From contig JACPWF010000006.1 of assembly GCA_016197155.1 (NCBI GenBank), positions 9,511 through 73,510 of the forward strand: a DNA stretch of 64,000 nucleotides. Direction: 5' to 3'. The notes below the pieces were generated by a model. That model was not told where the DNA came from, did not search any database, and was given only the letters and a program-made list of their open reading frames with translations. Below are positions 1-64,000 of this stretch, one piece after another; within the stretch, counting starts at the first letter, position 1; each line of letters begins with the position of its first letter. This stretch comes from Candidatus Omnitrophota bacterium. Its GTDB lineage: Bacteria; Omnitrophota; Gorgyraeia; 2-02-FULL-51-18. The translations under genes were made by a program, and so were the position numbers.

Positions 1-951
1 CCAGCGGTGAGGGTGGGCGGATTTCAGGATCACGGCGATTTCCTCAAGCGCGGCCTTCCAGTCAAAGGGCGCGGTGTTTCCGTTCAAATTCGTTTTGAGC
101 GTCTTGAGGCGCCCAAAATCGACCGGCTTGTAGCCGTAGCGGCCCTCGTCGCAGATCCACCACTTGTTCACCTCGGGGTTTTCGCGGGGCTTGAGACGCA
201 TGATCCGCTCTTCTTTCAGATGATAGGGGCGCGATTTTTCGTATTCAATGGAAATATTACAGCCGCGCGAACAGCCCGGGCACACCGACGCCTGCGAGCC
301 CAGATACCACACGCGCATCTTGAAACGAAAATCGCGGTCGGTGAGCGCGCCCACCGGGCAGATGTCGGCGACGTTGCCAGAATATTTGTTGTCGAGCGTT
401 TTGCCGGGATAGATGTCGAGCTCCGAATGGTCGCCGCGGTTAAAAACCCCGAAGTCGTGGGTCTTGGTGACTTCGTCCGCGAAGCGCACACAGCGCGTGC
501 ACAAAATACAGCGCTCCTGGTCAAGCATGATCGTGGGCCCGATCGCGAAGGCCTTTTTCGTTTTCTTCACCTTCACGTCGTCAAATTTCGGGTCGTACAG
601 GCCGACCTGCATGTAGTAATCCTGGAGTTTGCACTCCCCCGACTGGTCGCACACGGGGCAGTCGAGCGGGTGGTTCGCGAGCAGAAATTCCAGAACGACG
701 GCCTGCGACTCCTTGGCCTTTTGCGACTGGGTGTGAATGACCATGCCCTCGGCGACGCGCGTGTTGCAGGCAATCACGGTGCGCGGCATCTTCTCGACCT
801 CGACCTGGCAAATCCTGCAGTTGCCGGCGATGGACAGCGCGGGGTGATAGCAGTAGCGTGGCAATTCGATCTTGGCCTCGTCAATCGCCTCGATGATCGT
901 GATGCCGTCCTTGACCGCGTAAGGTTTGCCGTCAATCGTGATGTTAGCCAT
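1..951 (-). CDS. nuoG: NADH-quinone oxidoreductase subunit G (75 kDa), N-terminal part; the gene runs off the window start
   Basis: Reverse translation from ATG at 951-949 gives MANITIDGKPYAVKDGITIIEAIDEAKIELPRYCYHPALSIAGNCRICQVEV..., with the 2Fe-2S and 4Fe-4S Cys motifs typical of NuoG. It directly follows nuoF with an 8-bp overlap. The plus-strand ORF 7..1005 is its antisense artefact. Confidence 0.85.
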   Translation of the reverse strand, partial: MANITIDGKPYAVKDGITIIEAIDEAKIELPRYCYHPALSIAGNCRICQVEVEKMPRTVIACNTRVAEGMVIHTQSQKAKESQAVVLEFLLANHPLDCPVCDQSGECKLQDYYMQVGLYDPKFDDVKVKKTKKAFAIGPTIMLDQERCILCTRCVRFADEVTKTHDFGVFNRGDHSELDIYPGKTLDNKYSGNVADICPVGALTDRDFRFKMRVWYLGSQASVCPGCSRGCNISIEYEKSRPYHLKEERIMRLKPRENPEVNKWWICDEGRYGYKPVDFGRLKTLKTNLNGNTAPFDWKAALEEIAVILKSAHPHRW

Positions 952-2218
952 GAACTGCCCCGGCTTTTTTATGATTCAAAATATAATTTTCAAATTCTTT
1001 TCTAAATTTCGTGATGTAACTCTGAATCGGCCAGGCCGCCGCGTCGGCGAATACGCAAATCGTGCGGCCTTCCATGTTTCGCGCGACCTTTAAAAGCGTG
1101 TCCAGGTCCCTCAAATCCCCCTCGCCGCTGTAAATGCGCTGAACCACTTTGTAGGCCCAGCCCGTGCCCTCGCGGCAAGGCGAGCACTGGCCGCAGGACT
1201 CGTGCGCGAAAAATTTCGCGGCCACGAGCAGCATCTTCACCATGCACGTCGTCTCGTCCATCACCATCACGCCGGCCGAGCCGAGCATGGTCCCGGCGGC
1301 CTTGAGGCCGTCGTAATCCATTTTCACGTCGATCTCGCCGGCGGTCAGAATTTTCGCGGAAATGCCTCCCGGAATCACGGCCTTGAGGGCGCGGTCATTC
1401 CGGATCCCGCCCGCGTGCGTGTAAATCATCTGGCGAAGCGGGGTCCCCATCGGCAGTTCGTACACGCCCGGCTTTTTCACGTGGCCGGAGACGCTGAATA
1501 GATGCGTGCCCCCGTTTCCGGGCGAGCCGAGATTCGCGAACCACTCGGCGCCGTTTTTTAAAATGTGCGGCACGCAGGCCAGGGTCTCAACATTATTGAT
1601 GATGGTCGGGCATCCGAAAAGCCCCACGATCGCCGGAAAAGGCGGTTTCAGGCGCGGAAAACCCTTCCCGCCCTCAAGCGAATTAAGCAGCGCCGTTTCC
1701 TCCCCGCAGATGTAGGCGCCCGCGCCCCGGTGAACGACCAGGTCCAGATCCCATCCCGACCCAAAAATATTTTTCCCGAGAAAATTTTCCGCGTACGCCT
1801 CGTCGAGGGCGGCCTTTAAATTTTGATAAGGCTCGACGTATTCGCCGCGGATGTAAATGTAGGCCTTGTGCGAACGGATCGCGAACGCGCTGAGGACGAT
1901 GCCCTCGATCAATTGATGCGGGTCGCGTTCCAAAATATAGCGGTCCTTAAACGTGCCGGGCTCTCCCTCATCCGCATTCACGACGAGATAAACCGGTTTT
2001 GGATTATCCTTGGGCAAAAACTGCCATTTTTTTCCCGTCGGGAATCCCGCGCCGCCCAGGCCCCGCAGGTTTGACGCGGTCACGGTCTGCACGATCTCCT
2101 CCGGCTTCATCGCCAGGAGGACTTTTCGCGCGGTTTCGTAGGCGCCGCGCGGCCCGGCGACGGAAAGTTTCCAGGCATTCGGGACGTTGAAATTGCGGGA
2201 GAGGATGGGCTCTGTCAT
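944..2218 (-). CDS. nuoF: NADH-quinone oxidoreductase subunit F (51 kDa, NADH/FMN-binding)
   Basis: 424 aa. GAGAYICGEETALLNSLEG, the ESCGQCSPCREG 4Fe-4S motif and the GGAGFPTGKKW FMN site are all present. Confidence 0.95.
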   Translation of the reverse strand: MTEPILSRNFNVPNAWKLSVAGPRGAYETARKVLLAMKPEEIVQTVTASNLRGLGGAGFPTGKKWQFLPKDNPKPVYLVVNADEGEPGTFKDRYILERDPHQLIEGIVLSAFAIRSHKAYIYIRGEYVEPYQNLKAALDEAYAENFLGKNIFGSGWDLDLVVHRGAGAYICGEETALLNSLEGGKGFPRLKPPFPAIVGLFGCPTIINNVETLACVPHILKNGAEWFANLGSPGNGGTHLFSVSGHVKKPGVYELPMGTPLRQMIYTHAGGIRNDRALKAVIPGGISAKILTAGEIDVKMDYDGLKAAGTMLGSAGVMVMDETTCMVKMLLVAAKFFAHESCGQCSPCREGTGWAYKVVQRIYSGEGDLRDLDTLLKVARNMEGRTICVFADAAAWPIQSYITKFRKEFENYILNHKKAGAVHG

Positions 2219-2682
2219 TTCAATTTCTCTAAAATTTCATCCACTTTTTTCTCGGTCAGATCGCCGTAATATTTTCCGTCCACCTGCATCATCGGCGCCA
2301 TCTCGCACGCGCACAGGCACTCGGCCTCCTCGAGCGAGACCTTCCCGTCCGCCGACACGGCGCCGTTTTCGATCTGAAGTTTCTTTTTCAAATAGCCCAA
2401 AACTTTTTCGGAACCCATGAGCACGCAGGACGTCGTCGTGCAAAAACGGATGTGGTGCCGCCCCGCCGGCCTTTGGCGGTACATGGAATAAAACAGGACG
2501 ACCTCGCGCACGCGCACCACGGGCACGTCGGTCCATTTGGAAACCCAGGCCTCGACCTCCGGCGTCACACAACCGACTTTATCCTGCGCCAAATGCAAAA
2601 GCGGGAGTGTCGCGGCGCGTTTCTGGTCATACTTGGCCAAAATTTTTTGGGCTTCCGGATCTAGACTTGCTAATTCACCCAT
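2215..2682 (-). CDS. nuoE: NADH-quinone oxidoreductase subunit E (24 kDa, 2Fe-2S)
   Basis: 155 aa. The CTTTSCVLMGSEKV and AECLCACEMAPMMQVDG motifs are typical of NuoE. It overlaps the nuoF start by 4 bp. Confidence 0.93.
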   Translation of the reverse strand: MGELASLDPEAQKILAKYDQKRAATLPLLHLAQDKVGCVTPEVEAWVSKWTDVPVVRVREVVLFYSMYRQRPAGRHHIRFCTTTSCVLMGSEKVLGYLKKKLQIENGAVSADGKVSLEEAECLCACEMAPMMQVDGKYYGDLTEKKVDEILEKLK

Positions 2683-2696
2683 CCATTTCTCTCAAT

Positions 2697-2924
2697 CTAT
2701 AACTTTTTGTAGACATCCCCACGTGGAAAAATGGCCACGACCGCTATTTCCTCTTTGTCCTCGTGAATCTCATAAACAACCCTTAAACCCCCTACTTGAT
2801 AACGGTACAAATTCTCATAACCTTTTAACTTTTTCGTTCTTAAAAAATCCCGGGGGTTCTCTTCCAAACGAACGAAACAGGCCTTGAGGGCTAGTGTATT
2901 TAGCCACGCCTCACGGAACGCCAC
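2697..2924 (-). CDS. RelE/ParE-family type II toxin
   Basis: 75 aa. The C-terminal GYENLYRYQVGGLRVVYEIHEDKEEIAVVAIFPRGDVYKKL matches the RelE/ParE fold signature (YR..VG.YR..Y.....V.VL.I.HRKDVYK). It sits immediately downstream of an RHH antitoxin gene. Confidence 0.75.
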   Translation of the reverse strand: MAFREAWLNTLALKACFVRLEENPRDFLRTKKLKGYENLYRYQVGGLRVVYEIHEDKEEIAVVAIFPRGDVYKKL

Positions 2925-3130
2925 GGAACCCCTTTGCCTCGCCTGTACTCGGATCTTCCTTTTTCCACAAGATGGGCTTCGCTCTTGGACAATTCACCGC
3001 CCAACTTATCCAAAATGGACTCCCGGATAACTCCCGACACGGACTTATATTCGACTCTGGCGAACCTTTTAAGCTCCTGATAGATCTTTTCCGGTAAATT
3101 CACCAGAATTCTTTTGGTCATCACGCTCAT
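2900..3130 (-). CDS. Ribbon-helix-helix (CopG-like) antitoxin
   Basis: 76 aa with an N-terminal KRILVNLPEKIYQELKRFA RHH motif. It overlaps the toxin gene. An AT-rich operator-like inverted repeat lies upstream. Confidence 0.7.
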   Translation of the reverse strand: MSVMTKRILVNLPEKIYQELKRFARVEYKSVSGVIRESILDKLGGELSKSEAHLVEKGRSEYRRGKGVPWRSVRRG

Positions 3131-3167
3131 CGGACGGCCCTCACTTTTTCATTTTATATCAAAAGTA

Positions 3168-3187
3168 TATCATATAGATATATTATT
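3168..3187 (-). promoter_or_regulatory. Inverted repeat TATATC-N5-GATATA overlapping an extended -10 (TGATATAAA on the minus strand); likely autoregulatory operator and promoter of the RHH/RelE module
   Basis: AT-rich island in GC-rich DNA immediately upstream of the antitoxin start. The minus strand reads ...TTTTGATATAAAATGAAAAAGTGAGGGCCGTCCGATG, with a GAGGG Shine-Dalgarno. Confidence 0.4.
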
Positions 3188-3212
3188 GCAGGGTTCGGGT
3201 TTGCCACTGCCT

Positions 3213-4565
3213 CTATCGATCCAGCTCCCCCCCGATCATATTCACAGAACCAAAAGTCGGCACGATGTCGGCCACCATGTCGCCGACGAGAATTTTTTCG
3301 AGCGCGGCCATGATCGGAAAACACGGCGGGCGCACGCGCACGCGGTACGGCCGGTCACTGCCGTCCGACACGACGTAAAACCCCAGCTCCCCGTTGGCGC
3401 CCTCGACGGGAAAATACGCCTCGCCCTTCGGAGGACACAGGCCGTGGCCGTGCATCACCAGTTTAAAATGATTCATCAGGCCTTCGATGTTGCCGTACGT
3501 GTCTTCCTTGGCCGGTAGGGCCACTTTTTTGTCCTTCGAATAAACATCGTCATGGTGGCGCCGCGTCGTCCCCTCAAGCGTCGGGTCAAGGTCCACCTCG
3601 ACTTCGTGAAAACCCTTGGTCCTGCCCATTTTCGCCGCGTCGACCATCTCCGCCGCCGACAGCACGCGCCCGAAATCGCCCACCGACACTTCGCCCTTGG
3701 GCATGTCCTTCAAAGCGCGCTCGACAATGCGGATGCTCTGCTCCATCTCTTCCATCCGCACGTAATAACGGTCGAGATTGTCCCCGTGCTCGCCCACCGG
3801 CACATCAAAATCGATGCGGTCATAAACGAGGTACGGGCGCGCCTTCCGGACGTCGTAATCGATCCCCGTCGAACGCAAAAACGGCCCCGTGAGGCCGTAG
3901 GCGGTCGCGTCCTCTTTTGAAATGACGCCCGTGTCCTTCAGGCGGTCAACGAAAATCCGGTTCGTATCCAAAAGCCCTTTGACTTCTTTCAACACCTTAC
4001 GGGTCTCGCTCAGCGCCGCGCGGCATTTTTCCTCAAAACCCTCCGGCAGGTCGGATTTCAAACCGCCGACGCGCGCGTAAGAAATCGTGAGACGCGCGCC
4101 CGTGACGCTTTCGATGAGTTCGTACAGAAATTCCCTGGCCTTGATCATGTAAAGGAAAACCGTGAACGCCCCCAGCTCCATCGCGGAGGCGCCGATGCAG
4201 GTGAGGTGATCGGTGACGCGCGAGAGCTCGCTCATCACCACGCGGATGTATTGACAGCGGTCGGTCGTCTCGAGGCCCATCAATTTTTCGACGGCCAGGC
4301 ACCAGCCGATGTTGTTGATGAGCGGCGACACGTAATTCAGGCGGTCGGTGTAGGGAATGGCGTTGTTGTACGGGCCCTGCTCGCACATTTTCTCGAACGC
4401 GCGGTGGAGATACCCGATCTCGACGTCGGCGCCCAGCACCGTTTCGCCGTCAAGTTTGGCCGTGATGTGCACGATCCCGTGCATCGCCGGATGCTGAGGC
4501 CCGACGTTGAGGAGCATGGGACGGGTTTCTTTAACTTTTAAATTAGGAGAAACAGGCTTGCCCAT
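3213..4565 (-). CDS. nuoD: NADH-quinone oxidoreductase subunit D (49 kDa)
   Basis: 450 aa with NVGPQHPAMHGIV and the C-terminal RVRPPCFPIMAAL typical of NuoD. A TAAGGA Shine-Dalgarno precedes the ATG. Confidence 0.95.
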   Translation of the reverse strand: MGKPVSPNLKVKETRPMLLNVGPQHPAMHGIVHITAKLDGETVLGADVEIGYLHRAFEKMCEQGPYNNAIPYTDRLNYVSPLINNIGWCLAVEKLMGLETTDRCQYIRVVMSELSRVTDHLTCIGASAMELGAFTVFLYMIKAREFLYELIESVTGARLTISYARVGGLKSDLPEGFEEKCRAALSETRKVLKEVKGLLDTNRIFVDRLKDTGVISKEDATAYGLTGPFLRSTGIDYDVRKARPYLVYDRIDFDVPVGEHGDNLDRYYVRMEEMEQSIRIVERALKDMPKGEVSVGDFGRVLSAAEMVDAAKMGRTKGFHEVEVDLDPTLEGTTRRHHDDVYSKDKKVALPAKEDTYGNIEGLMNHFKLVMHGHGLCPPKGEAYFPVEGANGELGFYVVSDGSDRPYRVRVRPPCFPIMAALEKILVGDMVADIVPTFGSVNMIGGELDR

Positions 4566-4590
4566 TCAAAAATCCTTAAAAAAATGAAAC

Positions 4591-5583
4591 TCAATCGGAC
4601 GAACGCGTGATCTGCCTCAGGATCGCTTCTTTCAAGCGCGGATTGTCCGTCAGGCTCATCGCCTTCGTGTAAAATTCGGCGGCCTTGGCGAGTTCTTTTT
4701 GTTTCTCGTAGGCCATCGCCAGACTCAGGCACGCCTTGTAAAAATCGGGTTTCAGGGAAACGCTTTTTTCGTAGCACTCGATCGCCTTGGAATAATCATT
4801 CTCCTTGGCGTAGGCCGCGCCCAGATCGTACCACGCGACTTCGTCGTTCGGCGCGATTTCCGCGGCGCGCATCAGGGAATCGACGGCCTTTTGGTTCTCG
4901 CCGCGCTCCTGAAAAACATAGGCGAGGTTCGAATACGCGAAGACATTTTTGGGATCGGCCTGGATCGCCTTTTCGTAGGCGCCTTGAGCATTTTTCAAAT
5001 CATTCTGGCGGCTGTACAGATTTCCGAGCGAGAGATAGACGTCCGAATTTTGCGGATCGAGCCTGGCGGCCTGCCGGTACGCGTCGGCGGCCTTCACCGG
5101 CTCCCCCGCCCCCTCGTACGCCAGTCCCAGCGCGTGGCGGGCCTTCGAACTTTTCGGATCGGCCTTCACCGCTTTCTCGGCGAATGAAAGGGCCTGGTCA
5201 AAATCCTCTTTCTCCGCGTAGACAAGCGAGAGATTGAGAAACGTCTCGCCGTTCTCGGGATCAAGCTCCGCGGCCTTTTTGAGACTCGCCGCCGATTTGT
5301 CCCAGTTTTTTTGTTCGGCATAATTGACGCCCAGGCTCAGGTAGGCGGCGGCGTTCGCCGGATTCTCCGCGACCTCTTTCTCGTAAAGTTTTGTCGACTC
5401 CTCGAGGCTCCCCCGGCTGTAGGCCCTGTCGGCTTGTTCCAAAAACCCGGACCGGCTGGCCTCGGACGCGAGGGACAGATGACAGAAGACAGACGACAGA
5501 AGACAGACGACAGCGGTCAGCAGACAGGAGAAAAAGATCGAAAAAAAACAGGCTTTATTCTTTTTCCACTTTCCACTTTCCAC
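4591..5583 (-). CDS. TPR-repeat protein with N-terminal signal/TM segment, inserted between nuoC and nuoD
   Basis: 330 aa from a GTG start with a GGAGAG Shine-Dalgarno. It has a hydrophobic N-terminus followed by about 8 TPR units (AYLSLGVNYAEQKNWDKS..., TFLNLSLVYAEKEDFDQA..., VYLSLGNLYSRQNDLKNA...). Confidence 0.8.
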   Translation of the reverse strand: MESGKWKKNKACFFSIFFSCLLTAVVCLLSSVFCHLSLASEASRSGFLEQADRAYSRGSLEESTKLYEKEVAENPANAAAYLSLGVNYAEQKNWDKSAASLKKAAELDPENGETFLNLSLVYAEKEDFDQALSFAEKAVKADPKSSKARHALGLAYEGAGEPVKAADAYRQAARLDPQNSDVYLSLGNLYSRQNDLKNAQGAYEKAIQADPKNVFAYSNLAYVFQERGENQKAVDSLMRAAEIAPNDEVAWYDLGAAYAKENDYSKAIECYEKSVSLKPDFYKACLSLAMAYEKQKELAKAAEFYTKAMSLTDNPRLKEAILRQITRSSD

Positions 5584-5599
5584 TTTCCACTCTCCGTTT

Positions 5600-6082
5600 T
5601 TAATTTAAAGGCCCAATGATCGGCTGACGCTCGTTGTAGCGGTAGTCCTTCCTCAAAGGATGCCCCTTAAAACTTTCGTACATCAGGATCCGCTTCAGGT
5701 TCGGGTGGCCGCTAAAGCGGATGCCGAACATGTCCCACGCCTCGCGCTCGTACCAGTCGGCGGCCGGCCACACGCCCGCCACCGAGTCGAGCGTCGGGTC
5801 TGTTTCGCGCACCTGAACTTTTATGAACAGGCGGTGTTTTTTTGTGAGCGAATACAGATTGTAAATAATTTCAAAGCGTTTTTCTTTTTCTTCCCAAAAT
5901 AAATAATCGACGGCGAAAAGGTCCATCAAGAGGTCGAAGGAAAATTCCGAATCCGCGCGGAGGGCGGCCATGAAATTTTTGACGGATTCTTTTTTGGCAA
6001 TGACAACCGGCTCGCCGGCGTTTGACGCCAGGTCCGAGACCATCGCGGAATATTTTTGTCGGACTTTTTCGGCGAGGTTCAC
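5600..6082 (-). CDS. nuoC: NADH-quinone oxidoreductase subunit C (30 kDa)
   Basis: The C-terminal 160 aa ([18 protein letters not shown]...[19 protein letters not shown]) are NuoC-like. The listed ORF is over-extended into nuoB. The start is taken as the GTG overlapping the nuoB stop (GTGA); an alternative ATG lies at 6043. Confidence 0.8.
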
Positions 6083-6552
6083 ACTTCCTGCTTCTGATTT
6101 TGAATTTTGTCCTGCAGTTTCATGAGGCCGTCCAGCACGTTCTCCGGGCGCGGCGGGCATCCGGGAATGTACACGTCGACGGGAATGATCGTGTCGATGC
6201 CCATCACGGTGGCGTAGTTGTCGTAAAACCCGCCCGTGCACGTGCACACGCCGAACGCCACGACCCACTTGGGCTCGCACATCTGGTCGTACACGCGCTT
6301 CAAAACCGGCGCCATCTTGTGGCTGATCGTGCCCACGACAAACAGCACGTCCGCCTGGCGCGGAGAAAAACGCGGGAAACCCGCGCCGAAACGGTCGACG
6401 TCGTAATGCGCGCAGGCCGTGGCCATGTATTCCATCCCACAACAGGCGGTGACAAAAGGATACTGGAAAATGGAAAACTTGCGCGCCCAGCCGATGGCGT
6501 CGTTTAGCTTCGTCGTCATGAAACTGAATTTGTCGACCGTCACCGCTCCCAT
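6079..6552 (-). CDS. nuoB: NADH-quinone oxidoreductase subunit B (20 kDa, 4Fe-4S N2)
   Basis: The ACCGMEYMA, GxCTCTGG and IPGCPPRPE motifs are present. The start is trimmed to MGAVTVDKF... (an AAGGGGG Shine-Dalgarno precedes it); the ORF's upstream extension overlaps nuoA. Confidence 0.88.
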
Positions 6553-6908
6553 TCGAGCGCCCCCTTCTTCCACGCGTACGCGAACCCGAGCGCCAGAAAC
6601 GCCAAAAAGGTGAACATCTCCGCGATCCCCGCCCACCCGAGGCTCCTCAGGATCACCGCCCACGGGAAAAGCCAGACGATTTCCACGTCGAACAAAATGA
6701 AGAGCATCGCCAAAAGATAAAATTTGACCGACAGGCGCGTGCCGCCTTCCGAGGCCTTGGGCAGGCCGCATTCGAACGGCTCGGCCTTTTCGGGGGTGCG
6801 TTTATTTTTCGGCCCGAGAATTTTATTGAGAAACAGAATGAGCCCCGCGATGCCCGCCGCGATGAGGAACGTGGCCAGCACGCCCAGGGTTTCGACCGAT
6901 GAATTCAT
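6540..6908 (-). CDS. nuoA: NADH-quinone oxidoreductase subunit A
   Basis: Three-TM protein ([27 protein letters not shown]...) with a FECG and [11 protein letters not shown] pattern typical of NuoA. The start is trimmed to MNSS. Confidence 0.82.
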
Positions 6909-6984
6909 GCGCCCATTATAACCAGATAAAGGGTAATGTGACAAGCCCGACGCTAGGGGTGGGGGCATGAGGCGTGCCGGAGGC

Positions 6985-7170
6985 TTAGAGATTTTCGAGG
7001 ATTCTCAAATATTCCTTGGTTGAGATCCCAAGAGTCTTCAAATTGCTTTTGATCTCAACCAGCTGAAGTTCTTTTGAGGCGAACACAACACACGGGCGGG
7101 AAAGATCGGCCCGGCTGTATATTTTATGATCGCCGACTTGACGGACAAGATAGCAATTCACATGAAGCAA
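6985..7170 (-). CDS. hicA: HicA-like mRNA-interferase toxin (YcfA family); start uncertain, possibly truncated
   Basis: 61 aa. VRQVGDHKIYSRADLSRPCVVFASKELQLVEIKSNLKTLGISTKEYLRILENL matches the HicA core (RQKGSHRIY.HPDG...VP.H.KELK.GTLRSILKQAGIS.EEFL..L). It overlaps the HicB ORF by 47 bp in another frame. Confidence 0.5.
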   Translation of the reverse strand: MLHVNCYLVRQVGDHKIYSRADLSRPCVVFASKELQLVEIKSNLKTLGISTKEYLRILENL

Positions 7171-7453
7171 AAGCGGGGATCTGCATCGGCTCGGTCTTTT
7201 GACCGATAATCTCGGGAGGCATGAAGGTGTTTTTAACTTTTTGCCAGCCGCAGTCCGTTAAAACTTTTTCCCATGTTCCCATCTTGGTCACTTCTTCGAT
7301 GAACAGGCGGAGAGTCGTGCGGAATGAATCAAGAGCGTCTTCAACGGAATCCCCATGAGAAGCCAGATCCAAGACGGGGGTATAGCAGACAAAAACACCC
7401 CCTTCTTTCATAAGAATCACGGGAAGGTCATATTCAACGGGCCGCTTTTTCAT
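7124..7453 (-). CDS. hicB: HicB-like antitoxin (UPF0150/HicB_lk family)
   Basis: KKRPVEYDLPVILMKEGGVFVCYTPVLDLASHGDSVEDALDSFRTTLRLFIEEV fits the HicB N-domain pattern. The start is trimmed to MKKRP, with a GAGG Shine-Dalgarno and an extended -10 (TGGTATACT) just upstream. Confidence 0.6.
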   Translation of the reverse strand: MKKRPVEYDLPVILMKEGGVFVCYTPVLDLASHGDSVEDALDSFRTTLRLFIEEVTKMGTWEKVLTDCGWQKVKNTFMPPEIIGQKTEPMQIPAFASCELLSCPSSRRS

Positions 7454-7530
7454 GGTTTTCGCCTCGGGCAAAGTATACCACACGAAGGTTAGTGATTCCA
7501 GATTTGGCGTTTCTTGAATTCTCGTATTTT

Positions 7531-7566
7531 AAGCCCACGCGGTCGTCTGCCGGAGGATTCGGAAAG
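7531..7566. repeat. Direct repeat copy 1 (36 bp; duplicated 3' end of the giant gene, including an in-frame TAA)
   Basis: aagcccacgcggtcgtctgccggaggattcggaaa is 32/36 identical to 8231-8266. Reverse translation gives FRILRQTTAWA*, against FRTLQQTAAWA* at the true giant-gene terminus. Confidence 0.8.
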
Positions 7567-7604
7567 GCCGATGCCACGAGTCACAAAATTAATATTTTAT
7601 TAAT

Positions 7605-7633
7605 TTGACAATTTCATTAAAAACAGGCATACT
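7605..7633 (+). promoter_or_regulatory. Sigma70-type promoter: TTGACA, 17-nt spacer, CATACT
   Basis: TTGACA (7605-7610), a 17-nt AT-rich spacer and CATACT (7628-7633) are followed by a GGAGAC Shine-Dalgarno and the ATG at 7654. Confidence 0.6.
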
Positions 7634-7653
7634 GGAGGCATCAGGAGACGAAA

Positions 7654-7914
7654 ATGACCACGATGCTCAAAATGAACCGTAACCGGCAAGTCAATATCCC
7701 CTCGGCTTTTGTCGCAAGGCTCAGCCTGGGCGAAGACCGGTACTTCAAAGCCGACCTTAAGGGAAACCATATCATTCTGACCCCGGTTGATCCGGTGGAG
7801 CGGGTTTTTTCCAAAGAAAGCCTTGACCTTGTCGAGGAAGTTTATGGACGGGAAAAGAAGTCGGCCAAACGGGTGACCCCGGCCTGGATCCAGAAGGCGC
7901 ATCGCCCGGCCTAA
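7654..7914 (+). CDS. AbrB/MazE/SpoVT-family antitoxin
   Basis: 86 aa. The N-terminal NRNRQVNIPSAFVARLSLGEDRYFKADLKGNHIILTPVD is a swapped-hairpin AbrB-type DNA-binding domain. The ORF ends one base before the start of the downstream toxin-like ORF. Confidence 0.7.
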   Translation: MTTMLKMNRNRQVNIPSAFVARLSLGEDRYFKADLKGNHIILTPVDPVERVFSKESLDLVEEVYGREKKSAKRVTPAWIQKAHRPA

Positions 7915-8232
7915 ATGCCCTTCGAGCTTTACTTTCTCCCCCCTTACGGGCGCTGTCTCAAGCATCTTGGAAACAAAGAAAAACGCATTGCCCGACTGGT
8001 CGTTTCCGCGCTTCTTGAATATTTCCACTCAAACTCTCCCACTGGCAACCCTTACATGATCCCTGTCGGGGGAAGGGCTTACCGTTTGGTTTTCAAAAAA
8101 CTGGACGGGGCTGTCTGGGAAGCGTACATTGAAAACCACGTTCGCGTTCTCACAAGACTCGACAAACACCGGCACTTTCTCGTCTTCGCCGGCAATCACG
8201 ATCAGGTCAGACAATTTCTAAAAGAAAATTAA
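7915..8232 (+). CDS. Putative toxin partner of the AbrB-type antitoxin (weak RelE/ParE-superfamily resemblance)
   Basis: 105 aa, immediately downstream of and translationally coupled to the antitoxin. The C-terminal AYRLVFKKLDGAVWEAYIENHVRVLTRLDKHRHFLVFAGNHDQV resembles RelE/YoeB-like cores. The family assignment is tentative. Confidence 0.45.
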   Translation: MPFELYFLPPYGRCLKHLGNKEKRIARLVVSALLEYFHSNSPTGNPYMIPVGGRAYRLVFKKLDGAVWEAYIENHVRVLTRLDKHRHFLVFAGNHDQVRQFLKEN

Positions 8233-11200
8233 GCCCACGCGGCCGTCTGTTGGAGGGTTCGGAAATACTGCTGGATTTGAGTCCAGGCGGCGCGGAAAAG
8301 CGGCGGCAGGGCCAAGCGTTTGGCGGCGGCGCGGGTGTTTGGGGAAATGTCTCCCGATAAAAATAAATGAAGCGAAAAAGAAAGGTCTGTCCAATCAACC
8401 TCCGGCAGACGGGAGCGATAGAGGCTCACGAAACCGTCCGGAATATTTTTTGGATCGACGCTCGCCGCAAACATGGCCAGCCAAATATCCGCTTCTGAAT
8501 CCAACTCGCCCCGGTCGAGCGGCTTGGCCGGAATAAACGGCAGAGCCTGCGCCGCGGTCCAGCTGTTTATTTCCCCCGGCGTCGCCAGCGCCAACTGCCG
8601 GTACGGTTTGCCGGTAGCGGGATGGATCCGGGCATCTTGGTTAATAACACCTTCCGCCGCGAGCGTCGCCGCCAGGGGCATTTTTAAAATTCTGTCAACG
8701 CCGGTCCCTTCAAAACGGAAAATAAAGTTTTTCGCGGCCGGCAGCCGGGAAATGCGCCTCAGCATCAAAAGTTCATTCAATAAATAAGCCTTGTCCCCCG
8801 GCAAACGTCCCAAGTCAATACTGACCACGCAGGTTTCTTGAGAAACCAGGCCCGAGTCTTTGTATTTTTCAAAGGCGGCACGGACCTTCGCGGTTTCTTC
8901 ATCTCCTCTTTCCAAAATTTCTACCGCGCTCAGCATTTTCCTATCATCCGCCGCCGTCAAACCACGATCCGTTTGCACGCGTTCAATATTCAAATTCGCC
9001 GCCACAATATCCGCCTCGGAATAATGAAACCGCAAAACCGGCCGCATCTCTTCATCAAATAAAATAATATTATTTCCCGACCGTGCCGCAAAACCGGCCC
9101 CATCTCCTATCCGAATCGGATAAGGAATTTTATTCTCCAGCTCATTCAGCCTCACCGGTAAAAAGGCCTGCCTAAGCCGAGCCTTCTCAGACGCATTCAC
9201 GAGTCTGGCCCCCGCCGTCCTCCGAAGCGCGCGCGGCAAAGACTGTCCCTCCGGCAAAAGCGACTCCGGGAATTCGTCATCAACTCCGTCCGGGATCCCT
9301 TCCCTATGAGCCCGCTCCTGCGACTTTATCCGCTTCTCTTCAAATTCACGCCTTAAGGCTTCTCTTCTAAGACTTTCTTTATGACTGTACTGCTTGTGCG
9401 GAAACCTCCGCCGCGCCGCCAGCCTCGCACCGCTCTCAAGTCCTCTTATTTTCGATCGGTCAATCAAAATTTTCGAAATAATCGACTCTATTTCTCCTAC
9501 TTTCTCACTATAGGGTCCTGAGGATTCACCACTTCGCCCGGAATAAACCGTAATGGATAAAAGACTCGCTAAAAGAACCCCCAGACGTTCCGCGCAGTTA
9601 TCCTGGATCGCATATTCTAATAATTCATTAATCTTTGCGAGGGCCTTTTTGGTTTCCGGGTCTAAACGAATATTTGAAATCCTTTTTTCTTGCGCATCAA
9701 GATAGGCAAGTTGCAACGCTGTCTGGTATTCCCCGAACAAAACCAACAACTCGTCCCGGAACGCCTTTTGTAAGGGGTCCGCCGTTCCCGCAGCCCCCAC
9801 ACCCCCTGATTTCTGATTCGCCTCCGATAAACCGGCCAACCGCGCGCCTTTGCCGGTCCGCGGGACGACATGTTTGTGCTTATCCGCGATGCGTTCCATG
9901 CGGTTTAGTTTTATTTTTTTAATTTTGATCATGAGTCTCAATACTGCGTTTGATGCCAACAAAGAATAAATAGCCATCAGCCGTTGCCACACGGCTCCCA
10001 CCCTCCCTGCCTGCCGGCTAGAAAGAGACAACCTCGCGGCGTCCGGCCTGGATTCCGACACCTGTTCTCGATAAAGGGTCTCTAAACAGGTGAACGCCTC
10101 GGGAGACAGTCGGCCTTCATCATGCAGGCGCGTCAGAACGGCAGAGAACGCAGAGGGGTCGGGTCTCTGGTTGGATAATTCTCCCGCCGACCCCGCCACC
10201 AAAGCGTCGGGGGGCAGCCCTTTGACTCCGCCCAGGGCCAGCCGCGCGGCGGTGGTCAAACCCGTTCTTACTATTTGTTCCAACCGACGTTTTCGATAAT
10301 GTGTGGAGGCGCTGTCTGAATCCGGTTCGCCGGAAAATATTTCCTCCAAAATAGACTTCCATCTTTCCAGTTCGATGGGGTCCGTTAACCCCTGCTCCAG
10401 GCGAACCGCCAAAATAGCCGACACGATAGCGGCCTCGACAACCGGCCACCTTTCATCCGAAAACCCTGAAATCGCCGCCAAAATATTTCCCCAGCCGGAA
10501 ACGGCAGGTTTTACAATTTTTTCGATCGTTTCCCGATCTTGCCCGTTAAATTCCGCGGGCGTCCATTTATCTTGATTTCGCTTGGATTTTTTTTCCGTGT
10601 CAGCCGGAACACGGAGATTTAAAATGTGAAATACGAGCGCCGACAGGCGATTCAAAATTCTCTCTGCCTTGCGATGTTTCTCCAATTCTTCCGTCAGTCC
10701 GCGGGCAAGCTCCATTTTTACACTACGGTTTGCGCCGGCCGGATTTTGAACACCTTCCTTGCAAAGCCATCCCGAAAGCCTGTCAAGCGTCAAAAATGCG
10801 ACAGACTCAGGATCTGAGCTTTTTCCGGCTCTTTCTAAAATATCCTCACGCACCCGGCCCAAGCCCGCGTAAGGGGAGGGGACATCCGTAAACCCCGCCA
10901 CGGACATGGACTCAAAAAATTCTGCCAGGAAAGGCCCCGCGACATCACGCTCTGATGAACGGGTGTCGTTGATGGTCTTTTTCAAATAATCCGCAACACT
11001 CTGAACCCAACCCCCATAATTCCCGCCGGGCGCCATTTTCGGCCTAAACAGTCTCAATCTTCCGGTCGCCGTGTCGGCAACACCCAGGAAAACCTCTTCG
11101 TCTCCCCCGAACAGTCGTTTCAGGTGAAACATATCCAAAAAGATATTTTTCAACTGCGTGACGGAAAAAAAGCGGCCGCTCGTCCCGTAAATAAACGCCG

Positions 11201-14200
11201 CGTTCTGGCGCGGTCTATGCCAGGCGGGGACCAGTTCGGGGCGGAAGACGACCTCGTTGGCAAATGCGTGCTCGAGGGCGCCTCCCCCCGCGACAAACTG
11301 GACCGGCGTCCCGTCAGGATTCATGAAAAGAATGCCCACGCTTCCCGTTTTTCGCAAAATCCTCTCGTCGATGCGTACAGGCCCCGCGTCCTTTTCCAGC
11401 TCGCCCGTCATGCGCGGCTCAAGCTCCAGTAAAAGGAAATTCCGCAGAATGTTCTTACGAAAATCCTCCGGCACGGCCTCATCTTTTTTCTGATCGCTTA
11501 TTTTCTCCAGCCCCCAGGCGCAATATTTTAAAAAAGCCGTCCGGTACTCGTTAAAAAATGCGGCATTCCAGACCCGCGGCCACTTTTCCCGGAAATCGGC
11601 CATCCGCTCCGCCCTGCCGGGAGTCTCCCGCAGTTCCGCGAGGATTTTTGCTTTCACGCGCACCACGCCGGAAAGAACCAGGAGCTTCGAAAAAAATTCA
11701 TTGTCCGATTCCGCCGCCTCAGGCTCTGTTCGATCGCGCACAAACTCGGCGGCCGTGTTCCTTGTTTCCTGTATTTCCCGTAAAAATGCGCTCTCCCCCG
11801 GATGAGATTTTAAAAAATCACCGATCACCGCCTCTTGTTCATCGATGATCCGTTTGATATTTTGCGTGACCTGTTCCAAAAAACCGCGCGTCGAAACGGC
11901 TTCCCCTTTGATCCGGTTCGCGTCCATGATCCCGAGGACAAGCTCTACCGTATTCAATTCCCTGCTCACCCTGCCGCGGGGCGTGTGAAACGTGACAAGG
12001 GCTGTGTCGAAAACCGGGAGGTCGCTTGTCCATAAATCAGGCGGCGGAAGCGTTCCCGAATCCGACACGATCGTGACAAGGCCATCCCTCAGGTCAACAA
12101 CGGACCGGCCTGGCCCCACCCTGCCCGACGCAATCTCTTCGGCGGCGTACTGAATGGGCGTCAATAAATCGTCAAACTCCCGCGACCGCGGTTCCGGTCG
12201 GATCGGCGGGGTCTTTTGATGATTCCCGGGGGGCGCGTTTCCGCCGCGTCCGCGCCGCGTCCGCGCGGCGCCGGCACCCGCTAGCCGCGCGCCAAGCACG
12301 CCGCCCGTATCAAGCTCATGCCGGATTTTTTCAAACTCCAGCACGGCCATCGCGAAGGTCCAATTGGACCAGTTAAGCGCGGAGGCCCCGCGCATCCGGA
12401 ATTTGACCCGCCCTCCTTCCTCATAGCGCTCGATTTGTTCGGAAAAAGACTTGCCTTTCGGCGCCAGGTCCCTCAGAAAATTCAGGGTGTCTTGCGCCCT
12501 TTGAAAAAGCGCGCCAACGATTTGCCAGTAACGTTCGTCTCCGGGAAAAATCGTCTTACTCGTATTCACGTCGTGGATTCCCTGATGATTAATAAATTTT
12601 CTAAAGCTCTCCGAATTTATATCTATTTTTCTCTCGTCCAAAATTTTCCGTATCGCCTTCAAATTAAACAAAACCGCCCACAGCGTCGTGATCACCCACG
12701 CGTGCCCGGAGTCGTTGGGCGCTTCCGTGAAAGCCAGTCCGCCGTATTTGTCGCCGGGATAACGCCCCCACAACACCGTGCGCGGGAACCGGACCGTCTG
12801 CTCCGGGGATAAGGCAAATTTTCTGGCGAACACATCATCCAGCTGAACGTAAGTTTCCAGGATCGCGGGATCAAAAAACCCGTGGTACGGCTCCGGCAAA
12901 TTCAGCGTATAGGGAAAGATTGTCTGCGCGTCGAGACGGGTGGGTTTCTCACCATTGGGTCCTTCGAGACGCCCCGAGTTAAACACGTAGCGGTGGGCCA
13001 AAAGATAGTCGGCGGGACGTTCCCAAGTGTCCGGCCGGCCTTTGTAAATCGGCAGGACTTCCCTCTCCAAAAAATCGAGGGGGCCTTGGCCCTGTTCCAA
13101 TTCCGAATAGGGACGCCCCGCAAGCTCGGCCAAGCCATTCAACGCTTCCCGCGAGCGCGCGGCCGATACCATGCGCTTCAGAACACCGTAGTAAAGGATG
13201 TCATTCATGGCGTGCTTCCCGTGAAACTCCTCCCACGCGTCCAAATCGCGCGGGTCATTCTCCGGATCACGACTGCCACGGACGTATAAAATCGAATGGA
13301 GAATATTTTTACGGATCGCCTCGACGGCCCGTTCGAGAAGAAAAAGCGCTTTCCGCTCCCGCTCGGATCCCGCTTCCAATAGACCGTTCTCAAAAAGATC
13401 GAGCATCAGAATCGCCGCGTGGGCGGGTCCGTCGCTCTGGTCGCCCCAATTGGTCTCCGGTTCGGACAGGCCGTCCCATCCCAGTCTTTGGGCATTCAGT
13501 TTGTGAGTGGCCCCGTAACCCTGATAAAGGTAGTCGAGAAATTTATTCAAAATGAGCCGCGCATTTTCGAAAGCGCCCGCGCGCCTGGCCAGAAATGCGG
13601 CAAACTGGCACGCGTCACGCATCCAAGTAAAACCGTACAAAGGGTTGCCTTCCACGGAGCGAGGATCGTCGATCCCGTCGGTCAAATGGGAAGAAGCAAA
13701 AATCGCGCCCGTTTTCATCGCGTCACCCAGGGCATCCGAAAGGGCCGTCACAAACGCCTGTCTAAAATCTTCCCCCACTCCCAACTGCGCGGGCGCGGCT
13801 CTCGCTTCCAGGTTTCTCTCAGAACTCCCGACAAGCCGGTGCCGCCGGTCATCAACCGGCACGTGAATGAGAGCTTTTTGCCTTCCGAAAGGATAAAAAT
13901 ACGTATCCCTCGAGTCTTCCTTTACCCTCGCCCGGACAGTCAATCGATGGGTCCCCGGAACCATGGTGTTATTTTCAAAACGAACCTTGAAAAAAACTGC
14001 TTCCGGAGGAAGTCCTCCGTTACCTGAGCCCACGGAAATAATGTTGGCCGGATAACGCTGTCTTCTGTTGGTGTGGTTGCTTTCAATTTCAATAACAAGA
14101 CTGTCTCTAATTTTCCGCGGGTCAATCACCCCGTCTAAAAACAGAACGCCTTCGACCACCAAAGGTTGGTCCGGTCCTATCAGATAAGGCGTGTGGAATG

Positions 14201-17200
14201 AAGTGACCCTGTCATTATTCACCGAGAGCCAGCCGTCCGTATCGGTTTTTTTCTCATCCACGCGAAAGGGGAGATTCTCCACCGGATTAGCCGTCATTTT
14301 AAAAATATGAACCGTGGGCGAAGCTCTGTGAAAATAGGGCCTGAGGCCTATGCTCAAACCTTCCTTCGCCAACTGCCGCCCCGACCGGTCGTACTGGCGA
14401 AGGGACTGTCCCTCGCCAGGTAAATGGGGGGCCATGTCCCGAAGGCGGTAGTTTTTGTTAGGGTCCGGGCTGAAAAGAGGCTTCACATCAACCGACACAA
14501 AATCTTTCATGCCGTCTTCCCCGGGCTCGCTTTTCAGGGACACGGCATGATTGGAAAGATTGATGCCGACGATGAGAGCCGTTTGTGGATTTGTTTCCCC
14601 CCGATTTTTTATCCCAAAGATCAAAAAAGGTTTTCCTTTTTCCGGATAATGAAGGGAAACCGCTTCAGCCGCACCCAACTCCCTGCCCAATCTTTTTCTC
14701 AAATTGACCAAACGGCAAAGGTAGGCCCTTGTCGAGGCGCTCACATTTTTGAAATAATCATGGTCTGCGATTTGATTCCACTTGGGACCGTCCCCGAGCG
14801 GCCAGACCGCAAAAAGTGTCGCGATCACGCGCGCGGCCTCTTCCCCCTGAATGTCCTGATAGCGCCGCCTCTCGGCGGGTTCGTTGGGACCGGAGATGGG
14901 TCTAAAAACGCCGGAGAGTTCCAAGAAATCCGAGTCCAGATAAACACGAAACCATCTGTCGTAGGTCCCCGCCATCCGCGCGCCCCGTCCCCCTCGTCTC
15001 GGGGAGGCGATCACTTCAAAGGCCGTGTTAGCATGATCCTCGAGAAACGGGTAAGCTGTCTTAAGTTCGGAAAAACGCCTTCGCGCCTCGGTCATCCTCT
15101 CGGCGGGAGACACAAACTTCATCGCCTCGGCCGTCACATGGCGGAGCATGCGTTCAAAAGGCGTCAGATAATATTCGCCGAATTCCTGCACGCGCATGTC
15201 CCATGAATACTTTGAATTAAGCGCGTTCTCAACCACGTGCTTCCATTGATTCGAATTTTTGTAAACTGACAGCGCTTCCGCGATGGCGCCTAAAAACTCC
15301 TCGTGATTGTATCCCTCAAAAATAAAACCGTTGCCTGTCGGGTGACGACCGGCATCATAAACTTGAACGGTGTCCTGCAATCCTCCCGTCTTTCTCACAA
15401 TCGGCACCGTTCCGTAAAGCATCGCGATCGGCGGGGTGAGTCCGAACGGCTCTGTTCTTGAAGGGACAATAAACAGATCACTGCCTGCGTAAATCAGCTT
15501 GTCATTCGAATCCATTTCGTATCCATCCAGATTCACGGGATTCTTGTCCAAACGGTCATCGGAATCGTTCAAATAAAAACGAAATTGCCCGCCGTACCCG
15601 CTTTGCCACAAGTAGTGCGCCAGATTCCTGAAATTTGCCTTTTCATCGCCAAAACCGTTCATGTCGTTGAAAATGATGACCTGCGCCCCGAGGTCCAGAG
15701 TCTTTTGAAGGACATCCCGCACAAGACCCGTTCCTTTTTGCTCAGGATCCAGGCGCGCGATCATGGAAATGATCGGCACGTTCTCATCAACATTCAAATC
15801 AAACCGTCTTTGCAGTTCAGCTTTCGCTAAAGGTTTAATTTTTTCCATTTCTCTAACCGTTTCAAACCCGCGGTAAGCGCCGGACCCATTCCCGTTCCCC
15901 TTATCCAACCCATTGGCAATCGGATGCCAGGCCCCTTCATCGTGTCGCCTTTTGGCAATCTCATCCAAACCCCCTGTCGGAACAAGGTTTCCCATAATTT
16001 CATCGCCGTAACCCTTGCTGACCGCGTCCACCCCGTCGGCGAGCGCGATCGCCGCGCGCGTCAGATTGAATCCGCCGCGCAGGGCAAAATCGCGCGCGTA
16101 CTGCGTCGGATCCGAAAGCGTCAAACCGAGAATATCGAACCATTCATCCGGAAACTGGCCCTGATAAGTGGGTCCGGCGTTGTGGATCCTGTAAAAATAC
16201 TTGGCGCGGGAGAGAGGATCGTTTAAATCATTTCGTGGATCGAGATACCAGCCGGCATGCTCCATCCTCCCCAGAATAGGAACGAGCGCCGTCAGCCAGT
16301 CGTTGGCGTGAATCACGTCCGGCTTGGGCATGAGCCCTCCGCGAACCAACTCGGGAATCACCTTCATCACACTGCGCGAGAAAAAGACAGCCTGCCGGAG
16401 CGAAGTGTCGTTGTAGGTGGTGTCATAAAGATGATGAGTGTAGTCGAGCGCCTGATTCGTGGCGCCAAGAAGCCAGTAATAAACGCCGTTGACCATCGCC
16501 TGTCTCACCGCGCCGGGAACCTGGACGCCCGCGACAGGCGCGGAGTATTCGATGTCCGTTGGCCGCACATCAAAATCTCCTGATTTTCCGTTGGACGAAT
16601 GTCTATAATCCGGCATAAAAAGCGAAACAAACCCATCTTCCAAACCTAGACGCGCCAGCGCGGCCGCCTGCTCGGCGGCCGAGTCGCCGAGACCGCCTCT
16701 CTTGGCAAACGGCCTCGCCTCCGGAGTGACTAACACAATGTGCGGAGGATAACCCTTCCACGATACCGGTTTCACCCGTCCGGCCATCCGCGCACCGGCC
16801 GGCTGCACGCGGCGGCGATACTTTGGATCTCGCAAAAAGCGGAGCGCGCCTTTTTTAAACGTCCACTCAATCCCCCCATCTTTTCGTTTCCCCGTTATTG
16901 TTCCTTCGCGGATACCTTTTTTCACGATCAGGCCCCATAGCCCACGGTTGAAGGACTGTATTTCGTGGTTAAAAATGTTTACGCGAATGGCCTCCTCGCC
17001 GCCCGCGGATGACTGAAGCAGTGAATCCCAGCGGCGGAGCTGTCCGATGACCCGATCATTTTTCTCTGCTTGGATTTTCCGCCGCGGGATCCGCCTGACG
17101 CCGACACGCCTGAAGTGCCGCAAAACGGCCCGGTAGCCCACCGCTTCCAAATCAATCAGCTTGCCGGCCAGATCCACGATTTCAGCTTCAGAACCCCCTC

Positions 17201-19073
17201 TCGGAGCGGTGAGTGCCAAGTACACGGCTGGGCGCTTTTTCATGTCGGCCAACGTGGAACCCTCCTTGATCACCAGCGCCCTCAGAGCCATGCGGTAAAA
17301 ACGGTCTGTCTTGGCCAAGCGGAGGAGTTGTTCAAAAACATCCGTGTTGATTGTCAGTTCCCGCTGGTCCGGTCCCTCAATCGCGCGATCGATCCGGACA
17401 GCCGCCGCGCCCACCGCCTCATTTTTATCGCGACGGGTTCCGGCGGAAATAAAAACTTTGTTGGGGACATTCAAAAATTCATTCACCCACCCCCGCTCTT
17501 CCCGGCTCAAGCGATCCGAATTCCTAAAAAATTCTCTCAGGCCCCGAAGAATCTTTTCCGGACGGTTGTCCGCTGAGACGATGGCCGGGCCTTGAATAGA
17601 TTTAACCGGAGGCGCGGCATCCTCTTTCACTTCCAAAAAACGATAAACGAAACAAACGACCGACAATGAAACTGCGAATATTACTCCCCCCAAAAGCAGA
17701 TCTCGTCTGTTCACCAAATACCTTCTATTGGGTTCGGAGTGATCGTTCGGATCCTGTGCGGACAGCCTCGCGGCGAACAACCGGCTCATTGAATAACCTT
17801 GAACCAAAAGCGCGTAAATAACCGGGCGTGTCAGCCGGTCTAAATCCAGCTGTGCCGGATTAGACGAGTTTCTATGAGCTTGAATAGCGGAAACCGCCTC
17901 ATTTATCGCGTCATTATTCAGGCTCAGCGTTGAAATGAGCTCAACGATTTTCTCGCTGAATGGCTTCTGCCGGGGAAATTCTTGTTCTTCGGGTCTTATT
18001 TTTATGAACCAATTGTTCAACAGCTTTCCGACCTGCGAGATCCTTATTTCTTCGTCGTTCAATCGATTTCTTTTTTGTTCTAATTTCAAATTCTCTTGAT
18101 AATGATAAACGGTCGATTCATAAACGTCATGGGCTTCCCTAAAAATCTCTTCCTGGTTTGGGTAAACTTTTTTTAATATTCCCCACACCGCATCAAAAGT
18201 GACGTCGCTCGTCTGCCGGCCGGGGGTGACGGGTACATTGGTATAACCTGTGATACTCGCCAATCTCGCCCCGCCGGTTCCATGTTGCCAAGCGCTGGCC
18301 TCGTTCCTCAAACTCGCCAACCGCGCGGCGGCAAGCGGTTCAAAAATGGGCAGTGCCCGAACCCCTGAGACAGCCGGGGTCAGACCCCTGTCCGGCGATG
18401 GCCGGTGAGGGGTCAGGCCCCTCAAGGGCTCCAAAAGCACCTCTTCATATTTTTTCTGACTCGTTTCGGACGTGACATTCGGCGTGAGAACGACGTAGGA
18501 CCAGCCTTTTTCCTTGAATAATTTTTTGAGATGCGCGGTGTGGTAGCCGCCCGCGATGAGAATGGCCGCCTTCGGCGTCCGGAGAGTGGATTGTGCCTGC
18601 CTGCCGGACAGGCAGGGAGAGTGGGTCGTGGATTTATCCACCATCCACGATCCACCATCCACGATCCGCTGTGTATTTCTTACAAACGCCCTGTCTCTGG
18701 CATTCACAGACCCATAAAACCGTCTCAGCAATTTTTTCCCGTCCTCCAAAATATTTTTGCTGGGCACCATGTCCGCAAAACACCCGCGGTCGGCAAGCTC
18801 ACGGTTCACAAAAGCCAGCGTCGAGAGCGTCGAGAAATCTTTTTCGTTGAAATCAAACAGACGGAATTCCTTGGAGGACATCTGGATCCGGTAAGCACTT
18901 TCCAAAAGCCGCAGGTAACGGTCAATCGCATGTAGGGTCGGAGGGGTCAGAGGCCTCCGACCCCTTTTTAGAATGACGGAATACACCCTCTCCTCCGTCC
19001 GCTCCGACTCATTCAGAAGTGTTTTGTAAGTGACAGAACAAAAAATTCTTTTTTGTTCTGTCATCCCGAGCAA
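8229..19073 (-). CDS. Giant multidomain protein (up to 3,614 aa) with a GT5 glycogen/starch-synthase-like domain and a GH15 glucoamylase-like domain; the 5' end is ambiguous
   Basis: A single uninterrupted 10,845-bp ORF. GT5 motifs: [13 protein letters not shown] (KTGGL type), [14 protein letters not shown], and the C-terminal [39 protein letters not shown]. GH15 motifs: [24 protein letters not shown] (catalytic WEE) and [31 protein letters not shown]. One hydrophobic helix lies near aa 445 ([22 protein letters not shown]). About 1,700 C-terminal residues are unassigned. Start candidates are TTG 19073, ATG 19064 and ATG 18884. Confidence 0.85.
   Translation of the reverse strand: [3614 protein letters not shown]
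8231..8266. repeat. Direct repeat copy 2 (the true 3' end of the giant gene)
   Basis: Matches 7531-7566. It encodes the last 11 codons plus the stop of the giant ORF. Confidence 0.8.
18935..18964. repeat. REP-like GC palindrome GGGTCGGAGGGGTCAGAGGCCTCCGACCCC
   Basis: A member of the palindrome family that also occurs at 50798-50828 and 56551-56572. It lies inside the maximal giant ORF but upstream of its ATG at 18884. Confidence 0.6.
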
Positions 19074-19986
19074 GCGAAGCGCGTCGAGGGATCAAGTCAT
19101 CACTATGGGTTTTTTCTACCAACGCCGCCTGCTCCAGATTCGCGAGATTGAAATCAATTTGCTTTTCTTTATCTTTTAAATTTATTAATTGCTGAATGGC
19201 GGGGAATTCATTCAGACTGATATTCTTTTCTTCGGCAAGCTTCAAGAGGCCTTCAATGCTTTTCCCCTGATTTCTGATTTCTGACTTCTGATTTCTGTCT
19301 TTTTCATATTCCAAAAGTTCTTTGGTATAATACTTATTTTTCAGCTTTTCAACCGACACCTCAATCGTTTTCAAATAATCCAGGATCGCCTCGCGCTTGC
19401 CGGCCAAAGCCGCATAATTTTTCAGGCTCTCCATGTAAAGATTCAGATCTTCGACGCCCATGATCTTCATCGAACGATTTGAGCTAAGATTTAAATATTC
19501 CTCCCCCTGAATTTTTCCCTGCGCGAGATAACTGCGGCCGAGGCGTTTCCACACTTCGGGAGACGCAATTTTTTTGATCGGCGTCAGCGTGCAGTCCCCT
19601 TCTCCACCCTCCGACAATACCAGTAGGGGCGACGCGTCGCCCGCCTGCCGGACGGGCAGGCGTCGCCCATACGGCGCATAATATTTTTCCGAAATCGCCT
19701 CAAGAGTTTTCGCCAAATTTTCCTGGCCGGAGAGATTGGAGTGGGCATCCTGGATGTGAATGATGAGCCTGCCGTTTGTGCCGCGGTGAATTTCCTTTAA
19801 GTCCGCGAAATCCAAGGGCGTCTCAAATAAGGTAGGATTCTGCGCAATCATCTGCAGGGGCGACCCGTACGAAGAATCGTGGCTATACATCGAATCCACC
19901 GGCGCGGCGTAGGACAGCTCTTGAATTAAAAAAGTCCCCGCCAGCACGAGCGCGATCGCTTTTATGCGCGTCTTCATTTTGTGCAT
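19009..19986 (-). CDS. Secreted hypothetical protein (signal peptide; Lys/Glu-rich with a short tandem repeat)
   Basis: 325 aa. The N-terminal MKTRIKAIALVLAGTFLIQELSYAAPV is a signal peptide. A tandem 7-nt DNA repeat (19267-19297) encodes QKSEIRNQ-type repeats. The 3' end overlaps the maximal giant ORF by 65 bp in a +1 frame. Confidence 0.7.
   Translation of the reverse strand: MHKMKTRIKAIALVLAGTFLIQELSYAAPVDSMYSHDSSYGSPLQMIAQNPTLFETPLDFADLKEIHRGTNGRLIIHIQDAHSNLSGQENLAKTLEAISEKYYAPYGRRLPVRQAGDASPLLVLSEGGEGDCTLTPIKKIASPEVWKRLGRSYLAQGKIQGEEYLNLSSNRSMKIMGVEDLNLYMESLKNYAALAGKREAILDYLKTIEVSVEKLKNKYYTKELLEYEKDRNQKSEIRNQGKSIEGLLKLAEEKNISLNEFPAIQQLINLKDKEKQIDFNLANLEQAALVEKTHSDDLIPRRASLARDDRTKKNFLFCHLQNTSE
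19033..19061. repeat. Perfect palindrome ACAGAACAAAAAA-TTC-TTTTTTGTTCTGT (13-bp arms containing A6/T6 runs)
   Basis: Seen directly in the sequence. It sits exactly where the 325-aa ORF and the giant ORF overlap in different frames. Confidence 0.9.
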
Positions 19987-20213
19987 CTTATTTTATCCAT
20001 TAAAGTTAGAGATAGAACTCATCTTGGGTAAAGTCTACCTTACAAAGTCAAAATAAGCAAATTTTTTACTATCCATAACTCTTTTATTTATAAATAGTTA
20101 CAATATTTTATACCCCCTTCCCAGAGACATAGAAAAAGGGGTCAGAGGCCTCCTGCACCAGGACCCCCTCAAGCGGGCACATCCACCGGAAAAGCCGCGT
20201 ATTTTTGTCTTTT

Positions 20214-20339
20214 GGGGACTGTCCCTTTTTGCCCTTTTGGGGACAGTCCCCTATTTTTTTCGTTCTATATTTCATTTCAAAACTACCTTTTTTCTCTCTT
20301 TAGGGACTGCCCCTTTTTGGTCAAAAAGGGACAGTCCCC
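20214..20339. promoter_or_regulatory. Four copies of a pseudo-palindromic site GGGAC-N-GTCCC, arranged as two ~55-bp direct repeats in a divergent promoter region
   Basis: GGGGACTGTCCC (20214-20225), GGGGACAGTCCCC (20239-20251), AGGGACTGCCCC (20302-20313) and GGGACAGTCCCC (20328-20339) are each flanked by T-rich spacers. They lie between divergent genes starting at 19986 and 20404. Confidence 0.55.
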
Positions 20340-20403
20340 TATTCATATTGCGTTACTTCAATAGGCTTGTTAGAATAAGGAAATTAAACAAGGAGAAAAA
20401 TTC

Positions 20404-21036
20404 ATGTCTGAAGCCGCATCCTTGGATGTGTTTACCATCGTGCTTTTTGCCCTTCGCTGGCTGCATTTCATTTTTGGCATCACCTGGATTGGCCTTCTTT
20501 ATTTCTTCAATTTCGTGAACGGCCCCTTCCAAAAAACCCTCGACGCCAATACCAAAAAAATCGTCGTTCCTCAGCTCATGCCGCGGGCGCTGTGGTGGTT
20601 CCGCTGGGGCGCCATGATCACGTTCCTTTCCGGATGGGCGTACATCGGAATCAAACTTCACGCGAACGGCGCGGGCCTGACGGGCGAAGGCGGTCTTTTG
20701 ACTTCAACCTGGGGTCAATGGATCTCGCTCGGCGCGCTTTTTGGAAGTGTGATGTGGTTTAATGTGTGGTTTGTTATTTGGCCGGCTCAACAAAAATTGA
20801 TCGCCTGGACCAAAGCGGGTCAGGCGCCGCCTGAAATGGCCGGACTCGCCGCCAAAGCCGCCAAACGTTCACGCATCAACACTTATCTCTCGGTACCGCT
20901 TTTATTTTTCATGGGAGCCGCCAGCCACTTTCCTTCGTTCAGCTGGATAACGGCAGTGATCGTGATCGCCATCGGCTTTGTGCTTGTGTGGCATCTCATA
21001 AATAAAGTTGCGCCAAAGGTGGGTTCGAATTTTTAA
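20404..21036 (+). CDS. Integral membrane protein, HemJ/CopD-like (DUF420-type) family guess
   Basis: 210 aa with 4-5 TM helices. RWLHFIFGITWIGLLYFFNF resembles the HemJ TM1 (conserved His). An AAGGAG Shine-Dalgarno precedes it. Confidence 0.6.
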   Translation: MSEAASLDVFTIVLFALRWLHFIFGITWIGLLYFFNFVNGPFQKTLDANTKKIVVPQLMPRALWWFRWGAMITFLSGWAYIGIKLHANGAGLTGEGGLLTSTWGQWISLGALFGSVMWFNVWFVIWPAQQKLIAWTKAGQAPPEMAGLAAKAAKRSRINTYLSVPLLFFMGAASHFPSFSWITAVIVIAIGFVLVWHLINKVAPKVGSNF

Positions 21037-21903
21037 CTAGAAAGTAAAATCAACACCTTTTCTCTCTCGGGGCTCAACGTGAACTTTCTGCGTTTGGGCC
21101 CCGAGTTTTTCATGCCAGGCCTCAATCACATAATCCCCCGGCGGCAGGTTTTTGATTTCAAATTTTCCGTTCTCATCGCTCACCGCGAAATACGGGTGCG
21201 CGAGCACCCCGATGTAGCCCGTCATCCACGGGTGCACGTCGCATTTTAAAGGCACCATCACCTCCGGCGCCGAAAAACTCTTCGTCTGCTTCATTCCCTG
21301 AAACGGCAGGCCCAAATTCCACGGCCTTGAATTTTTCGGAAACGAGTGAATGTTGTGCAGGGTCGGGTCTTCATTCAGAAAAATAACCGGCTGGCCCACC
21401 TGCGCGCCCGTCACGTGCGGCAGGTAAACACAGCCTTTATTTTCGATCGTGACGGGTGCGGCGGGCGGCGGAAAATTCATTCCCTCGAGCCCTTCTTTCA
21501 CGTAGACAAAAACATTTTGCACGGCGCCGTCTTTCACCAAAAGCTCCTCGGAATAAAGCGGCTCTTTGTGAAACACCGAACATTCGGGGTTGCCTTTAAT
21601 GGACAATTCTTTTGGCGCGGGCGCCTGGCCGGTGAATAAAACTTTTCCGGCGAGCGTGGCCGCGGTTGAGGGGTCAAAAGCGGATTTGGCCGGCGCTTGA
21701 GAAACGGCCGACTCGGGAGACGGCGTTTCCTTCTTTGCGCAACCGGAGGTCACCACCGTCATTGCGAGGAGGAGCGAAGCGACGACGAAGCAATCTCCAC
21801 GACAAAGATTGCTTCGCCCCTTCGGGGCTCGCAATGACAGCTGACTCACGCTTCCACCTTTATCGTCAAAATCAAATCCCCGGGATGATTGCAGGTGTGG
21901 CAA
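21037..21903 (-). CDS. Lipoprotein with a cupredoxin-like (amicyanin-type C-x2-H-P-W-M) motif; start uncertain
   Basis: A lipobox ([11 protein letters not shown]) is present. [11 protein letters not shown] resembles the amicyanin copper-site motif CTPHPFMRG. The ORF's 5' end overlaps the J-domain gene by 58 bp, so the true start is probably an internal alternative codon. Confidence 0.55.
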
Positions 21904-22472
21904 ACTCTTCCTTGACGGGCCAGCCTCAACTTTTTCCCCGAAGAAATCCCGGCGGGAATTTTCACGGTGATTTTCCTGCCGTCATTCATCGAAAAACTGA
22001 CTTCACCGCCCTTTTGGGCCCTGGTTTTCGAAACTTTGAGCGTGGCTGTCAAATCCGAGGAAACTTCTTCGGATATTTCTTCTTCGCTGTCAAAACGTCC
22101 CCGCGAACCGGCTCCTCCTCCGAAAATATCCTCAAAATGAAAGGAACGGCCGCCGCCCTGGCCTCCGCGAAACGCCCGGAGAATTTCTTCAAAATTAAAA
22201 TCCTGCGCGCCTTGAAAACCCTGCGCGGACCCGCCGCCGAAGCCCCCCGAAAACCCGCCTTTTTTGTAGGCGTCGTAGTCAGCGCGTTTTTTGGCGTCGC
22301 TTAAAACGTAGTAGGCCTCGGAGATTTCCTTGAACTTTTCCTCGGCGGATTTGTTGTTGGGGTTGGCGTCGGGGTGAAATTTTTTGGCCAGCGACCGGTA
22401 AACTTTTTTAATTTCATCCGCGGACGCCTTTTGACCGACGCCTAAAATTTCGTAATAATCACGCTTTGGCAT
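21846..22472 (-). CDS. J-domain protein (DnaJ-like with a G/F-rich region, no zinc finger)
   Basis: DYYEILGV...HPD in the J domain, followed by a GGFGGG-rich segment. The CxxCxGxG repeats are absent. Confidence 0.85.
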
Positions 22473-23496
22473 GGACCAAAACCTTGTCCCGTCCGCCGTA
22501 GCGGGCGAACCATGGCTTTGCGCCTTTGTCGAGCACCGCGTTCAGAGCCTGGATATTTTTCACGCCGCGGTCCGAAAGCCAGGCCTCGAGCGCCTTCGCC
22601 CCCTCCTTGGCGTACACGGGCACCCCGTCCTTCCACGTCGCGCGGCCGCAGAGCACACCCGCGAAATTCACACCCGCGCTGATCGCCAGCTCCAGACTTT
22701 CTCTGAAAATGTCGTCGCTGACACCGGCCGAAAGATAGATGAACGGTTTTTTCGTGCAGGCGTCCTGCCGTTTGAAAATCGCCCGGGCCTCGTCCCAGTC
22801 GTAGGCGGCCTCTTTTCCGTTAAACGCCTTGGAGCCCTTCAGAAATTTCACGTCGATGGGAATTTCCACCTTCAGCACGTCGACCTTGTAGCGGTCCTTC
22901 GAAAATTCCTCCATGCTTTTGATGACGACGTCCGGCTTGATTTTGGCGTACGCCAAATCTTTCGCGTCGCCGCCCTTGGGGTCGTAGCCGACAAATTCCA
23001 GAAAAAAAGCGATGTCCGCCTCTTCGCATTCCTTGCCGATGCGTTCCATGATCTCCTGTTTTCTTTGATTCACTTTGGGATCATCAAACGGAGAATAATA
23101 CAAAAGCACTTTCACGCAGTCGGCGCCCTCTTCCTTGATACGCCTGGCGCTGTAACCGTCGATGAAGGTCGGGATGCGTCCGGCGCTCGTGTCGTCGTAA
23201 CCGGTTTTTTCGTAGGCCAAAAGGAGACCGGCATTTTTCGCGCGCGCCTTCGCGGCGGGCAGGCCGTATTCGGGGTCGAGCAGGATCGCGCTCGCGTGGG
23301 GCGTCAAAACTTTCGTCACGGCGGTTTTGAATTCCTCAAGCATCTGCCGCGTGACCTGGCTGTCGGGAACGCCTTTGGCCTTCGCGATGGATTTCTGCAG
23401 GGACCCGCGCTGGTCCATGGCCGCGGCGCTGATGACCCCTTTTTTATTGGAAACCGCCTCCAGACTTTTCAATTTGCCTTCAGAAAGGGTGATCAC
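22459..23496 (-). CDS. Class I aldolase of the LacD/tagatose-1,6-bisphosphate aldolase family
   Basis: 345 aa. [34 protein letters not shown] and GVLCGRATW are close to the LacD consensus. Confidence 0.85.
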
Positions 23497-23523
23497 CTTT
23501 TATCGCTCCTTTTGTTTCGCACA

Positions 23524-24621
23524 TTATACACTAAACCGAAAATGCATCACATCCCCGTCCTCGACCACGTACTCTTTGCCCTCGAGACGGAACCGGCCTT
23601 TTTCCCGCGCGCCCTGCTCGCCGCGATAACGCACAAAATCGTCGTACGCGATCACCTCGGCGCGGATGAATCCCTTTTCAAAATCCGAGTGAATTTTCCC
23701 CGCGGCCTGGGGCGCCGTGGAGCCTCCCTCGACCGTCCAGGCGCGGTTTTCGGTCTCGCCCACCGTGAAAAACGCGATGAGGCGAAGCAGTTTGTGTCCC
23801 TCGCGCGCCAGCTGGTCGAGCCCCGATTCTTTCAGGTTCATCGCCTTTAAAAATTCCCCGCGCTCATTCGGCTCAAGTTTTGAAATTTCCTCCTCGACTT
23901 TTCCGCTGATCGCGATGACCGCCGAGCCGTCCTCGGCCGCCTTTTTTCTCACGGCCGTCACGTGCGGCGTGTCGGGCCGGCCGAGCTCGTCCTCGGCGAC
24001 GTTCGCGACGTAAAGAATGGGTTTGTCCGTGAGAAAATGGCTCTCTTTCAAAAGCGACCGTTCCTCGCCGGACAACGCCGCCTGCCGCGCCGTTTTTCCC
24101 TCATTAAAATTTTTCTCGCAGAGCGACAACGCCGAGAAGACCTGCGCCGCTTTTTTGTCGCCGGCCTTGGCGGCTTTTTCCCATCGGACTTTCATTTTGG
24201 CGAGCGTTTCCAGGTCCTTCAGGATGAGTTCGGTTTTGAGGACTTCCATGTCCCGCGGAGGATCGACCGTGCCGCTCACGTGGACGATGTCCTTGGATTC
24301 AAAACAGCGCACGACCTCGATGATCGCGTCGACCTCGGCGATGTGGCTGAGGAACTGATTGCCCAGGCCCTCGCCGACGCTCGCCCCCTTCACGATGCCC
24401 GCGATGTCGACGATCTCGATCGAGGTGGGCACGACTTTTTTCGTGGGAACGATTTCCGTCAGCACCTGCAAGCGTTCATCCGGCACGGCCACGACACCGA
24501 CGTTCGGATCGATTGTGGCGAACGGGTAATTCGCGGCGAGGACCGAACTGCGCGTGAGCGCGTTAAAAATCGTGGACTTGCCGACGTTCGGCAGGCCGAC
24601 GATGCCGCATTTAAAACCCAT
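23524..24621 (-). CDS. ychF: Ribosome-binding ATPase YchF
   Basis: MGFKCGIVGLPNVGKSTIFNALT, NYPFATIDPN and the C-terminal TGS domain are present. Its start overlaps the GH57 stop (TAATG). Confidence 0.95.
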   Translation of the reverse strand: MGFKCGIVGLPNVGKSTIFNALTRSSVLAANYPFATIDPNVGVVAVPDERLQVLTEIVPTKKVVPTSIEIVDIAGIVKGASVGEGLGNQFLSHIAEVDAIIEVVRCFESKDIVHVSGTVDPPRDMEVLKTELILKDLETLAKMKVRWEKAAKAGDKKAAQVFSALSLCEKNFNEGKTARQAALSGEERSLLKESHFLTDKPILYVANVAEDELGRPDTPHVTAVRKKAAEDGSAVIAISGKVEEEISKLEPNERGEFLKAMNLKESGLDQLAREGHKLLRLIAFFTVGETENRAWTVEGGSTAPQAAGKIHSDFEKGFIRAEVIAYDDFVRYRGEQGAREKGRFRLEGKEYVVEDGDVMHFRFSV

Positions 24622-26129
24622 TATTTAATCCCAACTTCTAACTTCCAACTTCTAACTTTTTTATAAATATCCGCGCCCGTCCCCATTTCAGGAAGGTTGC
24701 TTTTGGCATCCGCCAATATTTTCAAAAAAGGCGGCTCGATTTCATCCGGGACATACGGCTGGACAAGCTCGGCGGCGCGCGCCGCGAATTTCATGTTCTG
24801 GACCGGTTCGATCCCCGAGAGCTCGTCAAAAAACCACCCGCAGCTCGTGAACATGAAAAGCGCGAATTTTTCGGCCTCGAGCAGATTCCATAATTTCGTT
24901 TCCTCTCCCGGATTCAAATTTTTTCCGGCCTGCCGCGCGAGGAATTTTTCGCGGCCTTCTTCGGAGCCGTCGAGCATCACCTCGATGTAATCGTTTCTGG
25001 CGCCCCAGGGGTCTTTCAGGAGACCGCCGGCCTGCGTTTCATAAACGTCATCCACGATCTTTTTTAAAAAATCAAACGCGTCCCGGAGCGGCGCGCGCCA
25101 TTTTTGATTCCAGCCTTCGTGGGAGGCAACATGACAACCGCAGTCGGACCGCCAGCGCTCCACGCCGTGCGCACAGCTCCAGGAGCTGTTCTCGTGAATG
25201 TCCGCTTCCGATTGCGAACCCGCCTTCGCCAAAAATTCCGCGAAATTGACCAGGTGCGCCAAATGATAGTCGCGGATTTTTTTGAAGCCGTAGGCGATCG
25301 CCATTTCCCCGAACCGGTGATGATGCCCGAAGGATTCCCCGTCCGTCGCGGTGGAAACCAATTGTTCCGCCTGGCGGTGGCTAAAGGAAGTCAGTAATTT
25401 GTAAACGAGTTCATCGCCGTTGTGAAGCAGTCCCTGAAACGCGATCGCCCGCGAAAGCGGCGCGTCGTAGAAAAAAACGTGAAACTGCCGCCCGTGGTCC
25501 AGCACCATGCGATAGGCCTGGCGCGTGTCCACCGTCTCGTGACGCCGGTTCTGCCATTCCGACCCAAAACCCAGACGGCGGACGCGCTTGGCCTGATGCG
25601 GCGCCAAAACCGTGAAAAGAATCCCGTGCTCGGCCATGACATTGAGCGTCTCTTTGTCCGCGGCGGTTTCGGAAAGCCACATGCCCTCGGGTTTTCTTTT
25701 GTAATGGAATTCGAAATCGCGGATGCCCCAGATCACCTGCGTGATTTTGTCACGGCGCGAAGCGAGCGGCATGATGACGTGGTTGTAAACCTGGGCCATG
25801 GCGTTGCCGTGGCCGCCCCGTTCGGAAATACTGCGGCGATCAGCGTCGAGGATGGCCTCGTAAACGGCGGGATTTTTTTTGCGAAGCCAGCTTAAGAGCG
25901 TCGGGCCGATGTCAAAACTGAGATAAGAAAAATTGTTCACGCGCTCTTTGGTCTGCCCTTTCGGATCGAGAACCGGTGCGCGCGTGTTCGGGGCGTAGCA
26001 TTCCTTTGTGATGCGCTCGTTCCAGTCATGGTCGGGGGCGGCGCTGTCTTCCCTCTCGACCTCGCCCGTCCAGGGATTTTCGCGCGGCGGCTGGTAAAAA
26101 TGGCCGTGGATCGTGATGTGTTTCTTCAT
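24621..26129 (-). CDS. Glycoside hydrolase family 57 enzyme (alpha-glucan branching/amylase-type)
   Basis: The N-terminal HGHFYQPPRENPW is the GH57 signature, and a GESFGHHH region follows. It lies 9 bp after luxC in the same operon. Confidence 0.88.
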   Translation of the reverse strand: MKKHITIHGHFYQPPRENPWTGEVEREDSAAPDHDWNERITKECYAPNTRAPVLDPKGQTKERVNNFSYLSFDIGPTLLSWLRKKNPAVYEAILDADRRSISERGGHGNAMAQVYNHVIMPLASRRDKITQVIWGIRDFEFHYKRKPEGMWLSETAADKETLNVMAEHGILFTVLAPHQAKRVRRLGFGSEWQNRRHETVDTRQAYRMVLDHGRQFHVFFYDAPLSRAIAFQGLLHNGDELVYKLLTSFSHRQAEQLVSTATDGESFGHHHRFGEMAIAYGFKKIRDYHLAHLVNFAEFLAKAGSQSEADIHENSSWSCAHGVERWRSDCGCHVASHEGWNQKWRAPLRDAFDFLKKIVDDVYETQAGGLLKDPWGARNDYIEVMLDGSEEGREKFLARQAGKNLNPGEETKLWNLLEAEKFALFMFTSCGWFFDELSGIEPVQNMKFAARAAELVQPYVPDEIEPPFLKILADAKSNLPEMGTGADIYKKVRSWKLEVGIK

Positions 26130-26138
26130 TGGATTATT

Positions 26139-27125
26139 TTACCATACCCAATCCGCCAAATTGGGCCGGCCGTCATGCCGCCGGGCGAGCAAGGGATGCT
26201 GCATTTGTCCCGCGCGGCAGATCCGGTTCGCTCCGAGTTTCACCAGGCGCGCCGCGAGCCTTTTTCTCTCGGAGGGCGCCGCCTCAAGCGCCACCGTCGA
26301 CAACGCCCCGCGCAGATGGGACAGCGACCAGAAAACGCTTTCTCTTTTTTCAAACGCCCTGACGAGGTACGGCTCTTTCAACATCCGCGAAAAAGACTTG
26401 GGTGACACCTCTCCCCCTTTTTCGACGTAAATCACCGACGGCGAAAGACACCCGCGCCTGTCCATCATCCAAATATCATGGGCGGCCTTCCCGGCCAGAT
26501 TCCGGATATTTCTTTTTTTCATCGCCGCGCGCGTGTAAAAACCCAGGCTCACGCGGTGCCCGTGGCCGATGAAGGGTTTCGCGGGCGGAAGGTCTTTTTG
26601 GATGCGCGCCAGGGTTTCGTCGCTTCCGTAGGCGACGACAAGGCCGGCTTTCTTATAATGCCGGCGCAGAGAGGCTTTTGATTTTGGCGGCAAAAGGCGG
26701 TGCCCCGCGGCCAAACGAGGGTCAATCCCCCGGAGCGACGCGAGGTAAACGTCGAGAAACCCCCCGTCGCGGCCGGAGACCTTGCAGATATTTTTGCTTT
26801 TCACGAGGATTCCAAAAACAAAGCTGAAGATCGCGGGGTTGGGCACATTGCCGGGGAGGATGTGCAAAATAATGTCCGGGCCCCTGACCTGACCGTCGAG
26901 ACGAAGCGGATTTCCGAACTCGAGCCGCAGAAGCGCGAGGATTTTTTTCCCGGTCAGCTCCGAAAAAATGGAATCGAGAATGGCCTCCGCCTGCTTCCGG
27001 CTAAAATGGGATCGCGTGACAAGTTTTTTTAGAGCCTTTTGGCGATAAGAATAATTTTTCGAAAGCCACCGTGCCGAAAGCCGCCCGATTTGCCGGACAA
27101 TTTCTTTGATCGGCCGCGGATTCAC
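26139..27125 (-). CDS. LuxC-family acyl-CoA/acyl-protein reductase (fatty-aldehyde forming)
   Basis: PF05893-like core (ILHILPGNVPNPAIFSFVFGIL..., GSDETL). The listed ORF is over-extended by 111 R/G-rich codons into the luxE-like gene. The start is trimmed to the GTG overlapping the upstream stop (GTGA). Confidence 0.72.
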   Translation of the reverse strand: MNPRPIKEIVRQIGRLSARWLSKNYSYRQKALKKLVTRSHFSRKQAEAILDSIFSELTGKKILALLRLEFGNPLRLDGQVRGPDIILHILPGNVPNPAIFSFVFGILVKSKNICKVSGRDGGFLDVYLASLRGIDPRLAAGHRLLPPKSKASLRRHYKKAGLVVAYGSDETLARIQKDLPPAKPFIGHGHRVSLGFYTRAAMKKRNIRNLAGKAAHDIWMMDRRGCLSPSVIYVEKGGEVSPKSFSRMLKEPYLVRAFEKRESVFWSLSHLRGALSTVALEAAPSERKRLAARLVKLGANRICRAGQMQHPLLARRHDGRPNLADWVW

Positions 27126-28153
27126 GACGCCAAAAACTCCTCGTACGCCGTCGAGCACCCCCGGATCTCGGCCTCGGGCGCGCGGCCCAAAAGCTCGAAC
27201 CCTTCCCGATGGGCCAGGCCCAGGTCTTCGGTCTGCACGGCCATCACCGATCCGCGATTGGCCAGGTCCCAATGCCTCAAAAGTCCTTTTTCCCCTTTTT
27301 TGGCCTCCTCCCCCGTGGCCGGATCGATGACGAGCGTCCGCGTCCACGGCGGCCCCTCGAACGGCCGGCCGCCCGCGCTGTAAAATTGGCTCGAGAGCTC
27401 GGTCATGCCGTACTCGCTCACGCAAAAATTTTCGGGGATGCCCAGTCTTTTTTTGCATTCGACGTAAAGGGATTTTTTGGAAATTTCCCGGGCCCTCCCC
27501 TTGAATCCGCCCGTTTCAAACAGGCGGCTTTTGGGAGGAAGTTTCACGGAAATTTTTTTCTCATTCAAAAAATCAAGAAAACCTTTGAGGGAAAACGCCG
27601 TCGCGAGAATGAGGACCGGCCCTTTTTCTTTTTTTAAGTCCGCGAGCATCTCTTTGAAAAAAAACCTTCCCCGCCGCGCGTAAAATTTTCCGGGCGGCCG
27701 GGAATACCGGCGGTTCACCACTCCCATCATGTGCGACAGCGAGGAATCCGCGGCCTCTCCGGGAGAAGCCATTAAAAAGAAAAAGCGAAGGCGCGCGTTG
27801 TCGAAGAGGAGATGCTTTTCGAACGGCGGCCCGATCGCGGCCTCATAGTATTTCAACGTGTCAAAAAAATGCGCCCCGCGCCCCCGGCCCGTCGTGCCGC
27901 TGGTGCGGAACAGCTTCACCGCTTTTTTGACGGGGAAGGTCGTGAGCACCAGGTTCTTGAACCCGTCCGTCGGGATGGCGGGGATCTCTTTCCAGTTTTT
28001 CAGCGAGCCGGGCTTTTTGCCCTCCGCCAGGCAGAAGCGCCTGTAGTTTTCGTTGCGTTCGAACTGGCGCCGGAAAAGTTGGAGGGCCGGCGTTTCGAAA
28101 TCGGCGGGGTCTAGGAAATTTTTTTGAGGATCTTTTCGAATTGCTGGACGCAA
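27122..28153 (-). CDS. LuxE-family acyl-protein synthetase (acyl-AMP-forming)
   Basis: FRTSGTTG, SEYGMTEL and the LuxE-like N-terminus (FLDPADFETPALQLFRRQFERNENYRRF) are present. The ORF's 5' end overlaps the aminotransferase gene, so the start is tentatively trimmed to TTG 28153. Confidence 0.7.
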   Translation of the reverse strand: MRPAIRKDPQKNFLDPADFETPALQLFRRQFERNENYRRFCLAEGKKPGSLKNWKEIPAIPTDGFKNLVLTTFPVKKAVKLFRTSGTTGRGRGAHFFDTLKYYEAAIGPPFEKHLLFDNARLRFFFLMASPGEAADSSLSHMMGVVNRRYSRPPGKFYARRGRFFFKEMLADLKKEKGPVLILATAFSLKGFLDFLNEKKISVKLPPKSRLFETGGFKGRAREISKKSLYVECKKRLGIPENFCVSEYGMTELSSQFYSAGGRPFEGPPWTRTLVIDPATGEEAKKGEKGLLRHWDLANRGSVMAVQTEDLGLAHREGFELLGRAPEAEIRGCSTAYEEFLAS

Positions 28154-29448
28154 AAGGAGATCTCTTTCTCGGAAATCACAAACGGGGGCGTAATGGAAAT
28201 GACGTCGTGATGCTCGCCGGCCGGCAAAACGAGGATGCCGCCACGCAGGCACTCCTCGATGAAAAGCCGCGCCTTGGCCGGGGGCTTGCCGAATTCCACG
28301 CCGATCATGAGCCCCGCGCCGCGCACGTCGGCGATGAGGGGGTATTTTTCTTTCAATTTCCAGAGTTCCCTACGGAAAAAATCGCCGAGCGATTTCGAGC
28401 GGTCCACGAATTTTCTTCTTTCAATTTCTCCGATCACCGCGAGGGCAATCGCGCACCCCAGCGGATTTCCCACGTAGGTGCTCGTGTGAATGGCGTCCCC
28501 CGTCGACGCGCCCCAGGAATGCATCACGCGGGTCGTCCCGACGCAAACCGAAATCGGAAACCCGCCGCCCATCCCCTTTCCCAGACACAAGAGGTCGGGA
28601 ACGACACCGCTCTTGTCCATGGCAAACATCGAGCCCGTTCGTCCGAAACCCGTGAACACTTCGTCCGCGATGAGAAGGGCCGCCTCTTCGTCGCAAACGG
28701 CGCGGAGCTCCTTTAAAAAACCGGGCGGCGCGACGTGGATGCCGCCGCGGCCCTGAATGGGTTCAAGGATCACCGCGCCGATCCGGTGCGGCGACCGGCG
28801 GGATTTATGAATAATTTTTTTAACGGCTTTTAAATCGGAAAACGGCGCGAACGAGACGTGCTTCCCGAGCTGTTTCGCGAAAGGCTTGCGGAAATCCGCG
28901 CGGTGCGTGACATGGAGCGCCCCATAATTCAAACCGTGATACGCGCGCTCAAACGCGATGACCCCGGTTTTTTTCGTGTGCATCACGGCGGTTTTGAGCG
29001 CGGTCTCGACCGCCTCGGCGCCCGTCGAGGAAAAAAAACTCTGGTTCAGATTTCCGGGCGTGATCTCCGAAAGTTTTTTGGCCAAAAGCACCTTCACCTC
29101 GTTCGGATGCACGTCCCCCAGGCCGTGGATCATTTCCGCCGCCTGGCGCCGCATCGCCTCCTGCACGACGGGCGAGGAGTGCCCGATCCCCATCACGCCG
29201 AAACAGCTCGTGAGATCGAGGTAGCGGTTCCGGTCCACGTCAATCATGTTGGCGCCGGATGCTTTTTTTAGAAAAATGGGGAAAGGTTCATGCGTGTAGG
29301 TGAGTTGGGGACACTCGAAGCGCTTCAAAAGCTCGGTGAGTCTGAGGGACTGCGGGCCCGGAATTTTCGTGCGGATTTTGGGAAGTAAATTTTTTGGGAG
29401 CGGCTTTTCTTTTTTCCCGATTTTAAAGGGAAAACGGAATAATTTCAA
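28111..29448 (-). CDS. Class III (omega-type) PLP aminotransferase
   Basis: 445 aa. EPIQGRGG, DEVFTGFGRTGSMFA and the CLGKGMGGG lysine region define the fold-type I class III family (ArgD/GabT/omega-TA-like). Confidence 0.88.
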   Translation of the reverse strand: MKLFRFPFKIGKKEKPLPKNLLPKIRTKIPGPQSLRLTELLKRFECPQLTYTHEPFPIFLKKASGANMIDVDRNRYLDLTSCFGVMGIGHSSPVVQEAMRRQAAEMIHGLGDVHPNEVKVLLAKKLSEITPGNLNQSFFSSTGAEAVETALKTAVMHTKKTGVIAFERAYHGLNYGALHVTHRADFRKPFAKQLGKHVSFAPFSDLKAVKKIIHKSRRSPHRIGAVILEPIQGRGGIHVAPPGFLKELRAVCDEEAALLIADEVFTGFGRTGSMFAMDKSGVVPDLLCLGKGMGGGFPISVCVGTTRVMHSWGASTGDAIHTSTYVGNPLGCAIALAVIGEIERRKFVDRSKSLGDFFRRELWKLKEKYPLIADVRGAGLMIGVEFGKPPAKARLFIEECLRGGILVLPAGEHHDVISITPPFVISEKEISFCVQQFEKILKKIS

Positions 29449-30383
29449 TGCCCGGCCCCGAGAAATCGCTCCGCGTCGAGCGCGGCCATACAGCCCGTGC
29501 CGGCGGCGGTCACGGCCTGCCGGTATTTGTGGTCCTGCACGTCGCCGCAGGCGAAAACGCCGGGGACATTCGTCAGCGTGCCGTCGTGAACCCCGATGTA
29601 GCCTTTCGCGTCGAGCGCGACTTGACCCTTAAAAATTTCAGAATTCGGCGTGTGGCCGATCGCCATGAAAACGCCGTCGGTTTTTTTCTCGGAGACCGCC
29701 CCCGTTTTTAAATTTTTCAACACCACCGCCGTCACTTTTTTCTGCGCGGGGTCCTGGATGTCCGTCACGGCCGAGTCCCAGATGAAATCAATTTTTTTAT
29801 TGGCGCGGGCGCGGTCCTGCATGATCTTTGACGCGCGAAGCTCCGCGCGGCGGTGAACGATCGTCACGCGTGTCGCAAATTTGGTGAGAAACGTCGCCTC
29901 CTCCACCGCGGAATCCCCGCCGCCCACCACCACCACTTCTTTTCCCTTAAAGAAAAATCCGTCGCAGGTGGCGCAGGCTGAAACCCCGTGTCCCTGCAAC
30001 GCTTTTTCGGAGGGAATATTGAGCCAATTGGCCGAGGCGCCGGTGGCGATGATGACGGCATTCGCGGAATACTCTTTTCCGTCGGAAGTGACCCTGAAAG
30101 GGCGCTTCGAAAAATCGGCGGCCGTCACGTCCTGCTGAAGAAGCTCGGTCCCGAACCGCGCGGCCTGCTTGCGGAAAAGATCCATCATCTCGGGCCCCAA
30201 AACGCCTTCGGGAAATCCGGGATAATTTTCCACGTCGGTCGTCAGCATGAGCTGTCCGCCGGGCTGTCCGCCCTTGGCCAGGCCCTCGAAAAGAAGCGGT
30301 TTCAGATTCGCGCGCGCGGCGTAGATCGCCGCCGTGAAACCCGCGGGGCCGGAGCCGATGATGATGAGATTATGCGCCGTCAT
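29445..30383 (-). CDS. trxB: Thioredoxin reductase
   Basis: IIIGSGPAGFTAAIYAAR, the ACATCDGFF redox-active CATC motif and the GGGDSAVEEATFL NADPH site are present. Confidence 0.95.
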   Translation of the reverse strand: MTAHNLIIIGSGPAGFTAAIYAARANLKPLLFEGLAKGGQPGGQLMLTTDVENYPGFPEGVLGPEMMDLFRKQAARFGTELLQQDVTAADFSKRPFRVTSDGKEYSANAVIIATGASANWLNIPSEKALQGHGVSACATCDGFFFKGKEVVVVGGGDSAVEEATFLTKFATRVTIVHRRAELRASKIMQDRARANKKIDFIWDSAVTDIQDPAQKKVTAVVLKNLKTGAVSEKKTDGVFMAIGHTPNSEIFKGQVALDAKGYIGVHDGTLTNVPGVFACGDVQDHKYRQAVTAAGTGCMAALDAERFLGAGH

Positions 30384-30603
30384 TGCCGATCGCCTCGACG
30401 GGACAACCCTCTTTGGCTTCTTTGCACTGCGCCTCCTCTTCGGGTGTGACGGGCTGTTTTTTCACGAAAGAATAGCCGCCCGCCTGGTTGCGGTCAAAAT
30501 TTTGCGGGGCCGTCTGGCGGCACAGGTCGCAATCAATGCACTGCGTGTCGACGTAAAATGCCCCCGGCACATTTTCAGGATAACGATTGGCCTTGTCTGA
30601 CAT
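30370..30603 (-). CDS. Small ferredoxin (single [3Fe/4Fe-4S] cluster type)
   Basis: 77 aa. CIDCDLCRQTAP ... C ... EGCPVEAI follows the Cys pattern of Pyrococcus/Desulfovibrio-type ferredoxins. Confidence 0.8.
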   Translation of the reverse strand: MSDKANRYPENVPGAFYVDTQCIDCDLCRQTAPQNFDRNQAGGYSFVKKQPVTPEEEAQCKEAKEGCPVEAIGNDGA

Positions 30604-30685
30604 TGTTCCTCCATGATAAAAAGTTAGAAGTTAGAAGCGATCTCGTTTGCTACTAGCTACTAACTTCTAACTACTAACTAAATTA

Positions 30686-32170
30686 CTAACTCGGTAAATC
30701 GCTCTCTCCCATTAAATATTCATCCACCGCGCGCGCGGCGCCCCGGCCTTCGTTGATGGCCCACACGATGAGGCTTTGTCCGCGGCGCATGTCGCCGGCG
30801 GCGAAAACCCCTTTCACATTCGTCGCGTATTTTCCGTATTCGGCCCTCGCGTTCGACCGCTCGTCCCGCTCCACTCCCAAACCTTTCAGCACCGTTTCCT
30901 CCGGACCCAGAAATCCCATCGCCAAAAGCACCAGGTCCGCCGGTAAAAGCTTTTCGGTGCCAGGCACCTCTTTGGGAATAAAACGGCCTTTGTCGTCTTT
31001 TTGCCATTCAATGTTCACGATTTGAATGTGCCGGACATTCCCGTTTTCATCTCCCACAAATTTTTTAGCAGTCACCAAATACTGCCGCGGGTCATCCCCA
31101 AAAAGCGCTTTGGCCTCCTCCTGGCCGTAGTCGAGACGGTAAACTTTGGGCCACTGCGGCCAGGGGTTGTCGGCCGCGCGCTCGAGCGGAGGCCTGGGCA
31201 AAATTTCCAGCTGGATCAAACTTTTGCATCCGTGCCGCATCGCGGTCCCCACGCAGTCGGTGCCCGTGTCGCCGCCGCCGATCACGACCACGTTTTTTCC
31301 CGAGGCGGAAATCCCCGCGCCGTTTTTTTTATTGTCCAAAAGATTTTTTGTGTTCGCGTGCAGAAACTCCATCGCGAAGTGAACGCCTTTCAAATTTCTT
31401 CCCTCAATGGGAAGGTCGCGCGGCTTTGTGGCGCCCCCGCACAGAACAGCGGCATCAAATTCTTTCAAGAGTTTTTCCGCGGGATAGTTCCGACCCACTT
31501 CCGTGTTCGTCACAAACTTCACGCCCTCTTTCGCCATCAAATCCACGCGGCGCTGAACGATTTTTTTATCGAGCTTCGGATTCGGAATGCCGTACATGAG
31601 AAGCCCGCCGGCGCGATCGGCGCGCTCAAACACCGTCACCGCGTGCCCGGCGCGGTTGAGCTGGGCGGCGGCGGCGAGCCCCGCGGGACCCGATCCCACG
31701 ACCGCCACTTTTTTTCCCGTGCGAACGCCGGGGATCTGGGGGGTCACCCACCCTTCCTCAAAACCGCGGTCGATGATCGCACATTCGATATTCTTGATCG
31801 TGACCGGCGGCTCGTTGATGCCCAGGACACAGGAGCCTTCGCAGGGCGCCGGACACACGCGGCCGGTGAATTCGGGAAAATTGTTCGTTTTGTGCAGGCG
31901 GTCGAGCGCCTCGCGCCAAAGGCCTTTGTAAACCAGGTCGTTCCATTCGGGAATAAGATTGTTGACCGGGCAACCCTCGGCCATTCCCGCCAGGAGCGTC
32001 CCGGTGTGGCAAAAAGGGATCCCGCAGTCCATGCACCGCGCGCCCTGAGAGCGCAGTTTCTCCTCGGGCAGGCGCTCGTGGAATTCATCCCAGTCCCTGA
32101 TCCGTTCGCGCGGAGAACGGTCTTTGGGAAGTTCGCGCGGAATTTCTTTGAAACCGGTGGGCTTGCCCAT
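30686..32170 (-). CDS. gltD: Glutamate synthase (NADPH) small subunit
   Basis: 494 aa with an N-terminal 4Fe-4S Cys cluster ([10 protein letters not shown]..., CPAPCEGSC), an FAD/NAD Rossmann motif ([17 protein letters not shown]) and VFAAGD. Confidence 0.95.
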
Positions 32171-32173
32171 AAA

Positions 32174-35100
32174 TTAATTTCCGCCCACGCGGGACAGGTC
32201 GCGGACATTTTCCTCGAAGGCCGCCATGATCGCCTCCTCGCCGCTGAGGCCGGAGCTTTTCACGCGATCGAGCGCCTGGAGGACGCGTTTGTAATCTTTC
32301 GGGATCACGCGGACAAATCGGGGAACCATTTCTTCCCAGAGATCCAAAATGTGCCGCGCGCGGCGGCTCTGCGTGTGGCGCAAATACCGCTCAATCAGGC
32401 CGCGCACCTCGGCGATTTCCGCGGGGCCGGTCAATTTTTCAAGCTCCACCATCTGCCGGTTACAGCGGCCCGCAAAATCCCCGGCGGCGTCCAGCACGTA
32501 CGCGATCCCGCCCGACATGCCCGCCGCGAAATTCCGCCCCGTGCCGCCGAGCACGACCACCCGCCCGCCCGTCATGTATTCACAACCATGATCGCCGACG
32601 GCCTCGACGACCGCGGAAACGCCGCTGTTGCGCACGCAAAACCGCTCGCCCGCCATCCCGTGAATGTAGGCCTCGCCGCTCGTGGCGCCGTAGAAAGCGA
32701 CGTTGCCGATGAGGGTATTTTCTTCGGGTTTGAAAGTTGATTTTTTCGGCGGATAAACAATGATCTTTCCGCCTGACAGCCCTTTGCCGACATAATCATT
32801 CGCGTCGCCCTCAAGCTCGAGGGTGATCCCGCGCGGCACAAAAGCGCCGAAGCTCTGCCCCGCGGATCCCGTAAACTGAAGATGGATCGTGTCGTCGGGC
32901 AGTCCGTCGGCCCCGTGCCGGCGCGTGAGTTCGCTCCCCAAGATCGTGCCCACGACGCGGTTGGTATTTTTGATCGCCAGCGACGCCTTCACGGGTTTTT
33001 TGTCTTCGAGCGCCGGCTCGCAGAGCTTGAGAAGGGTCGTGTGGTCAAGCGCCTTCTCGAGCCCGTGGTCCTGCGGGATCTGGCAGTAGCGCCCCACCTC
33101 CGCCGGAACTTTCGGTTGATACAAAATTTTTGAAAAATCAAGGCCCTTGGCCTTCCAATGGTCCACGGCCTTTTTCACGTCGAGCCGGTCGACGCGGCCG
33201 ATCATTTCATTCATCGTGCGGAATCCCAGACGCGCCATGATCTCGCGGACTTCCTCGGCGATAAAGGTCATGAAATGGACAACGTGCTGCGGATCGCCGC
33301 TGAATTTTTTTCGAAGCTCGGGGTCCTGCGTCGCCACACCGACCGGACAGGTGTTCAAATGACACACGCGCATCATGATGCAACCGAGCGCCACGAGCGG
33401 CGATGTCGAAAATCCGAATTCCTCGGCGCCCAGGAGCGCCGCGATCGCCACGTCGCGTCCGGTCTTGAGTTGTCCGTCGGTCTCGACGGCGATGCGACTG
33501 CGCAAATTATTCAAAACCAAGGTCTGATGCGTCTCGGCCAGTCCCAGTTCCCAGGGAATCCCCGCGTGCTTGATGCTCGAAAGCGGCGACGCGCCCGTGC
33601 CGCCGTCATGCCCGCTGATGAGGACCACGTCCGCGTGCGCCTTGGCGACCCCCGCGGCGATCGTCCCCACACCGACCTCGGCGACCAATTTCACGCTGAT
33701 CCGCGCGTTCCGGTTTGAATTTTTCAAATCGTGAATCAGTTCGGCCAGATCCTCGATGGAATAAATGTCGTGATGCGGCGGCGGTGAAATGAGCCCCACC
33801 CCCGGCGTCGAAAAACGCACCTTCGCGATCCACGGATAAACCTTGGCGCCCGGAAGCTGTCCGCCCTCGCCGGGCTTGGCGCCCTGGGCCATTTTGATCT
33901 GGAGCTCGCGAGCCTTCACCAGATACAGGCTCGTGACGCCGAAACGGCCCGAGGCCACTTGTTTAATCGCGCTGTTCCGCGAGTCGCCGTTCGGGTCCGG
34001 CGTGTAGCGCGCGGGGTCTTCGCCGCCTTCGCCGGTGTTTGATTTTCCGCCGAGCCGGTTCATCGCGATCGCGAGCGACTCGTGCGCCTCTTTGGAAATC
34101 GAGCCGTAGGACATCGCCCCCGTTTTAAAACGTTTCACGATCATTTCGACGGGCTCCACCTCGGCGATGGGGACGGGTTTCAAATCGGATTTAAAATCCA
34201 AAAGGCCGCGCAGGGTGCAGTGATGTTTCGATTGATTGTTCACGGCCTCGGAATATTCCTTGAACACTTTGTAATTTTTGGTGCGCGTGGAAAGCTGAAG
34301 CTTGTGAATGGTTTCGGGATTGAATAAATGAACCTCGCCGTCTTTGCGCCACTGGTATTGGCCGCCCGGGTCAAGCGCCAGGCCATCGGTCGAGCGCGGG
34401 GCAAACGCGTGATGATGGCGGCGCTTCACTTCCTCGGCGAGCGTGTCGATGCCCACGCCCTCGACGCGCGAGGCCGTCCACGTGAAATATTGGTCCACCA
34501 CGTTTTGATTCAACCCGATCGCCTCAAAGATCTGGGCGCCGCGATAACTTTGAATCGTCGAGATCCCCATCTTCGACATGGTTTTCACGACACCCTTCGC
34601 GACGGCCTTGGCATAATTTTTGACCGCGGTTTTGTGATCGATATTTTTTAAAATTCCCTGCCGGATCATGTCGTCCAGCGTCTCAAACGCCAGGTACGGA
34701 TTCACGGCCCCCGCGCCGTAGCCGACCAACAGCGCGAAGTGATGCACCTCGCGCGGCTCGCCCGATTCGAGCACGAGCCCGACCTTGGTGCGCGTGCCCT
34801 CGCGGATGAGGTGATGGTGCAGTCCCGACACGGCCAGAAGCGCGGGGATCGCCGCGTGGTCGGGGCCGACGCCGCGGTCGGATAAAATGAGAATGTTGAC
34901 GCCTTCTTTGATCGCGCCGCTCGCTTTTTTGTAAAGTTCGGCCAGCGACGCCTCGAGGGATTTCCCCCCGCCGCTCACTTTGTACAAAATCGGCAGGCTC
35001 ACGGATTTAAAATCCGGATGCCGCAGGTGGCGGAGTTTTTCAAATTCCTCGTTCGTCAAAACGGGACTTTTTAACCGGATCTGCCGACAGCTTTCCGGCT

Positions 35101-36772
35101 CGGGCTTTAAAAGATTCCCCTCCGGGCCGATCGTCGTCTCGGTGGACGTGATGATCTCCTCGCGGATGCAGTCGATCGGGGGATTGGTGACCTGCGCGAA
35201 CAGTTGTTTGAAATAATTATAAAGAAGCTGGGGCTTGTCCGACAAAACGGCCAGCGGCGTGTCCGTCCCCATCGAACCCACGGCCTCGACTCCGTCCTTC
35301 CCCATCGGCGCCATCAGGATCCGCAGATCCTCGTAGGTGTAACCGAAGGCCTGCTGGCGCACGAGCACCGCGCGATGATCCGGCTCGCGCGCGTGCGGGG
35401 CGTCGGGCAGTTTTTCAAGCGGGACCAAATTTTCATCGAGCCACTCGCGGTACGGATGCGCGCGGGCGATTTTATTTTTCAATTCCTCATCGGAAACGAT
35501 CCGGCCCTCTTCGGTGTCGATCAAAAACATCCGGCCCGGCTGGAGACGCCCCTTGCGCAGAATATTCTCCAGCGGCACGTCGAGCACACCCACCTCCGAG
35601 GCCATGATAACAAGGTCGTCTTTGGTCACATAGTAGCGCGAGGGACGCAGGCCGTTCCGGTCGAGGACCGCCCCGATTTGAACGCCGTCGGTGAACGCGA
35701 TCGACGCGGGCCCGTCCCACGGCTCCATGAGCGAGGCGTGAAATTCGTAAAAAGCCTTTTTGTCGTCCGGCATCGATTCATGATTCGCCCACGGCTCGGG
35801 GATCATCATCATCACCGCGTGCGCGAGCGATCGCCCGCCGAGCACGAGAAATTCGAGGCAGTTGTCGAACATCGCCGAGTCACTGCCGTCCTCGCAGATG
35901 ACGGGAAGGATTTTTTTTATGTCCGCGCCGAAAAGCTCCGACGCGCAGAGCGCCTCGCGCGCGTGCATCCAGTTCACATTGCCGCGAAGGGTGTTGATCT
36001 CGCCGTTGTGCGCGAGGTAGCGGTTCGGATGGGCGCGCTCCCAGCTCGGGAACGTGTTGGTGCTGAAGCGCGAATGCACGAGCGCCAAAGCGCTCTCGAC
36101 GGCCGGGTCGACCAGGTCCGGAAAAAACAGCTCGACCTGCTCGGACATGAGCATCCCTTTGTAAACGATTGTTCTGTGTGAAAGGCTTGAAATGTAAAAT
36201 GCGGGCAGGCCCGCCGTTTTCGAATAGCGGATCGCGTTTTCCGCGCGGCGCCGGATCACGTAGAGCTTGCGCTCAAACGCGAGGTCTTCTTTTATTTTCG
36301 GATTTCTTCCGATAAAAATCTGCCGCACAAAAGGCTCGGAGGCCTTCGCGGTGGGCCCGAGAGAACCGTTTCGCGTGGGAACCGTGCGCCAGCCGAGAAA
36401 GTCCTGGCCTTCTTCCCGAATGATGCCCTCAAAAATCTTTTCGCAGGCGCGGCGTTCTTTTTCATTGACTGGCAAAAACACCATGCCCACGCCGTACGCC
36501 CCCGCGGGAGGCAGGTTGATCTTGAGTCCGGAGCAGGCCTTTTTCAAAAAGGCATGCGGCACCTGCAACAAAATCCCCGCCCCGTCGCCGGTGTTGGCCT
36601 CACAACCGCAGGCGCCGCGATGGCGAAGGTTGACAAGCACCGTCATCGCCTGCTCGACGATTTGGTGGGATTTTTTGCCCTTCACATTCACGACAAACCC
36701 CACCCCGCAGGCATCTTTTTCGAATGCCGGGTCGTAAAGTCCCTGTTTGGAGGGGGCAATGGCTCTATTCAT
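32174..36772 (-). CDS. gltB: Glutamate synthase large subunit
   Basis: 1,532 aa. The N-terminus is the amidotransferase [27 protein letters not shown].... The FMN/3Fe-4S central domain and the C-terminal GXGXG ([17 protein letters not shown]) domain follow. Confidence 0.97.
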
Positions 36773-36837
36773 GGCTAACTTTTTAGTATATCAATAAGTC
36801 AGAGGGGATTTCAAAGGAAAAAGCGGGAAAAAGGGTG

Positions 36838-37866
36838 CTAAACTTTGAGAACGACCTTGCCGAAATTCTGCCGGGCCTCCAGGTGGGCCTGCGCCCGGGC
36901 GGCTTCTTTGAGGGGAAAAACCTGATCGAGTGTCGGAACCAAACGCCCCTGCTCAACCAGATCCAAAACCTTGTGGAGTTCTGCGAGACTGCCCATGTAG
37001 GCGCCAAGCACGCTGATTTGTTTTGAATAGAAATAACGGATATCCACTTCCACCTTGGGACCCGAGGTCGCCCCGCAGGTCACCAGGCGCCCGCCCCGTT
37101 TTAAAACCGTGAAATTTTTGGGCCAGGTCTCAGGGCCAATGTGGTCCAAAACAACATCCACGCCGGCGCCGTTGGTCAGTTTTTTTATTTTTTCCGCGAA
37201 GTCTTCGGTTTTGTAAAGAATGACTTCCTCCGCGCCCAATTTTTTCGCCCGGGAAACTTTTTTGAAATCGCCGACGGTCGTGTAAACCGTGGCGCCGAGG
37301 AATTTCGCGATCTGGATGGCCGCGGCGCTCACTCCCGACCCGGCCGCATGGATGAGCACGGTCTCCCCGGCCCTCAGATTCGCGCGCGTGACGAGCATGT
37401 GGTAAGCCGTGAGAGAGGCCAGCGGAATAGAGGCCCATTCTTCAAAAGAGTAACGCCCGGAAACGGGAACGACAAACCGCTCGTGAACGGCCACGCGCTC
37501 GGCGTAACCGCCCTGGGTTTGGAGGCCCAAAATTTGAAATTCGGGGGAATAACTGTCGCGCGCGGAGAGCGCTTCGGGCAAATGGCCCGGCACCTGCCCC
37601 GGGGAAACGACGACGCGGTCGCCTTTTTTAAAACGCTTCGCGCCCTTTCCGCATTCGAGAACCGTCCCCGCGACATCGGAACCGGGGATGTGCGGCATGG
37701 GGATGGAAACCCCCGGCAGGCCCTGCCTCACCCAGATGTCGAGATGATTGAGGGCGCAGGCCTTGACCTCGATCAAAACGTCGCCGGGCCCGGCGGGAGG
37801 CTCTTTAAATTCGCCGAATTTTAAAACTTCGGGGCCGCCGTGTTTTTCAAAAAATACCGCTTGCAT
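36838..37866 (-). CDS. Zinc-type alcohol dehydrogenase / NADPH:quinone oxidoreductase family protein
   Basis: MDR-superfamily pattern: EVKACALNHLDIWVRQG and the GAGSGVSAAAIQIAKFLGA Rossmann motif. Confidence 0.9.
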   Translation of the reverse strand: MQAVFFEKHGGPEVLKFGEFKEPPAGPGDVLIEVKACALNHLDIWVRQGLPGVSIPMPHIPGSDVAGTVLECGKGAKRFKKGDRVVVSPGQVPGHLPEALSARDSYSPEFQILGLQTQGGYAERVAVHERFVVPVSGRYSFEEWASIPLASLTAYHMLVTRANLRAGETVLIHAAGSGVSAAAIQIAKFLGATVYTTVGDFKKVSRAKKLGAEEVILYKTEDFAEKIKKLTNGAGVDVVLDHIGPETWPKNFTVLKRGGRLVTCGATSGPKVEVDIRYFYSKQISVLGAYMGSLAELHKVLDLVEQGRLVPTLDQVFPLKEAARAQAHLEARQNFGKVVLKV

Positions 37867-39290
37867 CAGCTATAACTTTTAACCAATTTCACAAACAGCC
37901 GCACCCCCACGCCCGTGGCGCCGATCGGCGAAAGGGGCTTCGGGTGCGATTCATTCCACGCGGTCCCGGCGATGTCCAGGTGCGCCCACGAGGCCGTGTG
38001 ATCGGCGAATTCTTTCAAAAACATCGCGGCTGTGATCGTGCCGGCGTATTTTTTGCTGATATTTTGAATGTCCGCGTACGTCGCGCGAATCAAATCAAAA
38101 TATTCTTCCCACATCGGAAGTTCCCACACGCGCTCGCCCGTTTCCTCGCCCGCCTCCTTGATGCGGTTCACGAGGTCGCGGTCCGTTCCCATGACGCCAC
38201 TGCACAGATCCGCGAAGGTCGCCGCGCACGCGCCCGTGAGCGTGGCGATGTCCACGAGCGCTTTGGGTTTGTAGCGCGCCGCGTACGCGAGGGCGTCCGC
38301 CAAGATGAGCCGGCCCTCGGCGTCGGTGTTGAGCACTTCAATGGTCTTGCCGTTCATCGCGCGGACAATGTCGCCCGGCCTCTGTGCGCGGCCGCCCGGC
38401 ATGTTTTCGCAAACAGGCGCGATCCCCACGACCCTGACCGGCAATTTCAAATTCGCGATCACCTTCATGGCGCCGATCACGGCGGCGGCGCCGCACATGT
38501 CGAATTTCATTTTGTCCATGTCGTTCGAAGGCTTGATCGAAATGCCGCCCGTGTCAAACGTGATCCCTTTTCCGACAAGCACGAGGGGGCGCGCGCCCTT
38601 CACTTTATTTTCCAAGATAATGAACTGCGGCGGGTGGACACTGCCTTGGGAAACGCCGATGACGCCGCCCATTTTCAATTTTTTAATTTCGTTCAAACCC
38701 AGCACCTTGCAGGTCAGATTATTTTTCCGCGCCATCTCGCGCGCGGCCTGGGCCAGGCGTTCGGGCGTCATGACATTCGGAGGCTCATTGGCAAGGTCCC
38801 GCGTGAAAAAAACGCCCTGGGTGATCGTCTCGGCTTCGGCCGCCGCGCGGCGGAGGGCGCGCGCCTGGTCCGCGTGTTTTGAGACGAGCTCAAACGACCC
38901 GATCTCGTGCACGGGTTTGGGCTTGGACTTGTAGCGCGCGAAGCGGTAGTCCGCCAGGCGCGCGCCCTCCGCGGCCGCCCCGGCGATCTCGGCGAGCGAA
39001 AACTTCTCCCAAAAACTGTCAAGGTCCAGGCGGACGCCCCTCGCTCTCGACGCCCTCCCCTGGGCGAGGAGCCGCGCGGCGGCCACCCGCACTTTTTCGA
39101 GCGTGAATTTTTCTTTTTTGCCGAGGCCGATAAAAAGCGTGTCCCCCGCCAGAAACGTCTCCCCGGCCTTTAGGGAGACTTTTTTATCCGATAAAATTTT
39201 TGGGGGTTTGCCGTTTTCAAAAACGCCGATGGCCGAAACATCCGCGGCCTTGGAAGAGGAAGCTTTCGAGACGTTCGCCATGATTTTCAT
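37866..39290 (-). CDS. pepA: Leucyl aminopeptidase (M17)
   Basis: NTDAEGRLILADALAYA and VGKGITFDTGGISIKP are M17 signatures. Confidence 0.95.
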   Translation of the reverse strand: MKIMANVSKASSSKAADVSAIGVFENGKPPKILSDKKVSLKAGETFLAGDTLFIGLGKKEKFTLEKVRVAAARLLAQGRASRARGVRLDLDSFWEKFSLAEIAGAAAEGARLADYRFARYKSKPKPVHEIGSFELVSKHADQARALRRAAAEAETITQGVFFTRDLANEPPNVMTPERLAQAAREMARKNNLTCKVLGLNEIKKLKMGGVIGVSQGSVHPPQFIILENKVKGARPLVLVGKGITFDTGGISIKPSNDMDKMKFDMCGAAAVIGAMKVIANLKLPVRVVGIAPVCENMPGGRAQRPGDIVRAMNGKTIEVLNTDAEGRLILADALAYAARYKPKALVDIATLTGACAATFADLCSGVMGTDRDLVNRIKEAGEETGERVWELPMWEEYFDLIRATYADIQNISKKYAGTITAAMFLKEFADHTASWAHLDIAGTAWNESHPKPLSPIGATGVGVRLFVKLVKSYS

Positions 39291-39613
39291 TCCGGTGATT
39301 GCTCCTTCATGTGGACTCGGACGCGCAGGGACCCGTTCCGCGGCCTCGGCAGTCCTCCGACGATCGCGAGGGTCTTTTCGCGCGTGATGGTGTTCGGAAA
39401 ATCCAGTTTGATCAAAACCTCATGCGAAATTTTCACGCCGCGTTTTTTTAAACCCAACAGCATCGCGCCGAATTCCTTCGCCCCTTCGAGCGCGTCGCCG
39501 GTCACCTGAAACTCCAGGCTCCGGATCGGGCGGGAATCTTTGAGACGGCCCGCCACGTCGTTCTTCACCTGCGAAGGCAGGAGAAAACTTTCGCTTTCAA
39601 ACAGATCGGTCAT
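39287..39613 (-). CDS. Hypothetical protein
   Basis: 108 aa, 4-bp overlap with pepA. No confident family assignment. Confidence 0.55.
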   Translation of the reverse strand: MTDLFESESFLLPSQVKNDVAGRLKDSRPIRSLEFQVTGDALEGAKEFGAMLLGLKKRGVKISHEVLIKLDFPNTITREKTLAIVGGLPRPRNGSLRVRVHMKEQSPE

Positions 39614-39715
39614 CGGGCTCCTCGCTTGGGTGAAGACGGGTTTAAATCACAGCTTTTGGACAACGGCTGTGATTATAATATAAATCCGCGCAAAAAGGAA
39701 AACGGAAACGTCGAT

Positions 39716-40063
39716 TCATGCCATTTGAAGCGGCGCCCTTTTTGAGTGGATAACCTTCCGTATCCGATTGGCGACCACGGGTTTGAGTTGGATGACCTTC
39801 ATCCGAACCGTGAAGCCGATCGCCAACAACACTTTTTCGAGCGTCATCACGTTCGCAAAATCTCCGCTTTCAATTTTGGAGATATGCTGTTGGGTAACGC
39901 CCACTTTTTCAGCCAACCGCCTTTGGTTCAGATCGTGTTTTATGCGGTACTCAATGATCCGTTTTACAATTTCCAGCTTCTGCTCTTCAAGCTCGTAAAG
40001 TTCTTTGAAATAGGGATCTTTTAATTTTTCTTTGAGATGCTTATCCACGCTTTCGATTCTCAT
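39716..40063 (-). CDS. XRE-family HTH antitoxin (HigA-like)
   Basis: NQRRLAEKVGVTQQHISKIESG HTH motif, directly downstream of a Gp49/HigB-like toxin gene. Confidence 0.75.
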   Translation of the reverse strand: MRIESVDKHLKEKLKDPYFKELYELEEQKLEIVKRIIEYRIKHDLNQRRLAEKVGVTQQHISKIESGDFANVMTLEKVLLAIGFTVRMKVIQLKPVVANRIRKVIHSKRAPLQMA

Positions 40064-40074
40064 GCCGGCTCCTC

Positions 40075-40422
40075 CTACTGTCTTCTTATAAAGTCCGACC
40101 GCCTTTGAACGGCAAGCTCCCTCTCGTTTTTTGGGGCCTTGCCCGTTTTCTTCACGAACCCATTCGTAAGAATCGCTTTATCCTCATGAAAGAAAAAGTA
40201 TAAAATGCGGACGGCTCCTTCCTGCGTTTTGAATCTCAATTCGAAAATGGCCTCCCCAAGGTACTTCGCGTGGGGCTCGGGCAATTTGTGCCCGAATTTC
40301 TCAAGGAGCGACTTCACAAAGAAAAACTTCCTCTGGGTTTTGCGATCCAGCGAGTCCACAAACTCCCGGACGGGCGACCGGCCCGATTCAGTCAGGTAGT
40401 AGTAAGCGCTTATCCCTGCCAA
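40075..40422 (-). CDS. HigB/RelE-superfamily toxin (Gp49-like, toxin-first arrangement)
   Basis: 115 aa. KYLGEAIFELRFKTQEGAVRILYFFFHEDKAILTNGFVKKTGKAPKNE is the Gp49/HigB-type core. A small inverted repeat (ACAAC...GTTGT) lies in its upstream region. Confidence 0.7.
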   Translation of the reverse strand: MAGISAYYYLTESGRSPVREFVDSLDRKTQRKFFFVKSLLEKFGHKLPEPHAKYLGEAIFELRFKTQEGAVRILYFFFHEDKAILTNGFVKKTGKAPKNERELAVQRRSDFIRRQ

Positions 40423-40492
40423 GAGAAATCTCTTCGGTGGATGGTTAAAGTATACAACTAAATGGTTGTTACGTCAAGACAGGCCCACGGCG

Positions 40493-41542
40493 TCACGCGC
40501 GAATGGGTTCGGGCACCAGGAGAGGCGTCATCTCCGTCACGTCCCCGTAGCCGAGTTTTTTTAGGAAACCCTGGATAATTTCTTCCTCGAGGCGGGTGCA
40601 TTCCTCGTGCTCGAGTTTCGGGCAGGGGATCTGGCCGCCCGCGATCATGCCGTGCCCGCCGGCGGTGCCTTTTTTTCCGATGAGCCGCCGCAGAAAATTT
40701 CCGGCGTCGCCTTTTGAATTCGTCGTGCGGATCGAAACGACGAGCCGGTCCTTGTAGCGGCCGAGGCAGATCGCCCAGCTCGCGCGCTCACAGCGCAGGA
40801 TAAAATCCGCGATGAACGGCACGAAATCGGGATTGTTCACCTCGCCGAGTGTCGCCGCGACCGCGTTTTTGTAGAGGCGCGTGTGGTGCAGGGCGCGGTT
40901 CAGGGTGATGAAATAATCGCGCGGCAGTCGCGGGTGAACGATGTTCGCCAAAAGTTTTTTCTGGCTTTTCGGAAAAAGCGCCAGATACGCCTGGATGTCG
41001 GTCTCGCGCGCCTCGCGCCCCAGGTCCTGCGTCTCCGAACTGATGCCGTAGGAAAGGGCCGTCGCCAGTTGGGACGGAATTTCCAGCCCGCTTTCCAAAA
41101 GATACTCGGTCAGGATCGTCGCCGTCGCGCCGTACTCGGTCCGGATGTCGATAAAATCCGCGCGCGTGGTCCGCCGTGCCGGATGATGGTCGATGACGAT
41201 GACGGGTCTCCGGTTTTTGGGAAAGGAGCTGTTGCCCGTGCGCGGCTGCATGTCCACCATCGCGAAATCGACGCCGGGCCTGAAATCCGCCTCCTGAAGC
41301 GGCGAGATCCGAAGGCGCAGAAGCCGGATCATCGCGCGGTTCTCCGCGCGGCCCACGATGCCGCCGTATTTGACCACCGCCGGGACCTTGAATTTATGTT
41401 TCACAATGTAGGCCAGCGTCACGGCGCTCGAGACCGAGTCGGGGTCCGGATTGTCATGGGTGAGCACGACCAGGCGCTTGGTGTCGCGGAGCGCGGCCTC
41501 GATCCTTAAAAAACTTTCCTGAATTTCTTCGGGTGTGGGCAT
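40493..41542 (-). CDS. DHH-family phosphoesterase (NrnA-like oligoribonuclease/pAp phosphatase)
   Basis: DHH motif (VIVIDHHP) plus a DHHA1-like C-terminus (GGGHGMIAGG). Confidence 0.85.
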   Translation of the reverse strand: MPTPEEIQESFLRIEAALRDTKRLVVLTHDNPDPDSVSSAVTLAYIVKHKFKVPAVVKYGGIVGRAENRAMIRLLRLRISPLQEADFRPGVDFAMVDMQPRTGNSSFPKNRRPVIVIDHHPARRTTRADFIDIRTEYGATATILTEYLLESGLEIPSQLATALSYGISSETQDLGREARETDIQAYLALFPKSQKKLLANIVHPRLPRDYFITLNRALHHTRLYKNAVAATLGEVNNPDFVPFIADFILRCERASWAICLGRYKDRLVVSIRTTNSKGDAGNFLRRLIGKKGTAGGHGMIAGGQIPCPKLEHEECTRLEEEIIQGFLKKLGYGDVTEMTPLLVPEPIRA

Positions 41543-41556
41543 TTTGGAAAAAAACG

Positions 41557-42729
41557 TCAGTACCGCGGGCAGTTCGGATCCACGGCTTCGGACCAGGCGT
41601 CGATGCCGCCGGCCAGGTTCTTCACTTTTTTGAATCCGATTTTTTGCAAAAGCTCGACGGCCTTGGCGCTACGCCCGCCGAAATGGCAGTGCACGACGAT
41701 CTCGTCGGCGCTGTCGAGCTCGCTCACCTTTTCGGGCAGGGTCCCCAGCGGAATAAGTTTGGAGCCGGGGATGCGGTTGATCTGGTATTCGCTCGGCTCG
41801 CGCACGTCGACCAAAACAAATTTATCCTTCCGATCGATCTTCGCTTTCAATTCCTCCGCCGAAATTTCCGGCACGCCGGCGCCGCCCGTTTTTCCCGCCC
41901 CGGGCGCGGGCGATGGGTTTTCCTCCCCGCGGCCGATGCCGCAAAACGCGTCGTAATCGATGAGTTCCTTGATCGAGGGGTGATCGCCGCAGACCGGGCA
42001 TTTGGGATTGCGGCGGAATTTCACCTCGCGAAAATTCATCTTGAGCGCGTCGTAGAGCATGAGGCGGCCGATGAGCGGCTCGCCTTTCCGCAAAAGAAGC
42101 TTCACCACCTCCGTCCCCTGGATCACGCCGATTACTCCCGGCAAAATTCCGAGCACCCCGCCCTCGGCACAGCTCGGGACCATGCCCGGCGGCGGCGGCT
42201 CGGCGAAAAGACAGCGGTAGCAGGGGCCTTTGCCCGGATAAAAAACCGTGGCCTGGCCGTCGAAACGGAAAATGCTCCCGTACACGAACGGTTTTTTTGA
42301 GAACACGCAGGCGTCGTTCACCAGATACCGCGTCTGAAAATTGTCCGTGCCGTCGAGAATGATGTCGAAGTCGCGGATCACCCGCATCACGTTGTCTTTC
42401 GAGAGGCGCTCGTTGTGGACGACGACCTTCACGTTCGGATTGATCTGGGCCAGGCGCTCTTTGGCGGACTCGACCTTGGGTTTTCCGACGCTTCCGGTGG
42501 AGTGGATGATCTGGCGCTGTAAATTGGAGAAGTCGACGACGTCGAAATCAATGAGGCCAAGCGTCCCCACACCGGCGGCCGCCAGATACAGCGCGGCCGG
42601 CGAGCCGAGGCCTCCCGTGCCGATCAAAAGGACACGGCCGGCCTTAAGGCGTTCCTGGCCCTCCACCCCCACCTCGGGCATGATGAGGTGCCGGCTGTAC
42701 CTTAAAATTTCATCCTGCGTCAGCGCCAT
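41557..42729 (-). CDS. MoeB/ThiF-type E1 adenylyltransferase with a C-terminal rhodanese domain (MoeZ-like)
   Basis: LLIGTGGLGSPAALYLAAAGVG and the CxxC...CxxC pattern, followed by a rhodanese domain (VHCHFGGRSAKA). Confidence 0.9.
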   Translation of the reverse strand: MALTQDEILRYSRHLIMPEVGVEGQERLKAGRVLLIGTGGLGSPAALYLAAAGVGTLGLIDFDVVDFSNLQRQIIHSTGSVGKPKVESAKERLAQINPNVKVVVHNERLSKDNVMRVIRDFDIILDGTDNFQTRYLVNDACVFSKKPFVYGSIFRFDGQATVFYPGKGPCYRCLFAEPPPPGMVPSCAEGGVLGILPGVIGVIQGTEVVKLLLRKGEPLIGRLMLYDALKMNFREVKFRRNPKCPVCGDHPSIKELIDYDAFCGIGRGEENPSPAPGAGKTGGAGVPEISAEELKAKIDRKDKFVLVDVREPSEYQINRIPGSKLIPLGTLPEKVSELDSADEIVVHCHFGGRSAKAVELLQKIGFKKVKNLAGGIDAWSEAVDPNCPRY

Positions 42730-43852
42730 TCTTCCTTCTCCTCAAAACTTTTATTATATCACGAAGAACGGCGTCCACTTCTTTTTCGGTATTGAACCGC
42801 CCCAGACCAAACCGGACAGCCGATCGCCTCAAATTTTCGCTCACGCCGAGCGCTTTTAAGACGTACGAAGGCTCCGGGCTCGTGGAAAGACAGGCCGAAC
42901 CGGACGACAGCGCCACGTTTTTTAGGCGCTTCAAAAGTTCCCCCGATTCCACGCCGGGAAAACTGACATTCAGGTTATTCGGCAAGCGATGTTTGAGACT
43001 GCCATTGACATTCATTCCCGGAATTTTCAAAAGCCCGACGAGAAGCCGGTTTCTCAATTTCAAAAGCCGCGCGGATTCTTTTTTCATCCGGCCGCGGCAA
43101 ATCTCGCAGGCCTTCCCAAAACCCACGATGCCGGGGACATTGAGCGTGCCCGACCGCATCCCGCCCTCATGCCCGCCGCCGTCGATTTGGGGCGCGAGAA
43201 GGGTCCCCCGCCGCGCATAAAGCGCCCCCACGCCCTTGGGCCCGTAAATTTTGTGCGCGGTCATCGACAAAAGGTCGAGGTTCATTTTTCTCACGTCGAT
43301 CGGCACTTTGCCCAGGGCCTGCGCCGCATCCGAATGGAATAAAATCCCTTTCTCCCGCGCGATTCTTCCAATCTCGGCGATGGGCTGGAGGACGCCGATT
43401 TCGTTGTGGGCGAAGAGAATGGAAATAAGAATCGTCCGCGGCGTGATCGCGCGCTTCAGTTCCTCCACGTCCACGAGGCCGTCTTTTTGAACGGGCAAAT
43501 GAGTGACCTCGAAACCGCTCAGGGCCAGGCGCTTGAAGGGGTCCAAAACGGATTTGTGTTCGGTGGAGAGGGTGAGGAGGTGATTTTTCCCATCGGGCGC
43601 CGCTCCGGCGGCGCCCTTTAGCGCGAGATTATTGGATTCCGTGGCGCCGCTTGTGAAAATGATCTCGGAGGGTTCGGCATTGATGAGACGCGCGATTTGC
43701 GCTCTGGCTCTTTGGACGGCCTCGTGAGCTTCTTTGCCGTAACGGTGATTGAGGCTCGCGGCATTGCCGAATTTTTCGGAAAAAAAAGGAACCATCGCGC
43801 GAACCACGCGCGGATCAACAGGCGTGGTCGCATGATGGTCCATGTAAATCAT
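42710..43852 (-). CDS. Cysteine desulfurase, group I (IscS/NifS-like)
   Basis: MIYMDHHATTPVDPRV..., the SMTAHKIYGPKGVGALY lysine region and the SSGSACLS active-site Cys loop. Confidence 0.9.
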   Translation of the reverse strand: MIYMDHHATTPVDPRVVRAMVPFFSEKFGNAASLNHRYGKEAHEAVQRARAQIARLINAEPSEIIFTSGATESNNLALKGAAGAAPDGKNHLLTLSTEHKSVLDPFKRLALSGFEVTHLPVQKDGLVDVEELKRAITPRTILISILFAHNEIGVLQPIAEIGRIAREKGILFHSDAAQALGKVPIDVRKMNLDLLSMTAHKIYGPKGVGALYARRGTLLAPQIDGGGHEGGMRSGTLNVPGIVGFGKACEICRGRMKKESARLLKLRNRLLVGLLKIPGMNVNGSLKHRLPNNLNVSFPGVESGELLKRLKNVALSSGSACLSTSPEPSYVLKALGVSENLRRSAVRFGLGRFNTEKEVDAVLRDIIKVLRRRKNGADAG

Positions 43853-43870
43853 AAGGCGCTTATCTTAAAA

Positions 43871-44566
43871 TTATTCCCAAACCTCTGTCTCAGAAACCAC
43901 GTTCCCGTCTTTGTCGTACTGACGGACGATCTTTTTCTTGGGCTGGCTCGTGGACGCGTTCTGGGGCGCGGCCTGCTGGTAATAAACCGGCTGAGGCTGT
44001 GGCCGCGGCTGAGGGCTCGACGTGAGCGAATCCAAAAGCGCACTGCCGATCACGTTCGTTCCCGCGCCGATCAGAGCGCCTTTGCCGGCCTTTCCGCCCG
44101 AGGCCCCCGAGGCGATGGCGCCCGTGCCGGCGCCCAAAAGGGCATTTTTTAGAATTTTATTGTTGGGATTTTCCTGTTGGGGATACTGCTGAACGTACAC
44201 CGGCGCCTGTTCGACCGGTTGATAAGTGGTTTGCGTTTGAACCGGATAGGCCTGCGCGGGAGCCGCCTGGACATACTGGACCGGCTGTTGTTGCTGTTGA
44301 GGAGCCGGTGAACCGCTCAGGCTGTCCAATAAAGCGCTCCCAATCACGTTCGTCCCCGCTCCGATCAAAGCCCCTTTGCCGGCCTTTCCGCCGGAAGCGC
44401 TTGAGGCAATAGCCCCCGTCCCCGCTCCCAAAAGCGCGTTTTTCAAAACCTTTTTATTGGGATCTTCCTGTCCGGAATAATCCTGCCCGGCGGCCTTTGA
44501 AACCGTTCCTGAAAAAATAACGAGTGACGCCACACTGACCACCAAAAAACCCTTTAACGCTCTCAT
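43871..44566 (-). CDS. Secreted glycine-zipper protein with an internal tandem duplication
   Basis: A signal peptide is present. Two near-identical ~47-aa modules (NKKVLKNALLGAGTGAIASSASGGKAGKGALIGAGTNVIGSALLDSL) are separated by Q/P-rich linkers. The duplication is also visible at DNA level (~44021-44160 vs ~44330-44460). Confidence 0.7.
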   Translation of the reverse strand: MRALKGFLVVSVASLVIFSGTVSKAAGQDYSGQEDPNKKVLKNALLGAGTGAIASSASGGKAGKGALIGAGTNVIGSALLDSLSGSPAPQQQQQPVQYVQAAPAQAYPVQTQTTYQPVEQAPVYVQQYPQQENPNNKILKNALLGAGTGAIASGASGGKAGKGALIGAGTNVIGSALLDSLTSSPQPRPQPQPVYYQQAAPQNASTSQPKKKIVRQYDKDGNVVSETEVWE

Positions 44567-44629
44567 CTTGGTCTCCTTATTCAGTCCTCTTAAATCATTT
44601 TTACCATGACACCATCAAGTATAACACAC

Positions 44630-46201
44630 TTAAATCACTCTTTCAAACTCCTCCACCGGCAGTTTCCACACCGGCACGCCGCAAAAGCGGTCCCCCTCGG
44701 GGCAATACGGCTGGGTGCCCGCGAGGCTCCTCAGGCCGCAGGGCGGCAGGAGGTACTTGCCGATTTCGGGAAATACGCGGCTCACCTGCGTCACCTCGTC
44801 GCGGCACATGCTCCAGATCTCTTCCTGTGCCGTGTAGCAAAGGCGCTTGGTCCACTTGTGGTGGTGATTCAAAAGGTCCCCCGACTCGTAAAAACGGATC
44901 GGAAAGGCATTCGGCAAAAGATACATCACAAATTCCTCTTCGACACCCTTGTTCAAAAGAAGCGCCATATTTTTCCAGACCGTTTCCATCGTGCGGTTGT
45001 AAAAATCCGTAGCCTCGGCCGAAACCCGCACGAGCGTGGGCGTGATGAAGTCCGGACGCTCGGCGACAAACTGACGGTAAAGCACGGGCCGCGAGGCCGG
45101 CGTCATGCGGTGGCGCTGGTCCTGGGAATCGGCGGTGTGGCTGATTTTTTTCTGAAAGGTGAAATGGGGGTGCGAGAGCGTGCGCGTCAGTTTCCCGAGC
45201 GTGGTGAGATTGAGCGCCTCGCCGAAATAAGGATTCTTCGCCGGATTCAAAACCAGGTCCAGGGCCTCTTCCTCCGGGAGCGATTCCGCGGTGAGGCCGA
45301 GCACCGCGCGCACGGCCGCGGCCATGCTCGCTTGGCCGTTCACCTTATAGTCGGCCAGGCGCGAGGTGAGATTCCCAAGTTGGGCGTCAAACTCCTTTAA
45401 AAACGCGCGGCGGTCCGTCAGGCCCCCTTCGGCCGTGCGCGCGGCGAAAAATTCATGCTCCGGCGTTTTCTCGAGCGGGATCACGTCTTCGATCTGGCTG
45501 AAAAAAAGCGGGTCCACCTCATTCACGGCCTCGACCATTTTCCCGACGACCAGCCTCTGCTCGAGCGGCGCGTCGAACTGTTCGCAGAGCCGGTGATACC
45601 GGTGAAGGGTGAGTCCGCTCACCGTGTGGTAGAGGTGCGCGTGCGTGGCGACCGGCAGGACGTAGCGCGCCACTTCCTGAGCGCGTTTTTTTAAAGCGCT
45701 CGCCCAGCGTTTTTCATTGGAATCGCGATAAGGAAATATTTTTTCATACTCCGCCCGAATCACCGGCTCAAGAATCCCCATCAGCTCTTTGTAAGCCTCC
45801 ATCTGAAAACGAATGGTTTCCAAATAGAGCGGGAGAATATTTTCATCCAGCGGCGGCACCGTGAAATTTTCGGGCGACACTTCGACGTAGCGCTGGGAAA
45901 CTTGTTCGCTGTTATAAAACGGGTGGCTGTGGAGAAACGACCAGATGCACTGCCGGGAAACTTTGTCGAGGATAAACTGAAACGTCGCGTGCTGGATCGT
46001 CGTGTGGTGTCCGGCCTTGTAGATCGATTCGGCGATCTCGTCCCGCCTGCGGCGAGCGCGTTCGTCTTTGTGAACATCCTCGGACGTCACCACGCGCGGC
46101 GAGTAGCAGGTCCGCGCCGTCGCGACCGCGTTGTCAAACGGGTCCCGGAAATAATTTTCCAGCTTCACGACGGGTTCGGGGGACAGGCCCAGGCGGTTCA
46201 T
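44630..46201 (-). CDS. thyX: FAD-dependent thymidylate synthase ThyX, double-length form
   Basis: 523 aa. ThyX-like ARTCYSP and the QRHRMTPASR (RHR...S) motif are present. Its length matches duplicated-domain ThyX forms such as the Chlamydia one. Confidence 0.8.
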   Translation of the reverse strand: MNRLGLSPEPVVKLENYFRDPFDNAVATARTCYSPRVVTSEDVHKDERARRRRDEIAESIYKAGHHTTIQHATFQFILDKVSRQCIWSFLHSHPFYNSEQVSQRYVEVSPENFTVPPLDENILPLYLETIRFQMEAYKELMGILEPVIRAEYEKIFPYRDSNEKRWASALKKRAQEVARYVLPVATHAHLYHTVSGLTLHRYHRLCEQFDAPLEQRLVVGKMVEAVNEVDPLFFSQIEDVIPLEKTPEHEFFAARTAEGGLTDRRAFLKEFDAQLGNLTSRLADYKVNGQASMAAAVRAVLGLTAESLPEEEALDLVLNPAKNPYFGEALNLTTLGKLTRTLSHPHFTFQKKISHTADSQDQRHRMTPASRPVLYRQFVAERPDFITPTLVRVSAEATDFYNRTMETVWKNMALLLNKGVEEEFVMYLLPNAFPIRFYESGDLLNHHHKWTKRLCYTAQEEIWSMCRDEVTQVSRVFPEIGKYLLPPCGLRSLAGTQPYCPEGDRFCGVPVWKLPVEEFERVI

Positions 46202-46340
46202 TCTTTGTTCACTTTAAAAACGATTTCCTCGGGCGGTGGCAGAAAATCCTTGATCACTTTCAGCTTGCCGATCGGTTCATTCGCGTATTTTATTTTGTGT
46301 CTCATAGGATGCTAAGCCTTCTCGCGGGACAGGGTCCGAT

Positions 46341-46499
46341 TTATTTATGCAAAGCTTGACGCGCCGAAATTCTTGCGACTTTGCCGTTTTTCCACACGGC
46401 AAGAGGTCGACCTGTTTCTTTATGCCGCTCTACTACCTGCCGAACGGCCTTCTTTAATGCCGCTTCCGCTTTGTCTTGTAATGTCATTCTTTTTTTCAT
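46341..46499 (-). CDS. Small ORF (52 aa) translationally coupled to the zeta-toxin-like gene (ATGA overlap)
   Basis: Hand-translated: MKKRMTLQDKAEAALKKAVRQVVERHKETGRPLAVWKNGKVARISARQALHK. It is below the ORF-track size cutoff. Its start overlaps the upstream stop. Confidence 0.35.
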   Translation of the reverse strand: MKKRMTLQDKAEAALKKAVRQVVERHKETGRPLAVWKNGKVARISARQALHK

Positions 46500-47095
46500 T
46501 TTAGAGTCGTCCACTTTCCAACTATTTTAAAATATTCTTGATAGTCCATTACTTCTACATTTCCATTCCGTCGCTTAGCAATTAACACTGGTGTAGTCCC
46601 GGAATTATCGAAAAGCATCCATGAATCAAAAGTAGACTCGTACTTAATAAAATTGCTCACGCCTCGAACAAACCGCCTTCGAACATCTACCGCAGGAACG
46701 TGATGCCCGCCTTCAGTCACACGATCTTTGATCCGAGCTATCGCTAATTCAGGGCTCGGAATCCACAAAAAGAAAAGGTGGAGCGAATAACCCTTCTCCT
46801 TCAATTCATTTAACAGATGCATATAGGATCTACCTGATAGTGTAGTTTCGAAGGCAAAATCGACCCCATGACCAGCATACTCGTCAATTCGTTGTAAAAC
46901 AAGTTTGCCGGCCTTGATCGCCGCGGCTCGCGGATCGAATGGCGCCAGTCCTTGTGCGATCAAGTCCGCATTCACAAAATTGGGACACTTCACATAATCT
47001 GGCAGAAACAACTTTGCAAATGTTGTTTTGCCTGAACCGTTTGGACCGGCGATGAGGTAGAGGTTTTTGGAATGCGGCATTCTTACGCCGCGCAC
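46496..47095 (-). CDS. Zeta-toxin-family P-loop kinase (AAA ATPase-like)
   Basis: Walker A LIAGPNGSGKTT, plus the overall PF06414-like pattern (DEYAGHGVDFAFETTLSGRSY...). Confidence 0.72.
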   Translation of the reverse strand: MRGVRMPHSKNLYLIAGPNGSGKTTFAKLFLPDYVKCPNFVNADLIAQGLAPFDPRAAAIKAGKLVLQRIDEYAGHGVDFAFETTLSGRSYMHLLNELKEKGYSLHLFFLWIPSPELAIARIKDRVTEGGHHVPAVDVRRRFVRGVSNFIKYESTFDSWMLFDNSGTTPVLIAKRRNGNVEVMDYQEYFKIVGKWTTLK

Positions 47096-48888
47096 TCGCC
47101 CTTGCCCACTTCGACTTTGAAGGCCTTGCCGGGATCGCCGAGGTCTTCGTACATTTTCGGGTCCTGGTCAAACGCGGGCACAGCGGTGAAAGGGTTCACG
47201 ATTTCTTTGAGGCGCGCCACGCCCGCCCGTTCGGCCCACTGCAGAAAACTTTCGCTCCGCCCTTTTTCTTTTTTGAAGGCATCGAGAATGGCTTGGGTCG
47301 CCTCGGGTGTCCGTTTGGCGGGGATAGGCGCGATGCGCTTGCCGAACACCGCCGCCCCGTTCGGCGCCGTGAAGCCGCCGATCATGAGCTGATAATGCGG
47401 CACGGCCCTGCCGTCCACGTTTTTCGAGGCGCCGTGAAAACCGATGTTCGCGATGTGGTGCTGGCCGCAGGAATTGGTACAGCCGGAAATTTTGATCGTG
47501 ACGTCGCGGAAAACCGGGTCGCTTCCGTAACCGTTTGTGAAAATTTTTCCCATCTCAAACGCGAGCCCCTTCGAATGCGTGATGGCGATCTGGCAGGTGT
47601 CGGCCCCCGGACAGCGCGTGATGTCCGTCACCGTCTCGGCGCCCTTCTGCGCGAGACCCGCCTTTTGCAATTCGGCGTAAAGCGCTTTCAGGGAATTTTT
47701 CGGGACCCAGTGCAAAAGAATATTTTGGGAAATGGTCGTCCGCATCCGGCCGCCGCAAAACACGCGCGCGATTTTAGCGAGCGCGCGCATTTGCCCGGGA
47801 TCAATGTCCCCCAATGAACAGCGCACATTCACCGCCCAGTAGCCTTTTTGTTTTTGTTCAAAGGAGTTGGTCGCCAGCCATTCGTCAAATCCCGGCAAAA
47901 CTGCCGGGGCCTGCGTCGGCGCGGCCTGTTTCAGAACCGGCGCGGCGGCTTCCCCGACTTTCAATTTCCAAAACGCCTCTTTCCCCGAACCCGTCGCGAC
48001 CACCGCGCGGCGCTCATCCAAAAATTCCTTGCGGAAGGTTTCGATGCCCCACTTCGCCACGAGATATTTGATGCGCGCGCGATTTTTGTCCTTGCGCTCG
48101 CCGTTCCGGTCAAAGAGGCGGATCACCGCCTCCGCCGTCGGCAGGTAAAGCTCGACGGGTATAAATTCTTCAAGAAGCTGAGCCGCGAACGGCTGGCTCC
48201 CCAGCCCCCCGCCGACGTAAACGGCGAAACCGCGGGCCTCTTTCCCGTTCACGACTTTTTTTTGGGCGACGAATCCCAGGTCGTGAATCCCGACCTTCGC
48301 CCAATCCTCCTCGGCGCTTCCCTCAAACGCGATCTTGAATTTTCGCGGCAGGTTCTGGCAGACGGGGTTTCTCAAAAAATAAAGGCTGAGGAGATCCGCG
48401 TAAGGCGTCACGTCAAAAACTTCTTTGGGCGAGATGCCGGCGTAGTGCGTCGCGCTGACATTCCGCACCGTGTTGCCACAGGCCTCGCGCGTCGTGAGAC
48501 CCACCTCGGCAAGCCTTCTCAAAATCCCGGGAACATCCGTGCGTTTGATTTCATGGAGCTGGACCGCCTGCCGGGTCGTCACGTGCGCGAGCTTGTTCGG
48601 CGCGAAGCGCTCGGCGATGTCGGCGATGCATTCGAGTTGAAGCGGATTGAGGTGCCCGAAACGGATCTTGATGCGGATCATGTGCCGGTCCGTCGAGCCG
48701 CGGATGCCGTACACGCCGTTTTCGAGGCGGAATTTCTTAAAATCATCCGGGTCGAGCTCGCCCTTTTCGAGACGCGCGATCTCGGCCTCAAAGCGCCGGA
48801 TCTCGGCCTCGTGTTCGGGCGAGAGTTCCTTTGTGAGGCGCTCTTCAAAGAGCGCCGACAGGTCTTCGATTTTTTGCGGGGTGGTCAT
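47083..48888 (-). CDS. Ferredoxin-dependent sulfite/nitrite reductase (siroheme, 4Fe-4S)
   Basis: 601 aa. Duplicated NIR/SIR half-domains, and the Cys cluster GCTNSCGQHH plus TREACGNTVRN. Confidence 0.88.
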   Translation of the reverse strand: MTTPQKIEDLSALFEERLTKELSPEHEAEIRRFEAEIARLEKGELDPDDFKKFRLENGVYGIRGSTDRHMIRIKIRFGHLNPLQLECIADIAERFAPNKLAHVTTRQAVQLHEIKRTDVPGILRRLAEVGLTTREACGNTVRNVSATHYAGISPKEVFDVTPYADLLSLYFLRNPVCQNLPRKFKIAFEGSAEEDWAKVGIHDLGFVAQKKVVNGKEARGFAVYVGGGLGSQPFAAQLLEEFIPVELYLPTAEAVIRLFDRNGERKDKNRARIKYLVAKWGIETFRKEFLDERRAVVATGSGKEAFWKLKVGEAAAPVLKQAAPTQAPAVLPGFDEWLATNSFEQKQKGYWAVNVRCSLGDIDPGQMRALAKIARVFCGGRMRTTISQNILLHWVPKNSLKALYAELQKAGLAQKGAETVTDITRCPGADTCQIAITHSKGLAFEMGKIFTNGYGSDPVFRDVTIKISGCTNSCGQHHIANIGFHGASKNVDGRAVPHYQLMIGGFTAPNGAAVFGKRIAPIPAKRTPEATQAILDAFKKEKGRSESFLQWAERAGVARLKEIVNPFTAVPAFDQDPKMYEDLGDPGKAFKVEVGKGECAA

Positions 48889-48988
48889 GGGATGAATCTA
48901 TTCCTTCGCGGGCCTAATGTCAAGCATTTTTGTAGCAATTATATTAAAATAAATAACTTATATATAACTAAAATACTAGTCTATAAAT

Positions 48989-49198
48989 CTACCGGCGCGA
49001 CTGGGAAAAACAGGCGAAGGACAGCGACAGAATAAAAACGCCGAGGAGGAGACTCCCCAAAGGCGTCAATTCAAAACTGCCGATCCTAAACTCCCACCCT
49101 TTGAAATACCGCAGGACGTGAAACGACCCCACGGCCGCGTAGATCATGCCGGAGAGCCGCAAAAGGTTTGTCGTTGTCCGTCCGCCTGATTTGGCCAT
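48989..49198 (-). CDS. Small hypothetical membrane protein
   Basis: 69 aa with two hydrophobic helices. It carries only weak coding evidence. Confidence 0.35.
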   Translation of the reverse strand: MAKSGGRTTTNLLRLSGMIYAAVGSFHVLRYFKGWEFRIGSFELTPLGSLLLGVFILSLSFACFSQSRR

Positions 49199-49205
49199 GC
49201 CTTGA

Positions 49206-50351
49206 TTATATCAATTCCCCGCGAAGCCTGTCCATGCCTTCCCGAAAAATGGGCTCACGCGCCAAAAGGCCGAGCACCAGGTGCGCGCCGCCGGCGAAAT
49301 CGTAAAAATAACCCGGGTGCGCGAGGGTGTTGTGTTTTTTGAGGAGGGTCATCGCGATTTTTTCTTCGTCCGCGCGCCCGTGGGCGGCCGCGTCGATCAC
49401 CGCGTACCACCCGCCCTCGCTTTTCAAAATCCGCAGGGGCGGGGTCCCTCGCGTCAAATGATTTCGATTTTCAAAAATCCTTTTCATTATTTCCGCCTGA
49501 ATCTCGCCGCGTTTTTCCATCCAACCCGGAAACGCGTTCTGCGCCGGTGTGTTTACCGACAAAAAAGTATCCGCGATAATCTCGAGGCGGCGGATGGCTT
49601 CGCGCGTTTCTTTTTCGGGGCCGCTTACCACAATCCAAGATAATTTCATTTGAGGCAAAGCCAGGATTTTGGAAATACCGGAAAGCGTAAAGGTCAGACA
49701 TTCGTCATTGCCGGCAAACGAATGCCCCGCGCCGTTTTCAAACGGATAGTCCAGAAAAACCTCGTCGGAAAGAACCGCCATTTTATTCCGCGAGCAAAAA
49801 CGGTTAACCAACAATCTTTCCTCCCGCCGGACAAAATGGCCGGTGGGGTTATTGGGATTGACGAGAATAAAAACCTTCGCGTTCCGCGCGGAGGCGGGTT
49901 TGGGATCCATCCGCCAACCGTTCTCGTACCGGAGCCGGTAGCGCGAAATCCGCGCGTCGTTCAACCCCGCCAGATAATCCAAAAGCGGGTAGCTCGGCCG
50001 CGGCGCGAGCGCCCGTTCGCCCGGGTTGAGAAGAAGCCGGAAAACAAACGCGTACGCCTCGCTCGTGCCGGCGGTCAAAAAAACCTGATCCGGGAGAACG
50101 CGGATTTTTTTTTCGAGGTAATAATCACAAACCGCGCGGCGGGCCGAAAGGAGGCCGTGAGGGTCGGGGTCGTACGAAAAATTTTCGGGGCCGGGCGGGC
50201 ATTCTAAATTTTTTAAAGAATGAAACCCCGAGCGCGTGGGATTGGATTCGGTGAGGTCAAAAATTTTCTCCCCCGCCGCTTTTTTGGCTTCGAGAAGCCG
50301 CGACAGGGGGTTGGATTCGAGCCGCCAATTTGTCCGTTTGGCAAAACGCAA
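49206..50351 (-). CDS. Class I/II PLP aminotransferase (AlaC-like)
   Basis: 381 aa. The LVNPNNPTG motif and the SGISKILALPQMK lysine region are present. Confidence 0.82.
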   Translation of the reverse strand: MRFAKRTNWRLESNPLSRLLEAKKAAGEKIFDLTESNPTRSGFHSLKNLECPPGPENFSYDPDPHGLLSARRAVCDYYLEKKIRVLPDQVFLTAGTSEAYAFVFRLLLNPGERALAPRPSYPLLDYLAGLNDARISRYRLRYENGWRMDPKPASARNAKVFILVNPNNPTGHFVRREERLLVNRFCSRNKMAVLSDEVFLDYPFENGAGHSFAGNDECLTFTLSGISKILALPQMKLSWIVVSGPEKETREAIRRLEIIADTFLSVNTPAQNAFPGWMEKRGEIQAEIMKRIFENRNHLTRGTPPLRILKSEGGWYAVIDAAAHGRADEEKIAMTLLKKHNTLAHPGYFYDFAGGAHLVLGLLAREPIFREGMDRLRGELI

Positions 50352-50426
50352 TCGATGCCCCTTTAAACTGCAGGGGCGCGGATGACTCCGCGCCCCTTTT
50401 TTGGCGTTAGTCCGTTGCGCGATGAA

Positions 50427-50699
50427 TTACGCTTTTTTTCTGCCCAGGAAATAACCCAGGATCAGAGACCCCGCGGCAAACGCGCCGATGTATTTCCATG
50501 GATTTTTATGAACCTCGCGCTCCGCCTTGAGCGCGGCCTTTTTGACTTTACTGCCGCCTTCCTCGATCGCCTCGGTCGTCATCTTTTTGACGTGGTCGAA
50601 GTTGTCGCAAATCGCCTCTTTCTTTTCCTTGGCAATCTGATTGACCAGATCGAGCGCCGAGCCCAGTTTACCATTATGATTCAACGTTTTCATCGTCAT
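50427..50699 (-). CDS. DUF883 family protein (ElaB/YqjD-like C-tail-anchored)
   Basis: The C-terminal NPWKYIGAFAAGSLILGYFLGRK is typical of ElaB/YqjD/YgaM. Confidence 0.8.
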   Translation of the reverse strand: MTMKTLNHNGKLGSALDLVNQIAKEKKEAICDNFDHVKKMTTEAIEEGGSKVKKAALKAEREVHKNPWKYIGAFAAGSLILGYFLGRKKA

Positions 50700-50797
50700 T
50701 GTTCTCCCTTTTTGTTAATTTTAATTATTATTGTTAATTATTAATTAACTATTGATAATTATACATAACAAAGTTAACATTTTCAAGCCCCACCCGT

Positions 50798-50828
50798 GGG
50801 GTCGGAGGGGTCAGAGGCCTCCGACCCC
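50798..50828. repeat. REP-like GC palindrome GGGGTCGGAGGGGTCAGAGGCCTCCGACCCC; a separate 24-nt perfect palindrome GGTACCGGGTTCGAACCCGGTACC lies at 50839-50862
   Basis: Two strong hairpins in the divergent intergenic region between the elaB-like and FNR-like genes. Confidence 0.6.
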
Positions 50829-50913
50829 ATCTCCCAGCGGTACCGGGTTCGAACCCGGTACCACCTTTACACCGGACAGAAAACAGGTATAATGCTTAAA
50901 AACGAGGGCGGGC

Positions 50914-51630
50914 ATGGCTGAAAAACCCAGGTTCTACGACGCGGCGGTCTCCAGGATTGTTTCGCTGACGGACACCGTCAAACATTTCGTGATCGATTAC
51001 CCCAAAGACGCCGATACGCGATTCATCGCGGGCCAGTTCATGATGGTGCACCTCCAAAAAGACGGCCAGCCGCACAAAAAACCCTACTCGATCGCGTCCT
51101 CCCCCTCGCTCGATCACCAAATCGAGCTCTGCATCAAGCTCGTCGAGGGCGGCTTTGTCTCCACCTGGTTTTTCAATTTAAAAGAAGGCGACGTCCTGCG
51201 CACAAGCCTCCCCTACGGCGTGTTCACGCTCCGCGAACCCTGGGAGGAGAATCTTGTTTTCGTGGGCACCGGCACCGGCATCGCGCCGCTTCGCGGGATG
51301 ATCCAGAATTTGTACGAAAAAGGCTGTGCGAAGGAGATCTGGCTGATATTCGGAAACCGCTACGAGACGGACATCCTGTATCTTGACGAATGGCGGGAAC
51401 TGGAAAAGCGGCACAAAAATTTTCACTTCATTCCGACCGTGAGCCGCGGAAAAAACTGGAACGGAGAGACCGCCTACGTGCAGGACGTGGTGAAAAAATT
51501 ATTCGCGGGAAAAACAGCGGGGCTTGATTTTTACGGCTGCGGGCTTGTGCCGATGTGCAAGGCGCTCAAAGAAACCCTGATCGGAATGAATATTCCCCGC
51601 GAGAAGATCCACTTCGAACAATTCACCTAG
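50914..51630 (+). CDS. FNR-family FAD/NAD(P)-binding oxidoreductase
   Basis: RFIAGQFMMV...KPYSIASSP (RxYS FAD motif) and the GTGIAPLRGM NAD site. Confidence 0.85.
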   Translation: MAEKPRFYDAAVSRIVSLTDTVKHFVIDYPKDADTRFIAGQFMMVHLQKDGQPHKKPYSIASSPSLDHQIELCIKLVEGGFVSTWFFNLKEGDVLRTSLPYGVFTLREPWEENLVFVGTGTGIAPLRGMIQNLYEKGCAKEIWLIFGNRYETDILYLDEWRELEKRHKNFHFIPTVSRGKNWNGETAYVQDVVKKLFAGKTAGLDFYGCGLVPMCKALKETLIGMNIPREKIHFEQFT

Positions 51631-51650
51631 GAGCGCGATGAATCGCGCCC

Positions 51651-52184
51651 CTACGATTTTCTTTTCCTGAACGCTTCCCACAGGCGCCGGATGTCGTTGT
51701 CCGACGAACGCGCCACCTGATTGCAGACGAAAATGAGGACGGAAAACTGCCAGGCCTCCTCGGGTCCGGTGACCAGGCCCGCGCGCACGTTTTCACTGCG
51801 CTCTAAAAACGCCGCGTGATGCTCGATCGCCTTGGCGAGCCGTCCCTCAAACACGTCGATGGACTGGGTGTGGTTGTTGTATTTGAATGAAGGGAACGCG
51901 ATGCCGCGCACGAGAAAAAAATTCGTCACGGCGTTTTCGCCAAACGGCATTTTTTCCTCGAAATCGAATCCGCCGAACTGCGGGGTGTTGAGCGGCAGGA
52001 CGATTGAGGGCTTCTCGACGGTCACCTCCCCCCTGCGGACCACGGTGTCGCCGGGGTTCACCGACGACTCCGAGAGAAAAAGATAGGGCACCTGTGTCGC
52101 CGCGAACGTCTCAAGCGGCAGGACACGCGGCCGGATGATCTCGGTATTTTTTAAAGCGCTTTCCCAGATTTCATGAATGTCCAC
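51651..52184 (-). CDS. Hypothetical protein
   Basis: 177 aa; no recognised motif. Confidence 0.55.
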   Translation of the reverse strand: MDIHEIWESALKNTEIIRPRVLPLETFAATQVPYLFLSESSVNPGDTVVRRGEVTVEKPSIVLPLNTPQFGGFDFEEKMPFGENAVTNFFLVRGIAFPSFKYNNHTQSIDVFEGRLAKAIEHHAAFLERSENVRAGLVTGPEEAWQFSVLIFVCNQVARSSDNDIRRLWEAFRKRKS

Positions 52185-52494
52185 GCGTGTCCTTAAAATG
52201 AGTTTTCAATTCCCCGATGAACGCCGTCACGTCGAGCCCCAAGGCCTCGGGTTCATATTTCTCCAAATACCCCACGGCGGTGCGGAAGAGGCCGCGCGCG
52301 CCGCTCTCGATCCCGCGCCCGCGCTGGTAAAGCGCGGCGGCGGCCTGGATCACCCCTTTGTACAGATCGCGGTGGGGGTCCCGCGCGTCCGTCCGAAGCC
52401 ACAGCGCCTCGATCACCTCGTGGCACTCGAAAAATTCTTTTCGCGCAAAAAGGCGCAGGCCCTCCTCGAACAGGGGGTCCACGGACTTTTTCAC
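52171..52494 (-). CDS. DUF309-family protein (start trimmed)
   Basis: The C-terminal FFECHEVIEALWLRT...LYQGVIQAAAALY resembles DUF309. The listed ORF is over-extended into metE. The start is taken as the GTG overlapping the metE stop. Confidence 0.55.
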   Translation of the reverse strand: MKKSVDPLFEEGLRLFARKEFFECHEVIEALWLRTDARDPHRDLYKGVIQAAAALYQRGRGIESGARGLFRTAVGYLEKYEPEALGLDVTAFIGELKTHFKDTRGHS

Positions 52495-54836
52495 TAAATC
52501 AGAACGCGCGCTTTTGGTTTCCCTTTGGGAGCCGTGCCGCCGCCTGAGCCGTTTTTTCGGTTTTGGAACTCCGCGCGCAAGGCGCGCGCGGCCTCGACCA
52601 TGGCCTTCAGGGAAAGGGTGGTCTCCTCCCACCCGCGGGTTTTCAAACCGCAGTCGGGATTGACCCAAAGATTTCTCGGCGGAAGAACGCGCGCGGCCTT
52701 GGTCAGAAGATTTTTCATTTCCTCCACCGTCGCCACGCGCGGAGAATGGATGTCGTAAACGCCCGGCCCGATCTCATTCGGGTAGCGGAACTTCACGAAC
52801 GCGTCCAGGAGCTCCATCTGCGAGCGCGACGTCTCGATGGAAATGACGTCCGCGTCCATCGCGGCGATCGAGCCGATGATGTCGTTGAACTCGCTGTAGC
52901 ACATGTGCGTGTGGATCTGGGTTTGGTCCGAGACGCCCGAAGAGGCCAGTTTAAAACTCTCCACGGCCCATTTCAGGTACCCGGCCCACTCTTTGCGGCG
53001 AAGGGGCAGGCCCTCGCGGATGGCCGGTTCATCGATCTGGATCACGGCGGTCCCCTGTTTCTCGAGGTCGCGGACCTCGTCGCGGATCGCCAGCGCAATC
53101 TGCCGGGCGGTTTGGCTCCGCGGCTGGTCATCACGCACGAACGACCATTGCAGGATCGTGATCGGACCGGTGAGCATGCCCTTCACCGGTTTTTTTGTGA
53201 GCGACTGCGCGTAAGCGGTCCACTCCACCGTCATGGGCCGCGGCCGCTCGACGTCTCCGTAGATCACGGGCGGCTTCACACAGCGCGTCCCGTAGGATTG
53301 CACCCAGCCGTTTTTCGTGAACGCGAAGCCGTCCAACTGCTCGCCGAAATATTCCACCATGTCGTTGCGCTCAAATTCGCCGTGCACGAGGACGTCCAGG
53401 CCGATGTCCTCCTGGCGCCGGATCGCGTCGGCGGTTTTTTCCCTTAAAAATTCGCAGTAGGCATCGGCGGACAGATCGCCTTTTTTGAAACCGGCGCGCG
53501 CCTGGCGCACATCGGCGGTCTGAGGAAAGGAGCCGATCGTCGTCGTGGGAAAAAATTCGAGACCGAGCCGCTCGCCCTGAATCTCCTGCCGGACCTTAAA
53601 AGGGCTTTGGCGCCTTGAGTCTTTCGGTTTTACCGCGCGAAGCCGCGCGGCCACCGATTTTTTATGAATGCGCGGGCTTTTTTGACGGCCCCGGATCGCG
53701 GATTCATTTTTCTGAAATCCGGCGGCGGCGCTTTTTTCGCCCGACAAGGCCTTTTGGATCATTTTAATCTCCGCCAATTTCTGTTTGGCGAACGAAAGCC
53801 AATTTTTGAGCTCGCCGTCGAGCGAAGTCTCGAGGTCCAAATCCATCGGCGAATGAATGAGAGAACATGAGGAAGCGATCACGCACGCGTCCGCGCCCCT
53901 TTTCCGAACGGCGTTTTTCAGAAAGGAAACGGCCCTTTTCAAATCCGTTTTCCAGATATTCCGGCCGTCGACGACGCCGAGCGAGAGGATTTTATTTTTC
54001 GGGACCGCGCGGAGGGCGGCCGCCAACTGCCCGGGCGCCCGCACGAGATCGATGTGAATGCCGTGCACGGGCAAGGCCGCCGCGAGTTTTAAATGCTCCC
54101 CGAGCGCGCCGAAATAAGTCGTGAGCCACACGCGCGCGCCGGGGGCTTCCTTCGCGAAAAGCGCGTACGTTTTTTTGAGGGCCGCTTTGGCCTTGGCGTC
54201 CAGATCCAAAACAAGCGCCGGTTCGTCGATCTGAATGTCGCCGGCGCCGATCGATTCGAATTTTTTCAAAATGGAAACGTAAACTTTGAGAAGGCCGTCC
54301 AAAAGCTCCCAGCGCGAAAATTTCGCGTCCTTTGACTTCCCCATTAAAAGATACGTCACCGGGCCGATGATCACCGGGCGCGTGGAAACGCCAAGGGCCC
54401 TGGCTTCTTTAAATTCCGCGAAGGGTTTTTCCGACGCGGGCGAAAAACGCATCCCTTTCGAAAATTCGGGAACGAGGTAGTGGTAATTGGTGTCAAACCA
54501 CTTGGTCATCTCCATCGCGGGCACGGATTTCGAGCCGCGCGCCATCGCGAAATAAGTGTCGAGGTCCACAGCCCCGCCCTTCCAGCCATAGCGGGCCGGG
54601 ACGGCGCCGACCAGGGCCGTCAGGTCCAGCATCTGGTCGTAAAAACTGAAATCATTCGAGGGAATAAAATCCATTCCGGCTGATTTTTGAGCGAGCCAAT
54701 TCTTCTTTCGGATTTGGCGGCCGGTTTCCAGAAGCGCCTCCTTCGGGATCTCGCCCTTCCAGTAAGATTCCGTGGCCTTTTTTAATTCGCGATTTTCCCC
54801 GATGCGCGGGTATCCCAAATTTGCTGTTTTTAACAT
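52494..54836 (-). CDS. metE: Cobalamin-independent methionine synthase
   Basis: 780 aa. MLKTANLGYPRIGENRELKKATESYW..., two UROD-like halves, and the HTHMCYSEF zinc site. Confidence 0.95.
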   Translation of the reverse strand: MLKTANLGYPRIGENRELKKATESYWKGEIPKEALLETGRQIRKKNWLAQKSAGMDFIPSNDFSFYDQMLDLTALVGAVPARYGWKGGAVDLDTYFAMARGSKSVPAMEMTKWFDTNYHYLVPEFSKGMRFSPASEKPFAEFKEARALGVSTRPVIIGPVTYLLMGKSKDAKFSRWELLDGLLKVYVSILKKFESIGAGDIQIDEPALVLDLDAKAKAALKKTYALFAKEAPGARVWLTTYFGALGEHLKLAAALPVHGIHIDLVRAPGQLAAALRAVPKNKILSLGVVDGRNIWKTDLKRAVSFLKNAVRKRGADACVIASSCSLIHSPMDLDLETSLDGELKNWLSFAKQKLAEIKMIQKALSGEKSAAAGFQKNESAIRGRQKSPRIHKKSVAARLRAVKPKDSRRQSPFKVRQEIQGERLGLEFFPTTTIGSFPQTADVRQARAGFKKGDLSADAYCEFLREKTADAIRRQEDIGLDVLVHGEFERNDMVEYFGEQLDGFAFTKNGWVQSYGTRCVKPPVIYGDVERPRPMTVEWTAYAQSLTKKPVKGMLTGPITILQWSFVRDDQPRSQTARQIALAIRDEVRDLEKQGTAVIQIDEPAIREGLPLRRKEWAGYLKWAVESFKLASSGVSDQTQIHTHMCYSEFNDIIGSIAAMDADVISIETSRSQMELLDAFVKFRYPNEIGPGVYDIHSPRVATVEEMKNLLTKAARVLPPRNLWVNPDCGLKTRGWEETTLSLKAMVEAARALRAEFQNRKNGSGGGTAPKGKPKARVLI

Positions 54837-54863
54837 GACTCAACCCTTATTTTGTCGTGCGTC

Positions 54864-54893
54864 GTAGGGGCGAGGCGGCGCCTCGCCCCCTAC
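54864..54893. promoter_or_regulatory. Near-perfect 30-nt GC palindrome (14-bp stem with one bulged C) between mrp and metE; likely a terminator or REP-like element
   Basis: GTAGGGGCGAGGCGGCGCCTCGCCCCCTAC lies 28 nt upstream of the metE ATG. An AAGGG Shine-Dalgarno follows. Confidence 0.5.
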
Positions 54894-54918
54894 AATATGG
54901 GTTTGCCTTCTTAAATTG

Positions 54919-56025
54919 TCAAGAAATTTTGGAAAGCTTCCTCAAATATTCGTATCCGTAGAGCCCCGTCGCGTGGCCGTCGCTCCAGCGGATCTGAAGC
55001 GCGTACCGGCCCACGGGCTGGATCGCCGTGGCGCGGATATAGGAAGGAAGGGTTTCGGCGTGGAGCGTGCGGTGACCGGTTTTTTCGTCCACGCAGGCCG
55101 CGCAGGGACAGGCCAGGCGCAGGTCGCGCGACTCAAAGACGCTCTTTTTGCCGTCCGACCACTCCACCCAAACCTGCGGCTCGTTGGGAGAGCTCAGCGC
55201 GACCGGCAATTTTTTGTCCGAGCCCTGAGTGCCGCGGATGCGGATCTGTGCGGCCAGATTTTCCGCGATCGCCATAAAATGTTTCGCCGCGGGGCTGTCG
55301 GGATCGGCGTGAACGACGGGGTCTCCCCCGTCCGCTGACTCACGAATAGAGGTGACGAGCGGAATGCCTCCCAGATAGGGAATCCCGAGCGTCTCCGCCG
55401 CGCGGCGCGCGCCGCCCGAGCCGAAAATTTCATCCTTTTGCCCGCAGTGGCCGCACACGTAATGGCTCATGTTTTCAATGACCCCCAAAACCGGCGCGTT
55501 CAATTTATCGAACATCATGATTGCCTTTTGCGCGACATTCCACGCCACGTCCTGCGGCGTCGAGACCACCACCGCTCCCGTGATCGGGATCGTCTGGCAG
55601 AGGCTCAGCTGAATATCCCCCGTCCCCGGCGGCAAATCGACGAACAGGGTGTCCAGCTCCCCACATTCCACGGTCCCCAGAAAATCCTGGACCATCTTGT
55701 GAAGCATCGGCCCGCGCCAGATCACCGCCTCGTTCGCGGGCACGAAAAATCCCATGGAGATGATTTTGAGGCCGTATTTTTCGACGGGGGCGATGCGGCC
55801 GGTCTCGAGGGAAACGGGCTTGTCCGTCACTCCCAGAATCGTCGGAATGCTCGGACCGTAGACGTCGGCGTCCATGATCCCCACCTTCCGGCCGGTCGCG
55901 GCCAGCGCCAGCGCGAGATTGGCGCTCACGGTGGATTTTCCCACGCCGCCTTTGCCGCTGGCGACGGGGATCACGTTTTGGACTTTGGGGATCAGTTTTT
56001 CTTTTGCGTTGCCGAGGATGGCCAT
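54919..56025 (-). CDS. Mrp/ApbC/NBP35 Fe-S cluster carrier ATPase fused to a C-terminal DUF971 domain
   Basis: GKGGVGKST Walker A, the CGHCGQ motif, and a C-terminal about 90 aa with a DUF971-like pattern (WVEWSDGKKSVF...LRLACPCAAC). Confidence 0.88.
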   Translation of the reverse strand: MAILGNAKEKLIPKVQNVIPVASGKGGVGKSTVSANLALALAATGRKVGIMDADVYGPSIPTILGVTDKPVSLETGRIAPVEKYGLKIISMGFFVPANEAVIWRGPMLHKMVQDFLGTVECGELDTLFVDLPPGTGDIQLSLCQTIPITGAVVVSTPQDVAWNVAQKAIMMFDKLNAPVLGVIENMSHYVCGHCGQKDEIFGSGGARRAAETLGIPYLGGIPLVTSIRESADGGDPVVHADPDSPAAKHFMAIAENLAAQIRIRGTQGSDKKLPVALSSPNEPQVWVEWSDGKKSVFESRDLRLACPCAACVDEKTGHRTLHAETLPSYIRATAIQPVGRYALQIRWSDGHATGLYGYEYLRKLSKIS

Positions 56026-56056
56026 TTTCGTCTGGGGGTTATTTTACACTTTCCAC

Positions 56057-56085
56057 TTGAAATTAAAAAGGTTTTCGTCTATACT
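56057..56085 (+). promoter_or_regulatory. Sigma70-type promoter: TTGAAA, 17-nt spacer, TATACT
   Basis: TTGAAA at 56057-56062 and TATACT at 56080-56085. The same architecture as the promoter at 7605. Confidence 0.6.
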
Positions 56086-56091
56086 GCTCTT

Positions 56092-56223
56092 ATGTTCAGA
56101 TCCATTCGACTTCACAACGCACTGTCCACGATCGCTACGGCCGTAGCGGCATGGCGCTTTATGCCTTGTCATTACTGCTCCAAGCGCACGGGTGTGGGTT
56201 GGGAGGAGAAGGGGGTTCTTTAG
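56092..56223 (+). CDS. Candidate leaderless small ORF (44 aa; hydrophobic helix plus a CHYC motif)
   Basis: The ATG lies 7 nt after the -10 box. The product is MFRSIRLHNALSTIATAVAAWRFMPCHYCSKRTGVGWEEKGVL. There is no Shine-Dalgarno sequence. Alternatively this region is a non-coding leader or sRNA. Confidence 0.3.
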   Translation: MFRSIRLHNALSTIATAVAAWRFMPCHYCSKRTGVGWEEKGVL

Positions 56224-56268
56224 TTCGCATTGAGTTGAGTCAATAAATAAAACCTAAAATCCGATCAA

Positions 56269-56303
56269 CCCATTACCGAAAGGTGATGGGTTTCTTGTTT
56301 TTA
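56269..56303 (+). terminator. Intrinsic-terminator-like hairpin (9-bp stem, GAAA loop) followed by a U-rich tract, upstream of the ATG at 56325
   Basis: CCCATTACC-GAAA-GGTGATGGG followed by TTTCTTGTTTTT. Confidence 0.55.
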
Positions 56304-56324
56304 GGGCAACCGAAGGAGGAAAAA

Positions 56325-56537
56325 ATGTTAAAAGTCATTGAAAATCCGGGGCGCAAAAAAAGAGGGCAGACGGTGAAGCACCCCGTAAAGCTCACGGCCC
56401 TCTTCTACCTCAAAGAGGCTTTGCTCAGAGAACGGTACGAGACTTGCCAGGAGATCATCGCGACGGCCAAGGAGTTCGGGGCGGCGGAATTCGAAATCGC
56501 CGACCTCCTCGAAGACCCGAGGCGAAGCCCGACCTAA
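56325..56537 (+). CDS. Hypothetical small protein (70 aa)
   Basis: A strong AAGGAGG Shine-Dalgarno lies 6 nt upstream of the ATG. The ORF-track version (from 56283) starts inside the terminator hairpin, so it is trimmed. Confidence 0.55.
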   Translation: MLKVIENPGRKKRGQTVKHPVKLTALFYLKEALLRERYETCQEIIATAKEFGAAEFEIADLLEDPRRSPT

Positions 56538-56550
56538 AAGCGGGGTGGTT

Positions 56551-56572
56551 GGGGTCAGAGGCCTCTGACCCC
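56551..56572. terminator. Perfect 22-bp palindrome GGGGTCAGAGGCCTCTGACCCC between convergent genes (REP-like; probable bidirectional terminator)
   Basis: Seen directly in the sequence, between the stop at 56537 (+) and the nadA stop at 56583 (-). Confidence 0.6.
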
Positions 56573-56582
56573 TACGACCCCA

Positions 56583-57563
56583 TCAGTAGCTGGCGATCAC
56601 CGCGTTGGGGTGATCCTTGGAGACATCCATCATGCGCCGGAGCGTTTTTTCCGCGCGCTGACGGATGCCTTCGGGGATCTCGATCCGGTGTTCCAGGACC
56701 TCCAGCGCGTGGGCCACCCAGCCGAGGGTCGTCATCTTCATCGTTTGGCAGACGAATTGCTCCGTCGGGACGATGAAGCGTTTTGTGGGATGGTCTTTTT
56801 TTAATTTAAAAATCATCCCCATTTCCGTGCCGATGATGAAGGTGTCGGCCCTGCTTTTGGCGATGTAGGGCGAGAAGCCGCTCGTCGAGCACACGTGATC
56901 GGCCAGGTCAATCACATCCGGCGGGCATTCGGGGTGCGCGATAAAAGGCGCGCCCGGATATTTCGCCTTCGTCCTCAAAACATCCTCAGCCGTCACGCGG
57001 ATGTGCGTTGTGCAGAATCCCGACCAGAGAATGATTTCCTTTTCGGGGCAGAAACGCCGGACATAATGGCCGAGGTTTTTGTCGGGGACGAATAAAATTT
57101 GTCTGTGCGGGAGAGATTTGACAATTTGGACCGCGTTGGAGGATGTGCAGGCAATGTCGCTCTCGGCCTTCACCTCGGCGGAGCTGTTGACGTAGCAAAC
57201 CACGGCCGCGTCGGGAAATTCCTTCTTTTTTTCGCGCAGGCGATCGGCGGTGGCCATGAGCGCCATCGGGCAGTCGGCCTCGCGCACGGGCAGGATCACG
57301 GTTTTTTCGGGATTTAAAATTTTAGCGCTCTCGGCCATGAAATCCACGCCGCAGAAAACGATGACGGCCGCGCCCGTGCCGATTGCGGCCTTGGAGAGCG
57401 CCAGGGAATCCCCGAGGATGTCCGCGACTTCCTGCACCTCAAAATTCTGGTAGTTGTGCGCGACAAGGTAGGCGTTTCGTTCCTTTTTCAAACGAAACAC
57501 TTTCTCGCGGAGCTTTTCCTTCAGCGCTTTCGGATTGGCTTTTTCTAAAACGTCGAGTTCCAA
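56583..57563 (-). CDS. nadA: Quinolinate synthase A
   Basis: 326 aa with a NadA pattern (the three conserved 4Fe-4S Cys ligands and HPECP). It starts with TTG at 57563-57561, at the edge of a 71-bp duplication. Confidence 0.9.
   Translation of the reverse strand: MELDVLEKANPKALKEKLREKVFRLKKERNAYLVAHNYQNFEVQEVADILGDSLALSKAAIGTGAAVIVFCGVDFMAESAKILNPEKTVILPVREADCPMALMATADRLREKKKEFPDAAVVCYVNSSAEVKAESDIACTSSNAVQIVKSLPHRQILFVPDKNLGHYVRRFCPEKEIILWSGFCTTHIRVTAEDVLRTKAKYPGAPFIAHPECPPDVIDLADHVCSTSGFSPYIAKSRADTFIIGTEMGMIFKLKKDHPTKRFIVPTEQFVCQTMKMTTLGWVAHALEVLEHRIEIPEGIRQRAEKTLRRMMDVSKDHPNAVIASY
57491..57561. repeat. Direct repeat copy 1 (71 bp; 5' end of nadA)
   Basis: 69/71 identical to 59576-59646. 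Confidence 0.85.
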
Positions 57564-57726
57564 CGTCTATATCCTCTCTGCTTAGGCCGTCATCCCCGAA
57601 ACCCCTTATCGGGGATCAAGCGGTTGATCCCCCCGCATTCGTGGGAATGACAACTTATAAGTTCGCTTCATCTTCCTTGTTTGTGAAAATGAACAAATCA
57701 CGTGGGTTTGAGCAATGCTCTTAAAA

Positions 57727-58854
57727 TCAGTCGGGATTGACTTTTCTTCTTCCCTGTATTGAATAAATTATTCTGGCATCTTTTATACCACTTGCGGTGA
57801 GACTCTTAATAAAAACACTGGCTAAAGGCAAGGCATCTTTGGCGGGAATCTCTCCTGGCCAACCTGGAACGGGGTATTTGGGACCAGCTAAAATATTAAA
57901 TTGCAATCTCGTTTGGTATCCATGCAAATCCGTAAAAGAAACATACAGCTCGCCAGTTTCCTTTGGTCGGTTTTCAAACATATAACTTATCATTTCATCC
58001 CAAGACATACTTCCGGAATGAATCTTAGTCCCTTTAACACAAAGAGAACCCGTTGCGACCCATTTACCGAAAGATTTCCCTTTTAATTCAGCGATCTTTT
58101 TACAAGTATTTTCGTCAAACACTTTGGTTATGGTTTGCATGGAAATTATATTACCTTCTCCATCTTTAGAATCTAGAAGCTGGTGCTCATCGATCGCATA
58201 ATAATTTTCAGAAAAGGAGGGCATAAAAAGTTTCTTACGCAAGAATGCCTCCAAAGATATAGACAAAGCAGGTATTATTGATTCAATTTCAGACCGCCAA
58301 CCCTCAATGTAGAGTTGCAATTCGTAATCGGGTCCACTGCTAGGTGTAAATACATAAAAATACTTTAGCGACCGCTGAGTTATTAGATTATCAACACAAT
58401 CTATTGTTGAGGTTTGAATTATAATCGGTCCGTTTTCTTTTAAATCAAACGAAATAGACCCCGTAACATTTCCGGGACAGAATGTTCCAGATTCAACATT
58501 TTTTTGAGTCAGTCGTTCGGCTTGCTTTAGGGCTTGAATGTGTTGCTCTTTGGAATACTTATTATCCAGTTTTAGTTTCCCAAGAAGAATCATCGGTTTT
58601 CCCGGAAGGACCGGATTGACCCAGCCTCCTTCAAGCTCAAATGCTGGCATGATTTTGTTCTTCGTAGCAACAAATAAGGGCGAATTCAATTGGGCATTCG
58701 TGAGACGCTGAAACCCTGAGGGAGGGCTTAGCAAATCGGCATCAGATATAGCATTATTCTGGGCATGAGAAACGAAGGGGTAGTTTAAAGAACCAAAAAT
58801 AAATAGCGTACCCAGACTTCCGTTGGCTATTACCTTTTTAATTTTAGGATTCAT
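57727..58854 (-). CDS. Hypothetical secreted protein, encoded in the low-GC island
   Basis: 375 aa with an N-terminal signal peptide. The local GC (~40%) is well below the ~60% background. Confidence 0.6.
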   Translation of the reverse strand: MNPKIKKVIANGSLGTLFIFGSLNYPFVSHAQNNAISDADLLSPPSGFQRLTNAQLNSPLFVATKNKIMPAFELEGGWVNPVLPGKPMILLGKLKLDNKYSKEQHIQALKQAERLTQKNVESGTFCPGNVTGSISFDLKENGPIIIQTSTIDCVDNLITQRSLKYFYVFTPSSGPDYELQLYIEGWRSEIESIIPALSISLEAFLRKKLFMPSFSENYYAIDEHQLLDSKDGEGNIISMQTITKVFDENTCKKIAELKGKSFGKWVATGSLCVKGTKIHSGSMSWDEMISYMFENRPKETGELYVSFTDLHGYQTRLQFNILAGPKYPVPGWPGEIPAKDALPLASVFIKSLTASGIKDARIIYSIQGRRKVNPD

Positions 58855-59393
58855 GTTGGCGCTTGAAAATTGGACTCACATTCGTTGGTGATTTTGGAGA
58901 GCTTCGCAATATGCTTTTCACAAAGGGTCATTACGTCTTCGTCTAGAATGTCATCAAAACAGCACCGGATTTTACCCGTAGGTTTTGCAGTTGTTATTAA
59001 TGGTCTACTGCGAACAACATTTACCGTTGCTCCGCCTGTTCCCATAAGATGATATAAAACCACCAGATCCTTGGTTCCTTCACCGGTTGTTTCTTCAATT
59101 AGGCTTACGTGAGGATGACTTTGCACAGGACGCTCGTGTATGGTAATATCCCTTTGCCTATCCAAGTATTTCATAAACTTGTCTTGACGCATTTCTCCGA
59201 CTTTTTTTTCATACCATTTCTCAAATCCGGGAACACTGAAAAATTCCTTTTTCATCATAAATGTTATACTACGAGAGGCTGATAAAAATGCACTGATGTT
59301 GTACCTAAAAGCATCGGTATGAAAAGGGCTCTCCTTTGCACGATCCAAAAAGTATTTTGCTTCATTAAGCTTATCCGCTGTAGCAGTCACCAA
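58851..59393 (-). CDS. Hypothetical protein, encoded in the low-GC island
   Basis: 180 aa. Low GC. It overlaps the downstream gene by 4 bp. Confidence 0.55.
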   Translation of the reverse strand: MVTATADKLNEAKYFLDRAKESPFHTDAFRYNISAFLSASRSITFMMKKEFFSVPGFEKWYEKKVGEMRQDKFMKYLDRQRDITIHERPVQSHPHVSLIEETTGEGTKDLVVLYHLMGTGGATVNVVRSRPLITTAKPTGKIRCCFDDILDEDVMTLCEKHIAKLSKITNECESNFQAPT

Positions 59394-59547
59394 ATCTAAT
59401 CCTTTAAAATCTTATCATAACAGCTGTCACAAATCGGCTGTGTCTGAGCTTCCCCCGGCCCTCCAAAGGTTACGGGTCTCTCACAAGTACTTGGCTCTTC
59501 TTTCCCACATACCGAGCATTCCACAAACTACTCCTTGTAATAAAATT

Positions 59548-59648
59548 TAGTGCCCTGCTCCTAAACTGGAAGCGAGACGAAACACTTTCTCGCGGAGCTT
59601 TTCCTTCAGTGCTTTCGGGTTGGCTTTTTCTAAAACGTCGAGTTCCAT
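59548..59648 (-). pseudogene. Truncated duplicate of the nadA 5' end (33 codons; MELDVLEKANPKALKEKLREKVF then divergent)
   Basis: Its ATG at 59648-59646 lies 1 nt after the nfu stop codon. Its first 23 codons are identical to the nadA N-terminus. Confidence 0.5.
59576..59646. repeat. Direct repeat copy 2 (71 bp; ancestral nfu-nadA junction)
   Basis: Matches 57491-57561 with 2 mismatches. It ends in the ATG, where copy 1 has TTG. Confidence 0.85.
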
Positions 59649-59649
59649 T

Positions 59650-60225
59650 TTACTGGACCTGCACGACCTCTTTCACTTCGGGGATGAGTGACTTCAGGCG
59701 ATTTTCCACGCCCATCTTGAGCGTCAGGATGGAGCTGGGGCAGGAACTGCACGAACCCTGGAGGTGCAGGGTCACGACGCCGTTTTCATAACCGTAAAAC
59801 GTGATGTCTCCCCCGTCCATCGCGACGGCGGGACGGATCTCATTGTCCAAAATTTCGCGGATCCGCCGCTCGATGTCGCCGTTTGCGCCCGAGCCGGCGC
59901 CGGGCGCTCCCGAAGGCCCCGGCCCCTGGGAAAAAAGCGGTCCGTCCGATTCGAGAACCGTCCGGATCGTCCGCGTGATGTTTTCGACGATCGACTGCCA
60001 GCTGGCCGATGGATTTTTTGTGACGGTGATGAAATTGTGGCCGGCCATCACGCCCAAAACCGACTCGCTCTCAAAAAGCGCTTCGGCAAGCCTCGATCCC
60101 TTGGCCGATGCCTTGTCCGGAAAATTCAAAGAGCCGGCCGGGACAAGCACGCGGTTCACGTTAAATTTGAGCGTGTTCGGGTTCGGCGTCATCTCCGCCG
60201 CTATTTCCAAAATGCCTGGATTCAT
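59650..60225 (-). CDS. Nfu/NifU-like Fe-S cluster delivery protein (Nfu_N plus NifU C-domain)
   Basis: N-terminal Nfu_N-like region (TPNPNTLKFNV) and a C-terminal CxxC (LQGSCSSCPSS). Confidence 0.82.
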   Translation of the reverse strand: MNPGILEIAAEMTPNPNTLKFNVNRVLVPAGSLNFPDKASAKGSRLAEALFESESVLGVMAGHNFITVTKNPSASWQSIVENITRTIRTVLESDGPLFSQGPGPSGAPGAGSGANGDIERRIREILDNEIRPAVAMDGGDITFYGYENGVVTLHLQGSCSSCPSSILTLKMGVENRLKSLIPEVKEVVQVQ

Positions 60226-60713
60226 TTTCCTTCTCCTTCGGTTGACACTTGGCCTTTTTTCCTGCCCGCGTCCGCCAGCGCGTCCTCAAGCGCGTGCCAA
60301 ATGAGCGTCGCGCATTTCACTCGGACGGGAAATTGCCTGACCCCTTCGAAAATTTTGAGCCGCCCCACGGCCGCGCGCGTGTCCTCGCTCACCGGATCGC
60401 GCGTCAAAAAACGGAGGAACTGGTTTTTCAGCGCCTCGGCGTCCTTCACGGGCTTTCCCTCTATGAACGAAGTCATCATGGAAGCGCTGGATTTGGAGAT
60501 GGCGCAGCCGGAGCCTTCGAATCCCACCGATTCTATTTTACCACTTCCGTCGACTTTGAGATAAAGGTGATAATCGTCCCCGCAGAGGGGATTTCGCCCG
60601 TGCGAATAGTGCGTGGCGCCCTCCGGCTTCCTGAAATTCCTCGGCCGGCGGTTGTGGTCGAGGATCACTTCCTGGTAGAGGTCGTTCAATTTCACTTCGC
60701 CCATGCCGGTCAT
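60222..60713 (-). CDS. SufU/IscU-type Fe-S assembly scaffold
   Basis: The three conserved Cys are in NPLCGD, GSGCAIS and VKCATL contexts. Confidence 0.85.
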   Translation of the reverse strand: MTGMGEVKLNDLYQEVILDHNRRPRNFRKPEGATHYSHGRNPLCGDDYHLYLKVDGSGKIESVGFEGSGCAISKSSASMMTSFIEGKPVKDAEALKNQFLRFLTRDPVSEDTRAAVGRLKIFEGVRQFPVRVKCATLIWHALEDALADAGRKKGQVSTEGEGK

Positions 60714-61957
60714 TTGAATATCTCCAAAACTTTTTTGACGCCGCGCGCGAGTTTGTCGATTTCCTCTTTCGTGTTGTAAAACGCGAAGGACGCGCGCGCG
60801 GTGGCGGGGACGCCGAAGCGCTTCATCGTCGGCTGGGCGCAGTGATGCCCCGCGCGGATGGCGATGCCCTCTTGGTCAAGCACCGTCCCGATGTCGTGCG
60901 GGTGAATCCCCTCGAGCGAAAACGAAACGAGGCTCGCCTTTTCGGCGGCCGTCCCGATGATCTTGAGTCCCGGGATCGCGGACAACTTTTCCGTCGCGTG
61001 AGTTAAAAGTTCGCGCTCGTGAGCCGTGACCGCTTCCCAGTCCAATTTCCCCAAGTAATCCAGCGCCGCCCCCAGACCGATGATCTCGGCGATCGCCGGC
61101 GTGCCCGCCTCAAACTTGGCCGGCGGTTTGGCGTAGGTCGTTTTCTCGAAAGTCACCGACTCGATCATGTCGCCGCCCGTCTGGTAAGGGTCCATCGCGT
61201 CGAGGTGCTTGGCCTTCGCGTACAAAACGCCGATGCCCGTCGGCCCGTAAATTTTGTGTCCCGAAAAACAGTAGAAATCGCAGTCGATCTCCCGCACGTC
61301 GACTCTGAAATGGGGCGCGCCCTGCGCGCCGTCGACTAGGACCCACGCGCCGGCGTGATGCGCGAGCCTCGTCATTTCCCGGATGGGATTCACGGTGCCA
61401 AGCGCGTTCGAGACGTGCCCGATAGAAACCAGGTACGTCCGCGCGCCGAGAAGTTTTTGAAATTCCTCCAAAATGATTTCTCCGCGGTCGTTCACGGGAA
61501 TGATTTTAAGCGTCAGGCCCTTTTCCTCGCAAAGCCTCTGCCAGGGGACGATGTTGGAGTGGTGCTCGATTTGGGAAATGAGGATCTCATCGCCCTTTTT
61601 CAAAAATTTCCGGCCAAAACCCGCCGCCACGAGGTTCACGGCCTCGGTCGCGCCGCGCACGAAAATAATCTCCGACGCGCGCCCGGCGTTCAAAAATCGC
61701 CGGCACTTCTCGCGCACGGTGTCGCATTCGGCCGTGGAGAGCTGGCTGAACGTGTAAACGCCGCGGTGGATCGTCGCGTACTCGTGGCGCAGAAAGGCCG
61801 CCATGCGGTCGATCACGGCGGACGGCTTTTGCGTCGTCGCGGCGTTGTCGAGGTAAACAAGCCCGTGCCCGTTCATGACGCTCGAGAGCATCGGAAAATC
61901 CCGCCGGATCCGATCGATGTCCAAAACGTCCGCGGCCGCCGTTTCCGTTTTCGTCAT
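60710..61957 (-). CDS. sufS: Cysteine desulfurase SufS (group II)
   Basis: RAGHHCAQP, the active-site Cys loop, and the FSGHKIYGPTGIGVLY lysine region. Confidence 0.92.
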   Translation of the reverse strand: MTKTETAAADVLDIDRIRRDFPMLSSVMNGHGLVYLDNAATTQKPSAVIDRMAAFLRHEYATIHRGVYTFSQLSTAECDTVREKCRRFLNAGRASEIIFVRGATEAVNLVAAGFGRKFLKKGDEILISQIEHHSNIVPWQRLCEEKGLTLKIIPVNDRGEIILEEFQKLLGARTYLVSIGHVSNALGTVNPIREMTRLAHHAGAWVLVDGAQGAPHFRVDVREIDCDFYCFSGHKIYGPTGIGVLYAKAKHLDAMDPYQTGGDMIESVTFEKTTYAKPPAKFEAGTPAIAEIIGLGAALDYLGKLDWEAVTAHERELLTHATEKLSAIPGLKIIGTAAEKASLVSFSLEGIHPHDIGTVLDQEGIAIRAGHHCAQPTMKRFGVPATARASFAFYNTKEEIDKLARGVKKVLEIFK

Positions 61958-63132
61958 GTTTTCACCATGCCTTTGATCGCTTCCTGAATGTTTTTCTCGA
62001 GATCGTTTTTCAAACTTTTGTCGCGAATCTCGTCAATGATTTCCTGCGCGAAACCGTAGGTCAGAAGAAATCGCGCCACGCTTTTTGAAAGTCCGCGGCT
62101 CCTCAAATAAAAAAGCTCGTCCTTCTCGATCGGGCCGACCGTGGCGCCGTGATGGCAGGAGACGTCGTCGTTTTCGATGATGAGTTTTGGCCGCGCGAAA
62201 CCCTGCGCCGTTTCCGACAGGAGAAGCGAGCGGCTGAGCTGTTTCGAATCGGATTTTTCGGCGTTCGGATGCACGCGGACCAGGCTGTCAAATTCGGACC
62301 GCGCGCGGTCGGTGAGGATCGTTTTGTAAAATTGGCGGCTCGTACAGCCGGGGGCCGCGTGAATCGCCTGAACGTGGTGGTGGCTTTCCGAATCCCCTTT
62401 CAAAACGGTCAGGCCCTTCATCGAGGCGAACGCCTTTGGCGCGCGGAAATGGATTTCCGAGTCGTTCCGCAGGACCCGCGAGGCGTCCGACGTGAAAACC
62501 GAGGATTCGAGAGAACTTCCCTCATCCAATAAAAAACGGTTGGCCGCAAATTGAAACGCGCCGCGATCGCGACTCAGCTGAACCACGTCCACGTGCGACT
62601 TTTTCCCCAATTGAAATTCATTCACCGCGTTCACGAAATGCGCCGCGGCCGTCTCCCCCGTGTAATGCAGGATAAAACTCGCCCGGACCTGATTGCCTGC
62701 GTGAACCAAGAGGCGCGGATAAAACACGCAAGGGGCGCCTGCCGGAGGAGCGCTCACGAAAAAAACGTGAACCGGATCGATCAGGCACGACTCGTCCGGA
62801 ATGTCGAGCCAAACCCCGTCCCGGAACCGGCGCGCGTTGATCGCGGCAAAAGGGTCCGAGTTTTTTTCGGAGATACCGCCCCGGAGAGGACGCACGGCCG
62901 TCCCCTTCGGCAAAGCGCCCAGCTCAGAAAATTCCGGCGAATATTTTCCGTTCATAAAAACAATTTGAATGCGCCCGCTTCCGGAAAAAGACGACGGGGT
63001 TTTTTCGGGCTCGACAAACGCGGTCTCGAGAATGGGCGTCAGGTCCACATACCTCCAGGCCTCCTCACGCCGCGTGGGAAACACGACGTCCGGAAACGAT
63101 TCGCGATAGGTTTTAGCGGCTGACGGATTCAT
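61954..63132 (-). CDS. sufD: Fe-S cluster assembly protein SufD
   Basis: SufB/D-family C-terminus (GATVGPIEKDELFYLRSRGL). The start is trimmed to MNPSAAKTYRESF... because the listed ORF over-extends into sufC. Confidence 0.82.
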   Translation of the reverse strand: MNPSAAKTYRESFPDVVFPTRREEAWRYVDLTPILETAFVEPEKTPSSFSGSGRIQIVFMNGKYSPEFSELGALPKGTAVRPLRGGISEKNSDPFAAINARRFRDGVWLDIPDESCLIDPVHVFFVSAPPAGAPCVFYPRLLVHAGNQVRASFILHYTGETAAAHFVNAVNEFQLGKKSHVDVVQLSRDRGAFQFAANRFLLDEGSSLESSVFTSDASRVLRNDSEIHFRAPKAFASMKGLTVLKGDSESHHHVQAIHAAPGCTSRQFYKTILTDRARSEFDSLVRVHPNAEKSDSKQLSRSLLLSETAQGFARPKLIIENDDVSCHHGATVGPIEKDELFYLRSRGLSKSVARFLLTYGFAQEIIDEIRDKSLKNDLEKNIQEAIKGMVKT

Positions 63133-63853
63133 AACCTTTCCTCTCGAGCTCGATCGCCAACTGTCTGTCACCCGAGCGCACGACGCGCCCGTCCGCGAGG
63201 ATGTGCACAAAATCCGGCTCCACATGATTCAAAAGCCGCTGGTAGTGCGTGATGAGGATCATCGCGTTGTCCGGCCGCCGGAGTTTTTTGACGCCCTCGG
63301 CCACGACTTTAAGCGCGTCGATGTCCAGGCCCGAATCGGTTTCGTCGAGGATCGCCAATACGGGATCCAGGACCGCCATCTGAACGATCTCGTTTCTTTT
63401 TTTCTCGCCCCCCGAAAATCCGTGATTGACCGAACGGCCCGAAAAATCGGGGCTCATTTGAACCAGTTTCAATTTTTCCGAAAGGATCCCGTCAAACTCG
63501 AGCGGGTCCACCTCCGTTTTCCCCAGAAATTTCTGCTTGGCGTTGTACGCCATCCTCAGGAAACTGGCGTTGTTCACGCCGGGGATCTCGACGGGATACT
63601 GAAACGCGAGAAAAACTCCCATGAGGGCGCGGTCCTCGGGCTCCAGATCCAACAGTTTTTTCCCGAGGAAAAGGATCTCGCCCTTCGACACCGCGTAGTG
63701 CGGATCGCCCGCCAGCACCTTGGCCAGCGTGCTTTTTCCGGAACCGTTCGGGCCCATGATCGCGTGGACCTCCCCCGCTTTCACCTCGAGATTGAAACCT
63801 TTTAAAATTTCCTTGCCGCCGATGCCGGCGTGCAGATTTTTAATGGACAACAC
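63113..63853 (-). CDS. sufC: Fe-S cluster assembly ATPase SufC
   Basis: LSIKNLHAGIGGKEILKGFNL, Walker A GPNGSGKST, and an ABC signature. The start is trimmed to GTG 63853, 2 nt after the sufB TAA; the listed ORF is over-extended. Confidence 0.9.
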   Translation of the reverse strand: MLSIKNLHAGIGGKEILKGFNLEVKAGEVHAIMGPNGSGKSTLAKVLAGDPHYAVSKGEILFLGKKLLDLEPEDRALMGVFLAFQYPVEIPGVNNASFLRMAYNAKQKFLGKTEVDPLEFDGILSEKLKLVQMSPDFSGRSVNHGFSGGEKKRNEIVQMAVLDPVLAILDETDSGLDIDALKVVAEGVKKLRRPDNAMILITHYQRLLNHVEPDFVHILADGRVVRSGDRQLAIELERKGYESVSR

Positions 63854-63855
63854 GT

Positions 63856-64000
63856 TTAAGCCACGCTCCCTTCGAGTTTCAAACCCAATAATTTCGTCGC
63901 CTCGACGGCGAACTCCCCAGGCAATTCCCGGAAAACATCCCTGCAAAAGCCGTTAATGATCGCCCCCATCGCGTCCTCGGTTTGGATCCCCCGCTGGCGG
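63856..64000 (-). CDS. sufB: Fe-S cluster assembly protein SufB, C-terminal end (partial; gene runs off the window end)
   Basis: Hand translation of the minus strand gives ...[14 protein letters not shown] ending at TAA 63858-63856, consistent with a SufB C-terminus. Confidence 0.6.

What the first reader, a model, noticed from the sequence alone, without database searches (positions are those of the whole stretch)
7531..8266. AbrB-type antitoxin plus toxin cassette flanked by 36-bp direct repeats that duplicate the last 11 codons and stop of the giant gene
The sequence aagcccacgcgg(t/c)cgtctg(c/t)(c/t)ggagg(a/g)ttcggaaa occurs at 7531-7566 and at 8231-8266. Both copies reverse-translate to an F-R-x-L-x-Q-T-x-A-W-A-stop tail. 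Copy 2 is the real 3' end of the giant ORF; copy 1 is orphaned on the far side of the cassette. Between them sit a strong sigma70-like promoter (TTGACA-17-CATACT), an AbrB/MazE-fold antitoxin and a coupled toxin-like ORF. This looks like a self-contained TA module inserted by a mechanism that duplicates (or brings a replacement copy of) the target gene end. That is analogous to integrative elements that regenerate tRNA 3' ends. The architecture is the same as at the nadA island further on.
Basis: seen in the sequence. Interest (0 to 1): 0.7.

Follow-up and report, generated by a model that had tools for sequence, protein, structure and literature searches.

The report
Mobile toxin-antitoxin cassette duplicating gene tail
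A self-contained 0.65-kb toxin-antitoxin gene pair sits on the very end of a giant gene in an uncultured Omnitrophota bacterium, flanked by two copies of that gene's last 11 codons; sister copies of the cassette elsewhere suggest this footprint arises when a relative's gene end is brought in with the cassette, which is a rare visible trace of how such small modules move.

Summary
A 37-bp imperfect direct repeat (7529-7565 and 8229-8265, 33/37 identical) brackets a promoter, an 86-aa gene and a 105-aa gene. Copy 2 is the last 11 codons plus stop of a 3614-aa gene; copy 1 is an orphan. The 105-aa protein models as a RelE/ParE-fold toxin. The 86-aa protein is weakly MazE/AbrB-like.

The pair, with its palindromic operator and promoter, is a discrete unit. 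It occurs in about 19 different Omnitrophota contexts, and homology stops about 20 nt upstream of the -35 box and at the toxin stop. Two other cassette loci (L003, L049) also duplicate the neighbouring gene's last 14-18 codons. A 2-kb island at nadA in this window duplicates nadA's first 23 codons. In those three pairs the copies differ almost only synonymously, so the orphans evolved as working gene ends.

Best reading: the cassette was acquired by homology-anchored recombination that brought in a relative's gene end and displaced the resident one. The outcome resembles e14 at icd, but there is no integrase. The window's own four differences are uninformative, and no empty site was found.

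Unexpectedly, 8 of about 19 cassette loci abut genes of at least 1000 aa.

Verdict: a new variant of a known kind, of moderate interest.

The parts
7529..7565 (-). Direct repeat copy 1. This is the orphan copy of the giant-gene tail and reads FRILRQTTAWA* on the minus strand.
   Evidence: It lies in no ORF that continues upstream in that frame.
7566..7588 (.). Spacer between the orphan tail and the conserved cassette. It has no counterpart next to copy 2.
7589..7603 (+). Palindrome TTAATA-TTT-TATTAA abutting the -35 box. It is the conserved left edge of the cassette and a probable operator for the antitoxin.
   Evidence: Read. It is conserved in all aligned cassettes. The operator role is inferred.
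7605..7633 (+). Sigma-70-type promoter TTGACA-17-CATACT.
   Evidence: 10 of 12 positions. TTGACA is invariant across the six loci aligned and present at all 16 loci listed.
7654..7914 (+). 86-aa antitoxin candidate. It has an N-terminal MazE/AbrB-like beta region and a C-terminal helical region.
   Evidence: There are no Pfam or NCBIfam hits.
7915..8232 (+). 105-aa toxin candidate with a RelE/ParE fold. Its ATG follows the antitoxin stop directly.
   Evidence: There are no Pfam, NCBIfam or PADLOC hits.
8229..8265 (-). Direct repeat copy 2. This is the working last 11 codons plus stop of the giant gene (FRTLQQTAAWA*).
8229..19073 (-). Giant gene: 3614 aa from the first TTG, or 3585 aa in the public record P0110. 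It carries GT5, GT1 and GH15 domains and a conserved C-terminal domain of about 250-300 aa.
8399..8417 (.). Inverted partial copy of the tail core inside the giant gene. It matches copy 1 at 13/13 bases (CGTCTGCCGGAGG) and copy 2 at 11/13, and is predicted to pair with the tail in the giant mRNA.
6985..7483 (-). Neighbouring HicA-like gene (6985-7170) and putative HicB-like gene (7124-7453 or 7483). The orphan tail sits just upstream of them.
   Evidence: HicA_toxin scores E=0.004, below the Pfam cut-off. The partner gene has no hit.
57492..57562 (-). nadA island, repeat copy at the working nadA 5' end. The start codon is TTG at 57563, preceded by a GAGAGGA ribosome-binding site on the island side.
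59577..59647 (-). nadA island, orphan copy of nadA codons 2-24. It keeps an ATG at 59646-59648, one base after the stop of the NifU-like gene. It differs from the other copy at 2 of 71 nt, both synonymous.

Best explanation
The segment from about 7586 to 8232 is a discrete, horizontally mobile type II toxin-antitoxin cassette. It carries a palindromic operator, a strong promoter, an AbrB/MazE-like antitoxin and a RelE/ParE-fold toxin.

It lies convergent to a giant multi-enzyme gene, with overlapping stop codons. The 37-bp direct repeat is the footprint of its arrival. The DNA that brought the cassette also carried the last 11 codons and stop of a related copy of the giant gene.

Recombination anchored in that homology followed one of two routes. 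One is a single crossover of a small circle. The other is a homologous crossover in the gene body combined with an illegitimate join at the far end. Either route left one tail attached to the gene (copy 2) and stranded the other beyond the cassette (copy 1).

No element-encoded recombinase is involved.

Shown: the repeat, the cassette boundaries, the varied contexts, the toxin fold, and the selection signature in the orphan copies at sister loci. Inferred: toxin-antitoxin activity, the recombination route, and which copy is the resident one.
For: 1. Repeat. The repeat is real and non-random, and the structure is identical in a Logan contig from another sequencing run.

2. Cassette boundaries. 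Alignment of six loci and junction listings of 16 show that homology begins at ATTAATAATnTATTAAT-TTGACA and ends at the toxin stop.

3. Mobility. The closest cassette (83% aa identity over both proteins) sits between glmS and rsmI, 2 nt and 7 nt from its neighbours and without a repeat. Contexts differ even within cassette clades.

4. Protein identity.
- The toxin model has pLDDT 85. The 27 best PDB matches, and nearly all of the top 40, are RelE, YafQ, YoeB, HigB or ParE toxins at probability about 1.0 and TM 0.4-0.6.
- The antitoxin's best matches by profile and by fold are MazE and AbrB, though weak.
- Other TA genes lie nearby in sister loci: PIN, AbiE, and a BrnT-like gene (assigned by eye).

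5. Independent tail duplications.
- L003 (also seen in L004, L005 and L020): the purE tail AACFAHLILSKNSE* versus AACFAHLILSSNSE*, with 11 nt differences in 45, one aa change, and stop TGA versus TAA.
- L049: 57 bp, WGALREAYLTLRTVSTSA* versus WGALCEAYLTLRTVSTSA*, with 7 nt differences and one aa change.
- nadA island in this window: 2 differences in 71 nt, both synonymous.
- Probability of so few aa changes under random substitution: <1e-5, 0.002 and 0.046 respectively. So the orphans diverged while they were working gene ends. This means two alleles were brought together.

6. No recombinase. There is no ORF other than the two TA genes between the repeats, and there are no terminal inverted repeats.

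7. Weak local hint. The orphan copy 1 matches an inverted segment inside the giant gene perfectly (13/13), while copy 2 matches 11/13. This is what would be expected if copy 1 were the resident tail.
Against: - No cassette-free orthologue, donor allele or empty site was found.
- The window's own repeat has only 4 differences, which change 3 of 11 residues. It therefore shows no selection signature (P=0.79) and fits in-situ duplication plus drift equally well.
- Only 3 of about 19 cassette loci show a tail duplication, plus one distant relative (L033) with a non-coding repeat.
- The longest identical runs inside the repeats are short: 14 nt in the window and 11 nt in L003. That is poor substrate for RecA crossover within the repeat itself.
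- In two loci the repeat begins within 3 nt of the toxin stop, which could point to a more specific mechanism.
- Toxicity and neutralisation are untested.
Confidence: 0.55

Rival explanations
1. Site-specific integration by a tyrosine or serine recombinase acting in trans. The cassette, or a larger element since decayed, carried an attP that mimics the target gene end. Crossover in a short identical core then regenerated the gene end, as for e14 or phage 21 at icd and for tRNA-targeting islands.
For: - The outcome is the same as e14 at icd: the gene extends into the element and a C-terminal pseudogene fragment is left at the far end (PMC13626634).
- The window repeat has a 14-nt identical block at the stop-codon end.
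- The repeat starts within 3 nt of the toxin stop in both the window and L003.
Against: - There is no recombinase gene between or beside the repeats.
- The repeat sequences are unrelated between loci (giant-gene tail, purE tail, L049 tail, nadA 5' end) and their lengths vary from 37 to 71 nt.
- Most cassette copies have no repeat at all.
- The cassette was not found on viral contigs.
Confidence: 0.2
2. In-situ target duplication at insertion, by transposition-like staggered cuts or replication slippage, followed by drift of the orphan copy.
For: The window's four differences change three residues of the orphan, as expected for a neutral orphan. The geometry relative to the cassette is similar in the window and L003.
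Against: - At the sister loci the orphans keep the reading frame, the stop codon and 13/14 or 17/18 residues despite 12-24% nucleotide divergence.
- Duplication lengths vary.
- There are no terminal inverted repeats and no transposase.
Confidence: 0.12
3. The pair is not an addiction module. Instead it is a conserved accessory or regulator of giant genes, for example through convergent antisense transcription into the giant gene's 3' end, and the repeat is incidental.
For: Eight of about 19 distinct cassette loci have an immediate neighbour of at least 1000 aa, usually convergent and within 0-150 nt. No terminator separates the toxin from the giant gene.
Against: - Orientation relative to the giant gene varies: convergent, upstream or downstream.
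- The closest cassette lies between glmS and rsmI, with no giant gene nearby.
- The RelE fold, the operator and promoter, and the coupled small genes are standard type II TA features.
Confidence: 0.1
4. Chance similarity or a metagenome assembly artefact.
For: The source is a metagenome-assembled genome.
Against: None of 100 shuffles gave two matches. A Logan contig from another sequencing run gives the identical 1759 bp. Analogous structures recur in four separate assemblies of L003.
Confidence: 0.02

Closest known systems
e14 (and lambdoid phage 21) integrated in the 3' end of icd in E. coli, leaving the icdC C-terminal pseudogene
   Same: The insertion lies inside the 3' end of a protein-coding gene. 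The incoming DNA supplies a replacement C-terminal coding segment, and the displaced segment survives as an orphan on the far side. Differences between the two copies are mostly synonymous or conservative (PMC13626634; compare).
   Different: e14 is a 15-kb prophage remnant with its own integrase and excisionase and one defined att site. Here the insert is 0.65 kb, holds only two TA genes, the duplicated piece is 37 bp, and each locus duplicates a different gene end.
Genomic islands and prophages that integrate into tRNA or tmRNA genes and regenerate the 3' end
   Same: Direct repeats made of the target gene's end; the gene stays intact after insertion.
   Different: Those elements encode the integrase next to attL or attR and reuse a conserved target. 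Neither feature is seen here. The statement about those elements rests on general knowledge.
Toxin-antitoxin cassettes of sedentary chromosomal integrons
   Same: Small TA cassettes with their own promoter, sometimes inverted, bounded by repeats, and thought to stabilise neighbouring DNA (PMC11023631 and bioRxiv 10.1101/2022.08.03.502626, found).
   Different: There is no attC-like sequence shared between cassettes. Homology ends at the toxin stop, and the flanking repeat is target-derived and locus-specific. No integron integrase was seen next to the cassette.
PrlF-YhaV and similar pairs that combine an AbrB/MazE-type antitoxin with a RelE/ParE-superfamily toxin
   Same: The same pairing of folds, the same gene order (antitoxin first) and the same small sizes. 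The known family is cited from general knowledge; the folds here come.
   Different: No sequence-level membership: there are no Pfam, NCBIfam or PDB sequence hits for the toxin. This family appears confined to Omnitrophota-type metagenome bins.
Homology-facilitated illegitimate recombination, and Campbell-type insertion-duplication, in bacteria
   Same: One homologous anchor lets foreign DNA enter. The result can carry a short duplication of the anchor, with the two copies being donor and recipient alleles. This comparison rests on general knowledge.
   Different: These processes were described in laboratory transformation systems. Here the process is only inferred from footprints, and the anchors visible as repeats are very short (37-71 bp).

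Membership tests
Type II TA toxin, RelE/ParE superfamily | RelE/ParE alpha-beta fold | tested here: met
   The AlphaFold model has pLDDT 85. The 27 best Foldseek PDB hits, and nearly all of the top 40, are RelE, YafQ, YoeB, HigB or ParE at probability about 1.0 and TM 0.4-0.6.
Type II TA toxin, RelE/ParE superfamily | Match to a curated sequence model of the superfamily | tested here: not met
   No Pfam, NCBIfam, PADLOC or PDB-sequence hit. It is therefore an undescribed family within the fold.
Type II TA toxin, RelE/ParE superfamily | Small upstream partner gene in the same operon, with coupled stop and start and its own promoter and operator | tested here: met
   TAA at 7912-7914 is followed by ATG at 7915. 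The promoter is at 7605-7633 with a palindrome at 7589-7603. The arrangement is conserved in all the loci examined.
Type II TA toxin, RelE/ParE superfamily | Toxicity, and neutralisation by the partner | not testable with these tools
   This needs expression experiments. The invariant residues R57, K62, R77 and H95 are compatible with a ribonuclease site but are not proof.
AbrB/MazE/SpoVT antitoxin | Swapped-hairpin beta-barrel DNA-binding domain at the N-terminus | tested here: inconclusive
   No Pfam hit. Profile against PDB sequences: MazE at E=0.4. Model pLDDT is 71, and below 60 in the N-terminal part. The best Foldseek hits are MazE, AbrB and VapB, but at E=0.2-5. NCBI names one homologue AbrB/MazE/SpoVT.
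Integrative element that regenerates a gene end (e14/icd type, tRNA islands) | Direct repeats consisting of the target gene's end, with the gene left intact | tested here: met
   also L003 and L049.
Integrative element that regenerates a gene end (e14/icd type, tRNA islands) | Element-encoded integrase adjacent to an att site | tested here: not met
   Only the two TA ORFs lie between the repeats. The neighbours are hicAB-like genes and the giant gene.
Integrative element that regenerates a gene end (e14/icd type, tRNA islands) | The same att core reused at different insertions of the element | tested here: not met
   The repeat sequences at the window, L003, L049 and L033 are unrelated to one another.
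Integron gene cassette | An attC recombination site at the cassette's 3' end, shared in structure between cassettes | tested here: not met
   Cassette homology ends at the toxin stop, with nothing conserved beyond it. An attC covariance model was not run.
Integron gene cassette | IntI integrase and attI nearby | not tested
   No systematic integrase search of the window or the loci was made.
Transposon, IS or MITE | Terminal inverted repeats and a fixed-length target-site duplication | tested here: not met
   No inverted repeat at the cassette ends. Duplications are 37, 45, 57 and about 46 bp.

The most novel reading that the evidence does not exclude
This TA family is specifically tied to the giant multi-enzyme genes of Omnitrophota. 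It is retained at their 3' ends either because it penalises deletion of these very long, costly genes or because it transcribes antisense into them. The tail-regenerating footprint would then reveal a general, recombinase-free route by which stand-alone TA cassettes hop between related genomes, carrying a short piece of the neighbouring gene as their homology handle.
Probability: 0.25. Interest if true: 0.75.

Novelty: new variant of a known kind. Interest (0 to 1): 0.55.

Why it matters
Type II toxin-antitoxin loci are well known for their patchy distribution, yet how a bare two-gene module with no recombinase enters a new chromosomal site is poorly documented. Here the arrival footprint is still legible.

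- The cassette boundaries are defined to the base.
- A duplicated gene end recurs at three independent cassette loci and at an unrelated island in the same genome.
- The synonymous-only differences at the sister loci argue that the spare copy is a displaced allele, not a target-site duplication.

This turns the question of how TA cassettes move into something testable with population metagenomes or simple recombination assays. The recurrent position of this cassette family next to giant multi-enzyme genes of Omnitrophota was not found in the two giant-gene preprints that were term-searched. If confirmed, it would link a small addiction module to the maintenance or control of the largest bacterial genes.

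Tried and rejected
Searches that found nothing:
- The search for a cassette-free orthologue failed. Neither a genome-contig scan nor a word-indexed protein search with the giant C-terminus found anything.
- The exhaustive HMMER search did find C-terminal homologues, but without genomic context.
- Exact look-ups of the toxin and of two HicB start variants found nothing.
- The antitoxin look-up returned only an identical contig.
- The cassette is absent from viral contigs and from PADLOC. Pfam and NCBIfam gave nothing for either protein. Rfam found nothing in the window.

Ideas rejected:
- Integron cassette. No shared attC-like sequence follows the toxin stop.
- Transposon or MITE. There are no terminal inverted repeats, and duplication length varies.
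- A shared recombination core. The 5-mer TTCGG occurs in all four repeats, but by my own estimate about 0.07 shared 5-mers would be expected by chance, and its position within the repeats is inconsistent. I treat it as chance.
- Spread of the cassette through homology of a conserved giant-gene tail. A C-terminal-domain HMM hits only the window, L022/L026 and L025. L002, L049 and L006 resemble it only weakly, and the tails are too divergent at the DNA level.
- A conserved RNA stem between tail and upstream coding sequence. This is significant only in the window (p=0.03) and not in nine other convergent neighbours.
- L002 as a syntenic orthologue of the window locus. Its giant gene shows no tblastn similarity to the window's.
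Full report
**1. Observation**

The sequence TTAAGCCCACGCGG(T/C)CGTCTG(CC/TT)GGAGG(A/G)TTCGGAAA occurs at 7529-7565 and at 8229-8265. It is 37 bp long and 33 positions are identical. It has no other copy in the window, and none of 100 dinucleotide shuffles produced two matches. A flank-versus-flank local alignment beat all 200 shuffles.

Copy 2 is the end of ORF 8229-19073(-), which is 3614 aa and ends ...FRTLQQTAAWA*. Copy 1 would read FRILRQTTAWA* but is attached to no gene.

Between the copies lie:
- a TTGACA-17-CATACT promoter at 7605-7633;
- an 86-aa ORF at 7654-7914;
- a 105-aa ORF at 7915-8232, whose ATG directly follows the first gene's TAA and whose stop overlaps the giant gene's stop.

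A Logan contig from run SRR12113391 is 100% identical over 1759 bp that span both copies. The structure is therefore not an assembly accident.

**2. What the two proteins are**

Neither protein hits Pfam, NCBIfam or PADLOC. Both belong to tight families confined to Omnitrophota-type bins. The toxin has 44 homologues and the antitoxin 65. All are about 106 and 86 aa long, share 56-87% identity, and are always adjacent in the same order in the loci examined.

The source organism is a Candidatus Omnitrophica metagenome-assembled genome, with locus tags HYZ52_00675 and HYZ52_00680.

*Toxin candidate.* The 105-aa protein gives a confident model with pLDDT 85. Its 27 best PDB matches, and nearly all of the top 40, are RelE, YafQ, YoeB, HigB or ParE toxins at probability about 1.0. 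Residues R57, K62, R77 and H95 are invariant in the family.

*Antitoxin candidate.* The evidence for the 86-aa protein is weaker.
- Its profile's best PDB sequence matches are MazE, at E=0.4.
- Its model has pLDDT 71 and is poor at the N-terminus.
- The model's best structural matches are MazE, AbrB and AbrB-type VapB, at E=0.2-5.
- NCBI names one homologue as AbrB/MazE/SpoVT family.

I therefore accept 'RelE-fold toxin' and treat 'AbrB-type antitoxin' as likely but unproven. The combination resembles PrlF-YhaV (general knowledge).

**3. The cassette is a discrete, mobile unit**

Six loci were aligned and the junctions of 16 were listed. Similarity starts at a conserved palindrome-plus-promoter (consensus ATTAATAATnTATTAAT-TTGACA-ATnTTATTAA; in the window TTAATA-TTT-TATTAA at 7589-7603). 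It ends exactly at the toxin stop, and the flanks are unrelated.

The closest cassette (83% aa identity over both proteins) sits between glmS and an rsmI-like methylase. It lies 2 nt and 7 nt from its neighbours and has no repeat. This placement was seen in several samples.

Other copies lie next to PIN, AbiE, CitMHS, PLD, purE and hisG genes. Contexts differ even inside cassette clades.

No copy was found on viral contigs. There are no terminal inverted repeats. No gene other than the two TA genes lies between the window's repeats.

**4. The tail duplication recurs, and the orphans look like former working gene ends**

*L003* is seen in four assemblies (L003, L004, L005, L020). Here the cassette follows purE in the same direction.
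- The last 14 codons and stop of purE (AACFAHLILSKNSE*, TGA) reappear 2 nt after the toxin stop as AACFAHLILSSNSE* (TAA).
- There are 11 nucleotide differences in 45, one amino-acid change, and a Ser codon switched from AGC to TCC.

*L049* carries a 57-bp repeat (88% identical) flanking the cassette.
- It encodes WGALREAYLTLRTVSTSA* versus WGALCEAYLTLRTVSTSA*, with 7 nucleotide differences and one amino-acid change.
- Two more degenerate tail-like copies lie nearby.

*The nadA island* in the window itself is a 2-kb insert (57563-59576) carrying two unrelated genes. It is flanked by a 71-nt repeat at 57492-57562 and 59577-59647.
- The two differences between the copies are both third-position synonymous changes.
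- The copy next to the NifU-like gene keeps an ATG one base after that gene's stop.
- The working nadA now starts at a TTG preceded by a GAGAGGA ribosome-binding site on the island side.

Simulations placed the same number of random substitutions in each repeat. The probability of so few amino-acid changes is below 1e-5 for L003, 0.002 for L049 and 0.046 for nadA.

An orphan that had merely drifted since an in-situ duplication would not keep its frame, its stop and its residues. So at those loci the two copies diverged as functional alleles in different lineages and were later joined.

The window's own pair is uninformative. It has four differences affecting three residues (P=0.79).

A distant cassette, L033 (33% toxin identity), is flanked by a non-coding repeat of about 46 nt. 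Most other loci show no repeat.

**5. Mechanism**

The best-supported account is homology-anchored acquisition from a diverged relative. The incoming DNA carried the cassette together with the adjacent end of the donor's copy of the target gene. Recombination used that homology, and the resident end was left stranded on the other side.

Two routes fit the data. One is a single crossover of a small circle (Campbell type). The other is a homologous crossover in the gene body plus an illegitimate join a few codons before the resident stop. The second route copes better with the short identical runs, which are 14 nt in the window and 11 nt in L003.

The outcome parallels e14 at icd. There the gene extends into the element and an icdC C-terminal pseudogene remains at the far end (PMC13626634).

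This account explains:
- the variable repeat length (37, 45, 57 and 71 nt);
- the locus-specific repeat sequence;
- the allele-like divergence between copies;
- the absence of a recombinase.

It does not explain why the repeat starts within 3 nt of the toxin stop in two loci.

A trans-acting site-specific recombinase remains possible. So does true target duplication, for the window alone. No empty site or donor allele was found.

**6. A local hint about which copy is resident**

The tail core CGTCTGCCGGAGG of copy 1 has a perfect 13-nt inverted match inside the giant gene at 8399-8411. Copy 2 matches at only 11 of 13 positions.

In the predicted fold of the giant mRNA's 3' end, the whole tail pairs with this upstream segment. 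Pair probabilities are near 1 for all but the two mismatched positions. A reconstructed cassette-free version carrying copy 1 pairs without the internal mismatches.

The duplex is stronger than 97% of shuffled tails in the window. It is not significant in nine other convergent neighbours. This weakly favours copy 1 as the original tail, but it is not conserved evidence.

**7. Unexpected association with giant genes**

The last 250-300 residues or so of the window's giant protein form a domain. It is found at the extreme C-terminus of other giants (6782, 4376 and 2799 aa) and as stand-alone proteins of 181-418 aa. The terminal helix is conserved (...EWTQvIQlYRNiqRMVsqAA*). The duplicated tail is therefore a genuine part of a conserved domain.

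Of about 19 distinct cassette loci, eight have an immediate neighbour of at least 1000 aa: the window, L002, L003, L006, L017, L022/L026, L025 and L053. Most of these are convergent, with stops 0-150 nt apart. L040 has such a gene one position further away.

Three of these neighbours carry the same C-terminal domain. Several are 'multi-enzyme' giants:
- GT5, GT1 and GH15 in the window;
- PTS-HPr and FHA in L007;
- PEPCK and PYC_OADA in L040;
- TIM, iPGM and hexokinase in L053.

The window has 2 ORFs of at least 1000 aa in about 60 genes. With that background, the enrichment has binomial P of about 1e-5. It stays below 0.05 even at an 8% background. The loci are not fully independent, however.

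Term searches inside two preprints on Omnitrophota giant genes found no mention of this link. One notes mobile-DNA-rich flanks and a single RHH antitoxin beside a giant gene.

Possible reasons, all inferred, are co-residence in hypervariable regions, protection of costly genes against deletion, or antisense transcription.

**8. Verdict**

The object is a new family of RelE-fold TA cassette whose insertion footprint (a duplicated, allele-like gene end) is legible and recurrent. It is a new variant of known kinds (gene-end-regenerating insertion; mobile TA cassettes) rather than a new category. Interest is moderate, and would rise if the giant-gene link or the recombinase-free route were confirmed.

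Noticed in passing
window 8229-19073 (-), protein positions 249, 268, 760, 1364, 2261, 2942, 3076, 3215, 3288: The giant protein carries the short motif [GASR]-A-R-[LM]-[AV] (typically G-A-R-L/M-A-G) nine times, against 0.15 expected from shuffles. Three copies lie close to the mapped domain borders: before GT5, after GT1 and after GH15. The motif occurs 21 times in a 6782-aa homologue and 9 times in a 4335-aa one. It may be a linker or a processing site of multi-enzyme giants.
   Followed up: partly
window 57492-57562 and 59577-59647 (island 57563-59576): A 2-kb, two-gene island was inserted into the 5' end of nadA and is flanked by a 71-nt repeat (2 differences, both synonymous). The orphan copy keeps the original ATG one base after the stop of the NifU-like gene. 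The working nadA now uses a TTG with a ribosome-binding site supplied by the island.
   Followed up: partly
window 8399-8417 versus 7544-7556 and 8238-8256: An inverted copy of the tail core lies inside the giant gene, matching the orphan copy at 13/13 and the working copy at 11/13. It is predicted to form a long-range stem closing the last 170 nt or so of the giant mRNA. The stem is not conserved at other loci.
   Followed up: partly
L002, L003, L006, L017, L022/L026, L025, L040, L053 and the window: Cassettes of this family sit next to genes of at least 1000 aa far more often than expected: 8 of about 19 loci, binomial P about 1e-5 to 5e-3 depending on the assumed background. Several neighbours are fusions of central-metabolism enzymes.
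   Followed up: partly
window giant C-terminus (last ~300 aa); P0111-P0118: An unannotated C-terminal domain of about 250-300 aa (no Pfam hit) is shared by several giant proteins and by stand-alone proteins of 181-418 aa. It ends in a conserved helix ...EWTQxIQxYRNxxRMVxxAA*.
   Followed up: partly
L049 176-200 and 901-925; tails at 801, 959, 1754, 2083: A perfect 25-bp inverted repeat brackets a 700-bp segment holding a BrnT-like gene (assigned by eye) next to the cassette. Four tail-like copies of the neighbouring gene's end lie in a row, which suggests repeated insertions at one gene end.
   Followed up: partly
L023, L024, L025: These three contigs share near-identical cassettes but combine their left and right flanks differently (A|B, D|B, A|C). 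The cause is either recombination between cassette copies or assembly chimeras at a repeated cassette.
   Followed up: no
L033 376-421 and 1114-1203: A distant relative of the cassette (33% toxin identity) is flanked by a non-coding direct repeat of about 46 nt. The right copy is interrupted by a 39-nt insert that looks hairpin-like by eye (not folded).
   Followed up: partly
window 18932-18964, 50796-50828, 56540-56581: A palindromic element, GGGGTCAGAGGCCTC(C/T)GACCCC, recurs in the window. One copy lies just downstream of the nadA stop. It looks like a REP-type or terminator-type repeat (family D2).
   Followed up: no
L034-L037 (glmS-cassette-rsmI context): In these contigs the gene caller reports a 98-aa antisense ORF instead of the toxin. 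L039, which has the same antitoxin, has an intact 106-aa toxin. I did not check whether the toxin is disrupted in some strains.
   Followed up: no

Follow-up and report, generated by a model that had tools for sequence, protein, structure and literature searches.

The giant gene on the minus strand of the window (the whole 64-kb stretch of DNA that was analysed) belongs, as a small member, to a family of modular giant genes that is specific to Omnitrophota and keeps a fixed frame, comprising an N-terminal Sec-like signal peptide, a head of ~480 aa, highly variable cargo and a C-terminal tail ending in Ala. Judged from its sequence, the gene is best read as a chromosomal polyprotein whose chain would be cut at short junction peptides (family consensus G-A-R-[L/M]-A), a reading to which a probability of roughly 55% was assigned. 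It draws on the family frame, motif statistics, cassette boundaries, post-motif signals and catalytic motifs observed here.

Giant ORFs are a hallmark of Omnitrophota, and the accessible part of the 2023 preprint on them leaves open whether giant proteins work as a single chain or are cleaved, and at which sites (West-Roberts et al., 2023, bioRxiv 10.1101/2023.11.21.568195). Because the junction peptide marks cassette borders, precedes the cassettes' own export signals and co-varies with head type, the question becomes testable. The peptide also offers a rule for cutting giants in silico into units to annotate or fold. The locus, first seen as an odd bifunctional GT5-GH15 enzyme, would be re-read as a co-translated glycogen synthase and glucoamylase pair in a polyprotein-like gene. 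If Omnitrophota do encode true polyproteins, bacteria would have a third way, next to operons and stable fusions, of organising genes that are co-expressed.

Family frame and head

The 5' part of the gene comprises the following features.

8229-19073, minus strand: giant ORF of 3,614 aa, starting at TTG; the deposited protein (P0045) has 3,585 aa.
19009-19986, minus strand: upstream 325-aa ORF with a Sec-like signal peptide (MHKMKTRIKAIALVLAGTFLIQELSYA, then AP) and the first half of the head (IIHIQDAH, LSEGGEG).
19043-19091, minus strand: frame-shift zone with an A6 run and part of a T6 run, where +1 is needed to join the two ORFs.
18399-19073, minus strand: second half of the head (aa 1-225), with RDRAF and ILIAGGYHTAHL.

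The upstream ORF (P0001) is 100% identical to NCBI HYZ52_00690, a protein of a Candidatus Omnitrophica MAG. In the positional ortholog (L001) and in most related loci examined, this ORF and the giant ORF form one reading frame, and the giant ORF is probably longer at its 5' end, with the true gene start at 19986; including the upstream ORF, the protein would come to about 3,900 aa. In the window the two ORFs are separated by a +1 frameshift that splits the head, so this copy may be defective. By frame arithmetic on the sequence, deletion of one A in the frame-shift zone gives ...DDRTKRIFCSVTY... at the join. As another way of joining the ORFs, -1 frameshifting at the in-phase A_AAA_AAG heptamer near 19050 was rejected, since the resulting frame soon stops and +1 is needed.

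Orthologous giant genes, proposed earlier as a check, were found in related genomes as one positional ortholog and 407 metagenome matches. The ortholog, from the Omnitrophota MAG JACQQX01, is an intact ORF of 4,337 aa beside the same nuo operon. A Sec-like N-terminal signal is present in all family members, several of which have no other TM helix. The window protein carries the signal peptide and the head pattern IQDAH...VEGG...RD...GGYH, split by the frameshift between 19009-19986 and aa 1-225 of the giant ORF; the latter segment is the only part of the giant ORF common to 79 metagenome loci.

The head fold is predicted to resemble TIKI/TraB/ChaN/erythromycin-esterase-type hydrolases. An AF2 model of the head reached a pLDDT of 82.5, and the invariant residues D76-x-H78, E106 and H471 follow the order expected for the 2His/2Glu catalytic set of that superfamily (PMC6254334), the first acid being Asp rather than Glu and the comparison being one of sequence order. 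A helical insertion of ~300 aa also sets the head apart from the TIKI/TraB/PrgY/ChaN/erythromycin-esterase superfamily. No Pfam or NCBIfam model matched it (TraB, ChaN and Erythro_esteras models included), a head profile found no relative in the PDB, and Foldseek of the head model gave no significant match; by sequence profile, the head thus matched no Pfam, NCBIfam or PDB member of the superfamily.

The family tail has the consensus ...A-x-x-[AS]-[AS]-A-COOH. Its C-terminal helix ends in an invariant Ala, and a Q is conserved in at least 90% of sequences (12-sequence alignment A2). The end of the window protein, ...QIQQYFRTLQQTAAWA, fits this helix with its near-invariant Q and C-terminal Ala.

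Covalent linkage of head and cargo is dispensable. In three independent assemblies (L002, L003 and L004) the head gene ends 20 aa past its GARMA, and a cargo-plus-tail gene begins at the head-gene end with a 16-nt overlap. Two proteins (P0046 and P0047) have a divergent head and no GARLA, and carry R-[SH]-E-[QL]-R at their cassette borders instead; by these sequences, head type and junction peptide co-vary.

Cassette map

Beyond the head, the giant ORF is divided as follows.

18315-18329, minus strand: junction motif AARLA (aa 249-253).
18258-18272, minus strand: junction motif GARLA (aa 268-272), followed by an orphan cassette (aa 269-433).
16797-17774, minus strand: membrane-anchored cassette (aa 434-759), with AARLS, then an Arg-rich n-region (NRRYLVNRRD), then a TM helix.
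17643-17699, minus strand: TM helix of the membrane-anchored cassette (aa 459-477).
14985-16796, minus strand: GT5 cassette (aa 760-1363), starting with GARMA, a full-length GlgA-type alpha-glucan synthase.
12294-14984, minus strand: GH15 cassette (aa 1364-2260), with GARMA, ~420 aa without assignment, then the GH15 domain.
12363-13718, minus strand: GH15 catalytic domain (aa 1786-2237).
10251-12293, minus strand: orphan cassette (aa 2261-2941, ~680 aa), starting with GARLA.
9213-10250, minus strand: four short cassettes (aa 2942-3287), with motifs AARLA at 2942, AARLS at 3012, GARLA at 3076 and GARLA at 3215.
8232-9212, minus strand: tail cassette (aa 3288-3614), starting with GARLV, homologous to the C-terminus of the ortholog and ending ...QQYFRTLQQTAAWA-COOH.

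The earlier note had described ~760 N-terminal residues without a recognisable motif apart from one TM-like helix. The helix stands (one strong helix, aa 459-477), with two weak hydrophobic helices elsewhere in the protein. At aa 3033-3051, ~20 aa past the motif at 3012, lies a hydrophobic helix. The region is not an anonymous linker; it consists of half of the conserved TIKI-like head and the membrane-anchored cassette. At the other end, the stretch without assignment is about 1,350 aa long, shorter than the ~1,700 aa given before.

Comparison with the ortholog showed a mosaic. Residues 760-1368 of the window protein correspond to 1681-2295 of the ortholog, 454-766 to 3271-3581 and 3215-3349 to 3978-4116, so that the membrane-anchored cassette is found at another position there. 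The alignments of these shared cassettes begin 0-1 aa from a motif, and the same shifted cassettes starting at the motif were seen in other pairs (e.g., L042/L054, L014/L047 and L054/L062). Internal duplication was rejected, as self-BLAST of the giant protein found no repeats.

Word-indexed protein searches returned no match for aa 2261-3614 or aa 1365-2262, and phmmer against the PDB gave none for aa 2942-3614 or for the orphan cassette at aa 2261-2941, to which no homolog or fold could be assigned. An AF2 single-sequence model of aa 2262-2942 had a pLDDT of only 38.7, too low for use. Against all 83 loci (phmmer, tblastn) the orphan cassettes matched the ortholog only, and NCBIfam held nothing meaningful for head, tail or orphan cassettes.

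Junction peptide

The pattern [GA]AR[LM][ASV] occurs 11 times in the window protein, at cassette borders. With the stricter [GA]AR[LM][AS], the protein accounts for 10 of 13 six-frame matches across the 64 kb. Across the family, GAR[LM]A was counted 178 times in 143,460 aa of head-carrying ORFs (1.24 per 1,000 aa), vs. twice in ~148,800 aa of other ORFs of the same loci (about 0.01 per 1,000 aa). The residue at position -1 of the junction is G in 80% of cases, the R is invariant, and the variable position holds L (116), M (57), V (2) or I (1). Searched in the literature, GARLA, GARMA and AARLA turned up solely with unrelated meanings.

None of the Pfam domains of 11 family proteins is interrupted by the motif. 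In one of them (L037), a motif at 2552 is followed by HPr at 2559-2639, and HATPase at 2811-2919 is followed by a motif at 2928. Internal TM-like segments tend to follow the motif closely, 18 of 38 lying at most 40 aa after it (8% expected, P = 1e-10), as do Tat motifs of the form RRxF[LMI], with 7 of 16 lying 5-35 aa after it (6% expected, P = 2e-5); several of the remaining Tat motifs come after variant junctions such as GGRLA. Cassette starts with their own signals after the motif include GARLAGMSRRAFLSAAAGAAASLIPALLTA and GARLVETLGSKRNQITRRSFMMGAAALTAAMSVAQ. By sequence, the cassettes look like whole proteins with their own N-termini. A five-residue tag at the start of each unit suggests that the giant protein is cut into separate proteins.

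Proposed polyprotein processing

Under the polyprotein reading, the ORF would be an operon written as one reading frame, with a cargo string freely exchangeable between head and tail. The chain would be cut at or beside each junction peptide (Leu/Met as P1 and Ala as P1' are plausible), which would yield one separate protein per cassette, all in equal amounts, with some of them then relying on their own Tat, Sec or TM signals. In the window the cargo would comprise a membrane-anchored unit, a GlgA-type alpha-1,4-glucan synthase, a GH15 glucoamylase-like hydrolase with N-terminal accessory domains, the 680-aa orphan and several small units. If the cassettes are cut apart, the GT5 and GH15 cassettes would be a co-expressed pair for glycogen synthesis and mobilisation rather than a fused bifunctional scaffold. 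We infer cleavage itself, its position, its compartment and the acting protease from sequence features.

The positive residues before the TM helix at aa 459-477 place its upstream side in the cytoplasm. With that orientation, the nucleotide-sugar-dependent GT5 would be carried across the membrane with the chain if no cut were made at the motif at aa 760. TIKI cuts Wnt3a between Leu and Ala, and the head is a candidate processing protease. The Tat signals behind the junctions imply that cutting is cytoplasmic; the head has a Sec-type signal and may be periplasmic, and so it may not be the processing enzyme.

Several observations count against the polyprotein reading. Hydrophobic residues dip around the motif from -5 to +9 only, with no long disordered linkers, which leaves only a short exposed stretch. 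In two proteins (L001 and L055) a motif also lies 9-13 aa from the C-terminus, where cutting would have no obvious purpose. Internal signal-anchor helices work uncut in ordinary multi-pass membrane proteins. The codon bias of the motif, given below, hints at a nucleic-acid-level component or shared descent.

The short exposed stretch and the motif copies near the C-terminus would suit a protein that stays whole, that is, a membrane-tethered multi-enzyme with GT5 and GH15 side by side on the same glucan and the pentapeptide serving as a structural cap, a hinge or a docking peptide for a chaperone or scaffold partner. The GT5-then-GH15 order kept in the ortholog is in line with this, and the accessible part of the 2026 preprint sees such proteins as inner-membrane-anchored with cytoplasmic enzymes (bioRxiv 10.64898/2026.06.07.730766). 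The charges around the TM helix, in contrast, conflict with an uncut chain whose first part is an exported head. Tat signals must be near a free N-terminus, and classical Tat signal peptides directly follow internal junctions. Head and cargo are separate genes in three assemblies, and the strict R with L/M but not V/I at the next position is typical of protease subsites. An uncut multi-enzyme was considered unlikely, though it carries real weight.

A wider claim was made tentatively, at somewhat less than even odds: that Omnitrophota encode true cellular polyproteins, in chromosomal genes of 1.5 to well over 4 kaa (possibly also the 10-100-kaa giants), each chain being cut at a lineage-specific pentapeptide (G-A-R-[L/M]-A here, R-S-E-Q-R in another lineage) so that ordinary proteins would be freed by the dozen, some cytoplasmic, some in the membrane and some exported by Tat or Sec. 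The constant TIKI-like head, or else the tail, would belong to the processing or assembly machinery, and cassettes would be exchanged between genes at the junctions.

Comparison with known systems

Long multi-enzyme GT5-rich ORFs have already been described for Omnitrophota, and the window gene is no isolated oddity. The earlier view that its architecture was undescribed does not hold, as GT5/starch-synthase domains rank among the most frequent ones of long and giant Omnitrophota proteins in the accessible parts of both preprints (bioRxiv 10.1101/2023.11.21.568195; bioRxiv 10.64898/2026.06.07.730766). These treat the 'Archaeovorin'-type giants (2023) and the 'multi-enzyme metabolic cluster' class (2026). 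From the parts accessible, the window protein shares with them the phylum, a signal-like region at the N-terminus with a domain-poor stretch behind it, chains that each carry many enzyme domains unrelated to one another (GT5, PF08323, and GT1 being among the most frequent, alongside glycoside hydrolases and enzymes of sugar metabolism) and poorly conserved, mostly Pfam-dark sequence. On the same basis it differs in size, as the classes were set at >=10 kaa (2026) or >30 kaa (2023) and the window protein, at about 3.6-3.9 kaa, lies below both. It also has only 1-3 hydrophobic helices where the giants have numerous TM helices, and Pfam (E <= 1) found in it neither the SecA-DEAD-like domain nor the N-terminal C39 or S8 peptidase of the giants. 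The accessible text of both preprints states the cleavage points of the giants as unknown, and describes no G-A-R-[LM]-A junction, TIKI-like head or Ala-terminal tail; the family frame, the junction peptide and the cassette behaviour go beyond what is described there.

MARTX toxins share with the window family one very long chain with an exchangeable array of unrelated effector or enzyme modules, shuffled between strains. Their modules are freed by cutting at short inter-module sites after Leu, and the window junctions, where cutting would be by analogy, were likened to these sites. A TIKI-fold module, RRSP, occurs in MARTX (PMC6254334), as cargo there and as the constant head in the window family.

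A MARTX-like secreted effector array was weighed, in which the whole chain would be exported by its N-terminal signal, delivered to prey or host and cut there into effectors, including glucan-handling enzymes. The Sec-like signal in all family members and the lack of any other TM helix in several would suit export, and part of the cargo, being enzymes that depend on ATP or nucleotide sugars, needs a cytoplasm. The MARTX CPD prefers cleavage at Leu followed by a small residue, as at the window junctions. Omnitrophota are thought to be predatory or parasitic (PMC10066038), and the accessible part of the 2023 preprint links giant proteins to prey contact (bioRxiv 10.1101/2023.11.21.568195). Of the RTX repeats, the C80 cysteine protease domain and the T1SS signal, which characterise MARTX, Pfam found none in the window protein, however; the neighbourhood gives no T1SS context, and the Tat/Sec signals on internal cassettes point to the export machinery of the producer. 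The locus is also chromosomal, among housekeeping genes and directly upstream of nuoA-F in both genomes (window and ortholog). An effector array was considered improbable.

Viral polyproteins (picornavirus 3C, potyvirus NIa) are alike in yielding many mature proteins per ORF and in having a short recognition peptide that recurs along the chain and follows a strict subsite pattern. The window gene differs from these in being cellular and chromosomal, with processing only proposed and its protease a candidate.

Codon usage at the junction

The motif is written with preferred codons (GGC GCG CGG CTG GCG), at synonymous frequencies of 0.54-0.73 vs. 0.24-0.38 expected. The bias persisted against each ORF's own usage (GGC 0.73 vs. 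0.38, CGG 0.61 vs. 0.24, CTG 0.60 vs. 0.24), NTG makes up 88% of the L/M codons, and the consensus includes GCTGG. Together with the clear shuffling of cassettes, this would suit a junction that is mainly a nucleic-acid signal (a recombination hotspot for cassette shuffling, or a site of mRNA processing, pausing or internal initiation), with the peptide as a by-product. Against such a signal, codons vary at every position, the variants (S, T or G at position 2) conserve the class of residue and not the nucleotides, and a second lineage has an unrelated peptide, RSEQR, at the same borders. The motif is confined to the coding frame and strand of family ORFs; on these grounds a pure DNA repeat was rejected. 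GTG is a better start codon than CTG, and an NTG internal start codon was likewise rejected, as Val (GTG) is nearly absent at the L/M position and CTA/CTC codons occur. A junction acting mainly at the nucleic-acid level was considered quite improbable.

GT5 and GH15 units

Both catalytic modules proposed in the earlier note were recovered by profile searches. Glyco_transf_5 (PF08323) matched aa 778-1038 (E 4e-32) and Glycos_transf_1 (PF00534) aa 1090-1278 (E 3e-12), both above gathering scores, and Glyco_hydro_15 (PF00723) matched aa 1786-2237 (E 2e-11, 43.7 bits vs. a cut-off of 22) over profile positions 21-419 of 427. The motif strings quoted before were all located (KRGGLGD at 791, HANDW at 922, SRTEPFGL at 1205, KTGGLQDTV at 1228, WEE at 1947 and GRYPGDKY...WVITTLWA).

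The GlgA core begins 14 aa past the motif. The GT5 motifs KxGGL, NDW, RLDxxQKG (as ARLDPEQKG at aa 1106), EPFGL and TGGLQDTV lie in a full-length alignment to starch synthase I (4hln) and E. coli GlgA (2qzs). The unit scores 255 bits against the NCBIfam glgA model (TIGR02095), below its cut-off of 328.45, and is far under the cut-offs of all NCBIfam equivalog models; by these scores it is a divergent subfamily member, not a glgA equivalog. It is 69% identical to aa 1681-2295 of the ortholog.

The window GH15 is very divergent, matching ordinary GH15 proteins at E 1e-7 to 1e-3 only and nothing in the PDB at E <= 0.01 (phmmer), and its unit has ~420 N-terminal residues that an ordinary glucoamylase lacks. 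This divergence would suit a non-catalytic domain, regulatory or glucan-binding, with control over the fused GT5, as in the alpha and beta subunits of phosphorylase kinase, a parallel drawn in the earlier note. An alignment by MAFFT with GH15 from four ordinary proteins and from three cassettes of long proteins speaks against it, since all five conserved regions are kept (among them W-x-R-D, Q-x-D-G-P-A, G-R-Y-x-x-D-x-Y and L-x-W-S), as are both catalytic Glu whose state was to be checked, the acid in D-x-WEE (aa 1947) and the base in SEQ (aa 2211). The ortholog has a near-canonical GH15 (E 8e-43) of a different lineage at the same place. A regulatory GH15 was considered very improbable; judging by their intact motifs, GT5 and GH15 both look catalytically active.

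The GT5-then-GH15 pairing is real and conserved, as the ortholog has the same order. The single scaffold envisaged before is not supported, because the chain is built of cassettes bounded by G-A-R-[LM]-A and the evidence favours processing into separate proteins. In bacteria and archaea the same families (glgA-type GT5, glucoamylase GH15 and GH57) are encoded side by side as separate glycogen genes with intact catalytic motifs; in the window, GT5 and GH15 are cassettes of one ORF.

Reading-frame integrity and gene neighbourhood

The giant ORF is one uninterrupted gene and not a product of chance, as had been argued from its length. At the window-wide stop rate of 0.0265 per codon, 3,614 open codons would arise by chance with a probability of ~1e-42, and the other five frames hold 68-166 stops each over the same span. 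An assembly chimera or dead pseudogene, suggested by the +1 frameshift that splits the head in a homopolymer-rich stretch and by several cassettes without a homolog in the searches made, is scarcely credible in view of this open frame, the intact 4,337-aa ortholog next to the same nuo operon, the 407 related loci and the intact catalytic motifs.

PADLOC returned no match. The GH57 gene reported 5.5 kb away is present outside the giant gene and provides glucan-related context only.

24621-26129, minus strand: separate gene with GH57 and DUF3536 domains.

The giant ORF and its catalytic units

Positions in aa are counted along the giant ORF.

8229-19073, minus strand: giant ORF, 3,614 aa, TTG start
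aa 459-477, minus strand: strong hydrophobic, TM-like helix
aa 778-1038, minus strand: Glyco_transf_5 (Pfam, E 4e-32)
aa 1090-1278, minus strand: Glycos_transf_1 (Pfam)
aa 1786-2237, minus strand: Glyco_hydro_15 (Pfam, E 2e-11, exceeding the gathering score, covering positions 21-419 of the 427-position profile)
24621-26129, minus strand: separate gene, GH57 + DUF3536

The earlier note had claimed one uninterrupted 10.8-kb ORF with GT5 and GH15 modules, a TM-like helix in its N-terminal part and a GH57 gene nearby, and each of these held. Over the same span the other five frames contain 68-166 stops each, and, given a stop frequency of 0.0265 across the window, an open run this long has a chance of ~1e-42. 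The ORF is deposited as a 3,585-aa protein (P0045). NCBIfam glgA models aligned aa 778-1302 at E 1e-75, yet below their curated cut-offs; the GT5 unit could be aligned over its whole length to 4hln (barley starch synthase I, E 6e-34) and to 2qzs (E. coli GlgA), and K-x-G-G-L, N-D-W, R-L-D-x-x-Q-K-G, E-P-F-G-L and T-G-G-L-Q-D-T-V are present. For the GH15 unit, the alignment set was four ordinary GH15 proteins plus three cassettes of that family from other long proteins. W-x-R-D, Q-x-D-G-P-A, D-x-W-E-E (acid), G-R-Y-P-G-D-K-Y, S-E-Q (base) and L-N-W-S are all present, both catalytic Glu residues included. A degenerate regulatory GH15, as had been hinted, is unsupported because the signature regions, acid and base are all kept. 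Both units look catalytically competent from their motifs.

Gene start and positional ortholog

19009-19986, minus strand: upstream ORF, 325 aa, 100% identical to NCBI HYZ52_00690 (Candidatus Omnitrophica MAG)
L001 9242-22255: orthologous gene, 4,337-aa protein

Among species-representative genomes one related locus was found, L001 (Omnitrophota MAG JACQQX01), whose ORF starts with ATG and encodes 4,337 aa. Like the giant ORF it lies directly upstream of a nuoA-B-C-TPR-nuoD-E-F cluster, gene by gene at 63-87% identity to that of the window, and it was therefore taken as the positional ortholog. Its first ~275 aa align to the upstream ORF and what follows aligns, in a different frame, to the beginning of the giant ORF, so the window gene probably starts at 19986. 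The conserved head is divided between the 325-aa and giant ORFs by a +1 frameshift at 19091-19043 (minus strand), where the sequence includes six consecutive A (A6) and a portion of a T6 run. An assembly error would account for it, as would a recent lesion; an old pseudogene is disfavoured because ten kb of frame stay open downstream. A -1 shift at an in-phase A_AAA_AAG heptamer was rejected, as the resulting frame soon reaches a stop and +1 is required. Between the giant gene and nuoA lie two small ORFs, 7124-7483 (minus, 119 aa) and 7915-8232 (plus, 105 aa), with no Pfam match and no counterpart in L001.

A family of head-cargo-tail genes

The reconstructed N-terminal 558 aa were used as the search query and matched 44 proteins, of which those with a named source were nearly all from Omnitrophota (one from Patescibacteria); Pfam placed no domain in the head of any of them. 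A metagenome scan with the alignment of these proteins matched 407 coding stretches, and 79 of the metagenome loci were fetched. Head-starting ORFs were very long: many were still open past 3,900 aa at the flank edge, and complete long ones measured 1,562-3,763 aa. An alignable C-terminal helix ending A-x-x-[AS]-[AS]-A-COOH was found in 13 of 15 complete ORFs >1,500 aa, as well as in the window protein, in L001 and in the two tandem members located upstream; all 12 sequences of the tail alignment end in Ala. The cargo between was extremely diverse (ABC1 kinase, M48 and trypsin-like peptidases, HEAT repeats, DnaJ, HPr, HATPase_c, FHA, histidine phosphatase, methyltransferase, inositol monophosphatase). 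Apart from the head, no window cassette recurred in the 79 metagenome loci, and cassettes aa 269-433, 2261-2941 and 2942-3287 had no detectable relative in the searched sequences and no solved-structure match.

The head of P0002, a family protein, was modelled confidently with AlphaFold2 (32 sequences, pLDDT 82.5, pTM 0.76), the stretch with the junction motif being disordered. D76-x-H78 (IIHIQDAH), E106 (VEGG) and R443 are invariant and G468-G469-x-H471 (GGYH) is near-invariant; D76, H78, E106 and H471 follow the order of the 2His/2Glu site of the TIKI/TraB superfamily, with Asp in place of the first Glu. A TIKI-like head is suggested at the level of fold only; Foldseek and sequence profiles gave nothing significant. 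In Foldseek the long helical insertion of the P0002 head (aa ~160-460) resembled alpha-pore-forming toxin components (YaxA, XaxA, SmhB, AhlB/C, NheA) weakly and below significance. Family genes also occur in tandem: in L063 (3-6371) and L073 (2-9787) motif-rich giant ORFs, ending VERAA or VAHFA, stand directly before the next head, and in L066 a second head lies ~7 kb downstream at 17994-18572.

The junction peptide

The peptide [GA]-A-R-[LM]-[ASV] occurs 11 times in the window protein, at aa 249, 268, 434, 760, 1364, 2261, 2942, 3012, 3076, 3215 and 3288 (counted from the first residue of the motif), with copies on either side of the GT5 unit and of the GH15 unit. Ten of these copies fit the stricter [GA]AR[LM][AS], which has 13 six-frame matches across the whole 64 kb; the L001 protein has 9 copies. 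GAR[LM]A was found 178 times in 143,460 aa of head-starting ORFs and twice in ~148,800 aa of other ORFs at the same loci, with 14 further copies in two upstream tandem members. In 80% of copies a G stands before A-R-[LM]-A, the R never varies, and the variable position is L (116), M (57), V (2) or I (1). Flanks are without conservation in family ORFs, median spacing is 273 aa, and some members carry G-[ST]-R-L and G-G-R-L-A variants. No motif was seen inside a detected Pfam domain of family proteins.

The window protein and L001 are mosaics, in which common pieces start at the motif and stand at different positions. By BLAST these are the GT5 cassette (window 760-1368, L001 1681-2295, 69% identity), the TM cassette (454-766, 3271-3581) and the tail start (3215-3349, 3978-4116). 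In the L001 protein aa 1479-1528 belong to a Sigma-70 region 4 cassette, and at two places (aa 834, aa 3276) a TM helix comes immediately after a motif.

Proposed processing at the junctions

We favour a reading, proposed from sequence evidence, in which the chain would be cut at the junctions. Cassettes behave as mobile units with starts exactly at the motif, and they have the extent of whole proteins: 14 aa separate a motif from the start of the GlgA core, and in metagenome locus L037 HPr starts 7 aa past one motif and HATPase stops 9 aa ahead of the next. Internal TM-like segments lay <=40 aa after a motif in 18 of 38 cases (8% expected, P = 1e-10), and RRxF[LMI] twin-arginine motifs lay 5-35 aa after one in 7 of 16 (6% expected, P = 2e-5), several others following variant motifs. 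These are textbook Tat signal peptides, GARLAG-MSRRAFLSAAAGAAASLIPALLTA being one, and a signal of this kind would be meaningful only with a free N-terminus close by. An Arg-rich segment N-terminal to TM 459-477 would place the upstream side in the cytoplasm and the downstream side outside, and with that topology the nucleotide-sugar-dependent GT5 would leave the cytoplasm unless the chain were cut at aa 760.

Covalent linkage of head and cargo is not required. Three independent assemblies (L002-L004) hold a minimal member (236-3945 in L002 coordinates) whose head is a separate gene of 618 aa, ending 20 aa past GARMA and overlapping by 16 nt a second gene of 622 aa with one more motif and the family tail. 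In a second lineage, P0046 (5,818 aa) and P0047 (3,216 aa) have a divergent head (VIQDAHAIAGAQ...GGFHS), a tail ending LIAAMA, and, without GARLA, R-[SH]-E-[QL]-R at the corresponding cassette borders (behind the head, ahead of the GH15 cassette, behind a GH13 C-terminal domain); head and junction therefore co-vary.

12279-12293, window: junction motif with biased codons
14970-14984, window: junction motif with biased codons

Codon choice may count against processing. In the window and in L001-L083 the motif favours GGC GCG CGG CTG GCG, at 0.54-0.73 observed and 0.24-0.38 expected from each ORF's own usage (GGC 0.73 vs 0.38, CGG 0.61 vs 0.24, CTG 0.60 vs 0.24), well beyond that usage; this may come from common descent of the junctions, from a pause site or from some signal in the nucleic acid. 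Copies 9-13 aa from the C-terminus in L001 and L055 have no obvious use. The head may not be the processing protease, because its signal is Sec-like while the Tat signals imply cytoplasmic cutting.

The GT5-GH15 pairing

The order GT5 then GH15 recurs in L001 (GT5, 1699-2206; one junction, 2291; GH15 cassette, 2484-2936, Pfam E 8e-43), and the two GH15 cassettes gave no BLAST alignment at E <= 1e-3. The pairing was thus kept while the cassette was replaced, as expected for functionally linked, operon-like partners of glycogen synthesis and mobilisation. A search of 1.84 billion representatives yielded just four more long proteins with window-type GH15 (P0046-P0049), which stands together with a GH13 alpha-amylase domain (Pfam) in P0047 and with galactokinase and aldose epimerase in P0048 (2,241 aa). 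The GH57 gene is possibly further glycogen context.

Relation to known giant proteins

The earlier description of an undescribed architecture was not supported. GT5 is a frequent domain in long multi-enzyme Omnitrophota ORFs in the accessible text of bioRxiv 10.1101/2023.11.21.568195 and bioRxiv 10.64898/2026.06.07.730766, and the window protein is a member of this known, poorly understood class. It lies outside the Omnitrophota giant classes on size, SecA-DEAD and many-TM criteria. Its closest functional likeness, by analogy, would be a polyprotein or MARTX-like array, with every defining feature of MARTX absent. The accessible text of bioRxiv 10.1101/2023.11.21.568195 states that cleavage points of these giant proteins are unknown, and no description of the junction peptide, TIKI-like head or Ala-terminal tail was found in the accessible portions of the Omnitrophota giant-protein literature searched. 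There is a substantial chance, slightly under even, that the finding exposes a processing code that holds generally for the giant genes of Omnitrophota.

Elsewhere in the window, a LuxC-like acyl-CoA reductase adjoins a LuxE-like acyl-protein synthetase at 26139-28252 (minus strand), beside an aminotransferase-like ORF, and GC falls to 0.44 at 58001-60000 from ~0.55-0.59 around it.

Follow-up and report, generated by a model that had tools for sequence, protein, structure and literature searches.

Omnitrophota carry extremely long genes whose products are poorly understood, and the lack of known cleavage points stands in the way of predicting the structures and reading the functions of the encoded proteins. 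Post-translational cleavage has been proposed for the giant proteins of this phylum, with C39 or subtilisin domains suggested as the proteases, and West-Roberts et al. (2023) state that the cleavage points are unknown. The locus examined here gives this question a specific form. In the 64,000 nucleotides of Omnitrophota DNA that we analysed (the window), a single ORF encodes a multi-module protein in which a short peptide, G-A-R-(L/M)-A, recurs between the modules. Does this peptide mark the places where such a protein would be cut, and if so, what would read it?

The giant ORF, the ORF that precedes it and the modules that we assigned are located as follows.

19009..19986, minus strand, upstream ORF of 325 aa, with a signal-like helix and the N-lobe of the head domain (IHIQDAHSN, LVLSEGG)
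8229..19073, minus strand, giant ORF of 3,614 aa, multi-module, carrying 11 motif sites
18369..19046, minus strand, C-lobe of the head domain, aa 10-235 of the giant ORF; family matches align to aa 10-220
17643..17699, minus strand, hydrophobic helix, aa 459-477, 25 aa past site 3
16797..17759, minus strand, module X, aa 439-759
15165..16742, minus strand, glycogen/starch synthase (GlgA) domain, GT5 plus GT1, aa 778-1303 (Pfam, TIGR02095)
12363..13718, minus strand, GH15 glucoamylase-type domain, aa 1786-2237 (PF00723)
8232..9197, minus strand, C-terminal tail module, aa 3293-3614

The NCBI counterpart of the giant ORF, MBI3251822.1, is annotated as 'glycogen/starch synthase' and starts 29 aa further in; P0122, recovered in our family search, is 100% identical to the window protein. 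The upstream ORF of 325 aa shows 41% identity to aa 8-275 of the orthologue, and another family member, P0001, runs across the junction between the two ORFs; MBI4432576.1 is an example of a member whose head is unbroken. Judging from these alignments, the 325-aa ORF is the true N-terminus of the giant protein, apparently split off by a frame change in the region of 19,010-19,075. The giant gene adjoins the nuo operon, its neighbours, none of which encodes a protease, including nuo genes and those for TPR and Urate_ox_N proteins, and tRNA and Rfam scans of the 64-kb window found nothing.

Within the GlgA domain, the GT5 portion matches PF08323 (E 4e-32, 112 bits, gathering cut-off 22.7) and the GT1 portion matches PF00534 (E 3e-12, 46.7 bits, cut-off 26.4). 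TIGR02095 matches the module with an E of 1e-75 and 255 bits, a score under its cut-off of 328 that marks the module as divergent, and identity to ordinary GlgA is ~31%. The GH15 domain matches PF00723 with E 2e-11 and 43.7 bits (gathering cut-off 22), and its counterpart in the orthologue does so with E 8e-43 and 147 bits. The orthologue carries a second copy of module X elsewhere in its sequence, at aa 3271-3581 (39.5% identity, E 3e-47), and this copy too has a motif site on either side. Apart from the helix at aa 459-477, the window protein has no strong hydrophobic helix in its interior.

In total, the window protein contains 11 sites that match [GA]AR[LM][ASV], where about 0.1 would be expected; seven of them are GAR[LM] and four are AARL.

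18315..18329, minus strand, site 1, AARLA, aa 249, the first site past the head; aligned with ASRLA in the orthologue
18258..18272, minus strand, site 2, GARLA, aa 268
17760..17774, minus strand, site 3, AARLS, aa 434, at the start of module X
16782..16796, minus strand, site 4, GARMA(G), aa 760, followed 13 aa later by the GlgA domain; orthologue AARLAE
14970..14984, minus strand, site 5, GARMA(G), aa 1364, past the conserved C-terminal extension of the GlgA domain; orthologue GARLAE
12279..12293, minus strand, site 6, GARLA(G), aa 2261, 24 aa past GH15; orthologue AARLAT
10236..10250, minus strand, site 7, AARLA, aa 2942
10026..10040, minus strand, site 8, AARLS, aa 3012
9834..9848, minus strand, site 9, GARLA(G), aa 3076
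9417..9431, minus strand, site 10, GARLA, aa 3215; orthologue GARLAS
9198..9212, minus strand, site 11, GARLV, aa 3288, at the start of the tail module; orthologue GSRLS

A sequence-only reading of this DNA had reported seven copies of GAR[LM][AV], and these are present in identical contexts at aa 268, 760, 1364, 2261, 3076, 3215 and 3288; the translation also has four copies followed by G, as that reading held. Its figure of one AARLA was an undercount, as AARLA occurs twice (aa 249 and 2942) and AARLS twice (aa 434 and 3012). All seven GAR tripeptides in the protein continue with L or M. The expectation that fewer than 0.1 copies would arise by chance proved sound: composition gives 0.04 for GAR[LM][AV] against the seven seen, and in 2,000 shuffles (mean 0.04-0.12, maximum 3) the observed count was never reached. 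When 4-mers of the window protein are ranked de novo, ARLA (the most over-represented) and GARL take the top two places. Other proteins are not equally rich in the motif. In the 14,910 aa encoded by the 35 remaining long ORFs of the window, two matches occur where 0.43 are expected, a density of 0.13 per 1,000 aa compared with 3.04 in the giant ORF, and 120 ordinary GlgA proteins hold one match where 0.6 is expected. Together, the shuffles, the k-mer ranking and the two sets of control proteins rule out chance or composition as the source of the motif.

An exhaustive HMMER search gave 562 matches at E <= 0.001 and at least 150 related proteins, mostly of 2,000-7,364 aa. These giant multi-module proteins make up a large family that had not been described before. 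Its Omnitrophota label comes from the window protein and the orthologue, the two members for which NCBI gives an organism; NCBI places both in this phylum and annotates them simply as 'glycogen/starch synthase'. Across 149 members, [GA]AR[LM]A occurs 480 times (6.4 expected), with 287 copies of GARLA (1.9 expected) and 102 of GARMA (0.3 expected). In 652 motif instances, information is restricted to positions -1 to +5, with a short hydrophilic flank. The first position is G (0.82) or A (0.18), the fourth is L (0.78) or M (0.22), and the last is A (0.71) or otherwise just a small residue, while S, T and D are enriched at position -1. The A and R of the motif were fixed by the search pattern and were checked in separate single-position scans, which gave A in 389/486 cases and R in 389 against K in 6. 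The residue past L/M is limited to A, S, T, V, G or P; at the L/M position itself F is rare (19), and V (10/449) and I are depleted. As no information extends beyond -1 to +5 and self-BLAST finds no repeat around the sites, the motif is not part of a longer repeated domain.

The placement of the motif follows the modular architecture. The boundary placement that had been proposed for the window protein was confirmed, with GT5 (aa 778-1303) lying between the sites at 760 and 1364 and GH15 (aa 1786-2237) being followed by the site at 2261. In the window protein, P0141 and P0143, every site falls outside the Pfam domains, which are 13-60 aa away. The generalised motif has a density of about one per 490 aa, and the distance between sites has a median of 272 aa (interquartile range 123-458 aa), which is the size of a domain or protein. 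Ends of BLAST alignments fall within 10 aa of a site in 32% of cases, compared with 5% at random. At the place of site 2, the orthologue has an insertion of ~250 aa that ends in AARLA and faintly resembles a methyltransferase (E 0.19). We conclude that [S/A]-G-A-R-[L/M]-[A/S/T] is a protein-level short linear motif located at the boundaries between independent modules.

Clustering of 817 modules yielded 545 clusters, 483 of them singletons, and the head is the only universal module. Members of the family have a signal-like N-terminal helix, an invariant head of ~500 aa, hyper-variable modules and a semi-conserved tail that ends in small residues. Pfam domains in the modules of other members include HATPase_c, His_Phos_1, RelA/SpoT, LOG and alpha-amylase, and one module bears a protein-kinase-like HRDLKPxN sequence motif. 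In these comparisons the modules act as independent units that are shuffled between relatives.

Whether the conserved entity is the peptide or the underlying DNA can be judged from the orthologue and from codon use. The orthologue is 43% identical to the window protein and has nine [GA]ARLA sites, four at aligned positions, and the aligned sites persist where the flanks are only ~20% identical; the motif is therefore not absent from orthologues, and it is present family-wide. The earlier statement that each copy uses different codons is correct in that Arg is encoded by CGG, AGG or AGA and Leu by TTG, CTG, CTA or CTC (Met by ATG), but it overlooks a significant skew in the window gene and orthologue towards GCC/GGC-GCG-CGG-YTG-GCG. 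The second Ala of the motif is GCG in 18/20 sites in these two genes against 0.45 gene-wide (p = 4e-5). Such bias is seen in three of four genes examined (the window gene, the orthologue and P0143, not P0192) and leaves room for a minor nucleotide-level effect.

The skew in these three genes would be explained if each site were a short, partly palindromic recombination or gene-conversion sequence that shuffles cassettes in frame, with the peptide as its mere translation. The same idea would accommodate the 11-mer GCGCGGYTGGC, which occurs 3 and 6 times and always in frame, and the fact that module gain, loss and duplication fall exactly between motif copies. We nevertheless regard it as very unlikely. 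Synonymous two-base changes (CGG/AGA, TTG/CTC) preserve the peptide, 15 nt is short for homologous exchange, and the motif codons are the commonest for each residue, as selection for accuracy at critical residues predicts. The distant member P0192 largely refutes the idea, for its peptide is uniform without a nucleotide consensus: in its GTRL[AS] sites, Leu is CTC, CTT, CTG, TTG, CTA or TTA, Thr is ACG, ACC, ACA or ACT, and Arg is CGT, CGG or CGC. A genome-wide DNA motif was also considered and ruled out, as the exact 11-mer is confined to these giant genes, in frame and on the coding strand. The proposal of selection on the protein, not a DNA repeat, is thus upheld by conservation in the orthologue, by the family-wide excess (480 against 6.4) and by the codons of P0192.

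A second nucleotide-level explanation is that the L/M codon (ATG, TTG or CTG) initiates translation, so that modules would be made separately from one mRNA. In the window gene and orthologue 18/20 L/M codons are NTG; moreover, the residue past L/M permits Met removal, and some modules open like stand-alone membrane proteins, with basic residues and then a TM helix. However, Val (GTG) is depleted at this position (10/449) and yet Phe occurs (19), no Shine-Dalgarno-like element lies upstream, and internal initiation leaves the strict upstream G-A-R and the lack of stop codons unexplained. Leu codons in P0192 are non-NTG in 9/13 cases, which refutes the explanation for that protein, and for the family as a whole we consider it extremely improbable.

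The variants of the motif change in concert within individual proteins. P0192 has GTRL at 12/13 sites and no GARL, P0140 and P0184 have GARM throughout, P0178 has GARL throughout, and P0257 has GAKLA five times; GSRx is a further protein-specific variant. This heterogeneity between proteins is highly significant both at position 2 (p = 2e-50) and for the choice of L or M (p = 9e-33), and the M-dominant proteins are scattered over the family phylogeny. The combination of concerted variants with mixed codons points to one co-evolving protein-level reader, and on this argument a DNA repeat and internal start codons are all but ruled out. We infer from these patterns that one factor reads the sites and evolves along with them. 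Because the L/M and A/T/S switches are scattered and protein-specific, such a reader is most easily explained as one that is inherited together with its sites, in cis.

The universal head is the natural place to seek such a factor. Residues D76-x-H78, E106, R438 and H466 (P0172 numbering) are invariant in 107/107 head sequences, with spacings of 28 from H to E and 28 from R to H; the invariant residues in the C-lobe of the window protein are R126-D127 (18693..18698) and GGYHT (18537..18551). The MARTX effector RRSP is a sequence-specific endopeptidase of the TIKI family, and RRSP and Bcr135 have a 2His/2Glu+Arg set, which includes H85/E113 in Bcr135 and R4001/H4030 in RRSP (PMC6254334). The catalytic spacing of the head matches that of RRSP and Bcr135, although the first acidic residue of the head is Asp and not Glu. 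A confident AF2 model of the head (pLDDT 86) predicts an alpha/beta core with a helical insertion, and this insertion of ~290 residues between the core halves distinguishes the head from TIKI, Ere, ChaN and TraB-PrgY proteins. PF04187 (ChaN/Tiki) is matched by 3/27 members under its gathering score (best E 0.008), and weak, sub-significance matches of the head to EreC and ChaN structures agree with this assignment; a profile search of PDB sequences with the head returned nothing relevant. The head thus looks like a putative hydrolase of the TIKI/erythromycin-esterase/ChaN type. We know of no member of the TIKI/Ere/ChaN/TraB-PrgY superfamily that processes its own polyprotein at repeated sites. 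The motif itself is found within the head domain once in 73,000 aa.

A C39 or C80 cysteine protease in cis was rejected, as there is no Pfam match and no conserved catalytic Cys; the only Cys common to the window protein and the orthologue, C474, lies inside the TM helix.

The sequence-only reading had named a processing or cleavage site, a docking motif and a modification site as possible functions, and among these our evidence favours a site with a single co-evolving reader, in the simplest case a protease. On the basis of these sequence patterns and of analogy with known systems, we propose that the motif sites are proteolytic processing sites of a polyprotein, read by a single co-evolving factor for which the head is the best candidate, and we give this proposal about an even chance of being correct. 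Site-specific proteolysis at the motif would cut the polyprotein into its modules, and the candidate protease in cis would be the N-terminal head with its intact putative catalytic set. If the head cuts, the likeliest scissile bond would be that past L/M, and the new N-terminus would be a small residue, as it is when MARTX toxins are cut at their Leu-small sites.

An uncleaved docking or structural motif would place similar demands on the sequence. In that case the site would be a helix at the start of each module, with G as the cap and ARLA as the first turn, which binds a common partner (the head, a chaperone, a secretion component or a scaffold) while the protein stays one chain. The AF2 model of P0128 fits such a helix: the 20 residues ahead of the first site have pLDDT < 50 and are disordered, the site begins a helix, and pLDDT is 70-88, a moderate confidence, over 40 residues counted from the site. 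Furthermore, S, T and D at position -1 are typical helix N-cap residues, and concerted variants suit any single reader, protease or otherwise. Some sites are separated by just 12-20 aa from the C-terminus or by 10-40 aa from one another; cutting there would set free no more than small peptides, which makes them poor cut sites. Several features nevertheless make docking an unlikely explanation in our view. L/M followed only by the smallest side chains is the classic P1-P1' pattern, the modules are unrelated enzymes whose order is scrambled between relatives and for which a need of tethering is not evident, and a helix cap alone would not keep five residues near-invariant among proteins that are at most 50% identical.

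Processing could also be carried out in trans, by a separate enzyme of Omnitrophota, a host or prey, with the head serving for anchoring, export or another hydrolysis. The enrichment, the logo and the concerted variants fit a trans protease equally well. Topology may favour it too: the head stands behind the signal-like helix, and together with the TM helix at aa 459-477 this arrangement means that the head of the window protein and the eight downstream sites could face opposite sides of a membrane. However, 98/149 members lack any internal TM helix. A trans protease would also be compatible with members that have an intact head without the motif and with the lack of a head column that follows the variant. 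Against it, the motif is confined to head-bearing proteins, with other window proteins and ordinary GlgA at chance level, and no protease gene is a conserved neighbour in the gene neighbourhoods. We therefore hold a trans protease, like docking, to be improbable.

Further observations count against parts of the processing proposal. Some long members with an intact head (P0194, P0223, P0135, P0144, P0245 and P0253) show no detectable motif, which is a point against processing. The absence of any head column that convincingly tracks the L/M preference is a point against the head as reader; the best co-varying column, Q to R in 'YRIQMS' (5/8 against 3/34), is non-significant after multiple testing.

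In the viral polyproteins processed by picornavirus 3C, alphavirus nsP2 and nidovirus Mpro, one ORF gives rise to many mature products: cleavage motifs of 4-6 residues are cut by a protease that this ORF itself encodes, and motifs and protease co-evolve lineage by lineage. The present family resembles these systems in that a short motif stands at every junction and the sites of one protein vary in concert. It differs in that the gene is a cellular one next to the nuo operon, has no homology to viral proteases and encodes a protein whose cleavage is putative.

To our knowledge, a conserved head and tail around fast-shuffling modules is a layout otherwise known from MARTX-type effector-delivery toxins, and the likeness is suggestive in view of the predatory or host-dependent lifestyle proposed for Omnitrophota. 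The MARTX toxins of Vibrio and relatives are giant secreted proteins that likewise have a variable, recombining array of unrelated enzyme modules, and they are cut at small-Leu-small sites in unstructured segments between effectors by their own protease domain (PMC2900308). The 11 sites of the window protein, with L/M and then A, S or V at module boundaries, and the predicted disorder ahead of the site (AF2) resemble this arrangement in layout only. Unlike MARTX toxins, the window protein, its segments and the orthologue have no RTX or haemolysin-type repeats (Pfam), and the window protein and orthologue have no Peptidase C80 match at E <= 1. The site has more residues and allows less variation (G-A-R-L/M-A), the N-terminal TIKI-like head is the candidate protease, a Sec-like signal stands at the start, the modules are metabolic or regulatory (GlgA, GH15), and the phylum is Omnitrophota.

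Very long ORFs with GT5, GT1, HATPase_c and methyltransferase domains are known from Omnitrophota giant proteins (West-Roberts et al., 2023; 2026 preprint), and the present family resembles them in these domains. The classes that have been named, 'Archaeovorins' and 'Dockerin-type' (West-Roberts et al., 2023) and 'multi-enzyme metabolic clusters' (2026 preprint), were set by Pfam content. The giant proteins of those papers are 30-150 kaa long, in contrast to 2-7 kaa for the present family, and the Archaeovorin architecture as the 2026 preprint recovers it is a dockerin plus TSP3-repeat cluster; Pfam finds no dockerin/TSP3, HEAT-rich, C39 or SecA-like domains in the window protein or orthologue. 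Neither paper reports a cleavage site or a TIKI-like head; the words 'motif', 'linker' and 'polyprotein' do not occur in the text of the 2026 preprint, nor 'linker' and 'polyprotein' in the 2023 preprint. We found no earlier report of the G-A-R-(L/M)-A motif in the literature searched.

A strict five-residue rule that matches domain edges, homology breaks and concerted change would make the cleavage question in Omnitrophota testable. In its fullest form, the proposal is that some of the enzymes of Omnitrophota are made as true cellular polyproteins in which a TIKI-type N-terminal peptidase cuts every G-A-R-(L/M)-A, co-evolves with its sites and releases products that include such ordinary metabolic enzymes as a glycogen synthase and a glucoamylase. 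We advance this version tentatively and think it rather doubtful as it stands. If it is true, a free-living or epibiotic bacterium would express genes in a virus-like manner, and there would be a simple sequence rule for splitting Omnitrophota giant ORFs into their real products.

The recurrent tail modules have no Pfam match. The tail module of the window protein (aa 3293-3614) is one of few modules that are found again elsewhere in the family, and the protein ends in ...QQTAAWA, which fits the small-residue C-terminus seen family-wide.

The motif lies in the giant ORF of the window, in which Pfam and NCBIfam recognise two enzyme domains.

8229..19073, minus strand: giant ORF, 3,614 aa
aa 778-1303 of the giant ORF: GlgA-type glycogen synthase domain
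aa 1786-2237 of the giant ORF: GH15 domain

The peptide GAR[LM][AV] occurs seven times in this protein (aa 268, 760, 1364, 2261, 3076, 3215 and 3288) and is followed by G in four of these copies, in the same contexts as those quoted in the sequence-only reading. Every GAR tripeptide of the protein precedes L or M. That reading had counted a single AARLA, which was too few: two AARLA (aa 249 and 2942) and two AARLS (aa 434 and 3012) are present, making a total of 11 [GA]AR[LM][ASV] sites. The claim that the motif is far above chance is borne out, as composition predicts 0.04 copies of GAR[LM][AV] and the observed counts were reached in none of 2,000 shuffles of the protein. In a blind ranking of all k-mers, ARLA and GARL are the top two over-represented 4-mers. 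Over the 14,910 aa of the 35 other long ORFs in the window there are two matches vs 0.43 expected, and therefore the motif is specific to the giant gene rather than equally frequent in other proteins. Its proposed location at domain boundaries also holds, with sites 13 aa upstream and 60 aa downstream of the GlgA-type domain and 24 aa downstream of the GH15 domain.

Word-based protein searches for relatives found almost nothing, and nothing relevant came out of a metagenome scan. Scanning species-representative genomes gave one orthologue, in a MAG of Candidatus Omnitrophota from groundwater (JACQQX010000041.1, locus L001); its ORF of 4,337 aa is 43% identical overall to the window protein. 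NCBI names both proteins (MBI3251822.1 from the window and MBI4432576.1) 'glycogen/starch synthase [Candidatus Omnitrophota]'. Conservation is good only in the N-terminal domain, termed the head, and in the GlgA region; the remainder is ~20% identical. The motif might have been absent from this orthologue, yet nine [GA]ARLA sites are present vs 0.08 expected. Four of them have an aligned counterpart in the window protein, namely the two sites that flank GlgA, the one that follows GH15 and the one at window aa 3215; ASRLA and GSRLS lie opposite two further window sites, and the rest fall within lineage-specific insertions. The Gly/Ala/Arg-rich low-complexity run GARLAGAGAARTRRGRGG after the post-GH15 site (window 12270..12300, aa 2261-2278), which includes a second GAAR, is missing from the orthologue.

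Window aa 454-766 matches orthologue aa 3271-3581 (39.5% identity, E 3e-47), a wholly different position. Both copies start with AARL[SA] and then a hydrophobic helix, and both terminate in ARMAG or ARLAA. The single window site GGARLAS (aa 268) corresponds to an orthologue insertion of ~250 aa that closes with AARLA and has a faint methyltransferase match only (E 0.19). Judged from these alignments, modules, meaning the stretches between sites, shift as units with the motif at their ends. Orthologue modules that the window protein lacks include a sigma-70 region-4-like helix-turn-helix (PF08281, E 2e-6; aa 1479-1528, L001 13676..13825) and a segment with a faint methyltransferase match (L001 about 11000..11720).

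An exhaustive HMMER search with window protein aa 1-777 as query returned 562 proteins at E <= 0.001, of which the best 150 are mostly 2,000-7,364 aa in length; each of these 150 matches through query aa 10-220, which corresponds to roughly aa 330-520 of the matched protein. In the 149 sequences retrieved (388,361 aa), [GA]AR[LM]A occurs 480 times vs 6.4 expected (GARLA 287 vs 1.9; GARMA 102 vs 0.3), with one match within the heads (73,000 aa) and 479 downstream of them. The generalised motif occurs once per 487 aa, and the median distance between sites is 272 aa (interquartile range 123-458 aa). A logo of 652 instances confines the information to positions -1 to +5, with S (0.23) or A (0.21) at -1, G (0.82) or A (0.18) first, L (0.78) or M (0.22) fourth, and A (0.71) fifth, where the remainder is S, T, V, G or P only. 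The second and third positions, A and R, are set by the search pattern itself, and single-position scans support both A (389/486) and R (389 vs K 6). Site flanks are mildly hydrophilic over 5-10 residues.

Family member P0141 carries three recognisable domains.

aa 2453-2562 of P0141: HATPase_c
aa 2902-3093 of P0141: His_Phos_1
aa 3622-3744 of P0141: RelA_SpoT

Each is located inside a single inter-site interval, with a gap of 19-46 aa where a site is close, and the LOG domain of P0143 is likewise inside one interval. Among members other than the window protein and its orthologue, the module types thus far include RelA/SpoT, LOG and alpha-amylase domains, and P0140 has the eukaryote-type Ser/Thr kinase motif HRDLKPANIW. 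Of BLAST alignment ends, 32% lie no more than 10 aa from a site (5% at random), as do 20% of alignment starts (6% at random). When family proteins were split at sites and pieces of at least 50 aa kept, 817 modules formed 545 clusters, of which 483 are singletons; the head alone is universal, and a few modules of the tail recur. Internal hydrophobic helices, where present, lie within 60 aa after a site in 34% of cases vs 14% at random (that of the window protein is at window 17643..17699), and thus these modules look like stand-alone signal-anchored proteins. Nearly all full-length members (P0123-P0226) finish with a conserved helix and then '...A[VI]G[SAT][AS]A-COOH', preceded by a motif-like [AT]R[ML][AV] ~10 residues upstream; the window protein ends ...TLQQTAAWA (window 8232..8300). 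Secretion, sorting or degradation may be signalled by this C-terminal element.

The sequence-only reading held that each copy uses different codons, and hence that selection acts on the protein. Codons do vary: in the window gene and orthologue, Arg is CGG, AGG, AGA, CGA or CGT, Leu is TTG, CTG, CTA, CTC or CTT, and Met is ATG. For the window gene the first statement was nevertheless too strong, as codons in this pair are skewed to GCC/GGC-GCG-CGG-YTG-GCG, with GCG for the second Ala at 18/20 sites (0.45 gene-wide, p = 4e-5) and CGG for Arg at 12/20 (vs 0.28). The 11-mer GCGCGGYTGGC is confined to these two genes and is in frame. The second statement stands. Every site of P0192 (locus L004) is GTRL[AS], yet it is written with scattered codons for Leu (CTC x4, CTT x3, CTG x2, TTG x2, CTA, TTA), Arg (CGT x6, CGG x3, CGC x2) and Thr (ACG x6, ACC x4, ACA, ACT), and therefore selection is on the peptide. 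Elsewhere the skew favours the commonest codon for each residue, which would fit accuracy selection at critical positions. Use of the L/M codon as an internal start was rejected, because Val (GTG) is depleted there (10/449), Phe is present (19) and the majority of P0192 Leu codons are not NTG.

Private variants are frequent in members with few canonical sites. GTRL[AS] occurs at 8 sites in P0149, 7 in P0180 and 13 in P0192, the last without GARL; GSR[LVA] is used in P0175, P0182, P0125 and P0191, and GAKLA five times in P0257. The choice of L or M is also protein-specific (GARM 9/9 in P0140 and 12/12 in P0184; GARL 13/13 in P0178). Heterogeneity between proteins, among the 60 that have at least six sites, is significant both for A/T/S at position 2 (p = 2e-50) and for L/M (p = 9e-33). 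M-dominant proteins are dispersed over the head phylogeny, so switches have been repeated. Such co-change of many sites at the amino-acid level, in mixed codons, would be expected if one co-inherited factor reads them all. The family has a strict protein-level motif at module boundaries, and within a given protein its copies vary together; the observation is genuine, general and under functional constraint.

Part of the head is encoded outside the giant ORF.

19009..19986, minus strand: upstream ORF, 325 aa, the N-terminus lacking from the giant ORF (signal-like helix and head N-lobe)

This ORF matches orthologue aa 8-275 and is in a different frame from the giant ORF. A fragment, P0001, is unbroken across the junction, and relatives are continuous there with about 40 additional residues. 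The junction (19010..19075, minus strand) contains A6 and T6 runs, and the split may reflect a genuine frameshift or deletion, or else a fault in the assembly. The NCBI product begins at an internal start (3,585 aa). Family N-termini have a signal-like helix ending in a conserved 'QE[LI]SYAAP', a degree of c-region conservation that ordinary signal peptides lack; the window N-terminus is MHKMKTRIKAIALVLAGTFLIQELSYAAP (19900..19986). RGLT occurs four times in the window protein vs 0.12 expected, at places including aa 214-231, 2791 and 3370. A short direct peptide repeat between the head and the first site, LRGLTPHRPSPDRGLTPAVSG (window 18380..18433), holds two of the copies; other members have a semi-conserved 'DG[IV]RA' element at this position.

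An AF2 model of the head from a 27-sequence alignment is confident (pLDDT 85.9, pTM 0.78) and has an alpha/beta core (strands 57-63, 70-76, 102-105, 154-157, 457-463 and 480-486) broken by a helical insertion (161-452). Foldseek against the PDB gave nothing significant; the highest probabilities, below significance, were for EreC (6xcs, 6xcq) and ChaN (2g5g). Three of 27 members have a sub-threshold Pfam match (best E 0.008) to PF04187, described as 'Haem-binding uptake, Tiki superfamily, ChaN'. Invariant in 107/107 heads (P0172 numbering) are D76-x-H78, E106, E143, E159, R178, R438-D439 and H466, of which D76, H78 and H466 were partly pre-selected by the extraction pattern and the others were not. 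The distance of 28 from H78 to E106 is also that between the catalytic His and Glu of Bcr135 (H85/E113), and the distance of 28 from R438 to H466 is matched by R4001/H4030 of RRSP. This MARTX effector has been shown to be a sequence-specific endopeptidase of the TIKI family, and its active site is 2His/2Glu+Arg (PMC6254334). The head is therefore regarded as a probable TIKI-type hydrolase.

We infer that a polyprotein is processed at these sites. MARTX toxins have small-Leu-small sites in unstructured inter-effector segments (PMC2900308), which the L/M-then-small pattern resembles, and the layout is also the same, in that a conserved head and tail enclose unrelated enzymes in a shuffling array. 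As reader of the sites the head is the obvious candidate, because it is the sole universal module and itself lacks the motif. Against cleavage by the head, its homology stays below threshold, in the window protein a possible membrane helix separates it from most sites (although 98 of the 149 members have no internal helix), a few long members carry an intact head and no motif, and no head column was found that tracks the motif variant; cutting by a protease in trans is a live alternative. Some sites are close together or very near the C-terminus, which also counts against cleavage, and a non-cleaved docking helix is the other live alternative. In an AF2 model of family member P0128, pLDDT is below 50 over aa 510-529, the 20 residues leading up to the first site; a helix begins at the site itself (aa 530-534), and the following 40 residues have pLDDT 70-88.

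According to West-Roberts et al. (bioRxiv 10.1101/2023.11.21.568195), GT5 ranks second in frequency among the domains of Omnitrophota giant proteins; they propose cleavage by C39 or subtilisin domains and state that the cleavage points are unknown. For these missing points the motif is a concrete candidate, cleavage and the head as protease being putative. 'Multi-enzyme metabolic clusters' that contain starch synthase, HATPase_c and methyltransferase domains are described in a 2026 preprint (10.64898/2026.06.07.730766), from which the words motif, cleavage, linker, polyprotein and processing are absent. Within the literature searched, Omnitrophota was never paired with polyprotein, 'GARLA' as a whole word gave mostly surnames among the matches listed, and neither the motif, nor the family defined by the head, nor the concerted variants appear to have been reported.

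The giant gene adjoins complex I genes in the window, a synteny that is conserved.

944..2218: nuoF
3213..4565: nuoD
4591..5583: TPR gene
5600..6442: nuoC
6079..6771: nuoB

In contigs examined for three family members (P0141, P0192 and P0132), nuoA/B/C(D) lie beside the giant gene in two other genomes. A Urate_ox_N (PF06181) membrane-protein gene (20404..21036) is divergent upstream, as in one other genome. G+C falls to 0.44 at window 58001..60000 and is 0.52-0.61 in the rest of the window.
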